From: Longimicrobiaceae bacterium
GTDB lineage: Bacteria > Gemmatimonadota > Gemmatimonadetes > Longimicrobiales > Longimicrobiaceae
NCBI GenBank assembly: GCA_035707865.1
Contig: DASSTO010000009.1
Coordinates: forward strand, 56,736 to 120,735
Reading direction: 5' to 3'
DNA length: 64,000 bases
Part shown: positions 1 through 64,000 of the stretch, piece by piece
Layout of the letters: each line of letters opens with the position of its first letter
How positions within the stretch are numbered: position 1 is the stretch's first letter
Program-made: the position numbers and the translations under genes
Notes under the pieces: model-generated
Told to the model about the DNA's origin: nothing
The model's input: the letters and a program-made list of their open reading frames with translations, nothing else
The model's database searches: none

Positions 1-82
1 CACGGCACCGAGCTGGCGAGCCGTATCCGGCTCTGGGACTCGCTCGCCCCGGCGCCCTGAGCCACGCACCGCGAAGATCGCC

Positions 83-382
83 ATGGGACAGCCCGCCGCA
101 CGCGCCGGAGACATGCACGTCTGCCCGATGGTCACCCCGGGCGTGCCGCCGATCCCGCACGTGGGCGGGCCCGTGATGCCGCCCGGCTGCCCGACGGTGC
201 TCGTCGGAGGCATGCCCGCGGCCCGGGTCAGCGACATGTGCGTCTGCGTCGGCCCGCCCGACGTCATCGCGCTGGGCTCCTTCACCGTGCTCATCGGCGG
301 CATGCCCGCGGCGCGCATGGGCGACATGACCGCGCACGGCGGCAGCATCGTCCTCGGGCTGCCGACGGTGCTGATCGGCTGA
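83..382 (+). CDS. PAAR-domain protein
   Basis: 99 aa, ATG 83, TGA 380-382. Three PAAR motifs (QPAARAGDM, MPAARVSDM, MPAARMGDM), each with nearby conserved Cys/His and G.PTVL(V/I)GG strands. This is the small spike-tip PAAR architecture. Confidence 0.85.
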   Translation: MGQPAARAGDMHVCPMVTPGVPPIPHVGGPVMPPGCPTVLVGGMPAARVSDMCVCVGPPDVIALGSFTVLIGGMPAARMGDMTAHGGSIVLGLPTVLIG

Positions 383-428
383 GACTCTCTCGTTCCGTCT
401 TCGTTACTCTCCGCTTTCGAGAACACCG

Positions 429-1736
429 GTGAACCACCTCCCCTACCGGAAGCCGCTCGTGCAGGCGCTCGGCGGGGCCGTGTTCTGCGCGGCCCTGACC
501 GCCCTCGCGGCCTGCGCCGGCAGCCTGCCCGTCCCCGCCGCACCCGCGCCGGCCGACATCCCGCAGCTCCGGGCGGAGCTGGCCCGCGACTCCTCGCGCG
601 TGCCGGTGCTCGTGCGGCTCGGCGCGGCCGAGCGCGCGGCGGGCCACCCGCAGGACGCGCTTCCGCTCCTCGAGCGGGCGCACGCGCTGCAGCCCTCCGA
701 CCCCGCCGCGGTCGCCTACCTCGGTCTCACCCACGAGGACCTCTCGCAGCCGGCGCGCGCCCGGGATCTCTACCGGGAGTACCTGCGCATCGGTCACTCC
801 AGCGCGCTGAAAAAGCGACTCCAGCAGCGCTTCCCCCTCCTGCGGCACCAGGAGCTGGTACTCGCGGCGAAACGCGACATCGCCAACGAGGCCGCGCTCA
901 CCGGGCGGCCGCCCGAGCCCCGCAGCGTCGCCGTCTTCCCCTTCGTCTACCTCGGCTCCGACCCGGCGCTCGAGCCCCTCGGGCGCGCGCTCACCGAGCT
1001 GCTCGTCACCGACCTCGGCCAGGTGGACCGCCTCCACGTGCTCGAGCGCGCCCGCGTCCAGGTTCTGCTCGACGAGATGAGCCTCGCGAAGCAGGGCCTG
1101 GTCGACTCGACGACCGCCGCCCGCTCCGGCCGGCTGCTCGGCGCCGCGAACGTCGTCCAGGGCCAGATCGGCGGCTCGGAGGACCAGCTCCAGCTCCGGG
1201 CCGCCGTCGTGCCGGTGACACAGCCCGCCAGCGCGGCCACGCTCTCGGAGAACGATCCGCTGCGGTCGCTCTTCGACATGCAGAAGCGCCTCTCGCTCGG
1301 CGTCCTCCAGAGGCTGGGTATCGAGCTGACGCCGGCCGAGCGAGATCGCGTCCTCCACCGCCCCACCGCGAGCCTCGAGGCGCTGCTCGCCTACGGCCGC
1401 TGTCTGGAGGCGGGCGACGCCGGCGATTACGCCGCGGCGTCCACCCAGTGCGCCGATGCGGCCCGCCTGGACCCCGGCTTCAGCGCGGCCCGGGCCGCCG
1501 GGGCGCGCATGACGGAGCTGAGTGCGAGCACCGGTACCTCCACCAACGAGCTCGGCCAGCTCGCCGGCGCGGAGCTGAACGGAGCGCAGAGCCTCGAGGC
1601 CCTGGACGCCCTGCAGCGGCTGGTTCCCGAGCCCATACGGCGTAGCCCAGCGCTCGAGGTCGAAGGCAGGGAGGGCGGAAGCGGCGCGCAGACCGGCGTC
1701 ATCGAGATCATCATCCAGCCTCCCGTCGGAGATTGA
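429..1736 (+). CDS. TPR + CsgG/LpoB-like periplasmic lipoprotein
   Basis: 435 aa, GTG start. Signal peptide ends in lipobox LAAC. TPR-like N-terminal part. The central FPFVYLGSD..LGRALTELLVTDLGQVDRLHVLERARVQVLLDEMSLAKQG..GAANVVQGQI segment resembles the CsgG-type lipoprotein fold. Its stop (1734-1736) abuts or overlaps the next gene start. Confidence 0.7.
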   Translation: MNHLPYRKPLVQALGGAVFCAALTALAACAGSLPVPAAPAPADIPQLRAELARDSSRVPVLVRLGAAERAAGHPQDALPLLERAHALQPSDPAAVAYLGLTHEDLSQPARARDLYREYLRIGHSSALKKRLQQRFPLLRHQELVLAAKRDIANEAALTGRPPEPRSVAVFPFVYLGSDPALEPLGRALTELLVTDLGQVDRLHVLERARVQVLLDEMSLAKQGLVDSTTAARSGRLLGAANVVQGQIGGSEDQLQLRAAVVPVTQPASAATLSENDPLRSLFDMQKRLSLGVLQRLGIELTPAERDRVLHRPTASLEALLAYGRCLEAGDAGDYAAASTQCADAARLDPGFSAARAAGARMTELSASTGTSTNELGQLAGAELNGAQSLEALDALQRLVPEPIRRSPALEVEGREGGSGAQTGVIEIIIQPPVGD

Positions 1737-1738
1737 TC

Positions 1739-2872
1739 ATGCGCAGAAACCGGTTCCTCGGAGCCTTCCTCGTCGCTCTGGTCTGCGCGGGCGCCTCTCC
1801 CTCCGCCCGCCCCGCCGCGGCGCAGGCGGGCTGGTCGCTGCCGGGCTCGCTCCGGCTCATGGCGACGACGGGCCTGGAATATCAGCGCTACACCTTCTCG
1901 GAGCCGAGTGTGCTGGGCGCGCGCTCCATCTCGGTGTACGCCGTCCCGCTCGATGCCGCGCTGCCGCTGGTGGGCCGCAGCCGTCTGGAGTTCCACGGCG
2001 CCTACGCCTCCGGCACGCTGAACCGCGCGGACGGCACCCGGACCACTCTCTCCGGCCTCACCGATTCCCAGCTCCGCGTCTCGCTGCCCATCGGCGACGA
2101 CCGGATGGGCGCCACGCTGCAGGCGGTCGCCCTCCTTCCCACCGGCCGGGAGACGCTCACGAGCCAGGAGGCGGACCTCGCCGGTATCCTCGCCAGCGAT
2201 CTCCTCTCCTTCCCCATCGTCGACTGGGGGTCGGGCGGCGCGGTGGGCCTCGATCTGAGCGGGGCGCGCGCGGTCGGGAGAGGCAGCGTCGGTCTGGGCG
2301 CCAGCTACCTCGTGGCGCGCCAGTACCAGCCGCTCTCCGAGTTCCACTACCGGCCCGGGAACCAGACGCGGCTCCAGCTCGCGGCCGACCAGAACGTGGG
2401 CCCCACGTCCAAGCTCACCCTGGCGCTGCAGTACGAGCACTTCGACACCGACGAGCGCGACGGCACCAACCTCTACCGCGCGGGCGACCGCTACCAGGCG
2501 ATGGGCTCCTTCGCCTTCGCCGTCGGCCCCGCTTCGAGCGTGATCCTCTACGCGGGCGGCATCCAGCGCGGGGCCGGCGCGGCGCTCGTCGACGGCGTGC
2601 CCGTCTACCCCCGGCAGCAGCTCCTGCTCGTGGGCTCGGGCGGCCGGGTGCGCGCCGGGCGCGTCACGCTCGTGCCGCGTATCGACTTCCGCCGCGTGAA
2701 CTCGAGCGGAGATCTCCCGGACGGCTACGTTCCGAGCGCCGGCGGCTCCGTGGAGCTGCCGCTCGGCCGCCTCGTCCTCTCCGCGGGCGCCCGCGGCCAG
2801 TTCGGCAAGGTGGGCTCGAGCGACGCCAGCGGCGTGAGCTACTCGCTCACCCTCCGCTCGCCGCTTCGCTGA
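1739..2872 (+). CDS. predicted outer-membrane beta-barrel protein
   Basis: 377 aa from ATG 1739 (the track ORF opens at TTG 1733). Signal peptide MRRNRFLGAFLVALVCAGASPSARPAAAQ. Alternating amphipathic strands rich in G/Y/L/S/R throughout. The family was not recognised. Confidence 0.6.
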   Translation: MRRNRFLGAFLVALVCAGASPSARPAAAQAGWSLPGSLRLMATTGLEYQRYTFSEPSVLGARSISVYAVPLDAALPLVGRSRLEFHGAYASGTLNRADGTRTTLSGLTDSQLRVSLPIGDDRMGATLQAVALLPTGRETLTSQEADLAGILASDLLSFPIVDWGSGGAVGLDLSGARAVGRGSVGLGASYLVARQYQPLSEFHYRPGNQTRLQLAADQNVGPTSKLTLALQYEHFDTDERDGTNLYRAGDRYQAMGSFAFAVGPASSVILYAGGIQRGAGAALVDGVPVYPRQQLLLVGSGGRVRAGRVTLVPRIDFRRVNSSGDLPDGYVPSAGGSVELPLGRLVLSAGARGQFGKVGSSDASGVSYSLTLRSPLR

Positions 2873-2911
2873 CCGCGCAGTCGCATCCGCCATTCTACCC
2901 GGGCACCGCCC

Positions 2912-5900
2912 ATGTGCTTCCGTCGTCTCCTCGAGCTTCGCCGTCGGGCTCGCGCCGGCATCGTACCCGCAGCACTCGCACTCCTCGCACCGCTCCTGGT
3001 CTCGTGCCACGACGCGCCCACCGGCGCCGGCTCCCGGGTTCCAGCGGGTAACCTCGCCCTGCGCCTCGACGCCTCGGTCCCGTCCGGCCAGGAGGTCGGG
3101 GGTGTCGCCGGCGCATTCGTCAAGGCGGACCACATCCGCGTGTCCGTCGCCTGGCAGGAGACGCTGGTCCTCGACACCACCGTCGCCCTCTCCGCCACGG
3201 GCGACCGCACCGACCTGCGCATCCCCATCACCCTCGACAAGCCCTCGCGGGACTACAACGTCCAGGTGACGCTCCTGCGCGGGAGCGACGAGCTCTTCAC
3301 CGGTGGTGGAAGCGTAACCCTGCAGCCCGGCACCACCACGCCGGTGACGATCCCGCTGGTGCCCCTCGCCACCGGGATCGTGCTTCCCGACTCGGTCCGC
3401 ACCCTCGTCGCCCCGGGCGACTCCACCCGGATCGGCGGCGCCGTCGTCTTCGCCACCGGCGACACCATTCCTTCGCTGTCGCTCACCTGGTCCACGGAGG
3501 ACACGAGCATCGCGCGCGTTCACGACGACGGCTACGTGGTCGCCGTGGGCGAGGGCAGGGCGAAGCTGACCGGCCGCTACGGCGCCCTCTCCGACACGGT
3601 GGGCGTGCAGGTCCGCTTCCAGGTTCTGGCCATCTCGATCTCCCCCATCGTCGTGCTCGGGCTGCGGCCGGACTCGACGGTGCAGCTCACCGCGACGGTG
3701 CTCGGCCCCGACGGCAACCCGGTGGACCTGCCCGTCACCTGGACGGTGCAGGACACCACGGTGGCGACGATCGACGACACCGGCCTCCTGCGCGGGCGGG
3801 CCCCCGGCAGCACCACCGTCACCGCGACGAGCGGGGGGAGGAGCGCGCAGATCCCCGTCTCCGTCGAGCAGCCGGTCGGGTCCCTGATCGTTACCCCGGG
3901 GATCTCCCAGGTCATCGTCGGCGACTCCCTCGTGCTGGTCGCCACGGCGTACGGGAGCGACGGCGTCCTGACCGGGCGGCCCGTCACCTGGACGAGCCGG
4001 GACACCGTGATCGCCACGGTGAGCGAGACGGGCGTGGTGCGTGCTCGCCGGGCGGGTACCACCTTCGTCGACGCCCGCGTGGAGAGCGCCCGCGACTCCG
4101 CGATGATCCGCGCCATCGCGACGCCGGGCATCGACCCGTCCACCTCGGTGGACTCCATCTCGGAGACCTCCGCGATCGTTCGCGGCAGCGCGACGCCGGG
4201 CAACGTCTCGACGCTCGTCGTGCTCTACTGGGGCACGAACGCGGACTCGCTCATCCACCTCTCGCCCAGCGCCGTCCAGCTCCCAGCGGATACGCTGCAG
4301 CACGCGCTCCGCCTGGCCCTGAGCGACCTGCCCGCCGGGCGCACGATCTTCTACCGGATCACGGCCTCCAATCTCGCGGGGCGCGACAGCACCGCGGTGG
4401 ACAGTTTCACGACGGCGCTCGTCCCCGTCGCCACTCTCCTGGTGAGCCCCGACAGCGCACAGCTCGCCGTGGGCGACTCGCTCGCGCTGAGCGCGACCGC
4501 CTACGCGGCGGACGAGAGCGTGCTGGCCGGGCGCACGGTCACCTGGTCGAGCGCGGATACGACGGTGGCCACCGTGGGCGCGAGCGGCGTGGTGCGCGCG
4601 GTCGCCCCGGGGTCCACGACGATCCGGGCGAAGACCGGAACGGTCGGCGATTCGTCGCGGATCCACGTCATCGCGCCACCGGCTCTCTCCAGCGCCACCG
4701 CCGGGGCGACGAGCACCTCCACCGCGAAGATCACCGGCCAGTACAGCCCGGGCGGCGCGCTCACGGACGTGTGGGCTCGCTGGGGCACCAGCGCCGCCGT
4801 GCTCGCCGACTCCTCCGCCAACGTCGAAACGGCCGGAGCGGACGGGGACCAGGTCTACACCATCCTGGTGTCCGGCCTCGCGCCCGCCACCAGCTACTAC
4901 TATCGCGTGGGCGCCCGGAATGCTGCCGGAGTCGACAGCACGGCCGTCCAGCTCTTCGCGACGCCCGATACCGCGCCGCCGCCGCCCGGCTCCCTCTCCG
5001 CCGTCCCGACGGGTGACGCCGTCTACCTCGCCTGGCAGGACACCAGCGCGCGGCTCACGGCCTTCCGCGTCGAGCGCAGCTCCAGCGGCTCCACGACCTG
5101 GGACTCGCTCACCACCATCGGCCCGGGATCGCTGACGTACGTCGATACCACCGACTACACCGGCGCCCACGACTATGCGTACCGCGTGCTCGCCTGCCGG
5201 ACGGTCGCCTGCTCCCAGGCCTCGGACACCGTGCAGGCCTCGATCGACGGGCAGCTGCGCGCGACCCGGGTCGCGGTCGGACACGCGCACACCTGCGCCG
5301 TGCAGCTCGCCACCGGGTGGCTCTACTGCTGGGGCGCCAACGGCAACGGGCAGATCGGCACCGGCCTCGGCGCCGACGTCACCCCGCCGACCCGGATCGA
5401 GCCGGGGACTTCCTTCCTCCAGGTCGCCGCGGGCTACAACCGCACCTGCGCCCTCGCGCGGGACGGCACCACCTCCTGCTGGGGCACCTGGGGCGCCGAC
5501 CCCGACTCGACCGGGACCGCCGGCACGCCCCAGGTCGTTCCCGGCGGCTACCGGTTCCAGTCGATCAGCGTGGGCTACGAGCACGCCTGCGGCGTGACCG
5601 ACACCGGGGCGGCCTACTGCTGGGGCTCGAACCACTCCGGCCAGCTCGCCAGCGCGGACACCACCCTCCGCACCAGCACGCCGCAGCCGATCCCCGGCAC
5701 CTACGTCTCGATCAGCGCGGGGACGGCGCACACCTGCGCCATCGGCACCGACCAGCAGGCCTACTGCTGGGGCTCGAACGGGAACGGCCAGCTCGGCATC
5801 GGCACGTCCGACGTGTACAGGACGACCCCGGCGCTCGTCGCGGGCGGGCACTCCTTCGCGAGCATCAGCGCCGGCGACCAGCACACCTGCGCCGTGGAGA

Positions 5901-6337
5901 TGACGACCGCCAGCGCCTACTGCTGGGGCTCCAACGACCTCGGCCAGATCGGCAACGGGAGCAGCGGGAGCGCGGAGTACGCGCCGGTCGCGGTCTCGGG
6001 CGGCCACGCGTTCTCGTCCGTCTCGGCCGCCACGGGGCTCAGCTGCGGCGTGGACGCCGTCGTCGGCGCGCAGGGCCTCTGCTGGGGCACCAGCGAGGTG
6101 GGAGAGCTGGGGGCCGACAACACGGCCCTGAGCTACACGCGCTATGCCCCTGCCTCGGTCGTCGGCGGGCACGGCTTCTCGTCCGTCAGCACGGAGTTCA
6201 TGCACGTCTGCGGCGTCTCGACCGACGGACGGGTCTACTGCTGGGGCGGCGACGGCGACTACCAGCTCGGGGACGGATCGACGACGAACGAGCCCTCGCC
6301 CGTGGAGGTGCTGCTCAGGATCATGTTCGGCCTCTGA
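2912..6337 (+). CDS. large surface lipoprotein: Big_2 Ig-like repeats, FN3-like modules, C-terminal 7-blade RCC1 propeller
   Basis: 1141 aa, lipobox LLVSC. At least four repeats of the Big_2 pattern (L.A.....G......VTW.S.D..(I/V)ATV...G.V.A...G...I.A). Two Y(Y/R)(Y/I) FN3-like modules. Seven YCWG.N..GQ(I/L)G RCC1 repeats in the last ~400 aa. Confidence 0.85.
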   Translation: MCFRRLLELRRRARAGIVPAALALLAPLLVSCHDAPTGAGSRVPAGNLALRLDASVPSGQEVGGVAGAFVKADHIRVSVAWQETLVLDTTVALSATGDRTDLRIPITLDKPSRDYNVQVTLLRGSDELFTGGGSVTLQPGTTTPVTIPLVPLATGIVLPDSVRTLVAPGDSTRIGGAVVFATGDTIPSLSLTWSTEDTSIARVHDDGYVVAVGEGRAKLTGRYGALSDTVGVQVRFQVLAISISPIVVLGLRPDSTVQLTATVLGPDGNPVDLPVTWTVQDTTVATIDDTGLLRGRAPGSTTVTATSGGRSAQIPVSVEQPVGSLIVTPGISQVIVGDSLVLVATAYGSDGVLTGRPVTWTSRDTVIATVSETGVVRARRAGTTFVDARVESARDSAMIRAIATPGIDPSTSVDSISETSAIVRGSATPGNVSTLVVLYWGTNADSLIHLSPSAVQLPADTLQHALRLALSDLPAGRTIFYRITASNLAGRDSTAVDSFTTALVPVATLLVSPDSAQLAVGDSLALSATAYAADESVLAGRTVTWSSADTTVATVGASGVVRAVAPGSTTIRAKTGTVGDSSRIHVIAPPALSSATAGATSTSTAKITGQYSPGGALTDVWARWGTSAAVLADSSANVETAGADGDQVYTILVSGLAPATSYYYRVGARNAAGVDSTAVQLFATPDTAPPPPGSLSAVPTGDAVYLAWQDTSARLTAFRVERSSSGSTTWDSLTTIGPGSLTYVDTTDYTGAHDYAYRVLACRTVACSQASDTVQASIDGQLRATRVAVGHAHTCAVQLATGWLYCWGANGNGQIGTGLGADVTPPTRIEPGTSFLQVAAGYNRTCALARDGTTSCWGTWGADPDSTGTAGTPQVVPGGYRFQSISVGYEHACGVTDTGAAYCWGSNHSGQLASADTTLRTSTPQPIPGTYVSISAGTAHTCAIGTDQQAYCWGSNGNGQLGIGTSDVYRTTPALVAGGHSFASISAGDQHTCAVEMTTASAYCWGSNDLGQIGNGSSGSAEYAPVAVSGGHAFSSVSAATGLSCGVDAVVGAQGLCWGTSEVGELGADNTALSYTRYAPASVVGGHGFSSVSTEFMHVCGVSTDGRVYCWGGDGDYQLGDGSTTNEPSPVEVLLRIMFGL

Positions 6338-6365
6338 CGGCGCCGGGAGCGGAGTGGGTGGTACT

Positions 6366-6845
6366 TCAGCGGGATGCGGGAGAGACCTGTCGGGTGGAGT
6401 CCTCGAAGCCGAGGAAGCGGTCCATGCGCCAGCTGCCGTCGGTCTGGCGCGCGAGCACGGAGGCATAGCGGCCGTACTCCGTCATCCGCACCCCGCTGGA
6501 ATCGCTCCAGGACTGCTCGAAGGCGCCGAACTCCGTGGCGTGGTCCGGCGCCAGGCGCCGGCTCGCGACGCTCAGTCGCAGCTCCATGTCCCTCAGCGAC
6601 GCCCAGTTGCTCCGCGCCATCGCCGCCAACCCGGCCGTCCCCCGAACCGTGTTGAACGCCGGCCACTCGAAGACGGCCGTGTCGGTGAAGAGGGCCGCGT
6701 AGGCCTCGGGGTCGTGGTCCCGGTAGGCCCGGGCGATGCGCGCGTTCAGCGAGTCGAGGCCCGCGTTCGCCTGCGCGGTGGAGGACTGGCCCGGCGGCGA
6801 GCAGGCGAGGGCGAGGAGGCACAGCGACACGAGGAACCGCTTCAT
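6366..6845 (-). CDS. SnoaL/DUF4440-like (NTF2 fold) lipoprotein
   Basis: 159 aa, signal peptide with lipobox LALAC. The pattern ...YRDHDPEAYAALFTDTAVFEWP...G..A......W.....MEL... is typical of NTF2-like SnoaL/DUF4440 proteins. Confidence 0.6.
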   Translation of the reverse strand: MKRFLVSLCLLALACSPPGQSSTAQANAGLDSLNARIARAYRDHDPEAYAALFTDTAVFEWPAFNTVRGTAGLAAMARSNWASLRDMELRLSVASRRLAPDHATEFGAFEQSWSDSSGVRMTEYGRYASVLARQTDGSWRMDRFLGFEDSTRQVSPASR

Positions 6846-7017
6846 GGATCTGCTCCGGGCGGGAAGGTCGGCCTGTCGTCCCTCGGGGTCGGGGCGCGGG
6901 GCGGCACCGCAACCGGACCGGGGCTCCGGAGTCGCGTCCCTGCGCCGACGTCGAGATTACGGCGAGCACCCGCTCCGCTGCAAGCCGCCGGAAGTCACGG
7001 CTCGCACGAAGAAACCT

Positions 7018-7047
7018 CCCCCCCGGGCGGCAGGCGCCCGAGGGGGG
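7018..7047 (-). terminator. intrinsic terminator candidate downstream of the zinc-ribbon gene
   Basis: 12-bp GC stem (7018-7029 / 7035-7047, A7041 bulged) with a 5-nt loop. On the minus-strand transcript it is followed by AGGUUUCUUCGU. Confidence 0.55.
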
Positions 7048-7056
7048 TTCTCTGCT

Positions 7057-7320
7057 TCACCCCGCCCGCTGGACGGCGAGCGGGGCGTCCGGGTCGGGGC
7101 GAAGCCGTTCCGGCGGCGGCTCTTTCGGAGCCGAGGCGGCTTCGGCCTCATGCCGCCGGTGGCGCCGCCGGCGGAGGTGGATCGCCGTCCCGCGCCAGCC
7201 GCACCAGCGACAGTAGCGCCTGCTCCACCAGTCGAACCGGCCCAGGACGTAGCGGCGCCCGCCACGGCGGGCCGTCCGCTCGCCGCAATCAGGACAGGCC
7301 TTGCTGAACGTCAGTGGCAT
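7057..7320 (-). CDS. small zinc-ribbon protein (hypothetical)
   Basis: 87 aa. CPDC...17 aa...CRWC double CxxC pair followed by a basic tail. ATG 7320. Confidence 0.45.
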   Translation of the reverse strand: MPLTFSKACPDCGERTARRGGRRYVLGRFDWWSRRYCRWCGWRGTAIHLRRRRHRRHEAEAASAPKEPPPERLRPDPDAPLAVQRAG

Positions 7321-7362
7321 GGGCTCTCTCGCATCCGGTGCGCCCCGCGCTCGCGGACGGTC

Positions 7363-7599
7363 TCAGCCGTCCAGCGCCGCCGTCGCCCGCACCCTCGACC
7401 TCGTCGAGGGAGGCTCCAGCGTGCGTCTGGCCTCCGTTCGGGCCGCCATCTCCAGGAGCCGCAGGAATTCGCGGGTGCGCCGCGGACGCGTGTACGCATG
7501 GTACAATCCGGCGAGCACTTCCCGGATCAGGACGATTATCGAGACGGCGGCCGCCGAGCCTCCGGCGAGGCAGACACCGGCGAGGAGCGAGTGTTCCAT
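7363..7599 (-). CDS. small membrane protein (hypothetical)
   Basis: 78 aa from ATG 7599. One hydrophobic helix (LLAGVCLAGGSAAAVSIIVLI). Preceded by a relatively AT-rich stretch (7600-7660). The longer 117-aa version in the track has a low-complexity N-terminus. Confidence 0.3.
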   Translation of the reverse strand: MEHSLLAGVCLAGGSAAAVSIIVLIREVLAGLYHAYTRPRRTREFLRLLEMAARTEARRTLEPPSTRSRVRATAALDG

Positions 7600-7707
7600 A
7601 TGTAGAAAGCGAAGGGCTGACGCTGGTAGTTTTGCGAACGACTCTCTGCTGCAGGATGGATACCAACCCCGCGGATGGCCGTCCGCCCCCGCTCCGTCGG
7701 CCCTCCC

Positions 7708-7756
7708 GGACAGCACGAAGCGCCGGAGCGAGGAGCCCCGGCGCTTCGTGCTGTCC
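7708..7756 (-). terminator. 19-bp perfect hairpin just downstream of parB
   Basis: GGACAGCACGAAGCGCCGG (7708-7726) pairs with CCGGCGCTTCGTGCTGTCC (7738-7756) around an 11-nt loop. It starts 19 nt after the parB stop on the minus strand. No U-tract follows. Confidence 0.45.
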
Positions 7757-7769
7757 GGTATACAGACGG
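7753..7769 (+). repeat. 17-mer GTCCGGTATACAGACGG, copy 1
   Basis: Identical to the reverse complement of 9705-9721, and matches 12917-12931 over 15 nt. Contains the GTATAC palindrome. Confidence 0.8.
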
Positions 7770-7774
7770 ATTCC

Positions 7775-8812
7775 TCAGTGGCGTGATCGCAGCCGCGCGG
7801 CCGCGCGCTCCAGCGCGTCGGCCAGCTCCCGTGCCGGCTCCGGGTCGACCGCGTCGACCGCGTCGGCCGCGCGCTCGGCGAGCACGGCGAGCGCCGGGGC
7901 CATCCGCGAGAGGTAGTGCGCGGCCTGGCGCGGGGAGAGCTCGGAGAGCGACTGCCGGATGTTGATCTGGAACCCGCGCCCCCCCGCCCCGCCCTCCTGT
8001 CTGCGCGCCTTCCGCCGCTCGATCAGCGCCTGCGCGGCGGCACTGTCGCCCGCGCGCTTCAGCTCGTGGAGGAGACGCTCGCTGCCCGCTTCCGGTCCCG
8101 TGTCCGCGTCGCGCGCGACCCGCAGCAGCGCCGCGAGCGAGAGCCGACCCATGCGCCGGTGGTCGGGCTCCCCGCCCCTCACCGCGCCCGCCCCCGCCAG
8201 GACGGCCGGCGTGAGCGCGTCGGCGGCGCGCAGGTACTCGCCGATCGTCTGGAACTTCTTCCCCACGCTCTCCGCCACGTCGCGTACGGTGGCGGGCGCG
8301 CCGCGGCGGCGCAGCGAGTCGCGCCGCTGCCGCCACGCGAGCGCCCACTCCCACGCGGAGAGGTCGGTGCGATCGAGGTTCTCGCTCAGCACCATCGCCT
8401 CGGCGCGCTCGTCGTCGACCTCGTCGACCTTGATCGGCACCAGCCAGTGGCCCTCCGCGTCCCGCTCCAGCACGCCGTCGGCCTCGCCGCGCTCGATCAA
8501 CCGCGCGACCGCCCGCAGGCGCATCTCCCCCGGGATCAGCTGTACCCACCCCGGCTTCTCGGGGTGCGGCCGCCCGCGCGGCTCGTGGATCAGCCCGTTC
8601 GCGCGGATGCTCTCCGCCAGTTCCTCGATCTCCCGCTCGGGAAAGACCCGCCGCACCTGGAAGGGCGACGCCTCGACGCGGTCGAGGCGCACCTGCTGGA
8701 TCCGCCCTTCCCCGCTCCGCCCGTCCCGGCGCGCGTCGTAGCTGAGGACGTTCTCGTCCAGCCGGATCGCCGGCGCCTCCGCGGCTCGGGCACTGCCCAG
8801 GCGCCGCGTCAT
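7775..8812 (-). CDS. parB: ParB-like partition protein (ParB/Spo0J N-terminal domain)
   Basis: 345 aa. The start ATG overlaps the parA stop (ATGA, 8809-8812). ParB N-domain pattern V.LDRVEASPFQVRRVF.EREIEELAESIRANGLI.P...R.......LIPGEMRLRA. The arginine patch reads GEMRLRA, not the canonical GERRxRA. The 621-aa track ORF is an upstream extension running antisense-free through parA in another frame. Confidence 0.85.
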   Translation of the reverse strand: MTRRLGSARAAEAPAIRLDENVLSYDARRDGRSGEGRIQQVRLDRVEASPFQVRRVFPEREIEELAESIRANGLIHEPRGRPHPEKPGWVQLIPGEMRLRAVARLIERGEADGVLERDAEGHWLVPIKVDEVDDERAEAMVLSENLDRTDLSAWEWALAWRQRRDSLRRRGAPATVRDVAESVGKKFQTIGEYLRAADALTPAVLAGAGAVRGGEPDHRRMGRLSLAALLRVARDADTGPEAGSERLLHELKRAGDSAAAQALIERRKARRQEGGAGGRGFQINIRQSLSELSPRQAAHYLSRMAPALAVLAERAADAVDAVDPEPARELADALERAAARLRSRH

Positions 8813-9558
8813 GCCACACCTCGCGCGGCGCCCGGCGCCGCCGTCTGCCGCTCCAGGCGCAGGCGCCCGAGCACCTCGGCGGCCACCTCGCAGTACGCGT
8901 ACGCGCTGCGGCTGCGCGGCGCCGAGACCGTCACGGGTACCTCGAAGAGCGCGGCCTCCCCGGCCGGCATCTCGTATGGCACCACCGGTTCCATCCGCGC
9001 CTGCGGATAGTGCTCGTCCACCTGCTCCCGCATCCAGCGGAAGAGGTTCGATTGCAGGTGCGCCAGCGTGAGGAGGATGCGCACGGCGGGCGGCTCGGGC
9101 TGCAGCCGCGCGAGCGTGAGCACGTCGTGCGCGCGCTCCAGGCTCTCCTTGCCCGGCATCGCCGGGATGATCACCAGTGCCGCCTCGCGCAGCGCCGCCG
9201 TGGTGATCGGCCCCAGCGCCGGCGGCGTGTCCACCACCACCAGGTCCGCGTCGAGCGCGGCCGCGCGCGCCAGGTGGCGGCGCGCCGTCTCCACGTCCAC
9301 GGCTTCCAGCGAGCGGCCGCCGCGCAGTAGCTGCAGGTCCATCTCCGGCTCGCCGTCGTAGCGCACGCGCACCGGCTCCGCCGCGAGCGGATCCGCCACG
9401 CGCGCGAAGCCCGACCGGCTCGTGAGATCGGCCTGCGGGTCGCCGTCCACCATCACCACCCGCACGCCGGCCTTGGCGATGACGTGCGCGACCGCGGCGA
9501 CCGACGCCGTCTTGAGCGTGCCACCCTTGGCACCGATGAACGCGAGAATCCTGGCCAT
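8809..9558 (-). CDS. parA: ParA/MinD-family partition ATPase
   Basis: 249 aa. Deviant Walker A AFIGAKGGTLKTAS, then VVMVDGDPQADLT and DLVVVDTPP (Walker B). Confidence 0.9.
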   Translation of the reverse strand: MARILAFIGAKGGTLKTASVAAVAHVIAKAGVRVVMVDGDPQADLTSRSGFARVADPLAAEPVRVRYDGEPEMDLQLLRGGRSLEAVDVETARRHLARAAALDADLVVVDTPPALGPITTAALREAALVIIPAMPGKESLERAHDVLTLARLQPEPPAVRILLTLAHLQSNLFRWMREQVDEHYPQARMEPVVPYEMPAGEAALFEVPVTVSAPRSRSAYAYCEVAAEVLGRLRLERQTAAPGAARGVA

Positions 9559-9623
9559 GTGTGTCGTCTGGAGTTGCCGGAGAGTATACCGCGGGGCTCG
9601 CGCGGGCTACAAAGGTGGCCCCC

Positions 9624-9635
9624 CGCGTATACGCG
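9624..9635. promoter_or_regulatory. 12-bp perfect palindrome CGCGTATACGCG upstream of parA
   Basis: Lies 66 nt upstream of the parA ATG. A further GTATACC occurs at 9584-9590. The GTATAC core is shared with the 17-mer repeats. Confidence 0.5.
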
Positions 9636-9651
9636 CGCAAGCCCCGGAGGC

Positions 9652-9697
9652 TTATCGGCTATCGGCTATCGGTAAACCGATAGCCGATAGCTGATAG
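9652..9697. repeat. inverted array of six heptads (3x [T/C]TATCGG, TAAA spacer, CCGATAG CCGATAG CTGATAG)
   Basis: TTATCGG CTATCGG CTATCGG (9652-9672), TAAA, CCGATAG CCGATAG CTGATAG (9677-9697). The arms are inverted complements with 2 mismatches. Lies 94-139 nt upstream of parA. Confidence 0.85.
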
Positions 9698-9704
9698 CCG
9701 GTGC

Positions 9705-9721
9705 CCGTCTGTATACCGGAC
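9705..9721 (-). repeat. 17-mer GTCCGGTATACAGACGG, copy 2 (inverted)
   Basis: The plus strand reads CCGTCTGTATACCGGAC, the exact reverse complement of 7753-7769. Confidence 0.8.
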
Positions 9722-9739
9722 GGAGAACCCGGAGCCCGC

Positions 9740-10660
9740 TTACGGCCGGATCTCGATGCGGAGCGCGCCGTAGCGGAGCGTCTGCCCGCCGTCGGGCGCC
9801 GTCTCGATCGTCACGGGGCCCAGGTGGAGGCGGCTCGAGCCGTCGGGCGACGACTCCAGCGCCAGCGCCGTACCGGCTGGGAGGTGGAGGGGATACGAGC
9901 CGAAGGCGAGTGACGGCGCGGCGGATGGGGCAGGGGAGGGAGCCGCGGACGGCCCGCCCGGGGCCGCGCCCGCTCGGGGTTCGGGGCTCGCGAACGCCGC
10001 GGCGGTGATCCGGGTGCGCAGCCGGCGGCCGGGAGCGCGCTCGATCAGACCCGCCGAGCCGAGAGCGGAGAGGGCGGTGGAGACGGCCGTCCGGCCGTAG
10101 GAGACGCTCTCGACGAGCGCCGGCAGACTGCCCTCGACCCAGGTGCTGCCGGCGTCGCCGGGCCGGGCGAGGCGCGCGATCTCACGCAGGACCGCGAGCG
10201 CCGGTGCGAGCGCCGCTCCGGAGCCGCCGAGCACCGCGCGCACCCGCTCCCAGCGCAGCCGGGCGACGCAGGGGAGCTCTCCCAGGATGTCGGGGTCCAG
10301 CCGGAGCCCCTCCTCCTCCCGCCCCAGCGTTCCAGCCTCGGCGAGCGCATCCATCCCCAGCACCACCTCCGCGTGAAGGAGCCCGGTCCGCTCCATCAGC
10401 TCTCCCTCGGTGAGGGGCAGCGCCTCGCCCCATCGCGGCCCGTTGGGGCCGGGCGCGCGCTGCTGCACGAGCTCCCCGATGGCGCTCGCCACCGCCTCCG
10501 CCGCCCGGGTGCGCAACGGGTCGGAACCCCGCTGGCCGGCACCCACCGCCCCGCGCACCAGCACCGGGCTCGGCACGCGGTCGCTCCCCGCGTGGAGCGG
10601 AAGCACGAGCGTGGGCCGGGGCCCCGGCGCGATGGACGATTCGGAGAGGGGTCTCTGCAT
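9740..10660 (-). CDS. hypothetical protein with winged-helix-like segment
   Basis: 306 aa from ATG 10660 (the track ORF opens at GTG 10759, inside an iteron). HTH-like stretch LVESVSYGRTAVSTALSALGSAGLIERAP. Sits between rep and parA. Confidence 0.5.
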   Translation of the reverse strand: MQRPLSESSIAPGPRPTLVLPLHAGSDRVPSPVLVRGAVGAGQRGSDPLRTRAAEAVASAIGELVQQRAPGPNGPRWGEALPLTEGELMERTGLLHAEVVLGMDALAEAGTLGREEEGLRLDPDILGELPCVARLRWERVRAVLGGSGAALAPALAVLREIARLARPGDAGSTWVEGSLPALVESVSYGRTAVSTALSALGSAGLIERAPGRRLRTRITAAAFASPEPRAGAAPGGPSAAPSPAPSAAPSLAFGSYPLHLPAGTALALESSPDGSSRLHLGPVTIETAPDGGQTLRYGALRIEIRP

Positions 10661-10668
10661 CACGGGTT

Positions 10669-10686
10669 CGTCGGGTGCTCCTTCAC
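10669..10686 (-). repeat. iteron-like 18-mer, copy 1 (GTGAAGGAGCACCCGACG on minus strand)
   Basis: 17/18 match to copies 2 and 4. Ends 9 nt upstream of the orf ATG at 10660. Confidence 0.7.
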
Positions 10687-10741
10687 GCTCCGAGAGGCTG
10701 ATGGGAGGGGTGCATCGTCCGGCGCCGCGCCTGCTGTACGA

Positions 10742-10759
10742 CGTCGGGTACTCCTTCAC
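10742..10759 (-). repeat. iteron-like 18-mer, copy 2 (GTGAAGGAGTACCCGACG on minus strand)
   Basis: Identical to copy 4. Lies 73 nt from copy 1. Confidence 0.7.
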
Positions 10760-10904
10760 ACCGACCGCGTTCCATCCGCGAGCAAAGCGCGTTCCGGGGT
10801 CGGTAGCATAGACCGATCTCCTCGCGAATGCAAGGATTCCACCCCCTCCCGCTCACGCGTATCGTTCGCGCTCCGCTCGCGGTCGATCCGTGACCGGTTC
10901 GCCC

Positions 10905-10922
10905 GTGAAGAAGTACCCGACG
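10905..10922 (+). repeat. iteron-like 18-mer, copy 3 (GTGAAGAAGTACCCGACG)
   Basis: 17/18 match. Opposite orientation to copies 1 and 2. Confidence 0.7.
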
Positions 10923-11072
10923 AAGGCTCCACACGGACCTATCCGCCCGGACTTCCGGCGCTCCTGCGAGTCTCCTCGCGTCACCTCCCGCCCGTGGCGC
11001 CACGAAACGTTCGCGAACCGGTCGGCATGCGCGCCGGACGTCGGTATCCGGCAGGAGCGACCGGCCGTCGGG

Positions 11073-11090
11073 GTGAAGGAGTACCCGACG
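11073..11090 (+). repeat. iteron-like 18-mer, copy 4 (GTGAAGGAGTACCCGACG)
   Basis: Identical to the reverse complement of 10742-10759. The flanks GTCGG(G/T)GTGAAGG are also similar. Confidence 0.7.
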
Positions 11091-11230
11091 ACGACGTGCA
11101 CCCGTACGCAACGTCGGAGCGCACGAGCACGTGACGGCGGGAGGGGAGAAAGCGAGATCCCGGGCCGTGAACGGCTGCCCGGGATCCTCTCCGTAGAGTA
11201 GTGTTCGTCTTGTTCTATGGACAGACGGAC

Positions 11231-12901
11231 TCAACCGGACGGGGGCCTCGCGATGTGGAGGTCGAGGCGAACGGGGCGGCCGAGCGCGTCGGAAAGGGCG
11301 GTTTCGAGGCGCGCGCCGTACCGTTCGGAAATCCACTCGCGGGCGAAGGAGTTGGGTACGGCGACGACGACGTGGTCCCCGGCGATCTCCTGCATCCACG
11401 TCTCGCGGAACCAGGTGGTGAAGATCATCGGGGCGAGCTCCGGGCGGATCTGCGCGAGCGCGGTGCCCCAGGGATCGTCCGGAAGGGCGAAGTCCGGCGC
11501 CGACGGGGTGACGGGCTCGGGCGGGGTCGGCAGGAGCGTGGTGGGCGGGGCGGGGGACTCGGGCTGCTCGCGCAGGCTGGCGAGCTCGAAGCGGTCCGCG
11601 CGGCGGCGGGCCCACCGCTCGTACTCGGGCTCCTTGAATTCCCAGCCCTGCTCGAGCGCGGAGCCGATCCAGGAGTGCCACGCGACGATCGGCTTGCCCT
11701 TGGCGTCGAGACCCTGCTTCTCGGTCCGCACGTAGTGGACGCGCTGGAGCACCTCCTGCACGCGCATCCCGTGGCGTCGCAGCAGCGCCCGCGCCTCGCC
11801 GGCGGGGATCTGGTACTGCCCGAGCTGGCTGATGAGCACCCGGGTGCGCACCGGATCGAGCGCGCCGATGCCCCGCGCGGCCGCGGCGTCGCAGACCACC
11901 CGGCCAGGCATCAGGTCCACCCGGTAGACACCCCGGCGGATCGAAGCGACCTCGAACTGGTCGACCACGCCGTAGCCCTGCAGCTCCTTCAGCGCCGCGC
12001 GGAAGCGGTTCGCCACGTCGGCCGGCCGTTCGGACGTCTGCGCGCCGAGCACCTCCAGCCAGCTCGAGAGGATCTCCGAATGCCGCGCCGGGCGCCATCC
12101 CTGCGCGACCGCGAGCACCAGGCGCAGGTAGATGCCCTTCGCCACGGCGCTCCGCAGCGAGTTGTGCACTTCCAGGTCGATCCACGCGGCGATGCCGGTC
12201 TCCGTCTGCCCGAGCCAGATCGGGTTGATGCGCAGGAGGTGGATGACGTCGGTCGAGTCGTTCGCGCGCACCTCGCTCTCGACGTCGTACTCGAGGATCC
12301 AGTGCGTCACGTCGCGCTCACGCCGCCGCGGCCGGCCCGTGCCTGGCGCGGGCGCCGTCTCTCCGGAGCGCACCTGCTCCACCTCGCGCTCGAAGACCAT
12401 CTCCATGTTCGTCTGCACGGTGGTGTTCGCCCACCGGCCCAGCGCGCGCTTGACGGCGTTCACCTTCCCCCCCGTCACCCGCATCTCCGAGCCCGGGCGC
12501 GAGGCGAGCAGGATCGCGCGGTAGGAGACGTCCTGGAAGGTGCCGTCGGGGGCGACGACGCCCTGATCCACCAGGCTCCCGAGTCCGAGCAGGTAATCGA
12601 GGTCGTAGATGTTCGGCAGCCCCAGGAGCGGACTGCCGCTGACGCGCGCCTCGAAGCGGCTCCCGTCCGGATAGGCGATCACGTTGCGCTGGAAGGCGTG
12701 CGCCGGGTTCGCCACCAGCCCGTGCTCGTCGGTGGCGTAGGAGGTCTCCAGCGGCAGCCGGATGCAGCTCAGCAGGTAGAGCGGCCCCGGGACCGGCGTC
12801 TGGACCAGGTGGTCGGGCGCGAAGAGCGCGTCCGGGCTGTCCATCCGGACACGGGGAAAGTGCAGGGCGGTCGAGCGCCCCGGACGGGGATCGTTCGGCA
12901 T
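11231..12901 (-). CDS. plasmid replication initiator (RPA/RepA-like N-terminal part + DnaA-N-like C-terminal domain)
   Basis: 556 aa. N-terminal ...LLGLPNIYDLDYLLGLGSLV... resembles the Replication-initiator-protein-A family (GlaTifDkDiLiy pattern). The C-terminal IFTTWFRETWMQEIAGDHVVVAVPNSFAREWISERYGARLETALSDALGRPVRLDL closely follows the DnaA domain I pattern (F.TW..PL......L.L.VPN.F..DW....Y...I..AL). Confidence 0.75.
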   Translation of the reverse strand: MPNDPRPGRSTALHFPRVRMDSPDALFAPDHLVQTPVPGPLYLLSCIRLPLETSYATDEHGLVANPAHAFQRNVIAYPDGSRFEARVSGSPLLGLPNIYDLDYLLGLGSLVDQGVVAPDGTFQDVSYRAILLASRPGSEMRVTGGKVNAVKRALGRWANTTVQTNMEMVFEREVEQVRSGETAPAPGTGRPRRRERDVTHWILEYDVESEVRANDSTDVIHLLRINPIWLGQTETGIAAWIDLEVHNSLRSAVAKGIYLRLVLAVAQGWRPARHSEILSSWLEVLGAQTSERPADVANRFRAALKELQGYGVVDQFEVASIRRGVYRVDLMPGRVVCDAAAARGIGALDPVRTRVLISQLGQYQIPAGEARALLRRHGMRVQEVLQRVHYVRTEKQGLDAKGKPIVAWHSWIGSALEQGWEFKEPEYERWARRRADRFELASLREQPESPAPPTTLLPTPPEPVTPSAPDFALPDDPWGTALAQIRPELAPMIFTTWFRETWMQEIAGDHVVVAVPNSFAREWISERYGARLETALSDALGRPVRLDLHIARPPSG

Positions 12902-12916
12902 CGGGCTCGGGTGCGT

Positions 12917-12931
12917 GTCCGGTATACAGAC
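12917..12931 (+). repeat. 17-mer family, copy 3 (GTCCGGTATACAGAC, 15 nt conserved)
   Basis: Lies 16 nt upstream of the rep ATG (12901) on the opposite-sense side. A further partial match ACAGACGGA(C/T)TC occurs at 11221-11232, at the rep stop. Confidence 0.7.
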
Positions 12932-12953
12932 TGAGCGGATGAAGGACGAAAAG

Positions 12954-13013
12954 CTATCAGCTATCGGATATCAGACAGGTAGTTGCTGATAGCCGATAGC
13001 TGATAGCTGATAG
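12954..13013. repeat. inverted array of seven heptads (CTATCAG CTATCGG ATATCAG, 11-nt spacer, CTGATAG CCGATAG CTGATAG CTGATAG)
   Basis: 12954-12974 and 12986-13013. Same heptad family as 9652-9697. Lies 53-112 nt upstream of the rep start. Confidence 0.85.
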
Positions 13014-13039
13014 CCGGGGTGGAAGGGCAGGGCAGGGCC

Positions 13040-13420
13040 CTACTCGTCCAGGATCTCGCGCACGATCCGACCCAGCTCCTGCAGGTCCACCGGCTTCTCG
13101 ACGAAAGTGATCTGCGCCTCGTCCTCCATGAGCTGGAAAGCGCCCTCCATGTCGGCGTACCCGGAGCAGAGGATGACCTTGATCTCCGGGTAGATCTCGC
13201 GGATCCGCCAGACGAGCTCCCGCCCGCCCATCCCGGGCATCACGATGTCCGAGATCAGCAGATCGATGGGGGCTCCGTGCGACTGGGCCACGGCGAGCCC
13301 CTCCTTGCCATCCGTGGCGGTCAGCACCGTGTACCCCTGACGCTGGAGCGAGCGCGTGAGGATGGAGGCGAGCTGCGGCTCATCCTCGACGACGAGAACG
13401 ACCTCGGAGACTGCGTTCAT
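13040..13420 (-). CDS. single-domain CheY-like response regulator
   Basis: 126 aa. VLVVEDEP, DLLISDIVMPGMGG, ILCSGY and EKP give a complete receiver signature. Confidence 0.9.
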   Translation of the reverse strand: MNAVSEVVLVVEDEPQLASILTRSLQRQGYTVLTATDGKEGLAVAQSHGAPIDLLISDIVMPGMGGRELVWRIREIYPEIKVILCSGYADMEGAFQLMEDEAQITFVEKPVDLQELGRIVREILDE

Positions 13421-13580
13421 CGGGAATCGCGGGGGTGCTCTGGCAAACTGAATCGGGCCGGGGATGTCCCCGGCCCCGAGAATAGCGGGGTGGCACGACG
13501 CGAATCACAGATCGTCCGGCGCGGCGGTAGTGCGGACATTCGCTTGATCTTACCCACGCGCTGGTGCGGGGGCAAGCGCC

Positions 13581-14534
13581 TCACGCACCGGTGGCCGCCG
13601 ACTGCGCGATCCAGTCGAAGGTGTTTCGCAACCCTGTCCTCAGGTCGGTTCGCGGCTCCCAGCCGAACGAGCGGAGCTTGGCCGTGTCGAGGCTCGAGTG
13701 CATCAGCTCGCCGGGGCGCGCCGGCGCGTGCTCCACCGGGACCCGCCGCCCGGATGCGTCCATGAGGATGGCCGCGAGCTCGTTGACGCTCGTCTCCAGG
13801 CCGGTTCCCACGTTGAAGCCGCGGTCGTCCAGAGTGCGCGCGGGCGCCAGCTCGGCGTCGCTGAGACGGAGGTTGGCCGCGACGACGTCGCCGACGTAGA
13901 CGTAGTCGCGCGTCTGCTCGCCATCGCCGAAGACCCGCAGCGGCTGCCCCTCGAGGAGGTGTGTGGAGAAGATCGCCACCACGCCGGCCTCGCCGTGCGG
14001 GTCCTGCCGCGGCCCGTAGACGTTGGAGTAGCGCAGCGCCACGTACTCCAGGCCGTGCACGCGGTGGTAGTAGTAGAGGTACTGCTCGCCGGCGAGCTTC
14101 GTCACCCCGTACGGGCTGCTGGGGAGCTTCGGCATGGTCTCCGGCGTGGGCCGCACCTCCGGCTCGCCGTAGACGACGCCGCCGGAGGAGACGTAGACGA
14201 CGCGCTCCACGCCCGTCTCGCGCGCCGCTTCGAGCAGGTTCAGCAGCCCGTCGACGTTGACGCTCGCGTCGAAGCGCGGGTCGGCCACGGAGACGCGCAC
14301 GTCCATCTGGGCCGCGTGGTGGTTGATGATCGCCGGCTTCCACTCGCGGATGAGCGCGGCGGTGGCGTCGTCGCGGATGTCGAGCTGCACGAACTCCGCG
14401 CCCTCGGGCAGGTTGGAGACGCGGCCGTGAACCAGGCTGTCCACCACGAGCACCTCGTCTCCCCGCGCGAGGTACGCGCCGGCGACGTGCGAGCCGATGA
14501 AGCCGGCGCCGCCGGTAACCAGAACTCGAGCCAT
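13581..14534 (-). CDS. NAD-dependent sugar epimerase/dehydratase (GalE-like SDR)
   Basis: 317 aa. VLVTGGAGFIGSH Rossmann motif and catalytic SPYGVTK (YxxxK). Confidence 0.85.
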   Translation of the reverse strand: MARVLVTGGAGFIGSHVAGAYLARGDEVLVVDSLVHGRVSNLPEGAEFVQLDIRDDATAALIREWKPAIINHHAAQMDVRVSVADPRFDASVNVDGLLNLLEAARETGVERVVYVSSGGVVYGEPEVRPTPETMPKLPSSPYGVTKLAGEQYLYYYHRVHGLEYVALRYSNVYGPRQDPHGEAGVVAIFSTHLLEGQPLRVFGDGEQTRDYVYVGDVVAANLRLSDAELAPARTLDDRGFNVGTGLETSVNELAAILMDASGRRVPVEHAPARPGELMHSSLDTAKLRSFGWEPRTDLRTGLRNTFDWIAQSAATGA

Positions 14535-14583
14535 GAAAGAATCCAGGTAGAGGTTCGTTGGGAGCCCTCGCGAGAGGACCCTC

Positions 14584-17500
14584 TCACTGCGCCGACCGCG
14601 CCCGGATCAGGGCGCAGATCGACTCCTTGTCGAGCGGCTGCGCGAAGAGGTAGCCCTGGCCGTACTCGCACCCCAGCTGCTGCAGGACCCCGAGCTGGTG
14701 CAGGGTGCTGATGCCCTCCGCGATCGTCGCCACGCCCACGCCGTGGGCGACGCTGAGCAGCGTCCGCACCACGCGGGTCGGCCGCAGTGCGCGCAGCGCG
14801 GCCGGGGGCGTCGTCTCGTCGATCTCCGTCACGAACGACCGGTCGATCTTCATCGCCTCGATCGGTACCTCGTGGAGGTGCCCGAGCGGTGAGGCACCGG
14901 TTCCGAAGTCGTCCATGTGGATGCGGACGCCCTCGGCGGAGAGCTCCTCGACCACGTTCCAGCCCGCGCCGGAGCTCTCCGAGAGGGTGCTCTCGGAGAA
15001 TTCCAGCTTCAGTGAATGGGCCGCGAGCCCGGAGGTGCGCAGGATCTCCTGCACCTGCCGAGCGAAGTCCGGCTGCATCAGCTGCTTCCCCGACACGTTC
15101 ACCGCGACCCACTCGGGCGCGCCCTCCGCGAACTCCCTCTGCCACTGCTTCAGCTGCCCGCACGCCTGCTCCAGCACCCATCGCCCGATCGGGATGATGA
15201 GCCCCGTCTCCTCGGCGAGCGGCAGGAAGGCGTCCGGCTGGACGAGGCCGCGTTCGGGGTGGTCCCAGCGCAGCAGTGCCTCCACGCCGATCATGTGCTG
15301 CGAGGCGAGCGAGACGATCGGCTGGTAATAGAGCCGGAACTCGCCCTCGTCCAGGGCCCGCCGCAATTCGTTCTCGTCGTGGAGACGCTCCTCGACCTCC
15401 GCCTGCATCTTCCGGTCGAAGATCTCGTAGGAGCCCCGCCCCCTGGCCTTCGCGCGGTACATCGCGGTGTCGGCGTTGCGCAGGAGCTCCTCCGCGCTCG
15501 CCTCGCCGCGGTCGCTGTAGGCGATCCCGATGCTCGCCGAGGCGGAGACCTGGTGGCCCTCGAGCTCGAGCGGCGCCGCCAGCTCCTCCTGGATCCGGCG
15601 CGCCACGCGCGTGACGTCCGCCGTATCGTCGATGCCCTCGATGAGCACCGCGAATTCGTCGCCTCCGAAGCGAGCGATCGTGTCCTCCGGACGCAGGCAC
15701 GTCTGCAGGCGCCTTGCGACGGTGGTCAGCAGCTCGTCGCCGGCCGGGTGGCCGAGGCCGTCGTTGACGGCCTTCAGCCGGTCCAGGTCGAGGAAGAGCA
15801 CGGCGAACTGGTGCTCGGGGTGCCGGCGCGCCCGCGCGATCGCGTTCGAGAGCCGCTCGATCATGAGCGCGCGGTTCGGCAGCCCCGTCAGCGAGTCGTG
15901 GAAGGCCGACTCGCGCAGCGCGTCCTCGCTGAGCTTGCGCGCCGTGATGTCGGTCAGCGAGTAGAGCACGCCGCGTACCGCGCCCCCCGCGCCCCGGAAG
16001 GGGCCGGCGCACACCTCGACCCAGATGCGGTCGCCGTCCTTCCGGTTGATGGGGATCTCGAAGCTCTGCTTCGCGCCCGACAGGTGCCGGTGGAACTGCT
16101 CCTCCAGCGGCCGGCCCTCCGCGGGGTCGATCAGGTGCTCGCACAGCCCGTGGGAGATGAGCTCCGAGGGGAGGAAGCCGGTGAGCTGCTGCATCGCGGC
16201 GTTGGCGTAGCGCACCACGTAGCGCGGGTCGCAGACGAGCACGCCCTCGGGGAGCGACTCCACGATGGAGCGGAAGCCCGCGGCGGTCTCCTTCGCGACG
16301 CTCTCCGGCGCGGTCGTCTCCGGCGCGCTCGCGGGCGCCGCCGCCTCCGTCGCTTCCGCGCCGGAGAGCGAGGTGGCCAGCCGCCGGATGCTCGCGGAGA
16401 TCCGCTCACCCTCGCTCAGGATGGAGCCCAGCGCGGTCTCGAGTGCCTCGTCGCGCCGGCCTCCCTCGCGCAGCAGCTGCGCCTGGCCCACGATCACCGC
16501 CAGCGGGTTGTTGACCTCGTGCTGGATGGTGTGGACGATGTGGTCGATGAGAGCGTCCGGGCGCTCCGCGACCGTCGCCGCGGCCTCCGTCTCGGCGGTG
16601 CTGGCGAGAGCACCGAGGAAGCGGACGCCGCCCGGCGTGCGGGTGGGGATCGCGCGCAGGATCGCCGGGCGCTCTCCGCCATCCGGAAGCTGGACGTGGA
16701 CGGCCACGCCCACCGCCTCCTCCGCGCGCGCCGCGCCGTGCAGCGCGTTCAGCAGCCGTTCGCGCTCCTCCTCTCGCACGTTCGTCGACCAGGCGCGCAG
16801 CGTGGCGCCGAAGGCCTCCGGCGCGGAGTCGAAGACGTCCCGGAGGGAATCGCCCCAGACGACGGAGTCCGAGCGCGGGTCCCACTCGAAGGCGACCAGC
16901 CCCCAGACGGCCGCCACCGCTTCGTAGCGCTCCTGCGAGGCGCGCAGCAGCGTCTCCCTGCGCCACGACTCCAGCAGCGCCTGGCTGGACCGGGCGGCGG
17001 CGAAGCGGTGCACGTTCTCGACGGCGGAGCCGACGGCGTCGGCGAGCACCCGCGCCACGGCGAGATCCGCCTCGCCGAAGGGAGCGGCGCCGGCGCGAGA
17101 GCGCGCGACGAGCAGCGAGCCGATCGCGCCGTCGCGGCCGGGGAGCGGCACGGCGAGCGCGGGCGCGGGCGGCAGGTGTCGCTCCTGTGCCCGGTAGGCG
17201 CGCAGATCCGTCGCCAGCGAGACGCTCACCTGCAACGCGTTCGTGGACCACGCGCGGCCCTCCAGGCTCCCCTCGACGGGGAGCAGGTCGCCCACCTGGT
17301 CCACGAACGCGCCCGTCGCGGAGCGCACCTCGAGGGCGGCGGCGTCGGCATCGTACAGGCAGAGGGCGGCGGCGTCCGCCCCGAGCAGCACGGACGCCTG
17401 CTCCGGGACGGCGCGCAGGAGCGCGTCCACGTCCGCCGGCCGGGCGAGCGCACTCGAGATGCGCCGCAGCGCCGAGAGCAGCACGAGCGCCCGCTCCGCG

Positions 17501-17586
17501 GGGATCGACCCCAGCGGCACGTCCGCCCCGCGGGGCGTACCGGGCTCGGAAGCCCGGGGGCGCTCAGGAAAGTGCTCGGAAGACAT
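14584..17586 (-). CDS. GAF-PAS-DHp(H-box)-PAS-GGDEF-EAL c-di-GMP turnover protein
   Basis: 1000 aa from ATG 17586. The track ORF extends 221 codons further, across the upstream gene, as low-complexity Arg/Pro sequence. Motifs: RPED-TIARF-GGDEF, EALLRW, DDFGTG, AEGIS..QG, and an H-box HEVNNPLAVI with no ATPase domain. Confidence 0.9.
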   Translation of the reverse strand: MSSEHFPERPRASEPGTPRGADVPLGSIPAERALVLLSALRRISSALARPADVDALLRAVPEQASVLLGADAAALCLYDADAAALEVRSATGAFVDQVGDLLPVEGSLEGRAWSTNALQVSVSLATDLRAYRAQERHLPPAPALAVPLPGRDGAIGSLLVARSRAGAAPFGEADLAVARVLADAVGSAVENVHRFAAARSSQALLESWRRETLLRASQERYEAVAAVWGLVAFEWDPRSDSVVWGDSLRDVFDSAPEAFGATLRAWSTNVREEERERLLNALHGAARAEEAVGVAVHVQLPDGGERPAILRAIPTRTPGGVRFLGALASTAETEAAATVAERPDALIDHIVHTIQHEVNNPLAVIVGQAQLLREGGRRDEALETALGSILSEGERISASIRRLATSLSGAEATEAAAPASAPETTAPESVAKETAAGFRSIVESLPEGVLVCDPRYVVRYANAAMQQLTGFLPSELISHGLCEHLIDPAEGRPLEEQFHRHLSGAKQSFEIPINRKDGDRIWVEVCAGPFRGAGGAVRGVLYSLTDITARKLSEDALRESAFHDSLTGLPNRALMIERLSNAIARARRHPEHQFAVLFLDLDRLKAVNDGLGHPAGDELLTTVARRLQTCLRPEDTIARFGGDEFAVLIEGIDDTADVTRVARRIQEELAAPLELEGHQVSASASIGIAYSDRGEASAEELLRNADTAMYRAKARGRGSYEIFDRKMQAEVEERLHDENELRRALDEGEFRLYYQPIVSLASQHMIGVEALLRWDHPERGLVQPDAFLPLAEETGLIIPIGRWVLEQACGQLKQWQREFAEGAPEWVAVNVSGKQLMQPDFARQVQEILRTSGLAAHSLKLEFSESTLSESSGAGWNVVEELSAEGVRIHMDDFGTGASPLGHLHEVPIEAMKIDRSFVTEIDETTPPAALRALRPTRVVRTLLSVAHGVGVATIAEGISTLHQLGVLQQLGCEYGQGYLFAQPLDKESICALIRARSAQ

Positions 17587-17651
17587 TCGTATGCGGGATC
17601 GGGAATGCTCGGCCACCGGGGCGGAGAGCTCACGGCCTCGTGGTTTCACCT

Positions 17652-18758
17652 CTACGCGGATCTCCGGGGTTCTCCGCGTTCCAGCAGCTCCCTCGCGAAG
17701 GAGGCACCCGGGAGTCCGGCGGCGCGGGCGCGCGCGAAGGCGGCGACGACCTGGGGATCGAAGACGGTGCCGGCGCCGCGTTGCAGCTCCGCCGCCGCGA
17801 CCTCCGCGGCGCGGCGCGGGCGGTACGGTCGGTCGGCCACCATCGCATTGAAGCTGTCGACGACCGCGAGGATCCGCGCCTCCAGGGGGATCTCCTCCCC
17901 GTGCAGTCCGTCGGGGTAGCCCTTGCCGTTCCAGCGCTCGTGGTGATGGCGGACGATCGGGGCCGCCGCGCGCAGGCGCTCGCTCCGGTCCAGGATCCGC
18001 GCGCCGGTCTCCGGGTGGCGCTTCACGAGCTCGTACTCGTCGCGCGTCAGCGGCCCAGGCTTGCTCAGGATCCGCTCGGGAACGCCGAGCTTCCCGATGT
18101 CGTGCAGGACTCCGGCGAGCCACAGCCGCTCGAGCTGGTCCGCGTCGACGCCCAGCTCCGCTCCCACCGCCAGCGCCTGGCGCGCCAGGCGCTCCAGGTG
18201 GCCCGCGGCGTAGCCGTCGCGGATCTCGATCGCGCTCGCCACGGTCCACAGCGCGTCCAGGCAGAGCTCGAGGAGCGCGTCTCCGTCGCGTTCCTGCGGC
18301 CGCTCCTCCGCCATCCGCCGGTAGGCCGCGTTCTCCTGCAACAGCCTCCGCCGCTCCAGCGAGCGGGTCACGGCGAAGCGGACCCTCTGCAGGCTGAAGG
18401 GCTTCTCGATGTAGTCGTCCGCGCGCGGACTCGGCGCTTCCATCGCCTGCTCCACCCCGCTGAGCCCCGAGAGGATCACGAATCCGACCGCGGGGTCGCG
18501 CTCCCTCGCCCGGCGCAGCAGCTCCGTGCCGTTGATCCCCGGCATCAGCAGGTCCGAGAGGATCGCGTCCGGAGCGTCGGCCTCCAGCACGCGCAGCGCG
18601 TCCTCCCCGCTCGCCGCGAGCGAGAGCCGGTATGAGTCACCGAGTGCGCGGGAGAGGATGAGCCGGATGCTCTCCTCGTCGTCCACGACCAGGACGTGGG
18701 CGGGTGCCGTGTCGTTCGCGGAAATGGGATCGGTTGGAAGAGGAAGTTTATCCACCAT
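17652..18758 (-). CDS. response regulator with HD-GYP phosphodiesterase domain (RpfG-like)
   Basis: 368 aa from ATG 18758. Receiver motifs VLVVDDEE and AILSDLLMPGING. HD-GYP motifs HDIGKLGV and HHERWNGKGYPDGL. Confidence 0.9.
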   Translation of the reverse strand: MVDKLPLPTDPISANDTAPAHVLVVDDEESIRLILSRALGDSYRLSLAASGEDALRVLEADAPDAILSDLLMPGINGTELLRRARERDPAVGFVILSGLSGVEQAMEAPSPRADDYIEKPFSLQRVRFAVTRSLERRRLLQENAAYRRMAEERPQERDGDALLELCLDALWTVASAIEIRDGYAAGHLERLARQALAVGAELGVDADQLERLWLAGVLHDIGKLGVPERILSKPGPLTRDEYELVKRHPETGARILDRSERLRAAAPIVRHHHERWNGKGYPDGLHGEEIPLEARILAVVDSFNAMVADRPYRPRRAAEVAAAELQRGAGTVFDPQVVAAFARARAAGLPGASFARELLERGEPRRSA

Positions 18759-19138
18759 CGTTCGGAAACGGAGCCGGGAGACGGATGGGGAAGATACGCC
18801 ACCCCGCGCCCATCTCGAAATGGCCTCCGCACAGCTGCGCGCGGAGCGTCGTACCGGTCGCTCACCGGCCGCGCCGCGCGAGGCCCTCCGTCCATATCCG
18901 TGCCAGGGACGCCGCCTCGACCCCCCTCGGGCGCGGGAACCCACGGGAGAGCCTGCGCCCTCTCCGCCTCCGGGCGAATCGGCGCGACGCCGGCCGATCT
19001 CCCCGGCGCCGCGGATTTGCCGCATGCGCGCATCAGGTGGCGTGTGCGCGCCACGCCGCCGCTCAACCCGGGCCGGCCCGGTGCCGAAGCTCTCTACGGA
19101 TGGAGCCGGCGCGGCGGAGAATACGTTTGCGGGGGACG

Positions 19139-20419
19139 ATGAGCGAAGCTCGGGGGGTGCAGCCGACACCAGCGGACGCGGACCGGACACGGGCCCGGCT
19201 CAGCGCCGCCGTGCTCGTCTACTGCGTCGGGGTGATCCTCTTCATCACGCTCGTTCCCTTCCGGTTCGAGGATTCCCCCACCCGCGCCGTCCTCTTCACC
19301 GGGGAGCTGAGGGACGTCGTGGCGAACCTGGCGCTCTTCCTTCCCATCGGCTTCCTGTACCCGCTCTCGCGACCCGGGCCCGCGCGTCGGCGCGCCGTGG
19401 AGGTGGTGCTCCTGTCGTGCGTTCTCAGCATGACGATCGAGACCGCCCAGCTCTTCGAGCACGAGCGCTACTCGTCGGTGCTGGACGTGCTCACCAACAC
19501 CGTCGGGGCGGCCGCGGGCGCCGCGGCCCTGGAGTGGGTTCGTGCCCGTCTGGCGCGCAGCACGATCTTCCCCGGCCGGCTCTCCCTCGAGCTGCCGTTG
19601 ATGGGCCTGCTCTACCTGCTGCTGCCCCTGCTCTGGCTCTCGGCGCTGAGCGCGGGCACCGAGCTGCCCCGGATGCTCCTCCCGGTGCTCGTCTGCTGCG
19701 TCGGCGTGCGGCTCTGGGGAGTGCTCTACGACCATCACTTCGGGCCGATCGCCGGCGTCTCGCCCGGCACCATGCGCTGGATCGTCGCCGCGTGGACCCT
19801 CGCCGGCCTGGCCCCCGCACTGATGGTCTACCCGTGGACGGCGCTGACGCTCCCGCTCCTCGCCGCGGTCGCGATCCGGCCGGCCGAGCGCGCGAGCGTC
19901 TCCGGCGAGCGACGCTTCGAGGCGGTGGCCCTCCGGGCCGCGCTGCCGGCTCTCCTCGCGTATCTCGTCGTGCTGCTCGCGCTCCCGCTCGTCGGCCCGC
20001 GCGGCGCTCCGACCTTTCACTGGGGCTTCCCTACCAGCCACTTCTCCGTGACGCCGCTGCAGCAGCTCCGGTTCCTCCAGGCTTTCGCGGCTGTCGGTGT
20101 CCTCGGGTACGTTCTGGCGGAGGTCCGCGGCAGAAGCGAGCTCCCCTTCCGTCGTGTGGTGGGAGCGCTCGCCCTCGCCGCGTCGCTCTTCGCCCTGCCG
20201 TTCGAGCTCGTGCGGGCTGCGGTGCCCGGGCTCGGCTTCAGCGCCGCCGAGGCCCTGCTGCTGCTCGCCGCCGGACCGTACGGCGGCTGGATCTATCACC
20301 TTCAGCGGGCTCACGTCCGCGCATCGGCTCCGGCAGCGGAGCCGGTGCGGAAACCGCGCGAAGCCGGTCTCGGCGGCGCGCCCGCGGGACTGCCGGTGCT
20401 CGGCGGGGAACTGGTGTAA
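19139..20419 (+). CDS. VanZ-like domain membrane protein
   Basis: 426 aa from ATG 19139. N-terminal VanZ pattern (VPFRF..., NLALFLPIGFL, ETAQLF..R.SS..DVLTN..GA) followed by ~8 further hydrophobic helices. Confidence 0.7.
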   Translation: MSEARGVQPTPADADRTRARLSAAVLVYCVGVILFITLVPFRFEDSPTRAVLFTGELRDVVANLALFLPIGFLYPLSRPGPARRRAVEVVLLSCVLSMTIETAQLFEHERYSSVLDVLTNTVGAAAGAAALEWVRARLARSTIFPGRLSLELPLMGLLYLLLPLLWLSALSAGTELPRMLLPVLVCCVGVRLWGVLYDHHFGPIAGVSPGTMRWIVAAWTLAGLAPALMVYPWTALTLPLLAAVAIRPAERASVSGERRFEAVALRAALPALLAYLVVLLALPLVGPRGAPTFHWGFPTSHFSVTPLQQLRFLQAFAAVGVLGYVLAEVRGRSELPFRRVVGALALAASLFALPFELVRAAVPGLGFSAAEALLLLAAGPYGGWIYHLQRAHVRASAPAAEPVRKPREAGLGGAPAGLPVLGGELV

Positions 20420-20424
20420 GTCTC

Positions 20425-20441
20425 GCGGATTCCGTAAATTA
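20425..20441 (+). promoter_or_regulatory. conserved motif GCGGATTCCGTAAATTA (copy 1)
   Basis: 15/17 identical to 25180-25196. AT-rich island 18 nt upstream of the hybrid kinase ORF. Confidence 0.4.
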
Positions 20442-20458
20442 CTCGCCCGCGCCCTGGT

Positions 20459-22534
20459 GTGCCGGGCCCTTCTCTCGGACCCCTTATCGCCTCCGCGCTC
20501 GTCTCTCTTTCCATGCCCGATCGCAGCCGTTACGTCCGAAAAACTCCCGTACGCCGCTCCGTCGAGCGGGCGTCGTCGCCGAACCCCTCCGGGAGCGAGG
20601 AGCAACTCCGCGCGATCGCCGCGCACGTCCGCGACGCCGCCTGGATCACCAGCCCGGACGGTCGGGAAGTCCTCTACGTCAACCCCGCGGGCGAGGCTCT
20701 GTGGGGCCATTCCGCCGAGGAGCTCCTCGCGCGACCCGGGCTCTGGATGCAGTCCCTCGGTGCGGTCGATCGCGCAGCGGTGAGCGAGGCCTTCCCGCCG
20801 CCCGCGGGTGCGGAGCCCCCCACGCTTCGCTATCGGGTCGATCGGCCGGACGGCTCGCCGCGCTGGGTCGAGCACCGGCTCCTCCCCCTGCGCGCCGCGA
20901 ACGGCCGGGTGCAGCGCGTCCTCAGCATCGCCGAGGACGTCACCGCGCTGCGGAGCGCTCACGAGGCGCTGGTCGAGAGCGAGGAGCGTTTCCGCCTCGC
21001 GGCCCGCGCCACCAACGACGTCGTCTGGGAGCGCGACCTCTGCACCGGCGAGGTCGCGTGGAACGAGGCGGCCGGGGTCGCGCTCGGCCATCCGCAGCGC
21101 GCCGCGGATTTCACCGCCGACTGGTGGACGCGCAACCTGCACCCCGAGGACCGGGAGCGCGTGCTGTCGAGCCTTCGCGCGGCCGTCGAGGGCACGGGAC
21201 AGTTCTGGACCGAGGAGTACCAGTTCCGGCGCGCGGACGGCTCGTACGCCACGGTGCTCGATCGGGGCTTCGTCGCCCGCGCCGAGGACGGCCGGCCCGT
21301 GCGCATGGTCGGAGCCATGGCGAACGTCACGGACTACAAGCGGCTCGAGGAGCAGCTCCACCTCTCGCAGCGCATGGAGGCCGTCGGCCGCCTCGCGGGC
21401 GGCATCGCGCACGACTTCAACAACATCCTGATGGTGATCGAGGGCTCCACCGACCTGCTCCTGGACGGCCTCTCCGAGTCCGACCCGGTCTGCGCCGACC
21501 TGAAGGAGATCCGCAAGGCCGCCGAGCGCGCGACCTCGCTCACCCGGCAGCTCCTCGCCTTCGGGCGCCGTCAGGTGCTCCGCCCCAAGGTGGTGGACCT
21601 GAACGCGAGCGTCGCGGAGATCCAGCGGATGCTGGAGCGGATCCTGGGAGAGGACCTCACGCTCGTCACCGACCTCGCCCCCGACCTGGGCCGCGTCGAG
21701 GTCGACCCGGGGCAGTTCGAGCAGGTCCTGCTCAACCTGGCCGTCAACGCCCGCGACGCCATGCCCAAGGGCGGCGTGCTCACCGTCGAGACCCGCGACG
21801 TGGTGCTGACCGAGAAGGACACGCGTCGCTTCGCCTACCGCGTAGATCCCGGTCCTTACGTACGCGTGCGCGTCTCCGATACCGGCGACGGCATCGGAGA
21901 GGAGACGCTCGCCCACATCTTCGAGCCCTTCTTCACCACCAAGGAGCAGGGGAAGGGCACGGGCCTGGGCCTCAGCACGGTGTACGGGATCGTCAAGCAG
22001 AGCGGCGGTTACATCTGGGCGGAGAGCACGGAAGGGGAGGGCAGCACCTTCGACGTCTACCTGCCTTCACTCGGGTCGGTCCCGCTTCCAGCACCGGCGT
22101 CGAGCAAGCGCGGCGCCCGCGCGCCACTGCGCCAGAGGATCGGGACGATCCTGCTCGTCGAGGACGAGGACGTGGTCCGCTCCATCGCGCGCCGCATCCT
22201 GGTGCGCAGCGGCTACGCCGTCCTGGAGGCGGCGAACGGGCCCGCGGCGCTACGTCTCTGCGAGGAGCGGGGGGGAGAGATCGACCTGCTGATCACGGAC
22301 GTCGTGATGCCGCAGATGAGCGGGCGGGAGCTGGCCGACCACGTCACGGAGCGCTTTCCGGGAGTGCGGGTGCTCTACATGTCGGGCCACATCGACGACC
22401 TCGTGGTCCGCCACGGCGTCCAGCACGCGTCCAACGGCTTCATCCAGAAGCCGTTCCCGCCGGAGGTCCTCCTGCGACGCGTCGACGAGGCACTCCTGAA
22501 GAAGAAACGGCAGCGGCTGGCGGCGAACGGCTAA
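20459..22534 (+). CDS. hybrid sensor histidine kinase (PAS-PAS-HisKA-HATPase-REC)
   Basis: 691 aa (alternative ATG at 20513). H-box HDFNNIL. N/G boxes NLAVNARDAM, DTGDGI, GTGLGLS. C-terminal receiver LLVEDED...DLLITDVVMPQMSG...KPF. Confidence 0.9.
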   Translation: MPGPSLGPLIASALVSLSMPDRSRYVRKTPVRRSVERASSPNPSGSEEQLRAIAAHVRDAAWITSPDGREVLYVNPAGEALWGHSAEELLARPGLWMQSLGAVDRAAVSEAFPPPAGAEPPTLRYRVDRPDGSPRWVEHRLLPLRAANGRVQRVLSIAEDVTALRSAHEALVESEERFRLAARATNDVVWERDLCTGEVAWNEAAGVALGHPQRAADFTADWWTRNLHPEDRERVLSSLRAAVEGTGQFWTEEYQFRRADGSYATVLDRGFVARAEDGRPVRMVGAMANVTDYKRLEEQLHLSQRMEAVGRLAGGIAHDFNNILMVIEGSTDLLLDGLSESDPVCADLKEIRKAAERATSLTRQLLAFGRRQVLRPKVVDLNASVAEIQRMLERILGEDLTLVTDLAPDLGRVEVDPGQFEQVLLNLAVNARDAMPKGGVLTVETRDVVLTEKDTRRFAYRVDPGPYVRVRVSDTGDGIGEETLAHIFEPFFTTKEQGKGTGLGLSTVYGIVKQSGGYIWAESTEGEGSTFDVYLPSLGSVPLPAPASSKRGARAPLRQRIGTILLVEDEDVVRSIARRILVRSGYAVLEAANGPAALRLCEERGGEIDLLITDVVMPQMSGRELADHVTERFPGVRVLYMSGHIDDLVVRHGVQHASNGFIQKPFPPEVLLRRVDEALLKKKRQRLAANG

Positions 22535-22544
22535 CGGCTGCCGC

Positions 22545-23471
22545 TCACCCCCGCGAGCTCTGCTTCCGGGCGTACATCCGCTCGTCGGCTTCGGCGAGCA
22601 GGTCCTGGAGCGCCATCGGCTGGTCGGGGTCGAAGTAGGCCGTGCCCACGCTCAGGGAGAGCGGGTAGGGAGCCGCCGAGGTGGCGCGCTGCTCCTCGAG
22701 GATGGCCTGGAGCCGGTCGGTGAGCAGCTCGGAGCGGTTCTCGTCCGTCTCGATCGCCAGCACCGCGAACTCGTCGCCGCCGAGCCGGCCGATCAGGTCC
22801 GTGCTCCGGAAGCAGGTCCGCAGCAGCGCGGCCGCTTCCTGCAGCGTCGCGTCGCCGGCCTCGTGCCCGAGCTCGTCGTTGATCGTCTTCAGCAGGTCCA
22901 CGTCGGCGTAGATGAGCACCGCGCCGCGGCGATTCCGCAGCGAGAGGTTGAGCTGGTGCTCGGCCATGTGCAGGAAGCCGCGGCGGTTGTACGCGCCGGT
23001 GAGCTCGTCCTCGTAGGCCAGCGTGCGCAGGAGCTCCTCGGCGCGCTTGCGGTGCGTCAGGTCGGTGAGCATGCCGATGACCACCGGCGCCGGGTATCCC
23101 GGCAGGTCGGCAAGGTGCGCGTCGTGTTGGATCCACAGCGTACGGCCGTCCTTGGCGCTGATGCGGTACTCGGAGATCAGCGCTGCCCCCATCGTCGAGA
23201 GCCGCGACTGCTCGTTCAGCACCCGGCCCGCGTCGTCCGGGTGGATCTGGTTGAACCAGTCGTGCGGGTTCTCGATCCACTCTCCTGGCGCGAAGCCGAG
23301 CAGTGATTCGAGCTGCGGGCTCACGTAGAGGATGGGGCCGGGCAGAGGAGACTCCGCCACGTAGGCTACGCCCGGGAGGTGGTCGAGGAGCTGTAACAGC
23401 GCTTCGTGTGGAAGTCGATCGGGCATGCGCGGGGCGGGGAAGGGTGCGCCAGCGTCGACGCGGGCCGGCAA
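22545..23471 (-). CDS. PAS-GGDEF diguanylate cyclase
   Basis: 308 aa (alternative ATG at 23426). PAS segment, then RSTD-LIGRL-GGDEF with intact active and inhibitory sites. Confidence 0.9.
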   Translation of the reverse strand: MPARVDAGAPFPAPRMPDRLPHEALLQLLDHLPGVAYVAESPLPGPILYVSPQLESLLGFAPGEWIENPHDWFNQIHPDDAGRVLNEQSRLSTMGAALISEYRISAKDGRTLWIQHDAHLADLPGYPAPVVIGMLTDLTHRKRAEELLRTLAYEDELTGAYNRRGFLHMAEHQLNLSLRNRRGAVLIYADVDLLKTINDELGHEAGDATLQEAAALLRTCFRSTDLIGRLGGDEFAVLAIETDENRSELLTDRLQAILEEQRATSAAPYPLSLSVGTAYFDPDQPMALQDLLAEADERMYARKQSSRG

Positions 23472-23674
23472 CGCCCGAAAGTATCGGCCCCGCGGATGCC
23501 CGTCAATATCGCCACGATCCCATCCCCGGGCCCGCCGGCCGGGGGCCGCTCGGAAGCCGCCCGCGCCGAATCAAGTTTATCTCGTTTCTTGCCGAGCCTC
23601 CCCGGGAGCGGGCGCGCACGGGCGAGCCCGCCGGGCTCGACGGGCTCGGGCCGATTTCTCCAGCTCTTCGCCAC

Positions 23675-24532
23675 ATGCTGCAACGTGCGGTGCCGTTCCC
23701 CCTGTTGATTCCCGCCGACGCGGCGTTGCTCGCGTCGTGGCGGGCGTTCGCCTCGCGTCTGCACGACGGGGACGTGCTCGAGGGCGTACTCCACCGCCAC
23801 GCCGACCGGCTCGAGATCCAGACGCGCTCGGAGGCCCGGGCCGTCCTCCACTCGATCCACGACATGGTGACCCGCGGCGAGCACCTGCTCTGGCGGAGCG
23901 CGCTCACGCAGATCGCCGGCGACATCGCCGCGCTACTGCCCCCCGAGCCCGAGATCCCGGCGCACCACCCCTCGACGCGCGAGATCGCGGGGCACCGGCC
24001 GGCGGTCTACCCGCCCCCGGCCGTGCCCCAGCGCCGGAGCGAGCCCGCCCCGGAGGCCCGCGCCCCCGCCCCCCCCGCGCCGCCCCGCGAGCGTGCCGCG
24101 TATCAGCAGATGCTCGCCTCGCTCGGCGCGCGCCTCGGCCTGCACGTCGTCGTCCCCGGCCCGGGCGAGCCCCGGACCCAGGCGTGGCACGCCTGCGACC
24201 TCGTCTGGCTGGAGGGCGGGCACCCTTTCGCCGCCTTCGTCTTCGGCGTCCATCCGGATGCGAGCGCGACGATCCTCGCGTTGAGCGATACCGCGCTCTC
24301 CGCGGGGACCGGGGTCCGCCTCTACCTCGTCGGCGGAGAACAGGATGGAGAACGCCTCACCTCGGCCCTCTCGCGCCCCACGTTCCGCCAGCTCCGCACC
24401 GAGGAGCTCTTCTCCTTCCTGCCCTTCGAGAGGCTGTGCGCCCGCCTCGAAGCCGTCGGAGACCTGGTCGAGTATCTCCGTCCCGAGTTCCTCGACCGCC
24501 TGCGGGACGAGCAGCCGGGTGCCGGCCGCTAG
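23675..24532 (+). CDS. hypothetical protein
   Basis: 285 aa from ATG 23675. Balanced composition in both the N-terminal and C-terminal thirds, with a Pro/Ala linker. Family not recognised. The upstream part of the 409-aa track ORF is antisense to the GGDEF gene. Confidence 0.5.
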   Translation: MLQRAVPFPLLIPADAALLASWRAFASRLHDGDVLEGVLHRHADRLEIQTRSEARAVLHSIHDMVTRGEHLLWRSALTQIAGDIAALLPPEPEIPAHHPSTREIAGHRPAVYPPPAVPQRRSEPAPEARAPAPPAPPRERAAYQQMLASLGARLGLHVVVPGPGEPRTQAWHACDLVWLEGGHPFAAFVFGVHPDASATILALSDTALSAGTGVRLYLVGGEQDGERLTSALSRPTFRQLRTEELFSFLPFERLCARLEAVGDLVEYLRPEFLDRLRDEQPGAGR

Positions 24533-24535
24533 CCG

Positions 24536-24943
24536 CTAGCGGCTGGCCTTCCCCCCTCCCACCAGCAGCTCCACCCGGTCGGCGATGCTCTTGAGCGAGC
24601 GCGCCAGCCGCCCCACGTCGGCGAGCTCCAGCTCACGCGCGGCCGTCCGGAGCGCCACCACGTCCTCCCTGCTGAACGCGAAGCGGTTCGACTCCGACGG
24701 GGTGCTCACCAGCTCCTCGGGCGCCGGCTCGACCCCCGCGTCGTGCCCGAGCATACGCGTCCTGGATCGGGCGAGGCCCGCGTACTCCTCGCGCAGGATG
24801 GACTCGATCTGCTCCAGCGAGATGTCGGTGTTGCCTCGCTGGCGCTCCTGCGCGCGGATCTGCTCGATCCAGGTCACCACCACCTCCGGCGGGGCAGGGA
24901 AGTAGGCCGTGACCTTCTCTGCGAGCTCGCGATCCGTTTTCAT
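24536..24943 (-). CDS. hypothetical protein
   Basis: 135 aa with a balanced, charged, helical-looking sequence (MKTDRELAEKVTAYF...). Converges on the previous gene across a GCCGCTAGCGGC palindrome. Confidence 0.5.
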   Translation of the reverse strand: MKTDRELAEKVTAYFPAPPEVVVTWIEQIRAQERQRGNTDISLEQIESILREEYAGLARSRTRMLGHDAGVEPAPEELVSTPSESNRFAFSREDVVALRTAARELELADVGRLARSLKSIADRVELLVGGGKASR

Positions 24944-25179
24944 CGACTCCCTGTTGTGATCGGGGCGGTGTGCGACGGCCCCCCGCGACGCGCAGCGCGA
25001 GTCACGGGGGGCCGGCCTTCACGGCATCCATCTCCCCACGAGAGGACCGCGTCGCCGCGGCTCTGTAGAGTCTCGGCCCCTCGGCGGCCCCTCTGTACAC
25101 TCGTCCGCGCCGCGATCGCTGCGCCTCTCCGACACAAACGTGCATCACCGCAACAATTCCCGGGTGCGAAACGAAAGGG

Positions 25180-25196
25180 GCGGATCCCGTAAATCA
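25180..25196 (+). promoter_or_regulatory. conserved motif GCGGATCCCGTAAATCA (copy 2)
   Basis: 15/17 identical to 20425-20441. Lies 116 nt upstream of the PEP-CTERM gene start. A looser third copy, GCGGATGCCCGTCAATATC, is at 23492-23510. Confidence 0.4.
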
Positions 25197-25311
25197 TTAT
25201 ACTGTGGTGCGTTAGCAAATCGCTGTCCGGTGTCGGGCTGCGCGGCCTGTGGCTTGCCCCCCGATCTTCCGACCGGCGGGACACTCTACATGCCCAATGC
25301 ACTCGGGAGAA

Positions 25312-26073
25312 ATGATGGATCTTCGGACCTTCTGTTCGCGTAACACCATTCTCGGCGCCGCCGTGGCGATGCTCGCCCTCGCCCTGCCCGGCACGGCGCA
25401 CGCCTTCACGTGGGATCCGGTGCTCGCGCCGGCGCTGCACGGCCAGGAGCAGTTCAAGCTCACGGGTACGGGCAACGTCGTCGGGGCCTCCCCGCTGAAC
25501 GGCTACTACGTCGGGCCCTACTCGGCGGCCCTGACCAGCAACGTGGGGCAGTCGTTCAGCGTCTACTGCGTGGACTTCCTGAACGACATCAGCATGAACA
25601 CGGTCTGGACGGCGAACGTCGACCCGATCACCACGGCCGGCATCGCACAGACCCGTCTGGGCGAGGCGGGGGTCCCGGACGCGGTCCTCCGCTATCAGAA
25701 GGCCGTCTGGCTCGCGGGGCAGTTCGCGAACCCGGGGTATCAGAACACCGCGGACTGGACGGGGATCCACGAAGCGATCTGGGCGACCGTGAACCCGGGC
25801 GATCTCTCCATGCTCAAGACCACGGCCGGGAGCACGTGGTACGAGGCCGTGAACGACGCCTTCGCGAGCGGAGCGCCCGGAGGTTTCAGCTCCAGCGGCT
25901 GGGTCGTCCTCACCGACGTCGACGCCAGTGGCCGCAATGGAGGCCATCAGGAGTTCATCGCGCAGATGGCCCCGGTGGTCACGCCCGAGCCGGCAACCTA
26001 TCTTCTATTCGGCACGGGGCTCCTCGTGCTCCTCTTCGTCTCCGCACGGCGCCGCCGGGAGCGGTTCGCCTGA
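25312..26073 (+). CDS. PEP-CTERM sorting-domain protein
   Basis: 253 aa. GGGAGA precedes ATG 25312/25315. Signal peptide ...LALALPGTAHA. C-terminus VTPEPATYLLFGTGLLVLLFVSARRRRE has the PEP motif, a TM helix and an Arg cluster. Confidence 0.85.
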   Translation: MMDLRTFCSRNTILGAAVAMLALALPGTAHAFTWDPVLAPALHGQEQFKLTGTGNVVGASPLNGYYVGPYSAALTSNVGQSFSVYCVDFLNDISMNTVWTANVDPITTAGIAQTRLGEAGVPDAVLRYQKAVWLAGQFANPGYQNTADWTGIHEAIWATVNPGDLSMLKTTAGSTWYEAVNDAFASGAPGGFSSSGWVVLTDVDASGRNGGHQEFIAQMAPVVTPEPATYLLFGTGLLVLLFVSARRRRERFA

Positions 26074-26106
26074 GGCAATCACAGGGAATCACGCGGGTTG
26101 CCACCG

Positions 26107-26427
26107 ATGACCAACGTTACCATCCGGCCCGACGAGCTGAACCTCCCGACGCAGCAGCGGATGGCGTCGCATGCGCTTCAGCTCCTGCGCGCGCATCCGC
26201 TCGTGGCGCCCCTCCTCTCCGCAGATGCTGCCTTCCTCGTGAGCTTCAGCACCCGCGCTCTCTCGGTCTCCGCCGTGCTCCCGGGGGACGCATCCGGGGA
26301 GTTCGTCGCCTGTCTCGACTACGATCGCTGGTGGCTCCCCGAAAGATCCGGCCGCGCCCTCGCCATGGCCGAGGAGCTCGCGAGAAAGCTGCGCGCGGGG
26401 TGGGATCAGCGCGCGAAGCAGGCCTGA
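26107..26427 (+). CDS. hypothetical small protein
   Basis: 106 aa from ATG 26107. Non-repetitive composition with no recognisable motif. Confidence 0.35.
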   Translation: MTNVTIRPDELNLPTQQRMASHALQLLRAHPLVAPLLSADAAFLVSFSTRALSVSAVLPGDASGEFVACLDYDRWWLPERSGRALAMAEELARKLRAGWDQRAKQA

Positions 26428-26449
26428 GCGCCTGCCCGCCCCCTCCACT

Positions 26450-27040
26450 TCAGCTTCGACGTCGACGTGGTGACAGCACGGCGACGCCGGCCACTCCCGT
26501 GAGCATCAGCAGGATGCTCGACGGCTCCGGGGTGACCGTGCCCGGCGGAGGCGGGGGCCCACCACCGCCGGGCCTGCCCGACGGGTGCGGTACGAAGGCG
26601 CCGATGAAGAGCGGCACGCCGAGCGCCAGCCAGCCGGCCCCCGGATGGCCCGCGGCCACCGGGACCATCGGCACGGGCGGCACCGGGAGCGGTGCGAGCG
26701 TCAGCACGCCGGTGGGGGCGAGCGAGGGCCCCGGCACGATCCCCACCTGCGGCGGGCCGAACTCCAGATAGCAGATCGAGAGATCCTTACAGACGCGGAA
26801 CTTGACCGTATCGGCCGGAGATCTCACCAGCCGCAGGGCCGCGACGTACATCCCCGCCGGCTCCAGCGGAGACCGCGCGGCCATCGGCGCCAGGACGCCC
26901 GCCGGTGCGATCCGGGGTGTGTCGAGCGGTGCCGTCCCGACCCGACCCGTGCTCGCGAAGAGCATCGGGAGCGCGCTCCCGAACAGAAACGCCAGTCCGC
27001 AGAGGACGACGACGAGAGCGGAATACGCGAAGCGCTTCAT
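26450..27040 (-). CDS. PEP-CTERM sorting-domain protein
   Basis: 196 aa from ATG 27040. N-terminal signal/anchor helix. C-terminus GTVTPEPSSILLMLTGVAGVAVLSPRRRRS. Confidence 0.8.
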   Translation of the reverse strand: MKRFAYSALVVVLCGLAFLFGSALPMLFASTGRVGTAPLDTPRIAPAGVLAPMAARSPLEPAGMYVAALRLVRSPADTVKFRVCKDLSICYLEFGPPQVGIVPGPSLAPTGVLTLAPLPVPPVPMVPVAAGHPGAGWLALGVPLFIGAFVPHPSGRPGGGGPPPPPGTVTPEPSSILLMLTGVAGVAVLSPRRRRS

Positions 27041-27124
27041 CGAACTTCGTTGATGCGAGCCCCTCCCGGTCTCGGGACCGGGGGCTCTCGGGATCGGCAT
27101 CGACACGGCAAGGCGACCAGGGCG

Positions 27125-27140
27125 TGCAAGCGGTGTGCCC
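27125..27140 (-). promoter_or_regulatory. sigma-54 (-24/-12) promoter candidate
   Basis: The minus strand reads GGGCAC-ACCGC-TTGCA (consensus TGGCAC-N5-TTGCW) with exact GG-N10-GC spacing. The -12 GC lies ~86 nt upstream of the PEP-CTERM gene ATG (27040). Confidence 0.55.
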
Positions 27141-27239
27141 CCATCCCGTTCGGGCACGCTTGCAAGCCCCGCCGCGCCAACCACATCGGACCCGCGGTGC
27201 CCCCTGTCCAGCCGGGCGCCGCGCTCGGTTCTGCCGGAA

Positions 27240-28037
27240 TCAGTAGATGTAGACGGCCGTCCCCACCCGCACGTGCCGGTAGAGGAACTTCAGGTCGCGC
27301 GCCAGGAGACGGATGCAGCCGTGCGAGGTGGCGCCCCCGACGGAATCCGGATCCGGCGTCCCGTGCAGGTAGTAGCCGTCGCCCATGTCCAGCTTGTACT
27401 TCCCCAGCTCTCCGGGAATCTCGCGGTTCGCCGTGCCGGCCGGTGGGATGAAGACGGTGTCGTCGAAGACGATCTCCTGACCCACCGGAACGCGCTCGAA
27501 CGAGCCGTCCGCCAGCACGCGCCCGACCGCGCGGCCGCGCACCACGAGCCGGCTCCCGTCGCTGAGCGGAACCGGCCGGCCGCGCTCCAGCCGTGCCATC
27601 TTCCACCCGCCGAGCGCGGCCACCTCCACGTAATGCCACTCCGGCGGGACCCACACCGGGTCGGTCTCCTTCGCGATGATGCGCCGCCGGCCCCGCGGCG
27701 TGGAGAACCGCCACGTTTTCCCTTCGTACTCCATCACGACCGGCTTGCCCACGGCCACCTCGGCGGAATAGAGGGGAAGCTGCCCATCCATCAGCCAGAC
27801 CCTGCGCTCGGCGAGGGAGATGACGAGGTGGACGCCGGCCGCGCGCTCCGCCGCGCGCTGGATCCGCGCCGAGGCCGGGTCGGCCGGCCGGTGCTCGAAC
27901 GGCGAGGAGATCCGCGGCGGCGCGTCGGCGCCCGCGGGCACTTCGGCTACGGCGACCGCGCTGGATTGCGCGGGAAGGGCGGGGGCGCCGACGAGGGTCG
28001 GCGCGAGCACGGACAGGAGAATACCTCTGAACTTCAA
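27240..28037 (-). CDS. L,D-transpeptidase (YkuD domain)
   Basis: 265 aa with a signal peptide. Catalytic motif YYLHGTPDPDSVGGATSHGCIRL. Confidence 0.85.
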   Translation of the reverse strand: MKFRGILLSVLAPTLVGAPALPAQSSAVAVAEVPAGADAPPRISSPFEHRPADPASARIQRAAERAAGVHLVISLAERRVWLMDGQLPLYSAEVAVGKPVVMEYEGKTWRFSTPRGRRRIIAKETDPVWVPPEWHYVEVAALGGWKMARLERGRPVPLSDGSRLVVRGRAVGRVLADGSFERVPVGQEIVFDDTVFIPPAGTANREIPGELGKYKLDMGDGYYLHGTPDPDSVGGATSHGCIRLLARDLKFLYRHVRVGTAVYIY

Positions 28038-28166
28038 AACGGCCCTCGATGAGGAGCGTGATCGAGTACGAAACGGATCGAACCGGCCGTCGGATGCTCC
28101 CGAGGGAGGTACCCGTGATCGCCGCGGCTCAAGGTAACACCACGGGCAAGTGCCGTCGTCCTCCGC

Positions 28167-28772
28167 TCAGAGATGGAACCAGAGGCCCAGGTTCACGCCG
28201 AAGTAGGAAACGTGGCTCCGGCCCGCCGCGGCGAGGAGCGGGGCGAGGTCGGCCGGGTGCCGGCGGTAACGCCCCTCGGGGATGAGCCAGATGCCGTGGC
28301 CGACGGGCACCCTGACACCCGCGCCGGCCTCGAAGCCCGCATCACGTCCCGATCTCACGCTCAGGGTGGCATCGGTCGTGTCGGTCCGCGAGAGCCTGGT
28401 GCGCGCCCAGAGCAGGCCACCGAAGGCGAACGGGTCGACCCGCCGGCTCCCGAAGGGCTGGAGGTTGGCTTCCACGCCTGCCCGGAAGCCCGAGTCCACC
28501 AGCTTGGAGGCGACGAGGTCGGTGCTCTCACGGAACTCGAAGCGGTCCCACCCGGCGTAGATGCCCAGGTGCTGGACCGGCCAGTATCGGAGCACGGCGC
28601 CGAAGCCGTAGCCGACGCGGTGACCGACCGCGCGCGTGATGTCGCCCGTGGGGATGGCGAGGTCGCCGCGGACGCTCAGACTGAACGCGGACGTCCAGTG
28701 TTCCTGCGCGTGCGCGCTCGGCAGGAACGCCAGGGTGCTGAGGAGCAGGAGGAGCCAGGGTGCCCGCGGCAT
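28167..28772 (-). CDS. small outer-membrane beta-barrel protein
   Basis: 201 aa from ATG 28772 (GGGAGG lies 4 nt upstream). Signal peptide ...FLPSAHAQ. Alternating strands. Aromatic C-terminus ...GVNLGLWFHL. Confidence 0.7.
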   Translation of the reverse strand: MPRAPWLLLLLSTLAFLPSAHAQEHWTSAFSLSVRGDLAIPTGDITRAVGHRVGYGFGAVLRYWPVQHLGIYAGWDRFEFRESTDLVASKLVDSGFRAGVEANLQPFGSRRVDPFAFGGLLWARTRLSRTDTTDATLSVRSGRDAGFEAGAGVRVPVGHGIWLIPEGRYRRHPADLAPLLAAAGRSHVSYFGVNLGLWFHL

Positions 28773-28862
28773 GTCGCCTCCCATCGAGGTGGCAATCGAA
28801 AGTTGCGGCCGACGGGCGCGCAGCCGCAACTCTCTCGCCAGGGTGCCAGCGGCCCGGCCGGG

Positions 28863-29654
28863 TCAGTTGTGCAGATAGCGGACGATGAGCAGGACGGGCG
28901 TGAGGATCGCCAGGCCGTCGCGCACGATCGACCATGCACTCCGGTTCCTGGCCGCGGGCACGATCACGTGGTCACCGGCACGCAGGCTCAACTGGTCGAT
29001 CGTGCGGCCCTGGATGATCGCCTGCTGGAGGGCGTCGCCGCCCCAGATCGTCTGGTTCGCCCGCTCCACCCGGACCTCGTTCAGCCGCGCGTTCGGCGCC
29101 GTCCCGCCGGCGATGTTGAAGAGGTCCGAGAAGACGGCGTCCGTCGGTACCACGAAGTAGCCGCTCTTGCCCACGCTCCCCGTGATCATGATCCGGATCG
29201 AGGAGCGCGCGTGCACCACGGGGTCCCGGATGTAGCGCGCGAGCTGGTCGTGCAGGTAGGACTCCAGCTCCGATCGCAGGACGCCGCGCAGCGAGATGTC
29301 GCCGATGCCGGGCAGCGCCAGCTTGGGCCCGTCCTGCACCACGAACGACCCCGAGAGATCCTTCTCGTCCTGGACCGAGAGCCCGATCAGGTCGCCGATC
29401 TGGAAGTCACCCTCGGTCAGCCGCGCCCGGATCAGCGCGGCCGCGCGCTGCGCCTCCTCGCGCTTCTCGCCGCTGTAGGCCGGGGACGCGGCCAGGCGCT
29501 GATACTCCGTGAGCATCTCCTGAAGGCGGGCACGGGAGAGCTGCGGCTGCTGTGCGTCGCCGACACTCTGCGCGGCGACGCCGCTGGCCGCGCCGAGAAC
29601 CATCACCGCAGCGAGTGCGGACCAGACCATCCGACCACGGGCTCGAAGCTTCAT
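28863..29654 (-). CDS. polysaccharide export protein (Wza-like: Poly_export + SLBB)
   Basis: 263 aa from ATG 29654 with a signal peptide. GDFQIGDLIGLSV...LPGIGDISLRGV (Poly_export pattern) followed by ITGSVGKSGYFVVP (SLBB). Confidence 0.8.
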   Translation of the reverse strand: MKLRARGRMVWSALAAVMVLGAASGVAAQSVGDAQQPQLSRARLQEMLTEYQRLAASPAYSGEKREEAQRAAALIRARLTEGDFQIGDLIGLSVQDEKDLSGSFVVQDGPKLALPGIGDISLRGVLRSELESYLHDQLARYIRDPVVHARSSIRIMITGSVGKSGYFVVPTDAVFSDLFNIAGGTAPNARLNEVRVERANQTIWGGDALQQAIIQGRTIDQLSLRAGDHVIVPAARNRSAWSIVRDGLAILTPVLLIVRYLHN

Positions 29655-29971
29655 AGCGCTGGACTGCGAAAGAGGGCGGGAAAGGGAGCGGGAGATCCCG
29701 TTCCGGGCCCGAGACCGGGCCCGGACCGACACCCGCGACGGAGTATGCTCGGCGGCGCCGAACGGTTCCGGTGGCCCGCGGAATCAAGATCAAGGCCGTT
29801 GCGGGCGCGCCCCGTAAGATACACGCCGCGCGGCTTTACGCGCCTGCAGGGTGAGGCCGGGTGCGCGCGAGTGTTGGATCGTCTCCACCCTGACTGTGGC
29901 GCGACAACCACACCGGGCCCGGCGCCGGGGTCGGGCGGAGGCGGCTACGTGCCCGTAAGTGCCCACGCCGC

Positions 29972-31033
29972 ATGAGCAGCCACGCGGGGACGGGCCACCG
30001 GCGCGGAGCGCCCCGCGATCTGCACAGGATTTGCAAGAGAGCCCGCGAGCCCTTCTTCACCATCCTGAAATCGATGGGAATCAATCCTCCTCCGACCGAG
30101 GGGATACGAGCCGGTGCCCCCGTATCCCACCGTCCACCGCGCCTGCTGCTCATCTCGGACGAACCGTGGTGGGTGCGCTCCCTGCAGAGTGTCCTCGGTA
30201 GCGGTTACACCACCGAGGCGAGCTCCGCGCGCAAAGGATCGGCACGCCTGCGAGCCGACGCCCCGGACGCGATCCTGGTGCATACGCATCTGAAGGGCAC
30301 CACGGGCACCGATCTCATCCGCACCCTGCGCAGTACGCACGGCCTCTCCCCCGCCATTCCCTTCCTGCTGATCTCCGATGCACCGCTCGCCCGGGACGAG
30401 CGCGTCGCCGCCCTGCAGGCCGGTGCCTGGGATTGCCTCTGCGCGCCGCTCGACGCCCAGGAGCTTCTGAGCAAGCTCGGCACCTTCCTCGCCGCGAAGC
30501 AGAGCCTGGGGTCGTCGGCGCCGCTCCTCGACGACGAGACGGGCGTCTACAGCGCGGAGGGGATCATGCGGTGGGCGCAGGAGCTGCTCGGGACCGCCCA
30601 CCGGTACGACCGGGCGCTCGGCTGCGCCATCTTCGCCCTCGTCCACCCGCCGCACCCCGACCACGCGCGCGGGGTGGAGAGCGGCCCCCCGTCGCGTGCG
30701 GCCGTGCTCGCCCGCGTGCTCACCTCGCACGGGCGGTCCTCCGACGTCGTCGGCAGGATCGGCGGCTACTTCGTCGTCCTCGCGCCGGACACCGACGCCG
30801 CCGGCACGCAGGGCATGGCGGCGCGCATGCTGCGAGCGGGTGAGCGCGAGCTCGCCCGCCAACGGGTCCGGGCGCGCAACCCGCTGCTGGTCGGCTGCTT
30901 CACCTTCCCCGGCTCTTCCTCGCCCCCGGTCGAACCCGCGGACCTCATCGATCGCGCGCTGCTCGCGCTGCAGCGCACGCCCGCGGTCGTACCGGGAGAG
31001 ATATCCCTCCTCGACCCGCACCTGCTCCACTAG
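29972..31033 (+). CDS. pseudo-receiver + degenerate GGDEF domain protein (candidate c-di-GMP receptor)
   Basis: 353 aa (alternative ATG at 30074). Receiver-like fold, but His104 replaces the phospho-acceptor Asp (AILVHTHL) and the conserved Lys is missing (DCLCAPL). The GGDEF-like domain reads RSSD-VVGRI-GGYFV: the active site is degenerate and RxxD keeps canonical spacing. Confidence 0.75.
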   Translation: MSSHAGTGHRRGAPRDLHRICKRAREPFFTILKSMGINPPPTEGIRAGAPVSHRPPRLLLISDEPWWVRSLQSVLGSGYTTEASSARKGSARLRADAPDAILVHTHLKGTTGTDLIRTLRSTHGLSPAIPFLLISDAPLARDERVAALQAGAWDCLCAPLDAQELLSKLGTFLAAKQSLGSSAPLLDDETGVYSAEGIMRWAQELLGTAHRYDRALGCAIFALVHPPHPDHARGVESGPPSRAAVLARVLTSHGRSSDVVGRIGGYFVVLAPDTDAAGTQGMAARMLRAGERELARQRVRARNPLLVGCFTFPGSSSPPVEPADLIDRALLALQRTPAVVPGEISLLDPHLLH

Positions 31034-31128
31034 CATCCGGAGCGGTTGCACCCGCGGAAGCTCCGTGCGCCACACCCGGTTCCGGGTGTGGCGCACGCGT
31101 ATCCTCCGCCCCCGGCCCCGGCGGCCGC

Positions 31129-33528
31129 TCAGCCCCCGCCCAGCATCATCGGCTGACCGTCGCCGCTCCCCTCCTCCACCGCCTCGTACCCGCGCATGTA
31201 GGTGTATGCGCGGTACGGCGTCGTCTCGGTCGGCGCGCCGTTCAGCACGGCGCCGACGACCCGGATCGGTAGCCGGTCCGCGATCGCGAGCTTCATCGAT
31301 GCCAGCGAGCGGTCGGTCGCCCCGGCACGCAGCACCAGGAGCAGGTTCCGCGTCTGGATGCCGAGCGCGAAGGCGTCCGCTCCCGCACCGAGCGGCGGGC
31401 TGTCCACGAGGATGACGTCGAAGCGCGACTTCAGATCCTCCAGCAGGTCCGCCATCTGCTTCGAGCCGACGAGCTCCGGGCCGTGCTGCATCCGGCTGCC
31501 CGAGGCGATCAGGCAGACGTTGCGGAAGCCCGTTCCCTGGACGACGTCTCCCTGCGTGACCTGCCCCGAGAGGTAGTCGGTGAGCCCCGGCTTCCGCTCG
31601 CCTCCCAGAACCCGGTTCAATGCCCCGCGGCGGACGTCGGCGTCGATCACCAGCGTACGGTGGCCCTGGTCCGCGAAGGCGAGCGCCAGGTTCGACGTCA
31701 CGAACGACTTGCCGTCGCCGCTGCCGGGGCTGGAGATGGTGAGCATCATCGGGCCCGAAGCGCCCTGGGCATGGAGGAGGTTCAGCCGGATCTCCCGGAA
31801 TGCCTCCGTGGCATAGAGCGTCGCCTCGCGCGCCACGTCGCTGCTCGGTGCCTGCAGCACGCTCGGTACCACGCCCAGGATCGAGAGCCCCAGCCCGCTC
31901 GTCACCTCGTCCGGATAGCGCACGCGCGGGTCCAGCCGGTCCAGCACCGTGACACCCACGCCGGACAGGCCCAGACCTCCCAGCAGACCGAGGAGGATGA
32001 AGACGGGGCGCGGATCGCTCAGCGGCTTCGAAGGCACCACCGCCGGGTCGAGGACCCTCACGTCCGGGATGGTGCTCGCGGCCGCGAGCTGGGCGTCCTG
32101 CAGCCGGCCCTTGAGGTCGGCGTGCAGCTGCTTCGCCAGGCCGACCTGCCGCTCCAGGCGCGCCTCCTCGATCATCCGCGGCGGGATCTGCTGAAGCTCG
32201 TTCGACGCCGAGTTGATCTGCGCGTCGATCGCCTGCTCCCGGTCGAGCAACTGTGCGCGCAGCTCGCCCGCCAGGTGCGGAATCGTGGTCCCCTCCATCG
32301 TGGCGATCTCCTGCGAGAGCTTCTGCGCCTGAGGGTACTCCGGCGTGTAGCGATGGAGAAGCTCGCGCAGCTCCCCGCGCTTCGAGATCCGGGCCTCGAT
32401 CGCCGCCTTCAGCGCCGGGGCGTTCTGTGACACCGAGGGGATCATGAGCAGCTCGTCCAGCGAGAGCCCGGAGTTCTTCGCCTCCGCGAGGACCCGGTCG
32501 ATCGACCGGATGTCGCTGTCGATCTGCTCGCGCTCGATCTTCATGTCGAAGAAGCGCTGCATCACCGGGCTCTGCGTGCTCTCCAGCCCCGGCGCGACCG
32601 GAGTGCTCTGGTCGGTCGGCAGGGTGATGGTGTGGATGCGGAAGTCCTGCAGCGCCAGCTCCGAGTCACGCAGTTGCTTCCCCGTGGACTCGACCTGGTG
32701 CTCGAGCACCCCCGTGAGCTCGTCCAGCTTGGCTCGCTTCAGTTGCGCGGCCACGTTGACGAAGTGCTTCGTGACCGAGTTCATCGTCCGACTCGCCTGC
32801 ACGGGGCTGGTACCGGTCAGGCTCAGGCTCAGGAAGTGGCCGCTCGCGTCCATCACCGTGCGAAGCTCCTGCGCCAGCCGGACCGACACGTCGCGCGGGT
32901 TCACGATCTCGAAGTCGATACTCCGGCCCGGCGAGAGAACGTCCGCGCTCGGTACCCAGTCGAAGCCCAGCTTCTCGCCGATGGGCTCTCCGACCCGGCC
33001 GCTCTGGATCGGAGTGCCGTCCGCGCTGAGCTGGAAGGTGCCTCCACTCTTGGCGACCTCCAGCCGATACTTTCCGGTGCGGAAACGATTCTCGAGCGCG
33101 AAGTGGGCGAAGGCTCGCCGGTTGGCATCCTCGGTGGTGATATAGAGGTGCTGTTCGACGACGACGCTGTCCAGGACCACGAAGGACTTGAGCAGGTTCA
33201 CCCACGCTGCGGACTGCAGCAGCTCCTGCTGCTGGATCGGTCCCTGTTGCTGGGATCCCTTGTCGCTGGTCTCCACCCACAGCGTGGACTGGACCTGGTA
33301 CTTGGGACTCACGAAGTGCGAGCCGGCGTAGCCGAGCATCGCGCCCACCAGGCCGGTTCCGAGAATCCACCACTTGCGGCGTAGCAGAGCCGTGATGAAG
33401 CGCTGCAGGCCGGGCCCGTGCTTGGGTTCGGAGGGTGCCGGCTGCGCTGCCCACGGCGGCACCGACGACCCATCGAGCTGCGCGGGCACCGAAGCGGGTT
33501 CAAACCTCAGAGGGGATTGATTCGACAT
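31129..33528 (-). CDS. polysaccharide co-polymerase / tyrosine autokinase (Wzc/GumC-like, PCP-2a)
   Basis: 799 aa. N-terminal Wzz-like domain with a TM helix, long coiled-coil periplasmic region, and a C-terminal kinase (SSPGSGDGKSFVTSNLA, FDVILVDSPPL). Tyr-rich tail YRAYTYMRGY. Confidence 0.85.
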   Translation of the reverse strand: MSNQSPLRFEPASVPAQLDGSSVPPWAAQPAPSEPKHGPGLQRFITALLRRKWWILGTGLVGAMLGYAGSHFVSPKYQVQSTLWVETSDKGSQQQGPIQQQELLQSAAWVNLLKSFVVLDSVVVEQHLYITTEDANRRAFAHFALENRFRTGKYRLEVAKSGGTFQLSADGTPIQSGRVGEPIGEKLGFDWVPSADVLSPGRSIDFEIVNPRDVSVRLAQELRTVMDASGHFLSLSLTGTSPVQASRTMNSVTKHFVNVAAQLKRAKLDELTGVLEHQVESTGKQLRDSELALQDFRIHTITLPTDQSTPVAPGLESTQSPVMQRFFDMKIEREQIDSDIRSIDRVLAEAKNSGLSLDELLMIPSVSQNAPALKAAIEARISKRGELRELLHRYTPEYPQAQKLSQEIATMEGTTIPHLAGELRAQLLDREQAIDAQINSASNELQQIPPRMIEEARLERQVGLAKQLHADLKGRLQDAQLAAASTIPDVRVLDPAVVPSKPLSDPRPVFILLGLLGGLGLSGVGVTVLDRLDPRVRYPDEVTSGLGLSILGVVPSVLQAPSSDVAREATLYATEAFREIRLNLLHAQGASGPMMLTISSPGSGDGKSFVTSNLALAFADQGHRTLVIDADVRRGALNRVLGGERKPGLTDYLSGQVTQGDVVQGTGFRNVCLIASGSRMQHGPELVGSKQMADLLEDLKSRFDVILVDSPPLGAGADAFALGIQTRNLLLVLRAGATDRSLASMKLAIADRLPIRVVGAVLNGAPTETTPYRAYTYMRGYEAVEEGSGDGQPMMLGGG

Positions 33529-33615
33529 GGTTGGATGCTTGAGGCCAGCCGGGAACGGTCATCACCGCCGAGCGTCGTCCACGCTCCCGGTCATGCAGGA
33601 TGCGCCGCCGGTTTC

Positions 33616-33630
33616 GCAAGTCGAAGGCCA
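33616..33630 (-). promoter_or_regulatory. sigma-54 (-24/-12) promoter candidate
   Basis: The minus strand reads TGGCCT-TCGAC-TTGC with exact GG-N10-GC spacing. The -12 GC lies ~88 nt upstream of the Wzc-like ATG (33528). Confidence 0.45.
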
Positions 33631-34152
33631 GCCCGCGGGCATGCGGAGCGGACCCGGAAACCATCGGGAACCGCAGTCGGCGACAGGGCTTTCTGCTCTC
33701 GGGCGAGGGTCCGGCGCGGTGTGTCCGGGGGCGGGGGCAATTCCCTGTGGCAGTGACGCGACACTGCGGCGTTGCGGTAAAACTACACGTGACACGCGCT
33801 TCCACGCAATGCGCTGCGAGGCGCGATCATGGCGGCGTTGTGCATACCATGGAATTGCCTTACTTTTCGCGTCGCCCGGGGGCGCATCGCACCCGTTATC
33901 CGCGTGCAGAATGTCGCTGCGGGGCTCGCGTTTCCCGGCCTTTTCCGAGGTTGTCCAGCGCTTCGCCGCGGCGGTCGGTCCGTTTCCCTTTCGCGCGTTT
34001 TGCGTCGGATCGGTCCGATGTGTCTTCCCGAACTGGTTCCGTCGTGCTCCCGCAGGCCCCGTCGGCTCTCTCGCCTCGCGTCTCGCCTCGAGGTCCTTCC
34101 GTGCTGCACCCGCTCGGGGTCACCGGCCCCGTCTCGAGCGGAGGCGCACGCG

Positions 34153-34779
34153 ATGAAATCGGTGCTGCGGGTCGCGCGCGTTCCGGACCCCTGTTCCATC
34201 GAGGGCTCGGAGGCGGTGCCGTCCGTGCACGAGCTGCGCGCGCGGATCTCGCGGTCGGACCCGACGCTCGACCCCGGCCAGCCGGCGTTCCGCGCGGCGG
34301 TCGTCCTGCTCGCCGCGCGCCACGTCGGGCAGAACGTGGACCGGCTCGCCCGGTATACTCGGGTAGCGCGCGGGGAGCTGGCCCGCTTCGCCCGCCGGCT
34401 GTGCGACAACGGCGTCTGGCGAGGTTCCAGGACTCACTGTCTCTGGCACCCGGACGAGGAGCTGGGCGCGTTCTTCTGGGCCGACGTGGAGATCGCCCTC
34501 GGCCGCATGTGCCGCCGGGTGAGCGAGGGCTTCACGGAGTGGGCTCCGGCCGGGCACTGGAACAAGTCGTACGACTTCGTCTCGCCGGCTGCCGCTTCGT
34601 CGCCTTCCGTCCTCTACTACGATCGTGGTCCGGAGCCCACTCCGCCGGTCGCCGCGGACCCCGTGGAGCGGCCTCCGGCCGCGCAGCCCTCGTCACCGCT
34701 CCCACGGCCTCCGCGCGAGTCCCCGCGCGGCCGGGGCGTCGGCGCGGAGATCTTCCCCGGTGCGACGTGGCTCGGTTGA
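34153..34779 (+). CDS. hypothetical protein
   Basis: 208 aa from ATG 34153. The first ~150 aa have a diverse composition (W, C, F, H, D, E), followed by a Pro-rich tail. Lies immediately upstream of the sigma-54 activator gene. Confidence 0.5.
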   Translation: MKSVLRVARVPDPCSIEGSEAVPSVHELRARISRSDPTLDPGQPAFRAAVVLLAARHVGQNVDRLARYTRVARGELARFARRLCDNGVWRGSRTHCLWHPDEELGAFFWADVEIALGRMCRRVSEGFTEWAPAGHWNKSYDFVSPAAASSPSVLYYDRGPEPTPPVAADPVERPPAAQPSSPLPRPPRESPRGRGVGAEIFPGATWLG

Positions 34780-34814
34780 GACGGGCCCGTCGCTTCGACT
34801 TCACCCTGCTCTGA

Positions 34815-36278
34815 GTGCGCCCCGTGGACGAGTCCTTCCGTAAGGTCCTGATCGTCGAGGACGAGGCCAGCCTCCGCGAGAGCTGCGTCAGCGTGCTCCG
34901 ACACGAGGGCTACGACGTCAGCGCCGCCGGCCGGGGCGACGAGGCACGCGACCTCCTGCAGCGCGCGCCCTTCGACATCGTCCTCCTGGATCTGCACATG
35001 CCGCAGGTCTCCGGCATGGAGCTGCTCCGGATCTGCTTGCAGACGCACCCGGAGACGCTGGTCATCCTGATGACGGGGCAGCCGGACGTGGAGTCCAGCA
35101 TCGAAGCGCTGCGCGCCGGTGCCTGGGACTACCTGCCGAAGCCGTTCACCGCTGCGCACCTCCAGGTGCTCCTCGGCCGCGCCCGGCACACGCTCATGCT
35201 CTCGCAGCGCGCGCAGGACGAGAGCACCCGTCTCAACGAGCAGCACGGTCACAGCAGCTCGTCGACGCTGCTCGGGTGCTCCCCGGCGTTCGTGAACATG
35301 ATCCGCCTCGCGGAGAAGGTGGCGCGCACCGATGCATCCGTCTTCCTCACCGGGGAGAGCGGGAGCGGGAAGGAGGTCATCGCGCAGTTCATCCACCATC
35401 ACAGCCGCCGCAAGTCGCGCCCCATGGTCGCCGTCAATTGCGCCGCCCTCCCCGAGACGCTCCTCGAATCGGAGATGTTCGGCCACGTGAAGGGCGCCTT
35501 CACCGGCGCCGTGCGCGACAAGCCCGGCCTCCTGGAGACCGCGGACGACAGTACCTTCTTCCTGGACGAGCTGACGGAGATGGGCCAGTCCGTCCAGGCG
35601 AAGCTGCTCCGGGTCATCCAGGACGGAGTGGTGCGGCGCGTCGGGAGCGAGGTGACGGATGCCACGGTGAACGTCCGCTTCATCGCGGCCACCAACCGCG
35701 ACCCTCGCGAGGCGGTCGACGAGGGCATCCTGCGCAAGGACCTCTACTATCGCCTCTCCGTCGTTCCCATTCGAGTGCCGGCGCTCCGGGACCGCATAGA
35801 GGACATCCCCGTGCTCGCCAAGCACTTCCTCGCCGTCTACTGGAAGCGGCACCGGGACCGGACGGCCGCGCTGCCCACCTTCTCGGCCGCCGCGCTGCGC
35901 GGGCTGCAGGAGCGCCCGTGGCCCGGGAACGTGCGCGAGCTCCAGAACGTCATGGAGCACGCCGTGGTCCTCCTCGAGCCCGGCTCGGAGATCGGGCCGC
36001 AGGACATTCCCCACCTCGAGGGCGCGAACGGGGACGTGGGCGCACGCGGCGGCCTGCTCAACTGGAACGCGCTCGCGGCCGGCCTCGACGGCGAGTACCA
36101 CGAGGTGCGCGAGCGGGTGATCGCCGAGTTCGAGCTCCAGTATCTCACCCGATTGATCGATCAGGCGGGAGCCAACATGTCGCGTGCGGCGAAGATGGCG
36201 GGGGTGGACCGGACCACGCTCTATCGCCTGATGGACAAGCACGGTCTGCAGCGAGACACGATCATCAAGGCGCACTGA
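34815..36278 (+). CDS. sigma-54-dependent response regulator (NtrC family; PEP-CTERM-system PrsR-like)
   Basis: 487 aa, GTG start. REC (ILIVEDEA-type VLIVEDEA, VLLDLHMPQVSG), AAA+ (GESGSGKEV, ESEMFGH, GAFTGA, FLDEL) and a C-terminal Fis-type HTH (RAAKMAGVDRTTLYRLM). Confidence 0.9.
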   Translation: MRPVDESFRKVLIVEDEASLRESCVSVLRHEGYDVSAAGRGDEARDLLQRAPFDIVLLDLHMPQVSGMELLRICLQTHPETLVILMTGQPDVESSIEALRAGAWDYLPKPFTAAHLQVLLGRARHTLMLSQRAQDESTRLNEQHGHSSSSTLLGCSPAFVNMIRLAEKVARTDASVFLTGESGSGKEVIAQFIHHHSRRKSRPMVAVNCAALPETLLESEMFGHVKGAFTGAVRDKPGLLETADDSTFFLDELTEMGQSVQAKLLRVIQDGVVRRVGSEVTDATVNVRFIAATNRDPREAVDEGILRKDLYYRLSVVPIRVPALRDRIEDIPVLAKHFLAVYWKRHRDRTAALPTFSAAALRGLQERPWPGNVRELQNVMEHAVVLLEPGSEIGPQDIPHLEGANGDVGARGGLLNWNALAAGLDGEYHEVRERVIAEFELQYLTRLIDQAGANMSRAAKMAGVDRTTLYRLMDKHGLQRDTIIKAH

Positions 36279-36321
36279 CGCCGCGCCTTCCGCTTTCCAC
36301 CGACTACAGGCGAACAGGCCC

Positions 36322-37389
36322 GTGCCGGATCCCTCGCATCCTGTCTCGCCCCCGGCGCTGAGAGCCGCCGAGCGGGATCTCCTCCAGGAGATCGCCGATC
36401 GCGCTACGCTCTGGGGCGACCCGGACGAGTTGCGACGACGGCTGCGCGCGACGGTCGAGGCGATCGAGGAGGGCGGGCGTTCTCCCTGTCGCCCCGACTG
36501 CTCCGCCCTGGAGGTCGCCAGCTTCCACGGGATCCTGGAGCAGTTGCGGGCGCGGACGGTGGAGATCTGGTCGTGCTCCGATCCCGCGCCCGATCCGTCG
36601 GAGATGATCGCCCTGCTCCGCTCCATGGAGCGGATGCAGCAGAACCTCCAACCTCGAGACGCGCACGACTCGCTCTCCTCCCTCCTGGCGCTCGTGCGCG
36701 GGCCGGAGATGCTCTTCGAGTTCGCGCACGACCTCCGGTCCCCCCTCACCAGTATCCTCTTCCTCGTCGAGACGCTACGGCGCGGAGGCAGCGGTGAGCT
36801 GAATTCGCTCCAGCACCATCAGCTCGGCATCGTCTACAGCGCGGCCCTCAGCCTCATCTCGATGGCCGGCGACGTCCTCGACCTCTCACGCGGTGGCGAG
36901 CACCTCGCCCAGAAGGACCCCGCCGCGTTCTCCATCGCCTCGGTCTTCGAGTCCGTTCTCGACCTCGTCCGGCCGATGATGGATCAACGGGCGGTGGAGC
37001 TGCGCTCCGAATCGCCCGAGCACGACTCCCGAATGGGCTATCCGGTGGCGCTCGGTCGGGTGCTCCTCAACCTCACCACCAACGCCCTCAAATCCACCGA
37101 CCGCGGGTTCGTCGAGCTGGCCGCCCGCGACACCGTGGGCGACGTCGTGGAGTTCTCCGTGCGCGACTCGGGGCGCGGGATCGATCCCGAGGTGATCCCG
37201 ACGCTCTTCGAGCCCTTCCAGTCGCGCGGCGGCATTCAGCGCATCAGCTTCTCCAGCGCCGGCCTCGGCCTCTGGATCTGCCGCAGGCTCATCCGCGCGA
37301 TGGGCGGCGAACTCGCCTTCGAGACCGCGCCCGAGCAGGGAACCCGCTTCCACTTCGAGCTGCCCCTCCCCTCCGCTCCGCTGGTCTGA
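36322..37389 (+). CDS. soluble sensor histidine kinase
   Basis: 355 aa, GTG start, no TM helix. H-box FAHDLRSPLTSI. N/G boxes NLTTNALKST, DSGRGI, GLGLWICR. Confidence 0.85.
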   Translation: MPDPSHPVSPPALRAAERDLLQEIADRATLWGDPDELRRRLRATVEAIEEGGRSPCRPDCSALEVASFHGILEQLRARTVEIWSCSDPAPDPSEMIALLRSMERMQQNLQPRDAHDSLSSLLALVRGPEMLFEFAHDLRSPLTSILFLVETLRRGGSGELNSLQHHQLGIVYSAALSLISMAGDVLDLSRGGEHLAQKDPAAFSIASVFESVLDLVRPMMDQRAVELRSESPEHDSRMGYPVALGRVLLNLTTNALKSTDRGFVELAARDTVGDVVEFSVRDSGRGIDPEVIPTLFEPFQSRGGIQRISFSSAGLGLWICRRLIRAMGGELAFETAPEQGTRFHFELPLPSAPLV

Positions 37390-37611
37390 TCGGGGATCTC
37401 TCCCGCACTTGTTGCGTCCCCCCCACACTGGTGGTCCAGCCGCTACGTTCCCGATTTCCCCGCCGGCCGACGCACTGATTCGCTAAACCATATTCTCGAA
37501 AGAAATTACAGAACTGCTCGCCGCTCCCTGCTGCGAGAGCACGCGCGTTGCGTTATCCTGGGCGCCGAAGCAAGGTGTTCTCGCGTTCAATCGGTTCCCG
37601 GAGCAAACCGT

Positions 37612-38379
37612 ATGAATCCTGCAGCAGACGTGGTGGTGCGCCAACGAGAGGAAGGCGAACTGGTCGGTTACGAGGTCGCCGCACTCACGCTGAATCCCAT
37701 GCCCGCCCGCCCGCCGCGATGGGTGGACTGGACGGCCCAGGGCGTTCTCGACCTCCGCCGCGCCATCAACGTGGTCGTCGCTGCGGTAGCGCTGATCCTC
37801 CTCTCTCCGCTCCTGCTCCTGATCGCCGTCCTGGTGAAGCTTAGCTCGCCGGGCCCCGTCATCTACCGCCAGACCCGCGTCGGGATCGACCGCCGCAGGG
37901 GAGAGAACCCGTACTGGCAGCTGCGGAGGCGCGTGGACTACGGTGGGCGTCTCTTCACGATCTACAAGTTCCGGACGATGCGCCCGCAGGCGGGCCCCAC
38001 GCACGAGGTGTGGGCGCGGCCGGACGACGATCGGGTGACGGCGGTGGGCCGCGTTTTGCGGAAGTACCGCCTCGACGAGCTCCCGCAGCTCGTGAACGTG
38101 CTGAAGGGTGACATGAACATCGTCGGGCCGCGCCCGGAGCAGCCCAGGATCTTCATGGACCTGCGCGAGCAGATCGGGGGCTACGCCGACCGGCAGCGCG
38201 TGCTGCCGGGAATCACGGGCTGGGCTCAGATCAACCAGAGCTACGACACCTCGATCGACGACGTGCGTCGGAAGGTGCGTTACGACCTGGAGTACATCCA
38301 TCGGCAGTCCACCCTGCAGGACCTCCAGATCCTGATGCGGACCGTGCCGGTAATGCTGTTCAAGAAAGGAGCTTGGTGA
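37612..38379 (+). CDS. undecaprenyl-phosphate sugar-phosphate transferase (bacterial sugar transferase family, priming enzyme)
   Basis: 255 aa. One TM helix, then SSPGPVIYRQTRVG, YKFRTM, DELPQLVNVLKGDMNIVGPRP. Preceded by an AT-rich 170-nt spacer. Confidence 0.9.
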   Translation: MNPAADVVVRQREEGELVGYEVAALTLNPMPARPPRWVDWTAQGVLDLRRAINVVVAAVALILLSPLLLLIAVLVKLSSPGPVIYRQTRVGIDRRRGENPYWQLRRRVDYGGRLFTIYKFRTMRPQAGPTHEVWARPDDDRVTAVGRVLRKYRLDELPQLVNVLKGDMNIVGPRPEQPRIFMDLREQIGGYADRQRVLPGITGWAQINQSYDTSIDDVRRKVRYDLEYIHRQSTLQDLQILMRTVPVMLFKKGAW

Positions 38380-39266
38380 GCACAGTCGCAGTCGCCACAC
38401 CGGTCGAGCGCGAGCGGGCCGCCGCGGCGGCGAGCCGCGGAAGGGCGGTGCTCCCGTGGGTAGCCACGGGAGCCGCCTTTCTGGTGCTTTTCGCAGGTCC
38501 CATGGCGGATCTGGCGAAGCAGTGGTGGACGGACCCGAACGCCGGGCACGGCCTCCTGCTCGCCCCGATCGCCCTCTACCTCGCGTGGCGCACCGGCGTG
38601 AGGCCGGATGCGAAGGGCCAGCCGGTGCTGGGGCTGTGTCTGCTCGTGGTCTCGGTGCTCCTGCGCTACGTCGGAGCGCTCGCGGCCGAGCTCTTCACCA
38701 TGCGCACGTCGCTGGTGGGCGCCATCGTCGCGCTCATCGTCTTCGCGTGGGGCGCGCGCCAGCTCGTGCGCTGGTGGCTCCCGCTGACGCTCGTCGTGCT
38801 CTCGGTCCCGCTGCCGACGGTGGTGCTGAACTCGGCGGCCTTCCCGCTGCAGCTCGAGGCGTCGAAGATGGGAGCCGCGCTGCTCGCGTGGCGACAGATC
38901 CCGGTGCTGCTCGATGGGAACGTGATCCGGCTGCCGGGGCACACGCTCTTCGTCACCGAGGCGTGCAGCGGCCTGCGGTCGCTGGCCGCGCTCGTCGCCC
39001 TGGGCGTGCTCATCGCCGGCCTCTGGCTGAAGAAGCCGCCGGTGCGCCTGCTGCTGATCGCCGCGGCCATCCCGGTGGCGATCCTGCTCAACGGGATCCG
39101 GGTCTTTCTCACGGGCTTCCTGGTCTTCTTCGTCGACCCGAAGCTGGGCGAGGGCTTCATGCACCTGACCGAGGGCTGGATCATCTTCGTCTTCGCCTTC
39201 GCCATCCTGGGCGGCCTCGCCTGGGTGCTGGTGCGCCTGGAGCGGCTGTGGGGGAGGGCGGCATGA
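38373..39266 (+). CDS. exosortase (EpsH/Xrt family)
   Basis: 297 aa (TTG 38373, or GTG 38376 overlapping the upstream TGA). Polytopic membrane protein with the catalytic triad context TEACSGLRSL, LLNGIRVFLTG, HLTEGW. Confidence 0.9.
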   Translation: MVSTVAVATPVERERAAAAASRGRAVLPWVATGAAFLVLFAGPMADLAKQWWTDPNAGHGLLLAPIALYLAWRTGVRPDAKGQPVLGLCLLVVSVLLRYVGALAAELFTMRTSLVGAIVALIVFAWGARQLVRWWLPLTLVVLSVPLPTVVLNSAAFPLQLEASKMGAALLAWRQIPVLLDGNVIRLPGHTLFVTEACSGLRSLAALVALGVLIAGLWLKKPPVRLLLIAAAIPVAILLNGIRVFLTGFLVFFVDPKLGEGFMHLTEGWIIFVFAFAILGGLAWVLVRLERLWGRAA

Positions 39267-39907
39267 GCACGCGACTGATGAGCTGGGCTCCCGCTTCGGT
39301 GCTCCTCGTGGGCGTGCTCGCGGTCTCCGGCGGCATCCGCGACCAGGTGAGCATGCCGCTGCGCGCTCCGCTCGCCACGAGCATCCCGACGCAGCTGGCG
39401 GGATACAGCGCGCGCGATCTCCCGATTTCGGAGGCGGAGCAGCGAGTCGCCGGCATGGACAGCTACGTGCTTCGCGAGTACACTGCACCGGGTGCCGCGG
39501 CGGCGGCCTTCTCCGTGTACGTGGGCTATTACCAGCGGCAGTACCAGGGCCACACGATCCACTCCCCCAAGAATTGCCTGCCGGGGGCGGGGTGGGAGCC
39601 GCTGGTGGCGGCGGTGCAGACGATCTCCGGTCCTCGCGGCCCGGTGCCGGTCAACCGGTACCTGATCGCCAACGGGCCGGCGCATGCTCTGGTGCTCTAC
39701 TGGTACCAGGGCCGGGGCCGGGTGACCGCGAACGAATACCGGGTCAAGTGGAATCTGCTCCAGGACCAGGCGATCCGCGGCCGGAGCGACGAATCGCTGG
39801 TGCGGGTGGTCGTCCCGGTGACCGGGAGTGAGCAGGAGGCGGACAGCCTGGCGGTGGAGGTGGCACAGCGCCTGCTTCCCGCCGTCGGCCGGGCACTTCC
39901 CAGCTGA
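39263..39907 (+). CDS. EpsI-family exosortase-associated protein
   Basis: 214 aa. ATGA overlap with the exosortase stop. N-terminal anchor, then ...YVGYYQRQYQGHTIHSPKNCLPGAGWE...LVLYWYQGRGRV..NEY..K, the EpsI pattern. Confidence 0.8.
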   Translation: MSTRLMSWAPASVLLVGVLAVSGGIRDQVSMPLRAPLATSIPTQLAGYSARDLPISEAEQRVAGMDSYVLREYTAPGAAAAAFSVYVGYYQRQYQGHTIHSPKNCLPGAGWEPLVAAVQTISGPRGPVPVNRYLIANGPAHALVLYWYQGRGRVTANEYRVKWNLLQDQAIRGRSDESLVRVVVPVTGSEQEADSLAVEVAQRLLPAVGRALPS

Positions 39908-40084
39908 GTGAGGGCCGAGCCATGAGCATGGACCATCGCGACAACCTCAGCCGCGCACCGCCGACTCTGCAGGCCCCATCCCGCAGCCGATGGGAAGGAG
40001 GTGGCGAACCGGAGTTCTGAAAAGCGCCGCCACGCCACTCATCCATGAGAGGCAGTTTCGGGTACCCTCACTCAGGGAAGACAC

Positions 40085-40801
40085 ATGTCAAGAGGCAGAC
40101 TCACATGGTCGTACGCCAAAGGCTTCGCGGCCCTGGCGCTTACGGCCGCTGCGTCGCTCGTCACCGCAGGTGGTGCGAGCGCGCAGATATTCATCATCGG
40201 CAACGCCACGGGCTGCTTCGGCCTGGGCTGTGTGCCTGCCGAGGCGGCGGCGACCGTTGTCAACGGCGTCCCGCTCAGCTACACCAGCCTGGTGCCGACC
40301 GACTTCACCGGCATCACCGCCGGCGGGCAGCTCGCGATCAACACGACGGGCACTTCGACGACCGGTAACTTCGGGAAGATCAGCGTCGGTACCGCACTGT
40401 CGAACAAGACGATCAGCTCGCCGTTCTCGTTGCTGGTCTCCTTCGGTAACCCGCTGACGGCGGACCAGAGCTTCACGGCGCTGATCAGCGGCGTCGTCCA
40501 GTCTCTCGGTACCGGCGGGATCACGCTGGACTTCAACCCGGCGGTCTCCGGGCCGGCGAACATCAACTACACGACGGACTGGCAGTCGTTCTTCGATCCG
40601 CTCAGCGGTAGGAGCGGCATGCTCCGCACCACGGCCAACGGTACGTTCATCCCCTCCGGTGGAGATGGCGAGATCGCGGGCCTGATCGAGGTGGCGAGCG
40701 TGACTCCCGAGCCCGCTTCCATGATGTTGCTCGGAACGGGTCTCTTCGGCCTCATCGGAGTGACGCGTCGCCGTCGCAAGCAGCAGGTCTCTCTCACGTA
40801 G
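40085..40801 (+). CDS. PEP-CTERM sorting-domain protein
   Basis: 238 aa. Signal peptide ...TAGGASAQ. C-terminus SVTPEPASMMLLGTGLFGLIGVTRRRRKQ. Confidence 0.85.
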   Translation: MSRGRLTWSYAKGFAALALTAAASLVTAGGASAQIFIIGNATGCFGLGCVPAEAAATVVNGVPLSYTSLVPTDFTGITAGGQLAINTTGTSTTGNFGKISVGTALSNKTISSPFSLLVSFGNPLTADQSFTALISGVVQSLGTGGITLDFNPAVSGPANINYTTDWQSFFDPLSGRSGMLRTTANGTFIPSGGDGEIAGLIEVASVTPEPASMMLLGTGLFGLIGVTRRRRKQQVSLT

Positions 40802-40911
40802 TCGAGGCGCTTCAGCTGGCTCCGCGGTCGGCCGTGCCGATCGCGGAGCTGGTGGGCGAGGCGCAGGGGGCCGGGCACGCTCGTGCCGCTCGCAACTCAT
40901 TCCGGACATCG

Positions 40912-41472
40912 ATGAACTACAGTTCTCTGGACCGCGGTGGCCTGCGACATCTCGTCGGGCCGCTGTACGCCACGGCGGTGATGCTCGTCGTGATCCCGCT
41001 CTCGGACCTCGGCGGGGCGCTCGGCTGGAAGATGCTCCCGCACGCGATCAACTGGCGAACCGGCGCGGTCGGGCTGTTCAGCGGCACCGTCCTCACGCCG
41101 GCGCTGGGGCTCGTGATCGCGGTCATCACCGCATCCCTCTTCGGCCACCGGTGGGCGCAGCGGGTTCTCACCGTCGTCGTCGGCCTCGCCGCCCTGGTAC
41201 TCTTCGCCATCCTGGCGGGCTTCATCCTCGACGCCATCCAGCTCCGGGCGATGGTGGCGGACGCGACGATGCGCCACTCCTTCACCGCCGCGGTCGTCAA
41301 GGCGACGATCAACCTCGTCGTCGCCGCCGTGACCCTCGCGATCGTCTGCGTCGGCGCCTTCCGGGCGGGGCGGCAGCGCGACCGGGCCGAAGCCGCCACC
41401 AAGCGCCCGGAGCCAGCGCCGACCCCCCTGCTGAGAACGCCACAGCGCCCGCTGCCCGAGAGCGGCGCGTGA
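40912..41472 (+). CDS. hypothetical 4-TM membrane protein
   Basis: 186 aa from ATG 40912. Four clear hydrophobic helices and a basic/Pro-rich tail. Confidence 0.55.
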   Translation: MNYSSLDRGGLRHLVGPLYATAVMLVVIPLSDLGGALGWKMLPHAINWRTGAVGLFSGTVLTPALGLVIAVITASLFGHRWAQRVLTVVVGLAALVLFAILAGFILDAIQLRAMVADATMRHSFTAAVVKATINLVVAAVTLAIVCVGAFRAGRQRDRAEAATKRPEPAPTPLLRTPQRPLPESGA

Positions 41473-41646
41473 ATGCCGCCGCGGCGAGCTTCAGAAGGTC
41501 TCTCGCATCTCTCCGGGCCCCCTACCCGCCAGCATTCCCGCGTTCGCGCGAACGGGGGGGCCGTGGCAGCGTCGGAGGTGCGTCCTCCTGGCTCCAGGTC
41601 CCTCCACACCGGCCTCCGTGATCGGCGCTGGAGATACACGCAAGGG

Positions 41647-41675
41647 TTGACGTCGTCCGTGCGCCACAGTATCTT
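41647..41675 (+). promoter_or_regulatory. sigma-70-like promoter TTGACG-N17-TATCTT
   Basis: -35 at 41647-41652 and -10 at 41670-41675. Lies ~300 nt upstream of riboswitch 1. Confidence 0.45.
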
Positions 41676-41981
41676 GACGCCCGCTGTCCGGCCCGAGTCA
41701 AGGCCGCAGGTCATACAGCGAGCGGGCGCGTGAGTCCCCCGGTTCTCCAGAGAGCGAGCGGGGGGCTCGTCCCGGAAAGCACTTCATACGACCGGAAAGA
41801 AGTTCCTGTTCGACGGCGGCACCATCGCTCGTCGAATCATACCGCCGGAGCGCGCATCCCCTGGCCGCGCAGAGAGTTAGGCCCGGGTAGACGCGATGGA
41901 TCGACAGGGGCATCCGGGTTGCCTCCATCGGCCGCACCGGTGACTTCCAGTCGTTCGGGTGATCGGTTCAGATTCCGTCGA

Positions 41982-42080
41982 GTTGCTGCTCAGAGCAAAC
42001 CCACCGAAAGGCGGGGACGCAGAGTCAAGGGGCTACAGCGGAGGGTGCTTCTCCGCCACGCTCGCCTGGCCGCCAGCGAC
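41982..42080 (+). ncRNA. c-di-GMP-I (GEMM-I)-like riboswitch aptamer, copy 1
   Basis: GUUGCUG-CUCAGAGCAAACC-CACC GAAA GGCGG-GGACGCAGAGUCAAGGGGCUAC-AGCGGAG(GGUGCUU)CUCCGC-CACGCUCGCCUGGCCGC-CAGCGAC. Matches the Vc2-type core, with a GAAA hairpin and a 7-bp closing helix. See findings. Confidence 0.8.
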
Positions 42081-42082
42081 GT

Positions 42083-42112
42083 ACTCCTTTGCCCCGGTGG
42101 TGGCAAAGGAGT
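42083..42112 (+). promoter_or_regulatory. anti-SD / decoy-SD hairpin (expression platform candidate)
   Basis: ACUCCUUUGCC (42083-42093) pairs perfectly with GGCAAAGGAGU (42102-42112). CUCCUUUG is also complementary to the true RBS CAAAGGAG (42214-42221). Confidence 0.5.
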
Positions 42113-42227
42113 CAGCGCTGGCGGCCTTTTGCGTTCCAGCGCTCCACAATCCACGCAGATCGATCGTCGCGGGAGGCGGGCCAATCAGGGTCCCCTCGAA
42201 TCATCCGTCCTTCCAAAGGAGAGCCTC

Positions 42228-43193
42228 ATGAAGCCTGGGCAGCAGTGGAAAAGGTGGGCCGCAATCCTGACGCTCGGAGTCGTTGCCGGGGCATGCAGCG
42301 ACCAGTCCCCGACCGCAATTCAGACCCCGCTCTCGACGACCGAGGTGTCGGCTTCGACCTCGTCGCTCTCGGTCGCGAGGGTGATCGTCTATCCGTTCTC
42401 CTACACGCTCAAGCTGGGCCAGTACAAGCAGCTGATCGCGGTGCCGAAGGATGCGTCGGGGAATACCCTGAGCCTGGTCGGGCGGAGCGTCTCGTGGAAG
42501 AGCTCGAATCCGGCCGTCGCAACCGTGTACAAGGGCAACGTGAGAGCCAGGGGCGCCGGCACCGTCACGATCACGGCGACGGTGGACGGAGTCAGGGGGA
42601 CGACGAAGATCACCGTGAAGGCGCCGATCAGCGTGGCCTCGGTCACGCTCACGCCCTCCAGCGGGAGCGTCCAGGTGGGCCAGTATCTCCAGCTCCATGC
42701 GACGCCGAAGGACGCCAGCGGAAATCCCGTCAGCGGCCAGACGGTCACCTGGTCCAGCTCGAACCCCGCGATCGCGAAGGTCTACTCGAACGGTCTGGTC
42801 CAGGCCGTGAGCGCGGGCTCGGTGACGATCTCGGCCACCGCGGGCGGAAAGACCGGTCACGCCGCCATCACGGTGACCACGGCGCCGGTCGTGTCGGCGC
42901 CGTCGTCCTCGACCCCTTCCACCTCTGACGTCGCGTCGGTTGTGGTCTACCCGACGATCTACAGCCTCACGGTCGGCCAGTACAAGCAGATGATCGCGGT
43001 GCCGCGGGACGCCTCGGGGCACACCATGAGCCTGGTCGGCCGCACCGTCGTGTGGAGCAGCTCGAACCCGGCCGTGGCGACCGTCAGCGCGTCGGGCCTG
43101 GTGGTCGCCAAGAGCGTGGGCGTGGTCACGATCAAGGCGACGGTGGACGGAACCGTGGGGACGGCGAAGATCACCTCGGCGCTGCCGTACTGA
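42228..43193 (+). CDS. lipoprotein with three Big_2 Ig-like domains
   Basis: 321 aa. AAGGAG lies 6 nt upstream of ATG 42228. Lipobox VVAGAC. Three repeats of (Y/L).(L/V)..GQY.Q(L/M).A.P.DASGN.....V.W.SSNPA(V/I)A.V...G.V.A...G.VTI.AT..G. Confidence 0.85.
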   Translation: MKPGQQWKRWAAILTLGVVAGACSDQSPTAIQTPLSTTEVSASTSSLSVARVIVYPFSYTLKLGQYKQLIAVPKDASGNTLSLVGRSVSWKSSNPAVATVYKGNVRARGAGTVTITATVDGVRGTTKITVKAPISVASVTLTPSSGSVQVGQYLQLHATPKDASGNPVSGQTVTWSSSNPAIAKVYSNGLVQAVSAGSVTISATAGGKTGHAAITVTTAPVVSAPSSSTPSTSDVASVVVYPTIYSLTVGQYKQMIAVPRDASGHTMSLVGRTVVWSSSNPAVATVSASGLVVAKSVGVVTIKATVDGTVGTAKITSALPY

Positions 43194-43217
43194 ACCTTCT
43201 CACGAAGAACTCCTCCG

Positions 43218-43258
43218 GAAGCACAGGGGAGGGCGCCGGGCGCCCTCCCCTGTGCTTC
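43218..43258 (+). terminator. near-perfect 20-nt inverted repeat (terminator candidate)
   Basis: GAAGCACAGGGGAGGGCGCC (43218-43237) and GGCGCCCTCCCCTGTGCTTC (43239-43258), followed by TT. Starts 25 nt after the Big_2 gene stop. Confidence 0.55.
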
Positions 43259-43380
43259 TTCAGTCCGTGGCACCGGGTTATCTTTCCGGGGCGGCGCTCC
43301 CGTGGTGTGGCGCGGGCGCAACAGCTGCCGTACCGGAAGGGCACTTCGCGGACGTTCGGGCACCGGAGCATACGGGCGAG

Positions 43381-44529
43381 ATGATTTCCCCTGTCGAGCG
43401 ACCCATCCGGGTGGCGTTCTGCATCGACAACATGAATCTGGGCGGGACCGAGCTGAACGCCGTGCGGACGGCGGAGCGGCTGGACCGCTCGCGCTTCGAG
43501 CTGCGCGTCTTCTGCCTGCAGGGCGAGGGTCCGCTGCTGGAGCGCTACGCCGCGGCCGGCGTCCCGGTACATTCCCTGCCGATCCCGAACCTGTACGGCC
43601 CCGGCGCGTGGCGCCAGGGGCGTCGGCTGGCGCGGTTGCTGCGCGAGTACCGGATCGACGTGCTGCACGCGCACGACGTCTACAGCAACGTCTTCGCGGT
43701 GCCGTGGGCGCGACGGGCAGGTGTGGGAACGATCGCGAGCCGGCGCTGGTGGGAGGGTCTGCCGGGCCTGCACTGGAAGCTGGCGAGTGCCGCGGCACAC
43801 CGCGTCGCGCACCGCACCCTGGCCAACGCGCCGGGCGTCGCGCGCCTCCTGGAGCGGGAGGGAATCGCCCGGGACCGGATCGCCGTCGTGCCGAACTTCC
43901 TGGATGAGAGCGCCTTCGAGCTGCTCCCGGAGGCGGAGCGACCGGAGCGACTCGGGGCACTCGGCGCCGACCCGGGGGCGCGCCAGGTGGGAGTGGTGGC
44001 GAACCTGCATCCGGTCAAGGACCACGCGTCCCTCGTGAAGGCGGTCTCCCTGCTGGCGGGGCGCTATCCCGACCTGCAGCTCGTCCTGGTGGGCGACGGG
44101 AGCATGCGCGAGCCGCTCGAGACGCTCGCGGCCGAGCGGGGAATCAGGGAGCGCGTGGTCTTCGCGGGCCGGAGAGCGAACGCGGCCAGCCTGCACCAGC
44201 TCTTCGAGGTCTCGGTTCTCCCCTCCTACAGCGAGGGGTTTCCGAACACGATACTAGAGGCGATGGCGGCGGCGCGCCCGGTGGTGGCCACGACCGTGGG
44301 CGCCATCCCCGACGCGGTGGTGGACGGAGAGACGGGCCTGCTGGTGCCGCCGCGCGATCCCGACCGCCTCGCGGCCGCGCTGGACACGCTCCTGAGCGAT
44401 CCCGCCCGGGCCCGCCGGATGGGAGAGGCGGGTCGGGAGCGCGCCCGGGAGCACTTCTCCGCGCGGGCGGCGCTCTCCAGGCTCGAGGGGCTGTACCGGG
44501 AGCTGGCGGGAGCGCGGGTGGACGGGTGA
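43381..44529 (+). CDS. GT4-family glycosyltransferase
   Basis: 382 aa from ATG 43381. C-terminal EGFPNTILEAMAAARPVVATTVGAIPDAVVDGETGLLV (E-x7-E motif). Confidence 0.85.
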   Translation: MISPVERPIRVAFCIDNMNLGGTELNAVRTAERLDRSRFELRVFCLQGEGPLLERYAAAGVPVHSLPIPNLYGPGAWRQGRRLARLLREYRIDVLHAHDVYSNVFAVPWARRAGVGTIASRRWWEGLPGLHWKLASAAAHRVAHRTLANAPGVARLLEREGIARDRIAVVPNFLDESAFELLPEAERPERLGALGADPGARQVGVVANLHPVKDHASLVKAVSLLAGRYPDLQLVLVGDGSMREPLETLAAERGIRERVVFAGRRANAASLHQLFEVSVLPSYSEGFPNTILEAMAAARPVVATTVGAIPDAVVDGETGLLVPPRDPDRLAAALDTLLSDPARARRMGEAGRERAREHFSARAALSRLEGLYRELAGARVDG

Positions 44530-44578
44530 GCGGGTGAACGCGGGGGCTGCGGTGGCGCCTGCGCCGGGGCCCTGCGCC

Positions 44579-44634
44579 GGCCCTCACCCGGCAGCCTGAG
44601 AGCCGCCACCCTCTCCCGCAAGCGGGCGAGGGGA
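44579..44634 (+). repeat. REP-like intergenic element, copy A
   Basis: GGCCCTCACCCGGC, 18-nt variable segment, CTCTCCCGCAAGCGGGCGAGGGGA. The second block is an imperfect hairpin. Same two blocks as 51167-51225. Confidence 0.7.
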
Positions 44635-44729
44635 AGGGTTTTCGGCGCGCGGGTCGGATGATCGCCTGTATTCAGCTGAGAGCTTCCGGCGTGTTGCGCC
44701 GACATTTCCGAGAACCGGTGTAGTTCACG

Positions 44730-46691
44730 ATGTGTGGAATCTGCGGGCTTTTCTCGTACGGTAGAGTGGCGGAGGACGGTGCGGCGCACGTCGTCCGGAT
44801 GCGCGATGCGATGGAGCACCGCGGGCCGGACGACGCGGGCCTCTACCAGTCCGCCGACCGGCGCGTCGTGCTCGGGCACCGGCGGCTCAGCATCGTCGAC
44901 CTCTCGCCCGCCGGCCACCAGCCGATGAGCAACGAGGACGGAACGGTGTGGATCGCCTTCAACGGGGAGATCTACAACCACGCCGAGCTCCGGCCGGCGC
45001 TCGAGGCGCGCGGGCACCGCTACCGCTCGCGCTCCGACACCGAGACGCTCCTCCACCTCTACGAGGAGCACGGTCCGGAGATGCTCCCGCTCCTGCGGGG
45101 GATGTTCGCGTTCGCGATCTGGGACGCGAACGAGCGCCGGCTCTTCCTGGCCCGCGACCGCATCGGGATCAAGCCGCTCTACTACACCTTCGCGGGCGGG
45201 CGCTTCCTCTTCGGCTCCGAGATCAAGGCGCTGCTCGCCCACCCGGCGGTGGAGCGCGACCTCGATACCGAGGCGCTCTACCATTACCTCTCGTACTACA
45301 CCACGCCTGCTCCCCGCACGATGTTCCGGGGCGTATCGAAGCTCCCGGCGGGGCACTTCATGCTGGTGGACGAACGGGGGGAAGCTACGGTTCGCCGCTG
45401 GTGGGACGCCGCCGACGCGCCCGCCCCCGACTCCACCCTGCTCGCGGACGAGGACACGGTCGCCGGCGAGGTGCAGCGGCTGCTGGGGCAGGCCGTGCAG
45501 GAGCGCCTCATGGCCGACGTGCCGTTCGGCGTCTTCCTCTCGGGCGGGGTGGATTCGAGCGCGATCACGGCGCTGGTGCGCCGCATGCACGACGGCCCCG
45601 TGCGCACCTTCTCCGTGGGCTACGCGGACGCGCCGGAGCACGACGAGCTCGGGCCGGCGCGCCGGGTGGCGCAGCTCCTCGGCACCGACCACCACGAGGT
45701 GGAGATCGACCACGACGACCTCGTCGCCTACGTTCCCGAGCTGATCCACTCGCAGGACGAGCCGCTCGCCGACTGGGTGTGCATCCCGCTTTACTACGTC
45801 TCCAAGCTGGTGCGCGACTCGGGGACGATCGTGGCGCTGGTGGGGGAGGGGAGCGACGAGCAGTTCGCGGGCTACCGGCACTACCTGCGCTACCTGCGGT
45901 TGCAGCGCGGCGCCTGGTCGGCGTACGGGCGGCTGCCGGGCTGGGCGCGCAGGGGCGCGCACCGCCTCGGCGAGCCCGCCCTGCGCCGCGCGAACTTCCC
46001 CCGCGAGATCCGTGAGCTGGTGCGCCGCGCGGCGATGGACGAGCCGCTCTTCCTGAGCGGTGCGGTCGCCGCGTGGGAGACCGACAAGCGGGAGATGATG
46101 TCGGCGCGGATGCGCTCGGGCGAATGGGCCTCCCTCAGCAGCGTGCCCGTAGCCCAGGCGGCGGCCGCTCACTTCCGCTCCCGCCGCCCCGGCGCGGACT
46201 TCCTGGACGGCGTCACCTACCAGGAGCTTCAGCTCCGGCTCCCCGAGCTCCTCCTGATGCGCGTGGACAAGATCACCATGTCCACTTCCATCGAGGCGCG
46301 GGTGCCCTTCCTCGACCACCGGCTGGTGGAGTTCACGGCGCACGTCCCGAGCGCGATGAAGATCCGCGGCGGCCGGACGAAGCACATCCTGAAGCACGCC
46401 GTGCGCGACCTGCTCCCCGCCGACGTGATCGACCGGAAGAAGCAGGGCTTCAGCGCGCCGGTCAAGGAATGGTTCCGCGGTGAGCTGGCGGGTTACGCGC
46501 GCCGCTCCATCCTGGAATCGCGGCTGCGCGAGCGCGACCTGTTCGACTACGACGTGGTGAGCAACATGCTGGAGATGCACCGCACGGGGCGGCGGAACTA
46601 CGACACGCTGCTCTGGAGTCTCGTGAACCTCTCACAGTGGTACGACGGGTGGATCGCCTCTGAGCCCGAGAGGGCGCTGGCGGCGGTATGA
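44730..46691 (+). CDS. asparagine synthase (glutamine-hydrolysing) family amidotransferase, paralogue 1
   Basis: 653 aa. N-terminal nucleophile MCGI, HRGPDD, and PP-loop FLSGGVDSS. Confidence 0.9.
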   Translation: MCGICGLFSYGRVAEDGAAHVVRMRDAMEHRGPDDAGLYQSADRRVVLGHRRLSIVDLSPAGHQPMSNEDGTVWIAFNGEIYNHAELRPALEARGHRYRSRSDTETLLHLYEEHGPEMLPLLRGMFAFAIWDANERRLFLARDRIGIKPLYYTFAGGRFLFGSEIKALLAHPAVERDLDTEALYHYLSYYTTPAPRTMFRGVSKLPAGHFMLVDERGEATVRRWWDAADAPAPDSTLLADEDTVAGEVQRLLGQAVQERLMADVPFGVFLSGGVDSSAITALVRRMHDGPVRTFSVGYADAPEHDELGPARRVAQLLGTDHHEVEIDHDDLVAYVPELIHSQDEPLADWVCIPLYYVSKLVRDSGTIVALVGEGSDEQFAGYRHYLRYLRLQRGAWSAYGRLPGWARRGAHRLGEPALRRANFPREIRELVRRAAMDEPLFLSGAVAAWETDKREMMSARMRSGEWASLSSVPVAQAAAAHFRSRRPGADFLDGVTYQELQLRLPELLLMRVDKITMSTSIEARVPFLDHRLVEFTAHVPSAMKIRGGRTKHILKHAVRDLLPADVIDRKKQGFSAPVKEWFRGELAGYARRSILESRLRERDLFDYDVVSNMLEMHRTGRRNYDTLLWSLVNLSQWYDGWIASEPERALAAV

Positions 46692-47782
46692 TCCGCGTCT
46701 GCGTCGTCGCGCCGAGATACATGACGGGCGGCCAGGCCATCGAGGCCCGGACGATCGTCTCCGGCTTCGCGGGCGACCCCGAGTACCGGCTGGAGATGCA
46801 GCCGATCGACCCGGCGATCCCCGCCTGGCTCGCGCGCCTGCGCGGTGTCCGGACGGTAGCGCGAATGCCGCTCTACTTCTTCGGCCTCGTCCGCAGGATC
46901 CGGCGCGCCGACGTCGTCCACGTCTTCACCGCGGCTTTCTGGCCCTTCCTGCTGACGACGACCCCGGCCATCCTGCTGGGGAGGCTGATGGGCCGGCCCG
47001 TGGTCCTGAACTATCGCGACGGTCGCGCGCCCGACCATCTACCGGCGCGGTGGGTGCGCTGGGTGATCGCCCGCGCGACGGTACTGGTCTTCCCGTCCGG
47101 CTTCCTGCGTGACGTCTTCCGTGGGTACGGCTTCGAGGGCGAGGTGATCTCGAACGTCGTGCACACGGAGCGCTTCCGCTTTCGCGAGCGGGTGCCCCTG
47201 CGGCCGGTCCTGATCTCCAGCCGGCTGCTGGAAGAGCTCTACGCGGTGGAGAACACCATCCGTGCCTTCGCGCGCGTTCGGGAGGTCCACTCCGAGGCCC
47301 GGCTCCTGGTGATCGGAGACGGGGACCGGGCCGAATCGCTGAAGCGGCTCGTGCGGGAGGAGGGGATCGGAGGGGTGGAGTTCCACGGCGCGGTGCCGCA
47401 CGATCAGGTGGCCGACTGGTTCGACCGGGCGGATGTCTTCGTCAACAGCTCGCGCGATGACAACATGCCCCACTCCGTCATCGAGGCGTTCAGCAGCGGG
47501 CTGGCGGTCGTCACGACGAGGGCGGGCGGGATCCCGTACATCGTGGAGCACGGTCGCAACGGCCTGTTGGTGGAGATCGATGACCCGGTGGCCATGGCGG
47601 ATGCCGTGCTGGATCTCCTCCGCGACCCCGCCCGTGCCCGGTCGCTGATCGAGCAGGCGCGGCGCGACTGCGCGGCGCGCTACTCCTGGGACGCGGCGCG
47701 AGAGCATTGGAAGGGCCTCTACCACAGGCTCGCGGGCGAGAGCGGGATCGCCGTGCCTCTCGTGGAGACGGTGCGCGAATGA
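46688..47782 (+). CDS. GT4-family glycosyltransferase
   Basis: 364 aa. ATGA overlap with the AsnB stop. DNMPHSVIEAFSSGLAVVTTRAGGIPYIVEHGRNGLLV. Confidence 0.85.
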   Translation: MIRVCVVAPRYMTGGQAIEARTIVSGFAGDPEYRLEMQPIDPAIPAWLARLRGVRTVARMPLYFFGLVRRIRRADVVHVFTAAFWPFLLTTTPAILLGRLMGRPVVLNYRDGRAPDHLPARWVRWVIARATVLVFPSGFLRDVFRGYGFEGEVISNVVHTERFRFRERVPLRPVLISSRLLEELYAVENTIRAFARVREVHSEARLLVIGDGDRAESLKRLVREEGIGGVEFHGAVPHDQVADWFDRADVFVNSSRDDNMPHSVIEAFSSGLAVVTTRAGGIPYIVEHGRNGLLVEIDDPVAMADAVLDLLRDPARARSLIEQARRDCAARYSWDAAREHWKGLYHRLAGESGIAVPLVETVRE

Positions 47783-49191
47783 GCGACGTCAGCGGCTTCC
47801 ACCGCGGCATGCGCGGCGGTCTGGCACGCCTCCCTAGGAGGGCGGCTCGGCCCTCGGAGGGTGCGTCTCCGTTCCCCTCGTCTCCCGGGCAGAAGACCCG
47901 GTGGGGCGATGCGCTGGTGGCATTCCGCGGCCGTTTCAGGAGCATCCCCTGGACGCTCACGCTCGTGGGCTTCCTGCTCTACGTCTGCGTGATCACCACC
48001 CAGCGGCTGGGGATCGGTGACGTGGGCGTCATCCTCGCCCTCGCGGGGCTGGTATTCCAGCGCGAGCAGCTGCGCTTCCCGCCTTTCCTGATCGTCTTCT
48101 GCGCCTTCCTCACCTGGTGCGCGCTGGGGCTGTTCACCACGCCCTACCCCGACGTGGTTCAGCCGCAACTGGTGGAGTTCTCCAAGCTGGGTCTGATCAT
48201 CCTCGCCGCCGTCAACGCCCTGCGCACGCGAAGCCAGGTCCGCTTCTTCACCATCTTCTGGCTCGCCTGCTACGCGCTCTACCCGGTCCGCGGCACGTTC
48301 GTCAACTACTTCGTCGCCCATTACCGGTTGTTCGGCCGAGCGCTCTGGAGCGGGATCTACGCGAACCCGAACGACCTGGCGGCTCTGACACTGCTTCTAC
48401 TGGGCGTCTGTGCGGGCGTGCTCATCTCGGAGACCGACCGCTGGCTCAAGCGACTCGCCCTGCTCGGCGTGGTCGTGCTGACGCTGTTGATCTTCATGAC
48501 CCAGTCGCGGGGCGCCCTGATCGGCCTCACCGTCTTCGGCCTCTTCGCGCTCGCCGGGCAGCGTATCCGCCTGCGTTCCGTCGCGCTGGTCTGCGCGATG
48601 GCGGTCGTCGTCGCCATGCTCGCGCCCTCGGGCGTCTGGACCCGGCTGGAAGGGCTGACGAAGGCGACGGACACCGAGGATCTCCGGGCGGTCGACCAGG
48701 AGGGCTCGGCGGAGCAGCGCTGGGAGATCTGGCAGACGGCGCTGCAGATCATCGGCGACCACCCGATCTTCGGTGTGGGCTGGGCGGCGTACCCACTGGC
48801 GAACGCGGCGTACGCCCCCATCACCGGCGGGGGCAGCGAGGCACTGGGTGCGCGCGATACGCACAGCACCTATCTGAACGTCACGGCGGAGACGGGCTTC
48901 CCGGGCCTGATGCTCTTCCTGGTGCTCGTTTTCGGCACGATCTACCAGGCGGAGGGCATCCGGCGGCGATGTAAGCGGGACCTTCCCTCGGCCGCGCGAC
49001 AGCTGTACTTCCTCGAGACCGCGATGGTCGGCTATATGACGTCGGGTCTCTTCGGCTCGTACAGCCGGCTCTCCTTCCTGTACCTCTATCTCGCGCTGAT
49101 CTACGTCGTGGCGAAGGCGTGCGAGGAAGATCTCGCGGCCCTGCGTGAAGTCGAGCGGCGGGCCGCCCCCGTGGCAGTGCTGACGAGTTGA
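47779..49191 (+). CDS. O-antigen ligase/polymerase-like (Wzy_C) membrane protein
   Basis: 470 aa from ATG 47779 (ATGA overlap). ~10 TM helices. FMTQSRGALIGL loop motif and a large periplasmic loop with H..YLNV.AE.G. Confidence 0.8.
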   Translation: MSDVSGFHRGMRGGLARLPRRAARPSEGASPFPSSPGQKTRWGDALVAFRGRFRSIPWTLTLVGFLLYVCVITTQRLGIGDVGVILALAGLVFQREQLRFPPFLIVFCAFLTWCALGLFTTPYPDVVQPQLVEFSKLGLIILAAVNALRTRSQVRFFTIFWLACYALYPVRGTFVNYFVAHYRLFGRALWSGIYANPNDLAALTLLLLGVCAGVLISETDRWLKRLALLGVVVLTLLIFMTQSRGALIGLTVFGLFALAGQRIRLRSVALVCAMAVVVAMLAPSGVWTRLEGLTKATDTEDLRAVDQEGSAEQRWEIWQTALQIIGDHPIFGVGWAAYPLANAAYAPITGGGSEALGARDTHSTYLNVTAETGFPGLMLFLVLVFGTIYQAEGIRRRCKRDLPSAARQLYFLETAMVGYMTSGLFGSYSRLSFLYLYLALIYVVAKACEEDLAALREVERRAAPVAVLTS

Positions 49192-49195
49192 GCCG

Positions 49196-51091
49196 ATGTG
49201 TGGAATCGCGGGATTCGTCGGGCGGGAGTGGTCACGCGAGGCGAGCGCGGAGGCGCTGCGGCGCATGTGCGACGCCATCCGCCACCGCGGGCCGGACGAC
49301 GCGGGCTACTTCCTGGCGCCCGGCGTGGCGCTCGGGATGCGCCGCCTCAGCATCATCGACCTGGGCGGGGGGCACCAGCCCATCGGGAACGAGGACGGGC
49401 GTATCCAGATCGTCTTCAACGGCGAGATCTACAACTACCGCGAGCTACGCGAGGGTCTGCTGCGGAGCGGCCACCGCTTCTCCACGCATACCGACACCGA
49501 GACGATCCTGCACCACTACGAGGCGCGGGGCGACCGCGTGGTCGACGACCTGCGCGGGATGTTCGGCTTCGCCATCTGGGACGCGCGCCGGGAGCGGCTC
49601 CTCCTCGCCCGCGACCGTCTGGGGATCAAGCCGCTCTATTACCGGGAGGGCGACGGCGGAGTGGCCTTCGCCTCCGAGCTGAAGTCGCTCCTCGCTCTCC
49701 CGGGCGTGCCGCGCGAGATCGACCCCGCCGCGCTGGCGGACTACCTCGCGCTCGGCTACGTGCCCGAGCCGGCGTGCATCTTCCGCGGCATCCGCAAGCT
49801 CGAGCCGGGGCACACGCTGAGCTGGAGCCGGGACGAGGGCGTGCGCGTCGCGCGCTACTGGTCGCCCTTCCGGCCCGAGGACGCGACGATCGGCGAGGAG
49901 GAGGCGGTGCGCGAGCTGCGGCGGCTCTTCTCCGAGGCCGTCCGCTACCGCCTCATCGCCGACGTGCCGCTCGGCGCCTTCCTCTCCGGCGGGACCGATT
50001 CCTCCGCGGTCGTCGCCGAGATGTCGCGGCAGATGGACCGGCCGGTGCAGACCTTCTCGATCGGCTTTGCCGAGCCGGAGTTCAACGAGGCGCCGCACGC
50101 TGCGGCCGTGGCGAAGGCGCTCGGCTCGGACCACACCGAGCTGATCGTACGCCCCGACGTCGATTCGCTCCTGGAGCAGATCATCGTCGCCTTCGACGAG
50201 CCCTTCGCCGACTCCTCGGCGATTCCCACCTTCCTGGTCTCGCAGCTGGCGAGCAGGAGCGTCAAGGTCGCGCTCTCGGGAGACGGGGGAGACGAGCTCT
50301 TCGGCGGGTACACGCGCTACCTGGACCTGATGCGGCGCGACCACCGCCTCCCCGCTCCCGCGCGCCACGCGCTCTCCGCGCTCGCCCGCCGGCTGCCCCA
50401 CTCCGCCTACGGCCGCAACCGGCTGCTGGAGCTGGCGCGCTCCCCGCACGGGCGCTACGCCGGGATGGTGGCCCATGCGCTCGCCCCGGAGGAGGGCGGG
50501 ATCGCCGCGGCGGGCGTCGCCGCGGCCGGGCACGATCTCGATTCCCTCCTGCGGCGCTGGTTCGACGATACCCCGGAGCGCGACCCCGCCACCCGCGCGA
50601 GCTTCGTCGACCTGCAGAGCTATCTCCCGGGCGACATCCTCACCAAGGTGGACCGGATGAGCATGGCGGTCTCGCTCGAAGCGCGCGTCCCGCTGCTGGA
50701 TCACCCCATCGTGGAGTTCGCCTCCTCGCTGCCCGCCCGTCTGCGCTTCCGGGAGGGAAAGGGCAAGTGGCTCCTGCGCCGGGCCATCGAGGACCTGGTG
50801 CCTCCGCTGGTGCTGCAGAAGCCGAAGCAGGGCTTCGGCGTTCCGCTGCGGCTCTGGTTCCGAAACGAGCTGCGGGGCCGCATCGACGACCTCCTGCGTC
50901 CGGATTCGGCCGTGTACGCGTACGTGGACCGCGCCGCCGTCAGCCGCGTGGTCCGGGAGCACCTCGCGGGGCGGCGCGACCACAGCGCGCAGATCTGGAA
51001 GCTGCTGGTGCTCCACGTCTGGCTGCAGACGCCGTCGGCGGCGCAGGTGGAGAGCAGCCCCCGGTCGACCTTCGCACTGGAGAGGGCCTGA
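49196..51091 (+). CDS. asparagine synthase family amidotransferase, paralogue 2
   Basis: 631 aa. MCGIAG, HRGPDD, FLSGGTDSS. Confidence 0.9.
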   Translation: MCGIAGFVGREWSREASAEALRRMCDAIRHRGPDDAGYFLAPGVALGMRRLSIIDLGGGHQPIGNEDGRIQIVFNGEIYNYRELREGLLRSGHRFSTHTDTETILHHYEARGDRVVDDLRGMFGFAIWDARRERLLLARDRLGIKPLYYREGDGGVAFASELKSLLALPGVPREIDPAALADYLALGYVPEPACIFRGIRKLEPGHTLSWSRDEGVRVARYWSPFRPEDATIGEEEAVRELRRLFSEAVRYRLIADVPLGAFLSGGTDSSAVVAEMSRQMDRPVQTFSIGFAEPEFNEAPHAAAVAKALGSDHTELIVRPDVDSLLEQIIVAFDEPFADSSAIPTFLVSQLASRSVKVALSGDGGDELFGGYTRYLDLMRRDHRLPAPARHALSALARRLPHSAYGRNRLLELARSPHGRYAGMVAHALAPEEGGIAAAGVAAAGHDLDSLLRRWFDDTPERDPATRASFVDLQSYLPGDILTKVDRMSMAVSLEARVPLLDHPIVEFASSLPARLRFREGKGKWLLRRAIEDLVPPLVLQKPKQGFGVPLRLWFRNELRGRIDDLLRPDSAVYAYVDRAAVSRVVREHLAGRRDHSAQIWKLLVLHVWLQTPSAAQVESSPRSTFALERA

Positions 51092-51166
51092 TGTTGTGCC
51101 ACGAGCGCCAGGTGACAAGTGTGCGGAAGCCTGAGCAACGGCGCGGTGCTCGGACGCCGGTGCGCG

Positions 51167-51225
51167 GGCCCTCACCCGGCGCGCCGAGACGCTTTCGGGC
51201 ACTCTCCCGCAAGCGGGCGAGGGGA
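51167..51225 (+). repeat. REP-like intergenic element, copy B
   Basis: GGCCCTCACCCGGC, 21-nt variable segment, CTCTCCCGCAAGCGGGCGAGGGGA. Both conserved blocks are identical to copy A. Confidence 0.7.
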
Positions 51226-51279
51226 CTTTCCGGGACCCGGGTACTGGCGCGAAGCTGCTGGCCCGCAGTCCGCGAAGGC

Positions 51280-51293
51280 GGACTTCCTGTAGC
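51280..51293 (+). promoter_or_regulatory. weak sigma-54-like element
   Basis: CGGACT-TCCTG-TAGC with correct GG-N10-GC spacing but only partial matches to the hexamers. The -12 GC lies ~91 nt upstream of ATG 51384. Confidence 0.25.
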
Positions 51294-51383
51294 TTTTGCA
51301 GCGGTTTCAACCGCCGGGCGAGGGATCGCCGGAGGTGAGGGCCGGCCGCGGCATGCGCCGACCGCTCCGAGGAGGGCGCTGAG

Positions 51384-52745
51384 ATGATCTCCGCTGGTGC
51401 CCTGGCTTTCCGTGCCGCGGAGTGGCTGCGCCGCTCGCGCAGCCGGCAGCTGCTGCGGGAGATCGAGCCCCTGGCACGCCTCTCCCCGGAGGCCGCGCGG
51501 GCGCTCCAGTTCGAGCGGCTCTCGCGGCTGCTCGCGCACGCGGAGGAGCGGGTCCCCTACTACCGGGAGCTCTTCGACTCGATGGGGATCACCAGCCGCG
51601 ACATCCGCTCGGTGGAGGACCTCGCGGGTCTCCCGGTCCTCACGAAGGAGATCGTCCGGGAGCGGGCGCGGGACCTGGTGCGGGAGGATCTCCCTCTCGC
51701 GTCGTTCTCCGTGCACCACAGCGGTGGGTCCACGGGCGTGCCGCTGACCTTCTACCGCGACGCCGAGTACCAGGACGCCTCCGCGGCCGGCACGCTGCGC
51801 AACCTGCGACAGGCGGGGTGGCGGCCGGGGGAGATGGTGGCCTTCTTCTGGGGGTGGAACGAGCGCCTCAACCGGATGTCGCGCTGGGAGTTCGAGTTCC
51901 GGCAGTGGTTGCGGCGCATGTACCAGTTCGACCCCTTCCAGTCGGGCCCGGAGGAGATGGACCGCTGGCTCCGCCGCTGGCGCACGCTGCGCCCGAGTAC
52001 GGCGCTGGGCTACGCCTCCACCATCGCGCGCTTCGCCCGGCACGTGGAGGAGAGCGGCACCCGCCTGCCGCCGCTCAGGGGCGTCTTCACCACCGCGGAG
52101 AAGCTCTATCCCCAGCAGCGGGAGGTCATCTCGCGGGTCTTCTCGTGCCGCGTCTTCGACTGCTACGGGAGCAGCGAGGTGCAGAACATCGCCGCCGAAT
52201 GCCCGCACGGGCGGATGCACGTGAACGCCGACTACGTGGTGCTCGAGGTCGACGGCGACGGAGCGCCCGGAGAACCCGCGCCTTTCCTGCTGACGTCGCT
52301 CTGGAACTACGCGATGCCGTTCATCCGCTATCGCAACGAGGACCGCGGCAGCCTCCTGCCGGGCACGTGCGACTGCGGCAACGGCTTCCCGCTGATGGAC
52401 CTGAGCGTCGCGCGCACCTCGGACAACTTCCCGCTTCCGAACGGGCGCGTGGTGCACGGAGAGTTCTTCACCCACCTGATGTACGGCAGCGAGGGGATCG
52501 CGAGCTTCCAGTTCCACCAGACGGCGACCGATCGCGTCGTGCTCTACGTGGTGCCGGGGCCCGGATCCGCCGCCGCGCGCGAGCGGGCGGTCCGGAGCGC
52601 CGTCGAGCAGGTGCAGTCGCTCGCGCCGGGTCTCGTCGTCGTCGAGGCGAGGACCGTCGACACCATCCCGCTGAGCAGCGCCGGCAAGCACCGCTTCACG
52701 CGCTCCGACGTGGTCACGTCCGCGGCCGGCGAGGGAGTGGTCTGA
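51384..52745 (+). CDS. CapK/PaaK-like adenylate-forming ligase (phenylacetate-CoA ligase family)
   Basis: 453 aa. VPYYRELF...L..LP.L.K; HHSGGSTGVPLTF (AMP-binding P-loop equivalent); architecture typical of CapK-type proteins in capsule/EPS loci. Confidence 0.75.
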   Translation: MISAGALAFRAAEWLRRSRSRQLLREIEPLARLSPEAARALQFERLSRLLAHAEERVPYYRELFDSMGITSRDIRSVEDLAGLPVLTKEIVRERARDLVREDLPLASFSVHHSGGSTGVPLTFYRDAEYQDASAAGTLRNLRQAGWRPGEMVAFFWGWNERLNRMSRWEFEFRQWLRRMYQFDPFQSGPEEMDRWLRRWRTLRPSTALGYASTIARFARHVEESGTRLPPLRGVFTTAEKLYPQQREVISRVFSCRVFDCYGSSEVQNIAAECPHGRMHVNADYVVLEVDGDGAPGEPAPFLLTSLWNYAMPFIRYRNEDRGSLLPGTCDCGNGFPLMDLSVARTSDNFPLPNGRVVHGEFFTHLMYGSEGIASFQFHQTATDRVVLYVVPGPGSAAARERAVRSAVEQVQSLAPGLVVVEARTVDTIPLSSAGKHRFTRSDVVTSAAGEGVV

Positions 52746-52748
52746 CCG

Positions 52749-54623
52749 ATGTGCGGCATCTGCGGTAGCATTCGCCTGTGCGGGCCCACCACGCCGGAGG
52801 ACGATCGGGTCGTCCGCGCCATGATGCGCAGTCTGGAGCATCGGGGCCCGGACGGGCAGGGGATCTGGTCGGACGACGAGGCGGTCCTGGGGCACCTTCG
52901 CCTCGCGATCATCGATCTCGCGGGTGGTTACCAGCCCCTGCTCAACGAGACCGGGCGGATCGGCGTCGTCTTCAACGGCGAGATCTACAACTACCGCGAG
53001 CTGCGCGACCAGCTCCGCGCCGCCGGGCACCGCTTCCGGACGGAGAGCGACACCGAGGTACTGGTGCACGGCTACGAGGAGTGGGGCGACGCGCTGCCGG
53101 AGCGCCTGCGCGGGATGTTCGCCTTCGTGCTCCGGGACGGAGAGCGTCGGCGCACGCTGCTCGTCCGCGATCGCCTGGGAGTGAAGCCGCTCTACTACCT
53201 CCGCTCTCCGGCCGGGGGAACGCTACGCTTCGCGTCCGAGATCAAGGCGCTCTTCGCGGATCCCCACGTCCCGCGGGCGCTCAATGCCGGCCGGCTCTCC
53301 GAGTATTTCGCGTTCCGCAGCATCGTCGGCGAGGAGACGCTCTTCGAGGGCGTCCGCGAGCTGGAGCCGGGGACGCTCATGGTGGTGGAGGACGGCCGCT
53401 GCTCGGTGCGGAGCTACTGGTCGCCGGAATCGGCAGTCGGCGCGACCGCCGCTGACATTGCCGGAGGGGGCCGTGAGCTGCTCGTGGACGCCGTACGGGC
53501 GCGGCTGGTGAGCGACGTCGCGCTCGGGACGATCACCAGCGGCGGACTGGACTCGAGCCTGGTGAGCGCCATCGCGGCGGAGGTCGCCGGAGAGGCCATC
53601 GACACCTTCTGCGTCGGCTTCTCCGATCCCGCCTACGACGAGCGGCCGTTCGCGCGTGCGGTCGCGGAGCGCATCGATTCGCGGCACCACGAGATCGTCG
53701 TCTCGCCCGAGGACCTGGTCCGCGAGCTCGACCGCCTGACCTGGGCGCACGACGAGCCGCTCACGCATCCGAACTCCATCCCCATGCACCTCCTCTTCCG
53801 GGAGGCGAAGGAGCGCCAGCACGTGACGGTGCTGCTCTCGGGGGAGGGCGCGGACGAGGTGTTCGGGGGCTACGAGTGGTACTCGGTCGCTCACCGGCGG
53901 GCGTCGCTCCGGCGCGTTCCCGGGCTGCCGACGCTCGCCCGCTGGCTCCCCGGGCGCCGCTTCGCCACGCTGCGGCGCGTGCTCCACCCCGACTACCTGC
54001 TCGTCTCCAACGCGGTCTCGCGGCCCTCCGAGGTCGCGGCGCTGTGCGCGGGCGACCCCGTGGCCACCCGGCGCGAACGCTGGCCCCGCGACGCCGGCGA
54101 GGAGGGGCTCTTCGTCTACGATCAGCGCACCTACCTCGCCCCGCTGCTCCAGCGCCAGGACCGGATGAGCATGGCCGCGGGGCTGGAGGCGCGCGTGCCC
54201 TTCCTCGACCACGCACTGGTCGAGTGGGCGAACGCGCTCCCCATGCGCACGAAGCTGCCCGGGGGGAGCCGGAAGGCGCTGCTGAAGGCGCTCGCGGCCC
54301 GCTGGCTCCCGGAGAGCATCGTACACCGGAAGAAAGTGGGGTTCGCGATGCCCCTGGGGGCGTGGATGCGCGGGGGCGGCCCGCTCGCGCGGCGGGTGGA
54401 CGAGCTACGCGATCCTCAGGCGTTCGTCCAGGGGGTGGCGCGGGCGGGGGCGGTGGACGCGTTGGTCCGTGAGCACGCCGCGGGCGCCGACCGAACCGAC
54501 CTGCTCTGGTCGCTCCTGGCCCTCGAGCGGTGGGCGAGCGTCTTCCTCGGTCCGGCGCTCCGGACCGAGGAGCTGCCGGGGAGGAACACGGGGCTCGTGC
54601 GGGCCGTCTCCAGTCCCTCCTGA
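52749..54623 (+). CDS. asparagine synthase family amidotransferase, paralogue 3
   Basis: 624 aa. MCGICG, HRGPDG, ITSGGLDSS. Confidence 0.9.
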   Translation: MCGICGSIRLCGPTTPEDDRVVRAMMRSLEHRGPDGQGIWSDDEAVLGHLRLAIIDLAGGYQPLLNETGRIGVVFNGEIYNYRELRDQLRAAGHRFRTESDTEVLVHGYEEWGDALPERLRGMFAFVLRDGERRRTLLVRDRLGVKPLYYLRSPAGGTLRFASEIKALFADPHVPRALNAGRLSEYFAFRSIVGEETLFEGVRELEPGTLMVVEDGRCSVRSYWSPESAVGATAADIAGGGRELLVDAVRARLVSDVALGTITSGGLDSSLVSAIAAEVAGEAIDTFCVGFSDPAYDERPFARAVAERIDSRHHEIVVSPEDLVRELDRLTWAHDEPLTHPNSIPMHLLFREAKERQHVTVLLSGEGADEVFGGYEWYSVAHRRASLRRVPGLPTLARWLPGRRFATLRRVLHPDYLLVSNAVSRPSEVAALCAGDPVATRRERWPRDAGEEGLFVYDQRTYLAPLLQRQDRMSMAAGLEARVPFLDHALVEWANALPMRTKLPGGSRKALLKALAARWLPESIVHRKKVGFAMPLGAWMRGGGPLARRVDELRDPQAFVQGVARAGAVDALVREHAAGADRTDLLWSLLALERWASVFLGPALRTEELPGRNTGLVRAVSSPS

Positions 54624-54668
54624 CCCCTTCGCCGGGGGCCTCCACGGGGAGATCGGCGGGTGGGGCGC

Positions 54669-54696
54669 TTGACAGCCCCGGATATTCTCGTAGGTT
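54669..54696 (+). promoter_or_regulatory. sigma-70-like promoter TTGACA-N16-TAGGTT
   Basis: -35 at 54669-54674 and -10 at 54691-54696. Lies ~24 nt upstream of riboswitch 2. Confidence 0.45.
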
Positions 54697-54719
54697 GCGT
54701 CCGGACATCACCAACACCA

Positions 54720-54814
54720 CGCTGTTCAGAGCAAACCCGTCGAAAGGCGGGGACGCAGAGTCACGGGGCTACGGGGGAGAAGCTGCTCTTCCCACGCCCG
54801 CCGGGCCGCCAGCG
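54720..54814 (+). ncRNA. c-di-GMP-I (GEMM-I)-like riboswitch aptamer, copy 2
   Basis: CGCUG-UUCAGAGCAAACC-CGUC GAAA GGCGG-GGACGCAGAGUCACGGGGCUAC-...-CGCCCGCCGGGCCGC-CAGCG. Same core as copy 1, with compensatory stem changes. Confidence 0.8.
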
Positions 54815-55010
54815 ACCTGATCCGCCGCGTTCGCGCGAGATCCAGGTAGCGGCGGCCTTTCCGTTTATATGACCCCTTCGGTTCGCGCGGACGACTACAG
54901 TTTTCGCCGCGCGCTGCCGACACTGTGATGGCGAGGGGGTGTGGAACGCCAGCCCGGGTCTCCCCTGTGGGACTCCGCGCTGTCCTCGACACCTCCTCGA
55001 CAACTCACAG

Positions 55011-55100
55011 CGCTGCTCAGAGCAAAGCCGGCGAAAGCCGGTGGCGCAGAGCCACGGGACTACAGCGGCGCGAGCCGCCATGTCCGCCGGGCCGCCAGCG
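55011..55100 (+). ncRNA. c-di-GMP-I (GEMM-I)-like riboswitch aptamer, copy 3
   Basis: CGCUG-CUCAGAGCAAA-GCCGGC GAAA GCCGGU-GGCGCAGAGCCACGGGACUAC-AGCGGC(GCGA)GCCGC-CAUGUCCGCCGGGCCGC-CAGCG. Confidence 0.75.
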
Positions 55101-55242
55101 ATTCGGCCGATGCAGAGAGACCCTCTCTCCCATCGGCAGGACCTGGCGGCTTTTTCGTGCCCCTGGTCCTCAGGCATTCACGGCCGCGGACCCCGACAAC
55201 TGGTCGGGGTCGGGCCAAAGCAATAACTTGAGGAGGAAGCTG

Positions 55243-57120
55243 ATGGTGGCATTCAGTGTCCGGCGACAGGGTAGGCTAACCGTGATGGTGCCCGCGATAC
55301 TCCTGCTCCTTTCGGCGTGTGATTCGTCGCTGACCGCGCCCGCGATCCCCGTGGTGACCGACACCGCGAGCTCCGGGGTGGTCAGCAGTCCTGCAGCATC
55401 CGTGATCCAGCTCCCGGTGGGCGATTCTGTCCTGCTGGCGGTGGTCGGCGGCACCACGGAGTCGAAGGTAAACGCGAGCTCGTCCGTGCAGGATGCATCG
55501 ACCACGATGCAGGTGCTGATGGGCGTGAAGAGCTCCTACACGACGGTGCGGGTCCCCGGCTCCGCCAGCTTCGACCCGCGCCAGATCGCCGACAGCTCCG
55601 TCACTCTTCGCAGCGCGAACGGCCCCGTGGTGCGTATGGCCAGGCGCCAGGACGGCTCCTACGTCAAGGTGGTCACCGGCGGGGCCTATCCGTCCATGGT
55701 TTACTACTTCCGGAGCTCCGCGCTGGGCGCGGACGCGACAGACTACCCCTCCCTCGTCTTCCAGGGACGGCACGCGCAGCTGGGCATCATCCGCGGGACG
55801 GTCAACGGCGGCTCCGTGAGCGCCTCCTCCGGTACCGCTTCCTCGACGGACGCGTGGGCCAGCTCGGCTCCGAACGTGGTCTCGGTCGACTTTCGCGGGC
55901 TCGCCGTCGCCCATTCGGCCGGCGATGCGGTCGTCACGCACGAAACGACGGCGGGGCAGGATACCTTCCGGATCCGGAGCGTCGAGACGGCGGGCAGCGC
56001 GGACACCGCAAGCGCGCCGGCCTCCACGAGCGGGGACGTGGTGCAGTACCCCTCCGCGGCCGTGGCCTTCATCGCCGGGCCGGCGCTCAAGCTGGGCAGC
56101 GCGCTCAATCCGTACCCCTGGTATGACAAGATCGCGAACGAGAAAGCGCCCGTCCATGCCGCGGAGGCGCTGGATCCCGCGACGTCGTGGAACACGCTGG
56201 ACGGCTACGTGATGTACTACGACCTGGGCCTCACGCTCTATCAGCTCTATTACCGGAGCGGGGACGAGCACATCCACGAACTCGCCCGTAAGGTGGTGGA
56301 CCACTGGGTGGAGGCGGCTCGGAACACCAGCGTGCGGCCCTACAATCTGGCCCCGCGGAGCGTGAACCTCGACGGCATCATCCTGCGCGCGCTGGACGGG
56401 CGGCCGGAGCTCTGGCCGGAGATTCTCGCCTACGTGCGCACCATGTACCCGATGTGGCTCGGCAACCACCTCAACGACTCGAAGCTGTGGTACGGCATCC
56501 GGGACGGGGGCTTCACGCTGCTCTACACGGCGCAGCTGGCCGAGGTCTACCCCGACTCCGCCGTGCGCGCGGAGATGAAGGCCAAGGCGCTCGCGGCGGC
56601 CACCACCTACTACGCCCGGCTCCAGCACGCGGACGGCGGCTGGTACTACCGCTTGAAAGAGGCCAACGACTCACTCGTCTCCCAGCCCTTCCAGGTGGGC
56701 TTCCTGATGGAGGGCCTCATTGCCGCGCACCAGGTCACCGGAGATGCGACTATCGCACGCGAAATCACGCGTGGCGTGGACTGGCTCTATCAGTACGGCT
56801 TCGATGCGCGCGAGCCCTACAAGGCGATGTGGTACTGGGTCGATGAGCAGCACAATGGCAAGGGCCACGGGCCGGCGACCACCGCGATGTGGAACGCGCG
56901 GGAGCTCAACGGCACCACGATCCATGCCTTCGGCTACGCCTACAAGCTCACGGGGGATGAGAAGTACCGCACGGAGGGCGACGACGTCCTGGAGGCTACC
57001 TTCAATTACGATCCGAGCGATCCGAAGGGCTCCACCGGACTCGCGTTCTATCGCGGCAAGGAGTACAACCAGAATTATCGCTCGAGTGGCCATTACTTGG
57101 TCTGGAGGCTGGGCTTCTGA
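55243..57120 (+). CDS. secreted lipoprotein; C-terminal domain possibly alpha/alpha-toroid (glycan-active enzyme-like)
   Basis: 625 aa. AGGAGG lies 6 nt upstream of ATG 55243. Lipobox LLLSAC. A Big_2-like segment near residue 210. The C-terminal ~370 aa is rich in W/Y/helix repeats (DGGWYYRL, FLMEGLIAAH, WLYQYGF, FGYAYKLTGD). The fold call is tentative. Confidence 0.7.
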   Translation: MVAFSVRRQGRLTVMVPAILLLLSACDSSLTAPAIPVVTDTASSGVVSSPAASVIQLPVGDSVLLAVVGGTTESKVNASSSVQDASTTMQVLMGVKSSYTTVRVPGSASFDPRQIADSSVTLRSANGPVVRMARRQDGSYVKVVTGGAYPSMVYYFRSSALGADATDYPSLVFQGRHAQLGIIRGTVNGGSVSASSGTASSTDAWASSAPNVVSVDFRGLAVAHSAGDAVVTHETTAGQDTFRIRSVETAGSADTASAPASTSGDVVQYPSAAVAFIAGPALKLGSALNPYPWYDKIANEKAPVHAAEALDPATSWNTLDGYVMYYDLGLTLYQLYYRSGDEHIHELARKVVDHWVEAARNTSVRPYNLAPRSVNLDGIILRALDGRPELWPEILAYVRTMYPMWLGNHLNDSKLWYGIRDGGFTLLYTAQLAEVYPDSAVRAEMKAKALAAATTYYARLQHADGGWYYRLKEANDSLVSQPFQVGFLMEGLIAAHQVTGDATIAREITRGVDWLYQYGFDAREPYKAMWYWVDEQHNGKGHGPATTAMWNARELNGTTIHAFGYAYKLTGDEKYRTEGDDVLEATFNYDPSDPKGSTGLAFYRGKEYNQNYRSSGHYLVWRLGF

Positions 57121-57142
57121 GCATCAGAACTCCACCGAAATA

Positions 57143-57202
57143 GCGGATGAAGACTACTCCCGGGGCTCGGCGTACCGAGCCCCGGGAGTAGTCTTCATCC
57201 GC
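57143..57202. terminator. 28-bp perfect hairpin between convergent operons
   Basis: GCGGATGAAGACTACTCCCGGGGCTCGG (57143-57170), CGTA loop, exact complement at 57175-57202. Confidence 0.6.
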
Positions 57203-57234
57203 TGATGCGGATCGTGGCTTGGCAGCCTCTGGGC

Positions 57235-58101
57235 TCACCGGCGCTCGTCCGGCACTCCTCTCATCTTCGCGATCCCGCTTCGGACTCGCCCGACCGGGAG
57301 ATGCACGGCACGCCGGAAGAGTAGGTACCCGAGTTCGCGGGACGACCTCACAGGCGTACCGTGCTCTCCGTCTCGCCCCGCGAATTCGCTGGCCACCTCC
57401 TTGCGCAGGCGCTCTTCCCCGTATTCCGCCACCTGCCGGGGGTACAGCTCGTCGCGGGCGAAGCGGTAGAGCTCCAGGTCCAGCTGGTTGCGCTCCACAC
57501 ACTGCTCGCGGTACCGCTCCGCGATCGAGCGCCGCTTCTCGCCGGACTGCGCCGGGTTGTGGGGTCGTCCATACCAGGGGTCGAGCCCATTCAATCCGAG
57601 TGCCTGCCGCACGAGGAGGAGCGACTCGTCGAAGCGCTCCAGGAGCCCGATCGCGCGATAGCGGCTGGCGAGGATCTGCTTCGCGGCTTCCACGTCCTGC
57701 TCGCCCGCCAGGAACTGCGTCTGCCAGTTGTGCTGGATCGGCTGCTCCATCCACTGCTCGAAGGGCGCGGTGACGCCCATGTGCTCCACGTGGTACTGGT
57801 AGTGGGAGAGGAAGCGCGAGACCGGCTCTCGCAGAAAGATGTACCACGCCAGGCGGTCCTCGAACTCGCCGAAGTCCACGAACGGCCGCAGCCAGTGGCC
57901 GCCGATGCTGCGCGCCCACGGGTTCAGCCGGAGGTCCGCGGCCAGGTCCTTCTTCCGGTAGATCCAGCCGCGCGGCGGGTTCACCAGCATGTGACGGACC
58001 CCGAAGTGGCGGCGCATCACCGCTTCCACGGTGGTGCCGCCCGCCTTCTGGACGTGCGAGAAGCACGCGATCGGCGCGTCGCCTCGTCCGCTCGTACTCA
58101 T
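57235..58101 (-). CDS. sulfotransferase-family protein (Sulfotransfer_2-like)
   Basis: 288 aa from ATG 58101 (ATGA overlap with the upstream stop). 5'-PSB-like FSHVQKAGGTT, 3'-PB-like FLREPVSRFLSHYQY, and later GLLERFDESLLL. Confidence 0.7.
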   Translation of the reverse strand: MSTSGRGDAPIACFSHVQKAGGTTVEAVMRRHFGVRHMLVNPPRGWIYRKKDLAADLRLNPWARSIGGHWLRPFVDFGEFEDRLAWYIFLREPVSRFLSHYQYHVEHMGVTAPFEQWMEQPIQHNWQTQFLAGEQDVEAAKQILASRYRAIGLLERFDESLLLVRQALGLNGLDPWYGRPHNPAQSGEKRRSIAERYREQCVERNQLDLELYRFARDELYPRQVAEYGEERLRKEVASEFAGRDGEHGTPVRSSRELGYLLFRRAVHLPVGRVRSGIAKMRGVPDERR

Positions 58102-59087
58102 TCGCTTGTCATGCGTGCCAGTACAATCAGGTGCTCTCCCATCATCAGGTGCGAAATGAGCCATTTCACGCCCTGCTTCGCTCGGGAGATCGTCCGTCGT
58201 CGGATCGCCGGGCGGTTCGGCTGGGCAACCGCGGGAACGGCGGGCGCTGCCTCCATCTTGGGTCGGACCGGTGCTGCAAAGAACTCCTCAACGCCCATCC
58301 CAACCGCACGAACGGAGATCGGATCGTAGCCGGCCTGGCGGAGGATCATCAGAAGCTGGCGTGCGGCGAAGTAATACAGGTGGATCGGGAACGCCTGGAA
58401 GCGCTGTCCCTGTCGTGGAAGGCGCCTGGACAGAGGGGTCCCGGCGATTCGCGCACGCAACGAACCCACGTTCGGTACCTCGACCATCAGAATACCCCCG
58501 GGCTCCAGCATCCGGCGAACCTTCCCGAGAGTCTCCCGCGCATCCGGAAGGTGCTCGAGCACGTGAATCATGGTAACCGCGGCGGTGCGCACTCCCGCGG
58601 CGAGTGCCTCCGGCAAATCGGCGTAGACCCGGAAGCCCCGCACCGCGAGGTTCTCACGGGCGAGATCTCCTGGCTCTACACCGTATGCTTCCATGCCCCG
58701 CGCCGATGCAGCATGCAACAGAGCACCGGCACCGCAACCAAGGTCGAGCAGAGTCCCCGGAGTACACACCTGCATCAGCAACGAGAGCCGGAACGCGGCA
58801 TCGGCTGCGTCGGACGCGGCGTAGGACGCATCGTGGCAGTGATAGTCTGCGCGATTGTAGAATGAGCGGAGTAGCTCACCCGCGGGCCGCGGATTGGTGA
58901 AGGTGAACCCACAGCTACGGCAGTGCGAGAGCGCGAGGCGACTTTCGACTTCCGCGAAGTGATCGCGCCCGATCCACACTGTCGGAGCCGGTCGCGAGCC
59001 CAACCGCGTCGAGTCGCAGATCGGGCAAGCGGTGAGCACTTCGAGATTTTCCGGGTGGGGCGGCCTGTCGAGCGAAAGCGTGCTCAT
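58098..59087 (-). CDS. class I SAM-dependent methyltransferase with N-terminal zinc ribbon
   Basis: 329 aa. CPICDS...CRSCGF. SAM motif I LLDLGCGAGALL. HVLEHLPD. Confidence 0.8.
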   Translation of the reverse strand: MSTLSLDRPPHPENLEVLTACPICDSTRLGSRPAPTVWIGRDHFAEVESRLALSHCRSCGFTFTNPRPAGELLRSFYNRADYHCHDASYAASDAADAAFRLSLLMQVCTPGTLLDLGCGAGALLHAASARGMEAYGVEPGDLARENLAVRGFRVYADLPEALAAGVRTAAVTMIHVLEHLPDARETLGKVRRMLEPGGILMVEVPNVGSLRARIAGTPLSRRLPRQGQRFQAFPIHLYYFAARQLLMILRQAGYDPISVRAVGMGVEEFFAAPVRPKMEAAPAVPAVAQPNRPAIRRRTISRAKQGVKWLISHLMMGEHLIVLARMTSE

Positions 59088-59213
59088 CAGCGGAGGGAGC
59101 CAGGGTAAAGGGTGCCAGGCGAGCTCCTACCCCATTCGGGCATATGGCGCAGCGAAAAACGGCCACCGTCGGGCGCAAGCGGAGTAAGGTCACGCCAGAT
59201 CCCGGTCTGTTCT

Positions 59214-61361
59214 TCATCGCTCCAAGCTCACGGCCCGCCCCGTCCGCAGCGACTCCTCGATCGCGAAGGTGGCGCGCGTCGTCCGTGCGAGCGAGTCGAC
59301 CGCGATCGGCGGCGCACCGCCCCGCAGCGCGCTCAGAAAGGACGCGACCTCGGCGTCGAAGCCCTTGTCCTGCGCCTTGCCTCCGCTCTCGCTCGCTTTC
59401 CCGCCGCGCTGGACGGTGAGGGTGCGGAAGTCGTCGAGCACGCCCACCGCCCCGCCGCCGAAGACCTCCACCCGCTCCTTCGGGTAGCTCCTGTCGCCCG
59501 TGGCGAAGTAGTCGATGCTCGCCACGGAGCCGCCGCGCATCCGCAGCGCGATCGTGACGGTGTCGTGGGTCGCCCCCTGCGCGCCGCCGAGGCTGTAGGC
59601 GAAGACCTCCGCCACCTCGTCGTCGGCCAGGTACTGCACGAGATCGACGAAGTGGCAGACCTCGCCGATGATGCGGCCGCCGCCCTGCTCCGCGTCGTGG
59701 ATCCAGTGCCCGGCCGGGATGGGGCCGGCGTTCACCCGGTAGTGGATGGCGAGCGGGCCCGCGTTCGCGAACTCCTTCCGGAGCGAGCGGGCGAGCGGAG
59801 AGAAGCGGCGGTTGAAGCCGACGGTGAGCAGCCGACCCGTCTCCGCCTGCGCCTCGAGGATCTCCCGGAGCTCCTCCTCGTTCAGCGCGAGGGGCTTCTC
59901 GACGAAGACCGCCTTCCCGGCGCGCAGCGCGTCGGTGACGTAGCGCGCGTGCGAGCCGTGGCGGGTGGTGATGACGACGGCGTCCACGCGCTCGTCGCGC
60001 AGCAGCTCGGAGGCGTCGGTGGTGCAGAGCTGAAAGCCGAACCTCTCGCCGGTGGAGCGCGCGCTCGGGCCGGTGGCGGTGGCGATCCCCACCATCTCCA
60101 CGCCCTTACCGCGGGCGAAGCGCGGGAGCAGCGTGGCCTTTCCGAAACTCCCCGCGCCGATGAACCCGAGGCCGATCTGGCCGCTGGCGGTGGTGCGCGG
60201 CCGCAGCTCGACCACGCGCGTGACCGGCTGCTCGGCGGCCTCCGGGTAGCTCAGCAGGATGCCGAGGTAGGGCTCGTCCACCTCGCCGCCGATGAGGTGG
60301 TAGGCGGCGCCGGCGGCGGCGACGGGGAAGCTGTGCGTGCTGAGGCGGCCGGGCGTGACCCGGCCGGCGGCGACGAGCTGGAGGAACTCCTCCATGTTGC
60401 GCCGCTCCGTCCAGCGCACGTAGCCGATGGGGTAATCCTGGCCCTTCTCCTCGTACGCGGGGTCGTAGCGGCCGGGCCCGTAGGAGCGCGAGAGGCGCAG
60501 CTCGAGCTCCTTGCGGTAGTACGTCTCGCGCGGGATGTCCATTCGCACCGCGCCGACCATGGAGACGCGGCCTCGGTCTCGACAGATCTCGCCCGCCAGC
60601 TCGATGGGGTCGTTGCTGTTGGCGGCGGCCGTGATGACGACCGCGTCCACCCCGACACCGCCAGTGAAGGTCGCCACGGCGGCCGGGACGTCGTCCGAGC
60701 GCACCACGGCGGCGTCGGCACCCAGCTCGCGGGCCAGGGCCACCTTGCTCGGGTCCAGGTCGATGCCGAGCACGCGGCAGCCCGAGGCCCGGAGGATCTG
60801 CACGGCGAGCTGGCCGAGGAGGCCGAGCCCGATCACCGCCACGCGGTCGCCCAGGCGCACGTCGGCGATGCGCACGCCCTGCATGGCGATGGCGCCGAGC
60901 GTAACGTAGGCCGCGTCGTCGAAGGAGACGCCGTCGGGGATCGCCACGACGAGGTTCTTCGGGACGACCACCACCTCCGCGTGGTTGGCGTATCCCGCGC
61001 CCGCGCAGGCGACGCGCTGCCCGACGGAGAACTCCTCCGCTCCCCTTCCCACCTCCTCCACCACCCCCGCGCAGGAGTAGCCGAGCGGGATGGGCATGTC
61101 GAGGCGGTTCATCACCGCCTCCAGCGTCGGGCGGATGCCGTCCTTCGCCATCCTCTCCAGCACCTGCTTCACCAGGTCGGGGCGGCTGCGGGCCTTCTCC
61201 AGCAGCGACTTGCTGCCGAAGTCGACGGCCGTCTTCTCCGTGCCCGCGCTGATGAGTGAGGCCGCGGTGCGCACGAGGACGCTGCCCGAGTGCGCCCGGG
61301 GCGCGGGCACCTCGAGCACCTGCGTGGCGCGGGAACGATCGTTCTGGATCACCTGCTTCAT
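59214..61361 (-). CDS. bi-domain oxidoreductase (MDR alcohol-dehydrogenase-like + Gfo/Idh/MocA)
   Basis: 715 aa. N-terminal GYSCAGVVEEVG and VAVIGLGLLGQLAVQIL. C-terminal IGLGFIGAGSFGKATLLPRF with the Gfo/Idh/MocA pattern. Confidence 0.85.
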   Translation of the reverse strand: MKQVIQNDRSRATQVLEVPAPRAHSGSVLVRTAASLISAGTEKTAVDFGSKSLLEKARSRPDLVKQVLERMAKDGIRPTLEAVMNRLDMPIPLGYSCAGVVEEVGRGAEEFSVGQRVACAGAGYANHAEVVVVPKNLVVAIPDGVSFDDAAYVTLGAIAMQGVRIADVRLGDRVAVIGLGLLGQLAVQILRASGCRVLGIDLDPSKVALARELGADAAVVRSDDVPAAVATFTGGVGVDAVVITAAANSNDPIELAGEICRDRGRVSMVGAVRMDIPRETYYRKELELRLSRSYGPGRYDPAYEEKGQDYPIGYVRWTERRNMEEFLQLVAAGRVTPGRLSTHSFPVAAAGAAYHLIGGEVDEPYLGILLSYPEAAEQPVTRVVELRPRTTASGQIGLGFIGAGSFGKATLLPRFARGKGVEMVGIATATGPSARSTGERFGFQLCTTDASELLRDERVDAVVITTRHGSHARYVTDALRAGKAVFVEKPLALNEEELREILEAQAETGRLLTVGFNRRFSPLARSLRKEFANAGPLAIHYRVNAGPIPAGHWIHDAEQGGGRIIGEVCHFVDLVQYLADDEVAEVFAYSLGGAQGATHDTVTIALRMRGGSVASIDYFATGDRSYPKERVEVFGGGAVGVLDDFRTLTVQRGGKASESGGKAQDKGFDAEVASFLSALRGGAPPIAVDSLARTTRATFAIEESLRTGRAVSLER

Positions 61362-62248
61362 TGCACCTGTTCCGTCTGCTGTCCTCGGGCCTGGAGACCC
61401 TCGGCGTGACCACCGCTGCCACTCCTGCGCAGCACGAACTCGTTGCAGCCCAGCCCGTTGTTCCGCTTCACCACGACCGGCTCGAAGCCGCGGTCGCTGT
61501 AGTAGCGTAGGATCTCGTCCGCGGTAGCGACCTCGTAGGGGTAACCGCCGACCCAGTCGATGATGTCACGCCAGCGGCTCATGCCGCGGTTGCCCCGGTA
61601 GCGGGTCCAGAGGTGGACGTACTCCTGCGGGCGCAGCCGGAGCACGGCGCGGCCGACCGTCCTCGCCTCGTACGGCAGCATCGCCAGCACGGCGTAGGGC
61701 GCGCGCAGGGGGGCCGGGAGCCCGCAGTAGCGCTTCTTGAGCCTCCGCCAGCGGTCGCTCTCCGGGCCCATGTCGTTGTAGAGGGCGATGAAAAGGAGTC
61801 CGCCGTCGGCGACACGCGCATGGACGAGATCCAGCGCCTTCCACATGTCTCCCGTGTGGTGGAGCACCCCCCATGAATACACTATGCCGAACGTGCCCAG
61901 TGACGCGAGATAGTCCGCGTCGAGCGCCGAGCCCTCCTCCACCGTCCACCGGAGGTCGTCCGGGAAGTAGCGCCGACGCAGCTCCCGCGTGCAGGCAACC
62001 GACTGGGGATCGTAGTCCAGCGAGTGCACCGTCGCGCCGAGGCGCCGGGCCGCGAGACTGAAGAGCCCGCTCCCCGAGCCGATGTCGAGGAAGCTGCGGC
62101 CCTCGAGATCGTGGACCCCCAGCATCTCTTGCAGCGACTCCTGCGCGCGCTGGATCCGGCCTTCGTCGAGCAGCCCGAGGAAGCGCGCCCAGTTCGCACC
62201 GAACTCGAAGCGTTCTCCCCGCGATACCTCGCTCGCATGTTCGCTCAT
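61358..62248 (-). CDS. class I SAM-dependent methyltransferase
   Basis: 296 aa. SAM motif I FLDIGSGSGLFSLAARRLGA. Its stop overlaps the oxidoreductase start (ATGA). Confidence 0.8.
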   Translation of the reverse strand: MSEHASEVSRGERFEFGANWARFLGLLDEGRIQRAQESLQEMLGVHDLEGRSFLDIGSGSGLFSLAARRLGATVHSLDYDPQSVACTRELRRRYFPDDLRWTVEEGSALDADYLASLGTFGIVYSWGVLHHTGDMWKALDLVHARVADGGLLFIALYNDMGPESDRWRRLKKRYCGLPAPLRAPYAVLAMLPYEARTVGRAVLRLRPQEYVHLWTRYRGNRGMSRWRDIIDWVGGYPYEVATADEILRYYSDRGFEPVVVKRNNGLGCNEFVLRRSGSGGHAEGLQARGQQTEQVQ

Positions 62249-62290
62249 CGAAAGCCGCTGGCAGCGGTGAACGAGTGGAGAGAACAGGAT

Positions 62291-63538
62291 TCAGCACGCA
62301 GAGTCGAGGGGCGTACCCAGTTGCTGATTCAGCAGCCGCGCCATCTCCGCGCAGCGCCCCGGCCACGACTCGCCCGCCATCGCGAGCGCCGCGTCGCGCC
62401 GCGCATCCGCGTCGAGCCCGGCGTCCAGGAAGGAGCGGATGCCGGCGATGAACTCCTCCGGTGCGCGCGCGGTGCGCAGCATCGGGTTGTCGCGTAGCAG
62501 CTCGATCTCCGGCAGCGCGGTGGCGACCACCGGCATCCCGGCGGAGAGGTACTCGCGGAGCTTGATCGGATTGACCGCGGCCGTGAGCTCGTTGATGACG
62601 AAGGGGATCAGCCCCACGTCGAAGGCCGCGGAGTAGGCCGGAAGCTCGGCGTAGGGCCTCTGCCCCAGCAGCCGGACGTTGCGCCGGCTCTCCAGCCGGC
62701 TCACGTCGGCCTGGACCTTCCCGATCAGCACGAGCGTCGCTTCCGGAAAGGCGTCGGCCAGCGTGCAGAGCAGGTCCTGGTCCACCCACTCGTGGAGGAG
62801 ACCGAAGAAGCCGAGGATCGGCCCCTCGACGTCGGCGATGTCGGCGGGACGGGGAGGAGCGTCGAGCGCCGCCTTCGCGAAGTGCCCCCACTCCACGCCG
62901 TGCCGCATGAGGTATGCCCTCTCCGTGTACTCCCGGCAATCGTCCAGCAGCTCCGCGGAGGAGGCGAAGACGACGTCCGCCTCGCGGCAGAGCTGCGCGT
63001 GGCAGGCGCGCATCACCGCGCCGTCGTAGTCCGAGAAGGACCACCAGCGGTCCACGCAGTGGTAGACGAGTCCGCGGCCGGGGAGCTTCGCCAGGTACGG
63101 CGCCACGGTGGGCGTGTAGACCCAGCGCAGCGGCTCGCCGCGGAAGCCCAGCTTGCGGACGGTGCTCCGGATGGAAGCGCGGTAGAGCTCCCGGTTGATG
63201 GCGTTGGCGACGCGGCTGCCGGGCAGGGGCACGCTCAGCGCGCTGAGGACGTGGAGCCGCTCGTGCTCCCGGATCAGCCCGCCGAAGGAGCGCTTCAGCC
63301 GGCCCCAGATCCGGCTCAGGTCCGTGGCTTTCGAGAGCTGGGGCCGCCGCATCCCGCTGGACTCCACCCAGAGCACGTCCGTGTGCCGGGAGAAGCTCCG
63401 CATGATGTGGTGCTTGCTCGTGGGATCGCCGCGCCAGTCGTTGGCGAAGCAGACGATCGGCGGGGCGTCGCGCAGGGCCGCCGCGAGCTCGGCCTCGATC
63501 GCGGAGACCCCCTCCGGGGCCGCGGTCGTCGAGTTCAT
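62291..63538 (-). CDS. glycosyltransferase (GT-B fold, GT1/GT4-like)
   Basis: 415 aa from ATG 63538, which overlaps the upstream stop by 1 nt (TGATG). C-terminal FDVGLIPFVINELTAAVNPIKLREYLSAGMPVVAT. Confidence 0.75.
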   Translation of the reverse strand: MNSTTAAPEGVSAIEAELAAALRDAPPIVCFANDWRGDPTSKHHIMRSFSRHTDVLWVESSGMRRPQLSKATDLSRIWGRLKRSFGGLIREHERLHVLSALSVPLPGSRVANAINRELYRASIRSTVRKLGFRGEPLRWVYTPTVAPYLAKLPGRGLVYHCVDRWWSFSDYDGAVMRACHAQLCREADVVFASSAELLDDCREYTERAYLMRHGVEWGHFAKAALDAPPRPADIADVEGPILGFFGLLHEWVDQDLLCTLADAFPEATLVLIGKVQADVSRLESRRNVRLLGQRPYAELPAYSAAFDVGLIPFVINELTAAVNPIKLREYLSAGMPVVATALPEIELLRDNPMLRTARAPEEFIAGIRSFLDAGLDADARRDAALAMAGESWPGRCAEMARLLNQQLGTPLDSAC

Positions 63539-64000
63539 CACACTGCTACCACGGTCGTGAGAATGGAAACGGGAAGGTTCACCTCCCCGTGCAGAAGGAT
63601 GCACGAGCGCGAGCGGCGCTCTCCGTAGCGCTCGCTCGCCTCCGACGGCACGAGCCGCGCCATCGCCCCCGGCGGCACCGTGACGCGGACCCGGACCCCG
63701 GGCTCACCCGGCAGGACGACCTCGCACGCGCCGTCGCGGACGCAGATTCGGCTGACAGTCTCGGCCAGGTGGAGGCGCCACGCGAGCGCCTCGGTGCCGG
63801 TGCCCTGGACGCGGTCCTCGATCGTCCAGGTGCCGGCCCGCACGTCCGCCGTGACGGCGCGGTGGACGACGGCGCCCGACGGCCGGTGCGCGTAGCCCCG
63901 GTGGCGGCCCGCGAAGTGGAGCCGCTCGGGCGAGACCTCCCACGCCGTGCACGCCGAGCGCGTGCGGTCGGCGAGGACGCGCCAGGGCCGGTCCGCGCGG
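63538..64000 (-). CDS. 3' end of a gene continuing beyond the window (function unassigned)
   Basis: The frame stays open from the window edge to TGA 63538-63540 (...SACTAWEVSPERLHFAGRHRGYAHRPSGAVVHRAVTADVRAGTWTIEDRV...LHGEVNLPVSILTTVVAV). The beta-rich tail is reminiscent of heparinase II/III-type C-termini, but I cannot support that call. Confidence 0.55.
   Translation of the reverse strand, partial: RADRPWRVLADRTRSACTAWEVSPERLHFAGRHRGYAHRPSGAVVHRAVTADVRAGTWTIEDRVQGTGTEALAWRLHLAETVSRICVRDGACEVVLPGEPGVRVRVTVPPGAMARLVPSEASERYGERRSRSCILLHGEVNLPVSILTTVVAV

Follow-up and report, generated by a model that had tools for sequence, protein, structure and literature searches.

GEMM-I-fold riboswitch candidates with an A20/G48–C90 ligand pocket in lipoprotein-gene leaders of a Longimicrobiaceae bacterium

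In canonical c-di-GMP-I (GEMM-I) aptamers such as Vc2 (RF01051, PDB 3IRW), G20 reads the Hoogsteen face of one c-di-GMP guanine, while C92 forms a pair with the second guanine and A47 is inserted between the two (PMC6140456). Exchange of G20 for A is characteristic of GEMM-I RNAs that bind cGAMP or are bispecific (PMC6140456). The Vc2 G20A mutant binds c-di-GMP at 53 nM, by way of a protonated adenine, and cGAMP at 120 nM; the natural A20 RNA Cbe 1-2 favours c-di-GMP (30 nM versus 463 nM for cGAMP); and in the Gs1761 and Gm0970 RNAs the selectivity for cGAMP exceeds 1000-fold. A20 is required for cGAMP selectivity but, as the bispecific Cbe 1-2 and Vc2 G20A show, does not suffice for it, and RF01051 as curated includes A20 RNAs such as that of PDB 4YAZ. 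In the Gs1761 crystal structure, helix P3 starts with A42–U73, the equivalent of A48–U90 (PMC6274999). The cGAMP riboswitch of Geobacter metallireducens pilM, for which the template CGACAAUA-CU-AAA-CCAUCC-GCGA-GGGUGG-GAC-GG-AAAG...GCCGGGAUGCC has been published, is an ON switch in which the terminator sequesters C75, the C92 equivalent (PMC9262584). Tandem arrangements have been documented both for c-di-GMP-I aptamers (Bacillota) and for GEMM-Ib aptamers (Geobacter). In the literature searched we found no description of GEMM-I RNAs from Gemmatimonadota or Nitrospirota, and a full-text search with the RNA sequence motifs returned only unrelated papers.

The window analysed here is a 64,000-nucleotide stretch of a Longimicrobiaceae genome, with a G+C content of 70.7%. 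A preliminary description, made from the letters alone, had placed a c-di-GMP-I-type riboswitch aptamer at 41982–42080 in the leader of a Big_2 lipoprotein gene, with two more copies in the same window, and the sequence it quoted agrees with the actual letters. A cmscan search of the window against all 4227 Rfam families at gathering thresholds returned exactly three matches, all to RF01051, all on the + strand and all spanning model positions 1–87 of 87; the second and third are the two extra copies that had been claimed (Table 1). Nucleotides 41984–42077 scored 51.4 bits (E 3.9e-07) against the RF01051 gathering score of 35, so the assignment, which the description had staked on a match above this threshold, holds. 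Its control family, c-di-GMP-II (RF01786), gave no match in the window at gathering thresholds, nor did any other Rfam family, and within its Rfam clan RF01051 is the best-scoring model for the window RNAs.

Table 1. Coordinates of the aptamers, terminators and genes in the window.
Feature	Position	Strand	Basis
Aptamer copy 1 (GEMM-I fold)	41982..42081	+	RF01051, 51.4 bits; own covariance model, 91.8 bits; covariation
Predicted intrinsic terminator, copy 1	42068..42135	+	Stem 42068-42126, then UUUUGCGUU; ViennaRNA fold
Shine-Dalgarno-like AAGGAGAG and ATG of Big_2 gene	42216..42230	+	Read from sequence; Shine-Dalgarno 4 nt upstream of start
Big_2 lipoprotein gene, 321 aa, three Big_2 domains	42228..43193	+	Pfam PF02368, E 7e-33
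Probable co-transcribed polysaccharide genes	43252..54623	+	Pfam, NCBIfam
Aptamer copy 2, A20/G48–C90 type	54720..54813	+	RF01051, 55.4 bits, E 4.2e-08
Predicted terminator, copy 2	54803..54869	+	Stem 54803-54858, then UUUCCGUUUAU / U-rich tail UUUCCGUUU; folds
Aptamer copy 3, A20/G48–C90 type, in tandem with copy 2	55011..55099	+	RF01051, 55.8 bits, E 3.3e-08
Predicted terminator, copy 3	55090..55156	+	Stem 55090-55151, then UUUUU; folds
Gene behind the tandem pair, 625-aa lipoprotein (..LLLLSAC), no firm Pfam family	55243..57120	+	

The RNA at 41982–42081 is a cyclic-dinucleotide aptamer of the GEMM-I fold, a three-way junction with a GAAA-capped P2. Its P1 is the 7-bp closing helix noted earlier, in which GUUGCUG (41982–41988) pairs with CAGCGAC (42074–42080) and includes one G–U pair, and its P3 carries a receptor-like CUAC/CACG internal loop and a distal hairpin. 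The compensatory changes between copies that had been described for P2 and distal P3 can be followed in the cmscan alignments, with the qualification that P2 of copy 1 contains one A·C mismatch. We aligned 80 aptamers with MAFFT without structure fitting and counted pairs for a named structure. Of all cells, 87.6% pair, compared with 76.8% after column shuffling and 25–47% when the partners are slid by 1–3 columns, and changes on both sides occur in 22 of the 31 base pairs, a count reached in none of 500 shuffles. Covariation is present in P2, distal P3 and lower P3. P1 keeps a 5-bp core across the family, with CG-to-UA and GC-to-UA exchanges, the outer two base pairs being confined to copy 1, and conservation extends to the GAAA loop and to the CUA / CA(C/U)G internal loop. 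Compensatory change on this scale, which shuffling never reproduced, marks the element as a real RNA structure under selection rather than a fortuitous match. Family, fold, strand and leader position are thus all supported, by the RF01051 matches, the covariation and the Big_2 gene downstream.

The ligand label did not stand in the same way. The equivalent of Vc2 G20 (model position 11) is an A in all three window copies in the cmscan alignments; where the RF01051 consensus has aGGCAAA the window reads cAGAGCAAA, and the A lies just 5' of the G–C/C–G pairs that close P2. In copy 1 the pocket positions are 41994 (A20 equivalent), 42021 (A47 equivalent), 42022 (G48), 42071 (C90) and 42073 (C92 equivalent). 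The A47 and C92 columns are invariant in the 80 sequences and kept in 114–116 of 116 model hits, and all three copies have G48–C90 where canonical aptamers have A48–U90. The window copies therefore have the score, fold, A47 and C92 of c-di-GMP-I without its G20, and since A20 occurs in every copy, the designation as a c-di-GMP riboswitch is sound for family and fold but only provisional for function. In 3IRW, position 48 is listed as one of the nucleotides in contact with the ligand, and in 4YAZ A42 makes such a contact. As position 48 pairs with position 90 in Gs1761, G48–C90 appears to be a compensated first pair of P3 beside the pocket. Direct pairing between positions 20 and 48, as an isosteric swap of G·A to A·G, was also considered and was rejected on account of the same pairing of the position-48 and position-90 equivalents in Gs1761.

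Set beside Vc2, the window RNAs share GCAAA, the GAAA-capped P2, GACGCA, a P3 receptor of the CUA..AUG type and the GCC 3' junction, together with the A47 and C92 of canonical GEMM-I RNAs and their location in leaders of surface and adhesion genes. They differ in A20 and in G48–C90, and their J1/2 is CUCAGA where canonical aptamers have the (A)AAGG/ACAGG type; the high-affinity recognition of c-di-GMP that Vc2 achieves through G20 cannot occur in the same way. With the Geobacter GEMM-Ib RNAs (Gs1761, PDB 4YAZ; Gm0970, pilM) they have in common A20, the A47 and C92 equivalents, tandem copies, targets among surface proteins, pilM and polysaccharide genes, and, by predicted folds, the ON-switch design of pilM. 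The sequence type of the validated GEMM-Ib members, with J1/2 ACAAUA, a P1a of C–G/U·G (CU/GG), a GCGA loop and A48–U90, is nevertheless absent from the window RNAs, which have CUCAGA, a GC/GC P1a, a GAAA loop, the GCAAA motif and G48–C90. Hosts differ as well: the subtype is found in Gemmatimonadota and Nitrospirota, with no Hypr GGDEF seen locally. In the GEMM-Ib sequence features compared, the window RNAs share just A20, and they therefore belong neither to the canonical c-di-GMP-I type nor to the Geobacter type. The nearest sequence analogues of the pocket are the bispecific A20 RNAs, which combine a canonical core with A20, but Vc2 G20A is an artificial mutant one nucleotide away from Vc2 that keeps A48, Cbe 1-2 (Clostridium beijerinckii) comes from a Firmicute, and neither is known as a discrete subclass standing beside G20 aptamers in one leader.

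To follow the pocket through other genomes, one genome per GTDB species was scanned with the degenerate core AGRGCAAA-N6-GAAA-N6-GNCGCAGAG, which matches at least 119 loci. Among the matches listed, 70 are from Gemmatimonadota (Gemmatimonadales, Longimicrobiales), 22 from Nitrospirota, seven from Deltaproteobacteria/Desulfuromonadales, five from Acidobacteriota and three from Eisenbacteria. This pattern allows A or G at position 20 and fixes G at 48, and A20 was found in 128 of the 128 matches listed. A metagenome scan that left A or G free at both positions gave 89 G20/A48, 32 A20/G48, four A20/A48 and no G20/G48 sequences. We also built a covariance model from the aptamer alignment and searched about 1.4 Mb of fetched loci, obtaining 237 hits in which positions 20/48/90 read A/G/C in 149, G/A/U in 57 and G/A/C in 18, and G20 with G48 in none. 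A Fisher test of the coupling between positions 20 and 48 in the pooled 237 hits gives p ~1e-58, a value that is naive as to shared ancestry. By sequence, then, the A20/G48–C90 RNAs are a discrete subclass, mainly of Gemmatimonadota and Nitrospirota, and the covariance-model search recovered canonical G20/A48 aptamers from the same Gemmatimonadales loci as well.

The two types also meet within single leaders. At least 12 heterotypic A20/G20 tandems occur in Gemmatimonadales leaders, and in nine of the loci (L068, L029, L097, L134, L169, L179, L110, L158 and L104) an A20 unit with its own terminator stands 60–100 nt ahead of a G20 aptamer; in three other loci G20 precedes A20. In the eight of these nine loci that reach a start codon, the 3' flank of the G20 aptamer runs into the Shine-Dalgarno sequence and start of a lipoprotein gene, L179 ending at a contig edge. 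Two alternative folds of the G20 unit in the mixed tandems, one with the aptamer closed and one with a local hairpin, both allow the Shine-Dalgarno sequence to pair. Documented tandems resemble copies 2 and 3 of the window, which are two complete units before one gene. These related loci combine an A20-type unit with a canonical G20 aptamer at the ribosome-binding site, and we found no description of this arrangement in the literature searched. That a genome, and even a single leader, maintains two separate pocket types argues that the A20 and G20 types do different jobs, with another ligand or another threshold.

The element described as a riboswitch aptamer is indeed an aptamer, and by its folds it also includes a competing terminator. 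In all three full leaders, ViennaRNA predicts a long hairpin whose 5' arm is the 3' strand of the aptamer and which is followed by a U-tract. In copy 1, GGCCGCCAGCG (42068–42078) pairs with CGCUGGCGGCC (42116–42126) around an inner hairpin, and this segment folds at -52.1 kcal/mol and dominates the minimum-energy structure of the full leader; the 5' arm is the 3' strand of P3 and P1 and includes C 42073, the C92 equivalent, which pairs with 42121. Folds were used because a simple terminator scan allows loops of only 3–8 nt and these stems enclose inner hairpins; with those loop lengths the scan did not pick up the riboswitch terminators, whose loops are large or branched. Across the three aligned leaders only the aptamer and a GGCGGC(C/U)UUU arm are kept, the inner hairpins and flanks being unrelated, and among the relatives GGCGGY with a T-rich tail lies within 45 nt downstream in 73 of 109, compared with 4 of 109 in an equal-length upstream control.

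Since aptamer and terminator are mutually exclusive, ligand should prevent termination, and from the predicted folds and the family-wide conservation we infer the polarity of an ON switch. A GEMM-I fold joined to a transcriptional ON-switch design is very likely, and the mechanism to which we commit is one in which a guanine-containing 3',3' cyclic dinucleotide would drive the switch. In the absence of ligand, the GGCCGCCAGCG strand, which in the aptamer supplies C 42073 and the 3' sides of P3 and P1, would pair with CGCUGGCGGCC, and the terminator hairpin with its UUUU would halt transcription ahead of the gene. Ligand seated in the junction would hold P1 and P3 together so that the terminator could not nucleate, and polymerase would read into the lipoprotein gene and probably into the polysaccharide genes that follow. 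Copies 2 and 3 are complete aptamer-plus-terminator units 291 nt apart from start to start; as two complete switches in series they would both have to be occupied for read-through, which should sharpen the response. A simple promoter scan near the aptamers found no convincing promoter. Two promoter-like sequences, TTGACG-17-TATCTT at 41647–41675 and, by eye, TTGACA-16-TAGGTT at 54669–54696, are weak leads only.

The gene behind copy 1 encodes the adhesin-like Big_2 lipoprotein that the preliminary description had proposed: the Pfam match (Table 1) and a lipobox (..VVAGAC) bear this out, and its start codon lies at 42228, not 42229. A look-up of exact proteins placed an identical copy, in the same context, on Logan contig SRR25158513 only, and gave no match for the AsnB-like protein. 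Proteins behind riboswitches in Gemmatimonadales MAGs are 47–50% identical to the Big_2 protein, which together with the G+C content agrees with a likely origin in Gemmatimonadota. Behind copies 2 and 3, the 625-aa lipoprotein has homologues of 37–43% identity that likewise sit behind riboswitches (loci L031 and L028). The first downstream ORF of 102 family aptamers carries Big_2 in 49 cases, Big_1 in 32, fn3 in 26 and PilM in two, so that the adhesin-like target is a family-wide association; the A20/G48–C90 subtype stands before pilM in loci L102 and L113.

After the Big_2 gene, and on one strand, come GT4, three AsnB-like amidotransferases, a glycosyltransferase, a Wzy-like polymerase and a CoA-ligase-like gene; the one AsnB-like protein scanned of the three (44730–46691) is closest to TIGR03108, the amidotransferase of the XrtA/PEP-CTERM system. 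The simple scan (loops of 3–8 nt) found no terminator-like site on the + strand across these polysaccharide genes, and given the shared strand it is plausible that they form a single operon with the Big_2 gene. Upstream are a Wza-like exporter, a Wzz/tyrosine kinase, and a sigma-54 response regulator with its kinase, and further genes on this side encode a priming sugar transferase, an exosortase, EpsI and a PEP-CTERM protein. These neighbours place the riboswitches in an exosortase/PEP-CTERM exopolysaccharide locus.

In order to rationalise the altered pocket in terms of a ligand, we weighed several readings. Because A20 replaces the G that reads the second c-di-GMP guanine, we lean towards the view that these RNAs are not high-affinity sensors of c-di-GMP only and would accept 3'3'-cGAMP, either selectively or together with c-di-GMP. 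In such a pocket, formed by A20, A47 and C92 with G48–C90 beside them, a guanine of the ligand would be expected to pair with C92. Judged on their own, a preference for cGAMP is quite conceivable though short of probable, true bispecificity seems rather unlikely, and a ligand other than c-di-GMP or cGAMP is improbable. The GGDEF proteins of the locus may speak against cGAMP. Hypr GGDEFs, which like DncV-type synthases make cGAMP, have Ser at GacA position 348 (PMC6456294), whereas the two GGDEF proteins of the window (PAS-GGDEF and GGDEF-EAL) have the canonical Asp (NDxxGHxxGD) at this position, as do all 11 GGDEF domains of the window and the fetched loci combined, and no cGAMP synthase was seen within the 64-kb window. 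The c-di-GMP-type outputs weigh in the same direction. Adhesins and exopolysaccharide are classic outputs of c-di-GMP, and these RNAs could accordingly be plain c-di-GMP riboswitches in which A20 only lowers the affinity and sets a higher threshold than that of canonical G20 aptamers, so that high c-di-GMP would turn on the adhesin and polysaccharide genes. Membership in RF01051, a core that apart from A20 and G48–C90 resembles canonical GEMM-I and not Geobacter GEMM-Ib, the c-di-GMP binding of Vc2 G20A, the preference of Cbe 1-2, the canonical GGDEF proteins of the locus and the targets themselves all fit this explanation, and tandem units of differing affinity could provide two thresholds. 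Affinity tuning is, however, open to many substitutions, and two strict pocket types are not what it would be expected to produce: A20 is found in 149 of 149 A/G/C members while G20 persists in the same genomes and leaders, and intermediates combining G20 with G48 are missing from the 237 hits. We regard the plain c-di-GMP explanation as possible but somewhat unlikely, and note that the coupling of A20 with G48–C90 could stem from single ancestry instead of function.

A GEMM-I-fold variant for a different ligand, such as c-di-AMP, another mixed cyclic dinucleotide or a linear dinucleotide, comparable to the Rfam families c-di-GMP-I-GGC and c-di-GMP-I-UAU, would account for a discrete and widespread subclass in which two ligand-shell positions differ from both characterised classes. 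We hold it to be very improbable, since the invariant C92 and A47 are in keeping with an intercalated dinucleotide that has a guanine at the beta site, G48–C90 looks like a compensated helix pair and not like a new contact, and RF01051 outscores the other models of its clan. Three similar copies in one window might suggest a dispersed DNA repeat, and the simple scans gave neither a terminator nor a clear promoter nearby; yet a chance match, a repeat or a decayed relic is extremely improbable in view of E-values of 1e-7 to 1e-8 against all of Rfam, compensatory changes running through every variable helix, and the same orientation and position upstream of lipoprotein genes in about 100 loci. 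The proteins downstream of the window's copies share only about 20% identity, and the copies resemble one another no further than the aptamer and terminator arm, on which ground a repeat or mobile-element origin was rejected.

The window thus holds a standard, Rfam-detectable riboswitch, ordinary in family and mechanism and new in its genomic context, and gives a concrete regulatory link from cyclic-dinucleotide signalling to the production of surface and matrix components in Gemmatimonadota, a poorly studied soil phylum. Its pocket subtype could be a new specificity class. We hypothesise, tentatively and with more doubt than confidence, that the A20/G48–C90 RNAs form a GEMM-I specificity class separate from canonical c-di-GMP-I and from Geobacter GEMM-Ib, and that its ligand in Gemmatimonadota, Nitrospirota, Acidobacteriota and relatives is 3'3'-cGAMP or some other dinucleotide that is not c-di-GMP; if this is true, the class would switch on Ig-like/Fn3 surface lipoproteins, pilM and exosortase-linked polysaccharide genes. 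Should the subtype read cGAMP, a second dinucleotide signal, until now linked chiefly to Geobacter, would be in use in these phyla, and riboswitch-mediated cGAMP signalling would extend well beyond that genus. The mixed tandems would then act as natural logic gates for two signals, in many leaders with the canonical c-di-GMP aptamer sitting at the ribosome-binding site.

The three aptamers of the window share the A20/G48-C90 pocket (Vc2 numbering), and the loci fetched from relatives (L-numbers) place aptamers of this type in further settings, collected with the neighbouring genes of the window in the table below. The pilM genes found behind such aptamers offer a parallel to Geobacter metallireducens, in which a pilM cGAMP riboswitch has been validated.

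Features in the window and in related loci (A20, A20/G48-C90 type; G20, canonical G20/A48 type)
Feature	Location	Strand	Detail
A20 aptamers ahead of pilM	L102, about 1-1024 (- strand); L113, 3879-4931		PilM_2, E 2e-73
Mixed tandem, A20 first	L068, 5344-5650		
Mixed tandem, A20 first	L029, 4667-4945		
Mixed tandems, A20 first	L097, L134, L169, L179, L110, L158, L104		
Mixed tandems, G20 first	L047, L172, L157		
PAS-GGDEF protein	window 22545-23471	-	RxxD I-site
GAF-PAS-GGDEF-EAL protein	window 14584-18249	-	
Polysaccharide locus	window 28863-41472 and 43252-54623		Wza-like exporter, Wzz/tyrosine kinase, sigma-54 response regulator and kinase, priming transferase; exosortase, EpsI, PEP-CTERM protein
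Three paralogous AsnB-like amidotransferases, same locus	window 44730-46691, 49184-51091, 52749-54623		

Riboswitch 1, the aptamer ahead of the Big_2 lipoprotein gene, has the genes for two GGDEF proteins 19-27 kb upstream. Both GGDEF domains carry the canonical Asp at the position (348 in GacA) where the cGAMP-making Hypr type has Ser, from which both proteins are predicted to be c-di-GMP enzymes. The window also holds a complete exosortase/PEP-CTERM polysaccharide locus. A further large surface-type protein (1141 residues; 2912-6337, + strand) carries three Big_2 domains and an RCC1-like beta-propeller; the search of the window placed no riboswitch ahead of its gene. Elsewhere, the sole Pfam match of a 556-residue ORF (11231-12901, - strand) is a DnaA N-terminal domain, in an unusual arrangement at the C-terminal end (residues 477-537).

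Ahead of aptamers 2 and 3, which precede the second lipoprotein gene, a candidate promoter was picked out by eye (TTGACA-16 nt-TAGGTT, 54669-54696, some 25 nt before aptamer 2); a consensus scan rejected it. Since no comparable site was seen between the two aptamers, the arrangement fits one transcript spanning both.

Many of the riboswitch-controlled lipoproteins of Gemmatimonadales share an N-terminal motif, M(P/T)F.(F/H)KL(S/A).RLA, which precedes a hydrophobic segment and the lipobox Cys. This start was seen in about 25 of 106 loci, in the ORF that comes first behind the aptamer (e.g., L008, L034, L061, L101 and L120); the exact motif is absent from both window lipoproteins. In one Gemmatimonadales MAG (L104, 311-7420), five aptamers of the A20 type and one of the G20 type occupy a single 8-kb stretch, which looks like an array of surface-protein genes under riboswitch control because at least three of the aptamers each sit ahead of a lipoprotein gene.

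In the mixed tandem layout, an A20/G48-C90 aptamer and the terminator belonging to it come first, and a canonical G20/A48 GEMM-I aptamer comes 60-100 nt further downstream. A lipoprotein gene comes next, its Shine-Dalgarno sequence and start codon directly continuing the 3' flank of the G20/A48 unit (GCCGAACCUC..GGAGGGG..AUG). Such a mixed tandem may constitute a two-input or two-threshold gate.

Follow-up and report, generated by a model that had tools for sequence, protein, structure and literature searches.

The DNA analysed here (the window: 64 kb from a MAG of the Longimicrobiaceae, Gemmatimonadota) carries a PEP-CTERM-type exopolysaccharide cluster that begins with an RNA switch (41984-42130) of a type referred to below as A20/G48. 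This switch precedes a Big_2 lipoprotein gene (ATG ~42229 to 43193) and a glycosyltransferase/AsnB/Wzy operon, both assigned with Pfam, and the operon ends at 54623 with the asnB stop codon. The last plus-strand gene of the cluster encodes a 625-aa lipoprotein, and it is the leader of this gene that concerns us. A GGDEF and a GGDEF-EAL protein are also encoded in the window.

The 625-aa product has the N-terminus MVAFSVRRQGRLTVMVPAILLLLSAC, containing a lipobox (LLSAC), and matches a hypothetical protein of the Longimicrobiaceae in the protein database at 100% identity. Pfam, NCBIfam, and PDB sequence searches returned nothing significant, and only the predicted fold was informative; weak matches to an Ig-like domain (~residues 204-247) and to GH47 were noted. 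The C-terminal part (~265-625) is predicted to form an (alpha/alpha)6-barrel carbohydrate-active domain. The AF2 model has pLDDT > 90 across most of residues 265-625, and Foldseek, with target-normalised TM-scores of 0.54-0.60, aligned it with AGE/cellobiose 2-epimerase, GH88/GH105, GH76, and alginate lyase folds. We take the product to be a lipoprotein, at the surface or in the periplasm, whose (alpha/alpha)6 domain is polysaccharide-active. Scanning genome contigs with the protein confirmed no relatives.

Two GEMM-I aptamers in one leader

The interval between asnB and the lipoprotein start codon (54623-55243) contains no open reading frame with coding-type GC3, and within it lie two aptamers, both on the plus strand and in a single leader. 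We call them aptamer 2 and aptamer 3, the sensors of switch 1 and switch 2, respectively. The features of this leader and of the third switch, at the head of the cluster, are:

41984-42078, + strand: third aptamer, A20/G48 type (RF01051, 51.4 bits)
42068-42126, + strand: predicted terminator of the third switch, followed by UUUU (-51.3 kcal/mol, z -6.7)
54669-54696, + strand: promoter-like element (TTGACA 54669-54674, 16-nt spacer, TAGGTT 54691-54696)
54720-54814, + strand: aptamer 2, GEMM-I fold (P1 = 54720-54724 with 54810-54814)
54803-54870, + strand: predicted terminator of switch 1 (hairpin 54803-54858, tail UUUCCGUUUAUAU)
55011-55100, + strand: aptamer 3, GEMM-I fold (P1 = 55011-55015 with 55096-55100)
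55090-55155, + strand: predicted terminator of switch 2 (stem 55090-55151, U5 tract 55151-55155)
55231-57120, + strand: lipoprotein gene with its ribosome-binding site (SD AGGAGG 55231-55236, 6 nt, ATG 55243, stop 57120; 625 aa)

A sequence-only reading of this region had proposed two GEMM-I aptamers in a single leader, starting 291 nt apart, to be checked with the Rfam model RF01051 (c-di-GMP-I/GEMM-I; gathering score 35). We ran this check with cmscan at Rfam gathering thresholds, and the coordinates of the matches bear out both the pair and its spacing. Aptamer 2 was matched at 54720-54813 (+) with 55.4 bits (E 4e-8) and aptamer 3 at 55011-55099 (+) with 55.8 bits (E 3e-8), each match covering the whole model (positions 1-87 of 87). 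The copy at 41984-42077 (+) scored 51.4 bits. Scores against our clade model R1 were 93.9 bits for aptamer 2 and 99.6 bits for aptamer 3, and the minimum-free-energy fold of aptamer 2 alone is the consensus structure.

An alignment of 106 clade members gives the conserved structure, comprising P1, a P1a hairpin with a GNRA loop, and a P1b/P2 arm, covariation support. Paired cells make up 93.3% of the alignment, a level reached by none of 500 shuffles, while slid controls were only 23-51% paired; compensatory double changes occur in 17 of 27 pairs, P1 included. The GAAA loop is invariant, and aptamers 2 and 3 retain every invariant column. It had also been suggested, from a difference of GACGC versus GGCGC, that the two aptamers might have different set-points. 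This is unsupported, as the column in question varies freely across the 106 relatives.

Upstream of aptamer 2, the TTGACA-N16-TAGGTT element is present as claimed, as is the AGGAGG-N6-ATG of the lipoprotein gene. The element is the sole match to TTGACA-N16-18-TANNNT on either strand of the window (0.04 expected; at least one match in 4 of 100 shuffles). A stricter promoter scan did not flag it, because TAGGTT fits TATAAT at just three of six positions. Transcription would start at ~54703-54705, judging from the position of the element. The terminator scan found no terminator between the asnB stop and aptamer 2, which may let transcripts that read through asnB into the leader as well. Scans of the window found no second consensus promoter or intervening intrinsic terminator between the elements of the leader. 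Among relatives, TTGAC and TAnnTT upstream of A-type aptamers (those with A at position 20) were not enriched at a fixed distance, and a general promoter motif for these aptamers was rejected; GTCACGG...TAGnTT is common to only a subset of loci.

Aptamers and terminators as alternatives

In the predicted folds of all three leaders, the aptamer 3' strand doubles as the 5' arm of a hairpin that is followed by a U-tract; each tandem aptamer is predicted to have its own expression platform of hairpin and U-rich tail. The strand that serves both purposes in the two tandem switches is GGCCGCCAGCG. In switch 1, the terminator 5' arm (54803-54813) is the P2/C92/P1 3' strand of aptamer 2. The outer stem of switch 2 joins GCCGCCAG, from the aptamer 3' strand, to CUGGCGGC (55143-55150) around an inner hairpin (55105-55137). 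Neither this sharing of a strand nor the A20/G48 pocket described below featured in the sequence-only reading. That reading had recognised terminator-like sequence after aptamer 2, which stands, but had paired GCGGCGG (54849-54855) with 54822-54828; in the minimum-free-energy fold its partner is 54806-54813. The hairpin which it placed after aptamer 3 (55107-55136) exists, though merely as the inner part of the longer stem at 55090-55151.

Terminator 1 folds with -37.1 kcal/mol (z -2.8) and terminator 2 with -41.7 kcal/mol (z -4.0), a stability equalled by none of 200 shuffles. The terminator fold of switch 1 reaches -73.6 kcal/mol versus -60.1 kcal/mol when P1 is enforced, and that of switch 2 -79.0 versus -63.9 kcal/mol; across the three leaders, the terminator fold is favoured by 13-21 kcal/mol. 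Since the aptamer contributes its own 3' strand to the terminator as 5' arm, aptamer and terminator are mutually exclusive, which gives the switches ON polarity. We read both as transcriptional ON switches in series, a polarity that the folds predict for the living cell. The U-tract after aptamer 2 is interrupted, so terminator 1 may, on this model, be the weaker of the two.

The design recurs in relatives. Among their A-type aptamers, 98 of 129 are followed by a stretch of 6 nt or more that is exactly complementary to the aptamer 3' strand, and then by a T-rich tail; with a complement of at least 7 nt, 94 A-type aptamers qualify, versus 11 with shuffled arms. Tandems were found in 15 of 120 sources, with triplets in L102 and L073.

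We consider it likely that the leader, as a whole, functions as two complete and independent GEMM-I-fold riboswitches in series. Transcription of a leader of ~540 nt would probably begin at ~54703, downstream of the TTGACA-N16-TAGGTT element. When ligand is absent, the aptamer 3' strand, which contains both the ligand-pairing C (the C92 equivalent) and the 3' half of P1, would pair with its downstream complement to form a long intrinsic terminator, and transcription would stop. A cyclic dinucleotide bound co-transcriptionally would lock P1 and C92 into the aptamer, block the terminator, and allow RNA polymerase to read through. The lipoprotein mRNA would be completed only with both switches ON; the output would therefore be the product of two occupancy functions, with lower leak and a steeper response.

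A steeper response had been anticipated in the sequence-only reading and, by analogy, matches the accepted interpretation of homotypic tandems as giving a more digital response, as shown for a triple tandem of Bacillus thuringiensis (PMC9481103). The novelty of the arrangement was, however, overestimated. Tandem GEMM-I is already well documented, with 347 doublets and 12 triplets of homotypic c-di-GMP-I catalogued (Sherlock et al. 2022, PMC9481103), and no other class of tandem riboswitch is known to be as frequent. The window pair resembles these in having one leader, a terminator for each aptamer and, as is often the case, a surface or adhesion target (PMC9481103). It differs in that the catalogued tandems pool G20 and A20 aptamers under the Rfam c-di-GMP-I family while both of its own aptamers are A20/G48, and its 291-nt period is among the longer ones for the class.

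The validated cGAMP ON switch of pilM (Geobacter metallireducens) offers a close architectural parallel, as its terminator also uses the aptamer 3' strand, sequestering C75. A Geobacter tandem upstream of omcAHG acts in series, and deletion of gacA, which encodes a cGAMP synthase, leads to loss of the RNA by the second riboswitch. Among the classical representatives of RF01051, Cd1 is an OFF switch whereas the window switches are predicted to be ON.

The ligand pocket

G or A at position 20 (Vc2 numbering) separates c-di-GMP from c-AMP-GMP (3',3'-cGAMP) aptamers (PMC9481103). We fixed the mapping of this position through the RF03167 consensus and the Cd1 G11A oligonucleotides, which turn ATAGGCAAA into ATAAGCAAA and whose G11 is stated to be Vc2 G20. 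All three window aptamers have CAGAGCAAA at this site (CAG-A-GCAAA) and read A at the G20 equivalent (A54730, A55021, and A41994). The c-di-GMP contact triad G20/A47/C92 is consequently incomplete in aptamers 2 and 3, which keep the equivalents of A47 (A54757 and 55048) and C92 (C54809 and C55095). The signature of GEMM-Ib, namely the GEMM-I fold with A at the G20 equivalent and A47 and C92 kept, is complete in the window aptamers. Position 48 is G in aptamer 2 (G54758) and in aptamer 3 (55049). A change of U90 to C was rejected as a marker of the A-type, as C is also present in some G-type aptamers.

With A at the selectivity position of all three aptamers, c-di-GMP, the ligand originally named for the pair, is not a safe call. 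Since all three combine A20, the GEMM-Ib signature, with G48, they are predicted to accept 3',3'-cGAMP, which may take the place of c-di-GMP as the ligand or be bound alongside it. A preference for cGAMP requires A20 but is not guaranteed by it, because some natural A20 aptamers are bispecific; the Vc2 G20A variant likewise binds both c-di-GMP (53 nM) and cGAMP (120 nM). On the pocket residues, we lean towards the window aptamers being cGAMP-preferring or bispecific, and hold it to be a little short of an even chance that c-di-GMP is the sole ligand mattering to them in vivo.

The most serious competing explanation is that both aptamers are ordinary c-di-GMP sensors whose tandem arrangement sharpens the response to c-di-GMP, with A20 a lineage quirk whose protonated adenine still accommodates c-di-GMP and cGAMP signalling absent altogether. 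We rate this as a substantial possibility, if not the one we would choose. RF01051 is, after all, the best gathering-level match, and the affinity of Vc2 G20A demonstrates that A20 RNAs can bind c-di-GMP tightly. Exopolysaccharide, adhesin, and GGDEF/EAL genes in one locus are classic c-di-GMP biology, which counts against the cGAMP reading, as does the lack of G48 in the validated Geobacter GEMM-Ib sequence. Enzymes that make cGAMP are of the Hypr GGDEF kind (Ser348 plus GGDEF) or of the DncV type. Furthermore, a convincing cGAMP synthase was not found within the 64-kb window, the only portion of the genome covered. The GGDEF-EAL protein (14584-18249) reads ...NRALMIERLS... and also has GGDEF, with a Hypr-type Ser at the position of PleD-D344/GacA-S348, but this Ser is no evidence for a Hypr cGAMP synthase, since the residue varies freely among the 120 closest homologues (R44, G24, E17, K9, S7, A6...). 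In the other GGDEF protein (22545-23471), the residue is the canonical E.

Several observations nevertheless sit poorly with c-di-GMP as the only ligand. Firstly, A occupies the selectivity position in 136 of 136 A20/G48 aptamers from genome-derived loci, although the search pattern behind this set permitted G. Secondly, canonical G20 aptamers share Gemmatimonadota genomes, and even leaders (eight hetero-tandem pairs), with A20 aptamers, and use a different expression platform in which SD and ATG follow 15-21 nt after the aptamer; the persistence of both kinds is hard to explain with one ligand. Thirdly, the G/A dichotomy tracks c-di-GMP versus cGAMP in Geobacter and Desulfobacca (PMC9481103).

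Aptamers of the A20/G48 type are abundant in Gemmatimonadota, chiefly ahead of Big_2 surface proteins (48 of 80). The clade they form is large and coherent and belongs to a soil phylum whose signalling has hardly been studied by experiment. That they form a Gemmatimonadota-wide class sensing 3',3'-cGAMP or another non-c-di-GMP dinucleotide is a tentative proposal, which we put forward as possible. If correct, it would imply an undescribed second-messenger pathway over Big_2 adhesins and exopolysaccharide remodelling, the window pair would be a tandem cGAMP switch, and the hetero-tandems of relatives, in which a G-type aptamer follows an A-type one, would be natural two-input AND gates combining cGAMP and c-di-GMP on a single mRNA. 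The pair is ordinary as tandem GEMM-I riboswitches go; its value rests in the pocket. Should cGAMP be preferred, riboswitch-based cGAMP signalling would reach well past Geobacter and its relatives, and the switches would offer compact, ready-made ON devices and, possibly, natural two-messenger logic gates. Should c-di-GMP be bound, A20 would be an unreliable predictor of specificity.

The closest known counterparts are the GEMM-Ib switches of Geobacter (pilM of G. metallireducens, pgcA Gs1761, and the omcAHG pair), which share the GEMM-I fold, A20, A47, and C92 with the window aptamers and likewise control extracellular or surface functions, polysaccharide genes included. The two groups differ in phylum (Desulfuromonadota for Geobacter, Gemmatimonadota here), in the lower P1a pair (C-G/U-G versus G-C in the window), and in regulon, which Big_2 surface proteins dominate for the A20/G48 type, in place of the cytochromes and pili of Geobacter. 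Their synthase is a Hypr GGDEF (GacA), while none was identified in the 64-kb window. At position 48, the window aptamers have G where pilM reads GGAAAG. Vc2 and Cd1 (RF01051), for their part, share the GAAA tetraloop hairpin, the three-way junction, A47, and C92 with the window aptamers, which substitute A for G20, G for A48, and A.C for A49-U.

Other accounts of the leader

A different account places a second promoter at 54875-55010, driving aptamer 3 and the gene, and reduces aptamer 2 and its terminator to a conditional stop for transcripts from their own promoter or from asnB. The gap of ~140 nt between terminator 1 and aptamer 3, with a period of 291 nt exceeding the usual 150-190 nt, would leave room for a weak internal promoter, and the stretch from asnB to aptamer 2 is, as noted, free of terminators. 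The gap, however, contains no TTGACA-N16-18-TANNNT or sigma-70-like site, and in relatives, the 17 aptamers in second tandem position all lack TTGAC and TAnnTT upstream. In L021, an ortholog of the lipoprotein gene makes do with a single switch directly upstream, and full terminators between tandem aptamers are the norm for the c-di-GMP-I class (PMC9481103). We consider a second promoter unlikely. Immediately 5' of aptamer 3, CCUCCU (54992-54997) had been proposed as an anti-SD element. The hexamer is present, but occurs 70 times in the window and lies 234 nt from the SD with a whole riboswitch between them; the proposed pairing is unsupported and was rejected.

The A20/G48 pocket might also bind some other ligand, such as a further dinucleotide, cyclic or linear, in which case the tandem would sense an undescribed signal. 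G48 adjoins the intercalating A47 and, in an unbiased metagenome sample, was found only with A20 (12 of 25 A20 versus none of 109 G20 aptamers), while the validated Geobacter GEMM-Ib (pilM) sequence lacks it. The neighbouring consensus A-U pair reads A.C in 106 of 106 clade sequences, and Rfam holds orphan pocket variants of the GEMM-I fold (c-di-GMP-I-GGC and c-di-GMP-I-UAU). Against this, the direct contacts A20, A47, and C92 are exactly those of the cGAMP pocket, the association of G48 with A20 may reflect shared ancestry within one close clade, and some G20 aptamers from the phylum share the A.C mismatch. We regard a ligand of this kind as improbable.

The single aptamer in L021 might suggest that either aptamer 2 or aptamer 3 is a duplicate in decay and without function, but this is very improbable given their equal Rfam scores, the retention by both of all invariant columns and of a matched terminator, and differences in P1a and P2b that are compensatory rather than disruptive, so that both appear old and maintained.

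One neighbouring class deserves mention. The orphan variant c-di-GMP-I-GGC (RF03167) is similar in being a high-GC GEMM-I RNA whose GCAAAG segment carries a purine change. Its consensus AAAGGCAAAC...GACGCGAAG has G20 and G47, while the window aptamers have A20, A47, and G48. Membership was rejected, as the model scored 49 bits on aptamer 2, below its gathering score of 59, and the G20/G47/C92 pocket is absent; the same model matches G-type aptamers of the phylum above its threshold.

Tandem GEMM-I aptamers ahead of a lipoprotein gene

Rfam, at gathering thresholds, was run over the whole window, and 54400-55400 was also read directly. Two full-length matches to RF01051 (c-di-GMP-I, GEMM-I) lie on the + strand of a single leader, aptamer 2 at 54720-54813 (55.4 bits) and aptamer 3 at 55011-55099 (55.8 bits), where the gathering score is 35; aptamer 1, a third copy, matches at 41984-42077 (51.4 bits). 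The tandem architecture is thus real, and was correctly recognised in the sequence-only reading. The label given there, c-di-GMP-I-like, is sound at the level of the fold, but its ligand assignment is questionable, as an A occupies the equivalent of Vc2 G20. The promoter-like TTGACA-N16-TAGGTT (54669-54696) and the AGGAGG-N6-ATG (55231-55245), followed by a lipobox-bearing N-terminus, are where they had been placed, while the idea of an anti-SD in the leader was dropped. TTGACA-N16-18-TANNNT occurs once in the 64-kb window, both strands considered, against 0.04 expected, and this single match lies 24 nt upstream of aptamer 2, giving statistical support to its reading as the element driving the leader.

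The window has a G+C content of ~70%, and Pfam and NCBIfam annotation points to a PEP-CTERM/exosortase-type exopolysaccharide region, components of which span 29972-41472.

Features of the putative exopolysaccharide region (proteins by Pfam and NCBIfam)
31129-33528, - strand: Wzz/GNVR kinase-like protein
34815-36278: sigma-54 response regulator
36322-37389: histidine kinase, found with the sigma-54 response regulator
40085-40801: PEP-CTERM protein
41984-42130, + strand: aptamer 1 riboswitch, A20/G48 type (A at the Vc2 G20 equivalent, G at 48), 5' of a Big_2 lipoprotein gene
44730-46691, 49196-51091 and 52749-54623: three AsnB paralogues

Aptamer 1 is followed, in order, by genes for the Big_2 lipoprotein, a GT4 glycosyltransferase, AsnB, a GT1 glycosyltransferase, Wzy_C, AsnB, an acyl-CoA-ligase-like protein and AsnB. 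Past the last AsnB (end 54623) come the leader with aptamers 2 and 3 and then the 625-aa gene, the final + strand gene of the region. As aptamer 1 is of the same type and precedes the glycosyltransferase/AsnB/Wzy operon, the + strand may form a 15-kb unit with three A20/G48 switches in series.

A Longimicrobiaceae (Gemmatimonadota) MAG encodes a hypothetical protein that matches the 625-aa product at 100% identity, and a Logan contig carries the exact protein too. The AlphaFold model of this product (37 homologues) has pLDDT >90 across most of residues 265-625, for which Foldseek returned (alpha/alpha)6 barrels (E ~4e-4, TM-score 0.54-0.60 normalised by target), namely N-acylglucosamine and cellobiose 2-epimerases, GH88/GH105 unsaturated glucuronyl hydrolases, GH76 and alginate lyase. 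The regulated product would thus be a lipoprotein with Ig-like and putative polysaccharide-active domains, assigned at the fold level only. Elsewhere, a large surface-type protein of 1141 aa (2912-6337) carries Big_2, fn3-like and RCC1-repeat (beta-propeller) domains; the Rfam scan of the window detected no riboswitch upstream of its gene.

The ligand pocket and its candidate ligands

The three aptamers of the window share the reading CAG-A-GCAAA, with A at a site that is a conserved unpaired G in the Rfam consensus. This A maps to the Vc2 G20 equivalent, since ATAGGCAAA becomes ATAAGCAAA in the Cd1 'G11A' mutant oligonucleotides and Cd1 G11 is equated with Vc2 G20 in the same paper. When c-di-GMP is bound, one of its guanines pairs with Vc2 G20, which is replaced by A in cGAMP riboswitches. 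The RF03167 (c-di-GMP-I-GGC) consensus GACGCGAAG likewise fixes the register, placing position A47 directly after GC; the window sequence GACGCAGAG thus retains A47 and has G at 48, and C92 is also kept.

Position 20 was A in 129 of the 129 genome-scan matches listed, though the pattern allowed G. An unbiased metagenome sample, with positions 20 and 48 free, gave 109 G20/A48, 13 A20/A48, 12 A20/G48 and no G20/G48 aptamers. G48 was seen only together with A20, in metagenome loci (L121-L240) and genome loci (L002-L120) alike, a pattern that may stem from function or from common descent, and one A20/C48 aptamer occurred (L016:6080). The consensus A49-U90 pair is an A.C mismatch in 106/106 A-type aptamers (columns 41 and 94 of our alignment A1), found in the window at 54760/54807 and 55051/55093; C at the U90 site also appears in some G-type (G20/A48) aptamers of Gemmatimonadota. 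A G20/A47 aptamer at L048:5530-5619 scores 68.4 with RF03167 (threshold 59) yet is without the defining G47, and this model seems to respond to a high-GC, Gemmatimonadota-like background no less than to the pocket change.

By analogy with the G/A dichotomy of Geobacter and Desulfobacca, A-type aptamers would read 3',3'-cGAMP, and we lean slightly towards A20/G48 aptamers being cGAMP-preferring or bispecific. Several points count against a cGAMP reading. Firstly, binding of both ligands is possible for A20 RNAs (with Vc2 G20A, 53 nM for c-di-GMP and 120 nM for cGAMP), and natural bispecific A20 aptamers exist. Secondly, the validated pilM sequence lacks G48. Thirdly, no convincing cGAMP synthase was found in the window: a 1221-aa GAF-HisKA-PAS-GGDEF-EAL protein (14584-18249, - strand) combines GGDEF with Ser at the PleD-D344/GacA-S348 position, the Hypr signature, but the 120 closest homologues of the protein show no constraint on that residue, whose significance is therefore doubtful. 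There is a substantial, though less than even, chance that c-di-GMP alone matters in vivo, and some ligand other than these two takes up a small remainder.

Predicted terminators and a proposed mechanism

When each aptamer was folded along with the sequence 3' of it, a long hairpin was predicted in all three leaders. The 5' arm of this hairpin is the aptamer's own 3' strand GGCCGCCAGCG, C92-equivalent and 3' half of P1 included.

Predicted terminators, all on the + strand
42068-42126: hairpin after aptamer 1, then UUUU
54803-54858: hairpin after aptamer 2, then UUUCCGUUUAUAU
55090-55151: hairpin after aptamer 3, then U5

Across the three leaders, enforcing P1 costs 13-21 kcal/mol relative to the terminator fold, and the terminator of aptamer 1 is very stable (-51 kcal/mol, z -6.7). 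Because one strand serves both structures, aptamer and terminator are mutually exclusive, and the predicted polarity is ON, with ligand leading to read-through. The folds also amend the hairpins first proposed: GCGGCGG (54849-54855) pairs with aptamer strand 54806-54813 rather than with 54822-54828, and the hairpin at 55107-55136, though present, is only the inner part of terminator 55090-55151, directly 3' of which the expected U5 tract does lie. The pilM cGAMP riboswitch has the same design, experimentally shown, its terminator sequestering the ligand-pairing C75.

We propose that transcription would start near 54703 and aptamer 2 fold first. If this aptamer captured ligand ahead of the emergence of the 54849-54858 arm, it would keep P1 and C92 and polymerase would pass the weak U-tract; if it did not, the terminator of aptamer 2 would form. 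The same decision would recur ~290 nt later at aptamer 3, with its stronger terminator (U5), and full-length mRNA would need two successes, giving lower basal leak and a steeper response. Such behaviour is accepted for homotypic tandems, and the triple c-di-GMP-I switch of B. thuringiensis has been shown to display it (PMC9481103). In Geobacter, deletion of the cGAMP synthase gene gacA leads to loss of RNA by the second omcAHG riboswitch. No terminator was found after asnB (end 54623); transcripts that run on from the upstream operon, itself gated by aptamer 1, may therefore be subject to filtering at the tandem leader as well.

Tandem c-di-GMP-I aptamers are the most numerous tandem riboswitch class (347 doublets, 12 triplets; PMC9481103), tandem GEMM-Ib (3',3'-cGAMP) switches are already known from Geobacter, and the ON switch with the aptamer 3' strand as terminator arm from pilM. 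The window feature is thus a further example of a described type, and its novelty is modest. Less ordinary are the A20/G48 clade in Gemmatimonadota, its Big_2-rich regulon and the hetero-tandems with G20 aptamers in relatives; among the papers covered by full-text search, no riboswitch or Hypr-GGDEF study of Gemmatimonadota turned up.

Recurrence in relatives and hetero-tandems

Genomes, one per species, were scanned with a pattern open to either A or G at the G20 site, and at least 119 stretches matched; those listed are overwhelmingly from Gemmatimonadales and Longimicrobiales MAGs, with a few from Nitrospirota, Eisenbacteria and Acidobacteriota. Covariation strongly supports the GEMM-I structure of the clade: in A1, comprising 106 distinct aptamers from relatives, 93.3% of cells are paired and compensatory changes occur at 17 of 27 pairs, P1 included, while 0/500 shuffles equalled the real alignment and slid controls were 23-51% paired.

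The clade model R1 and an nhmmer profile yielded, among the matches listed, 146 aptamers across 120 sources, with tandems in 15 of these (17 adjacent pairs, spacing <=450 nt) and triplets in L102 and L073. The L102 triplet (1983-2386) repeats three A-type aptamers with an exact 157-nt period; that of L073 (6984-7417) has two A-type and then one G-type, in a locus holding six aptamers in 8 kb. An exact complement of the 3' strand with a T-rich tail follows 98 of the 129 A-type aptamers among the matches listed, and complements >=7 nt follow 94, as against 11 with shuffled arms, which suggests that the terminator-type ON design is the norm for the A-type clade.

Big_2 domains occur in the first downstream ORF in 48 of 80 cases, tandem cases among them. 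Another Longimicrobiaceae genome (L021) encodes a full-length ortholog of the 625-aa protein (36% identity) with one A-type aptamer 76 nt upstream; riboswitch control of this gene family would hence be conserved and the doubling lineage-specific. GTCACGG, ~22 nt and (C)CTAGnTTG ending ~10 nt 5' of the aptamer form a motif that may be a lineage-specific promoter, confined to a subset of loci (L052, L100, L030, L074, L036 and others) and not general across the clade.

G20/A48 aptamers share Gemmatimonadota genomes with the A20/G48 type. Nine were detected, eight of them in hetero-tandem with an A-type partner at a spacing of 151-186 nt, seven as A then G (L048:5346-5619, L020:4669-4915, L073:7139-7417, L076, L085, L111 and L068) and one, L034, as G then A. 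The hetero-tandems lie upstream of Big_2 proteins, and their A-type partner has a terminator; one of the nine G20/A48 aptamers shows the terminator design, and SD and ATG lie 15-21 nt 3' of six. The presence in one leader of two conserved pocket types whose expression platforms differ speaks for two distinct inputs, and the hetero-tandems may be natural two-messenger AND gates combining transcriptional and translational control. The tandem-riboswitch survey (PMC9481103) does not include A20/G20 hetero-tandems among its logic gates; should the ligands be as inferred, these hetero-tandems would act as natural AND gates for cGAMP and c-di-GMP.
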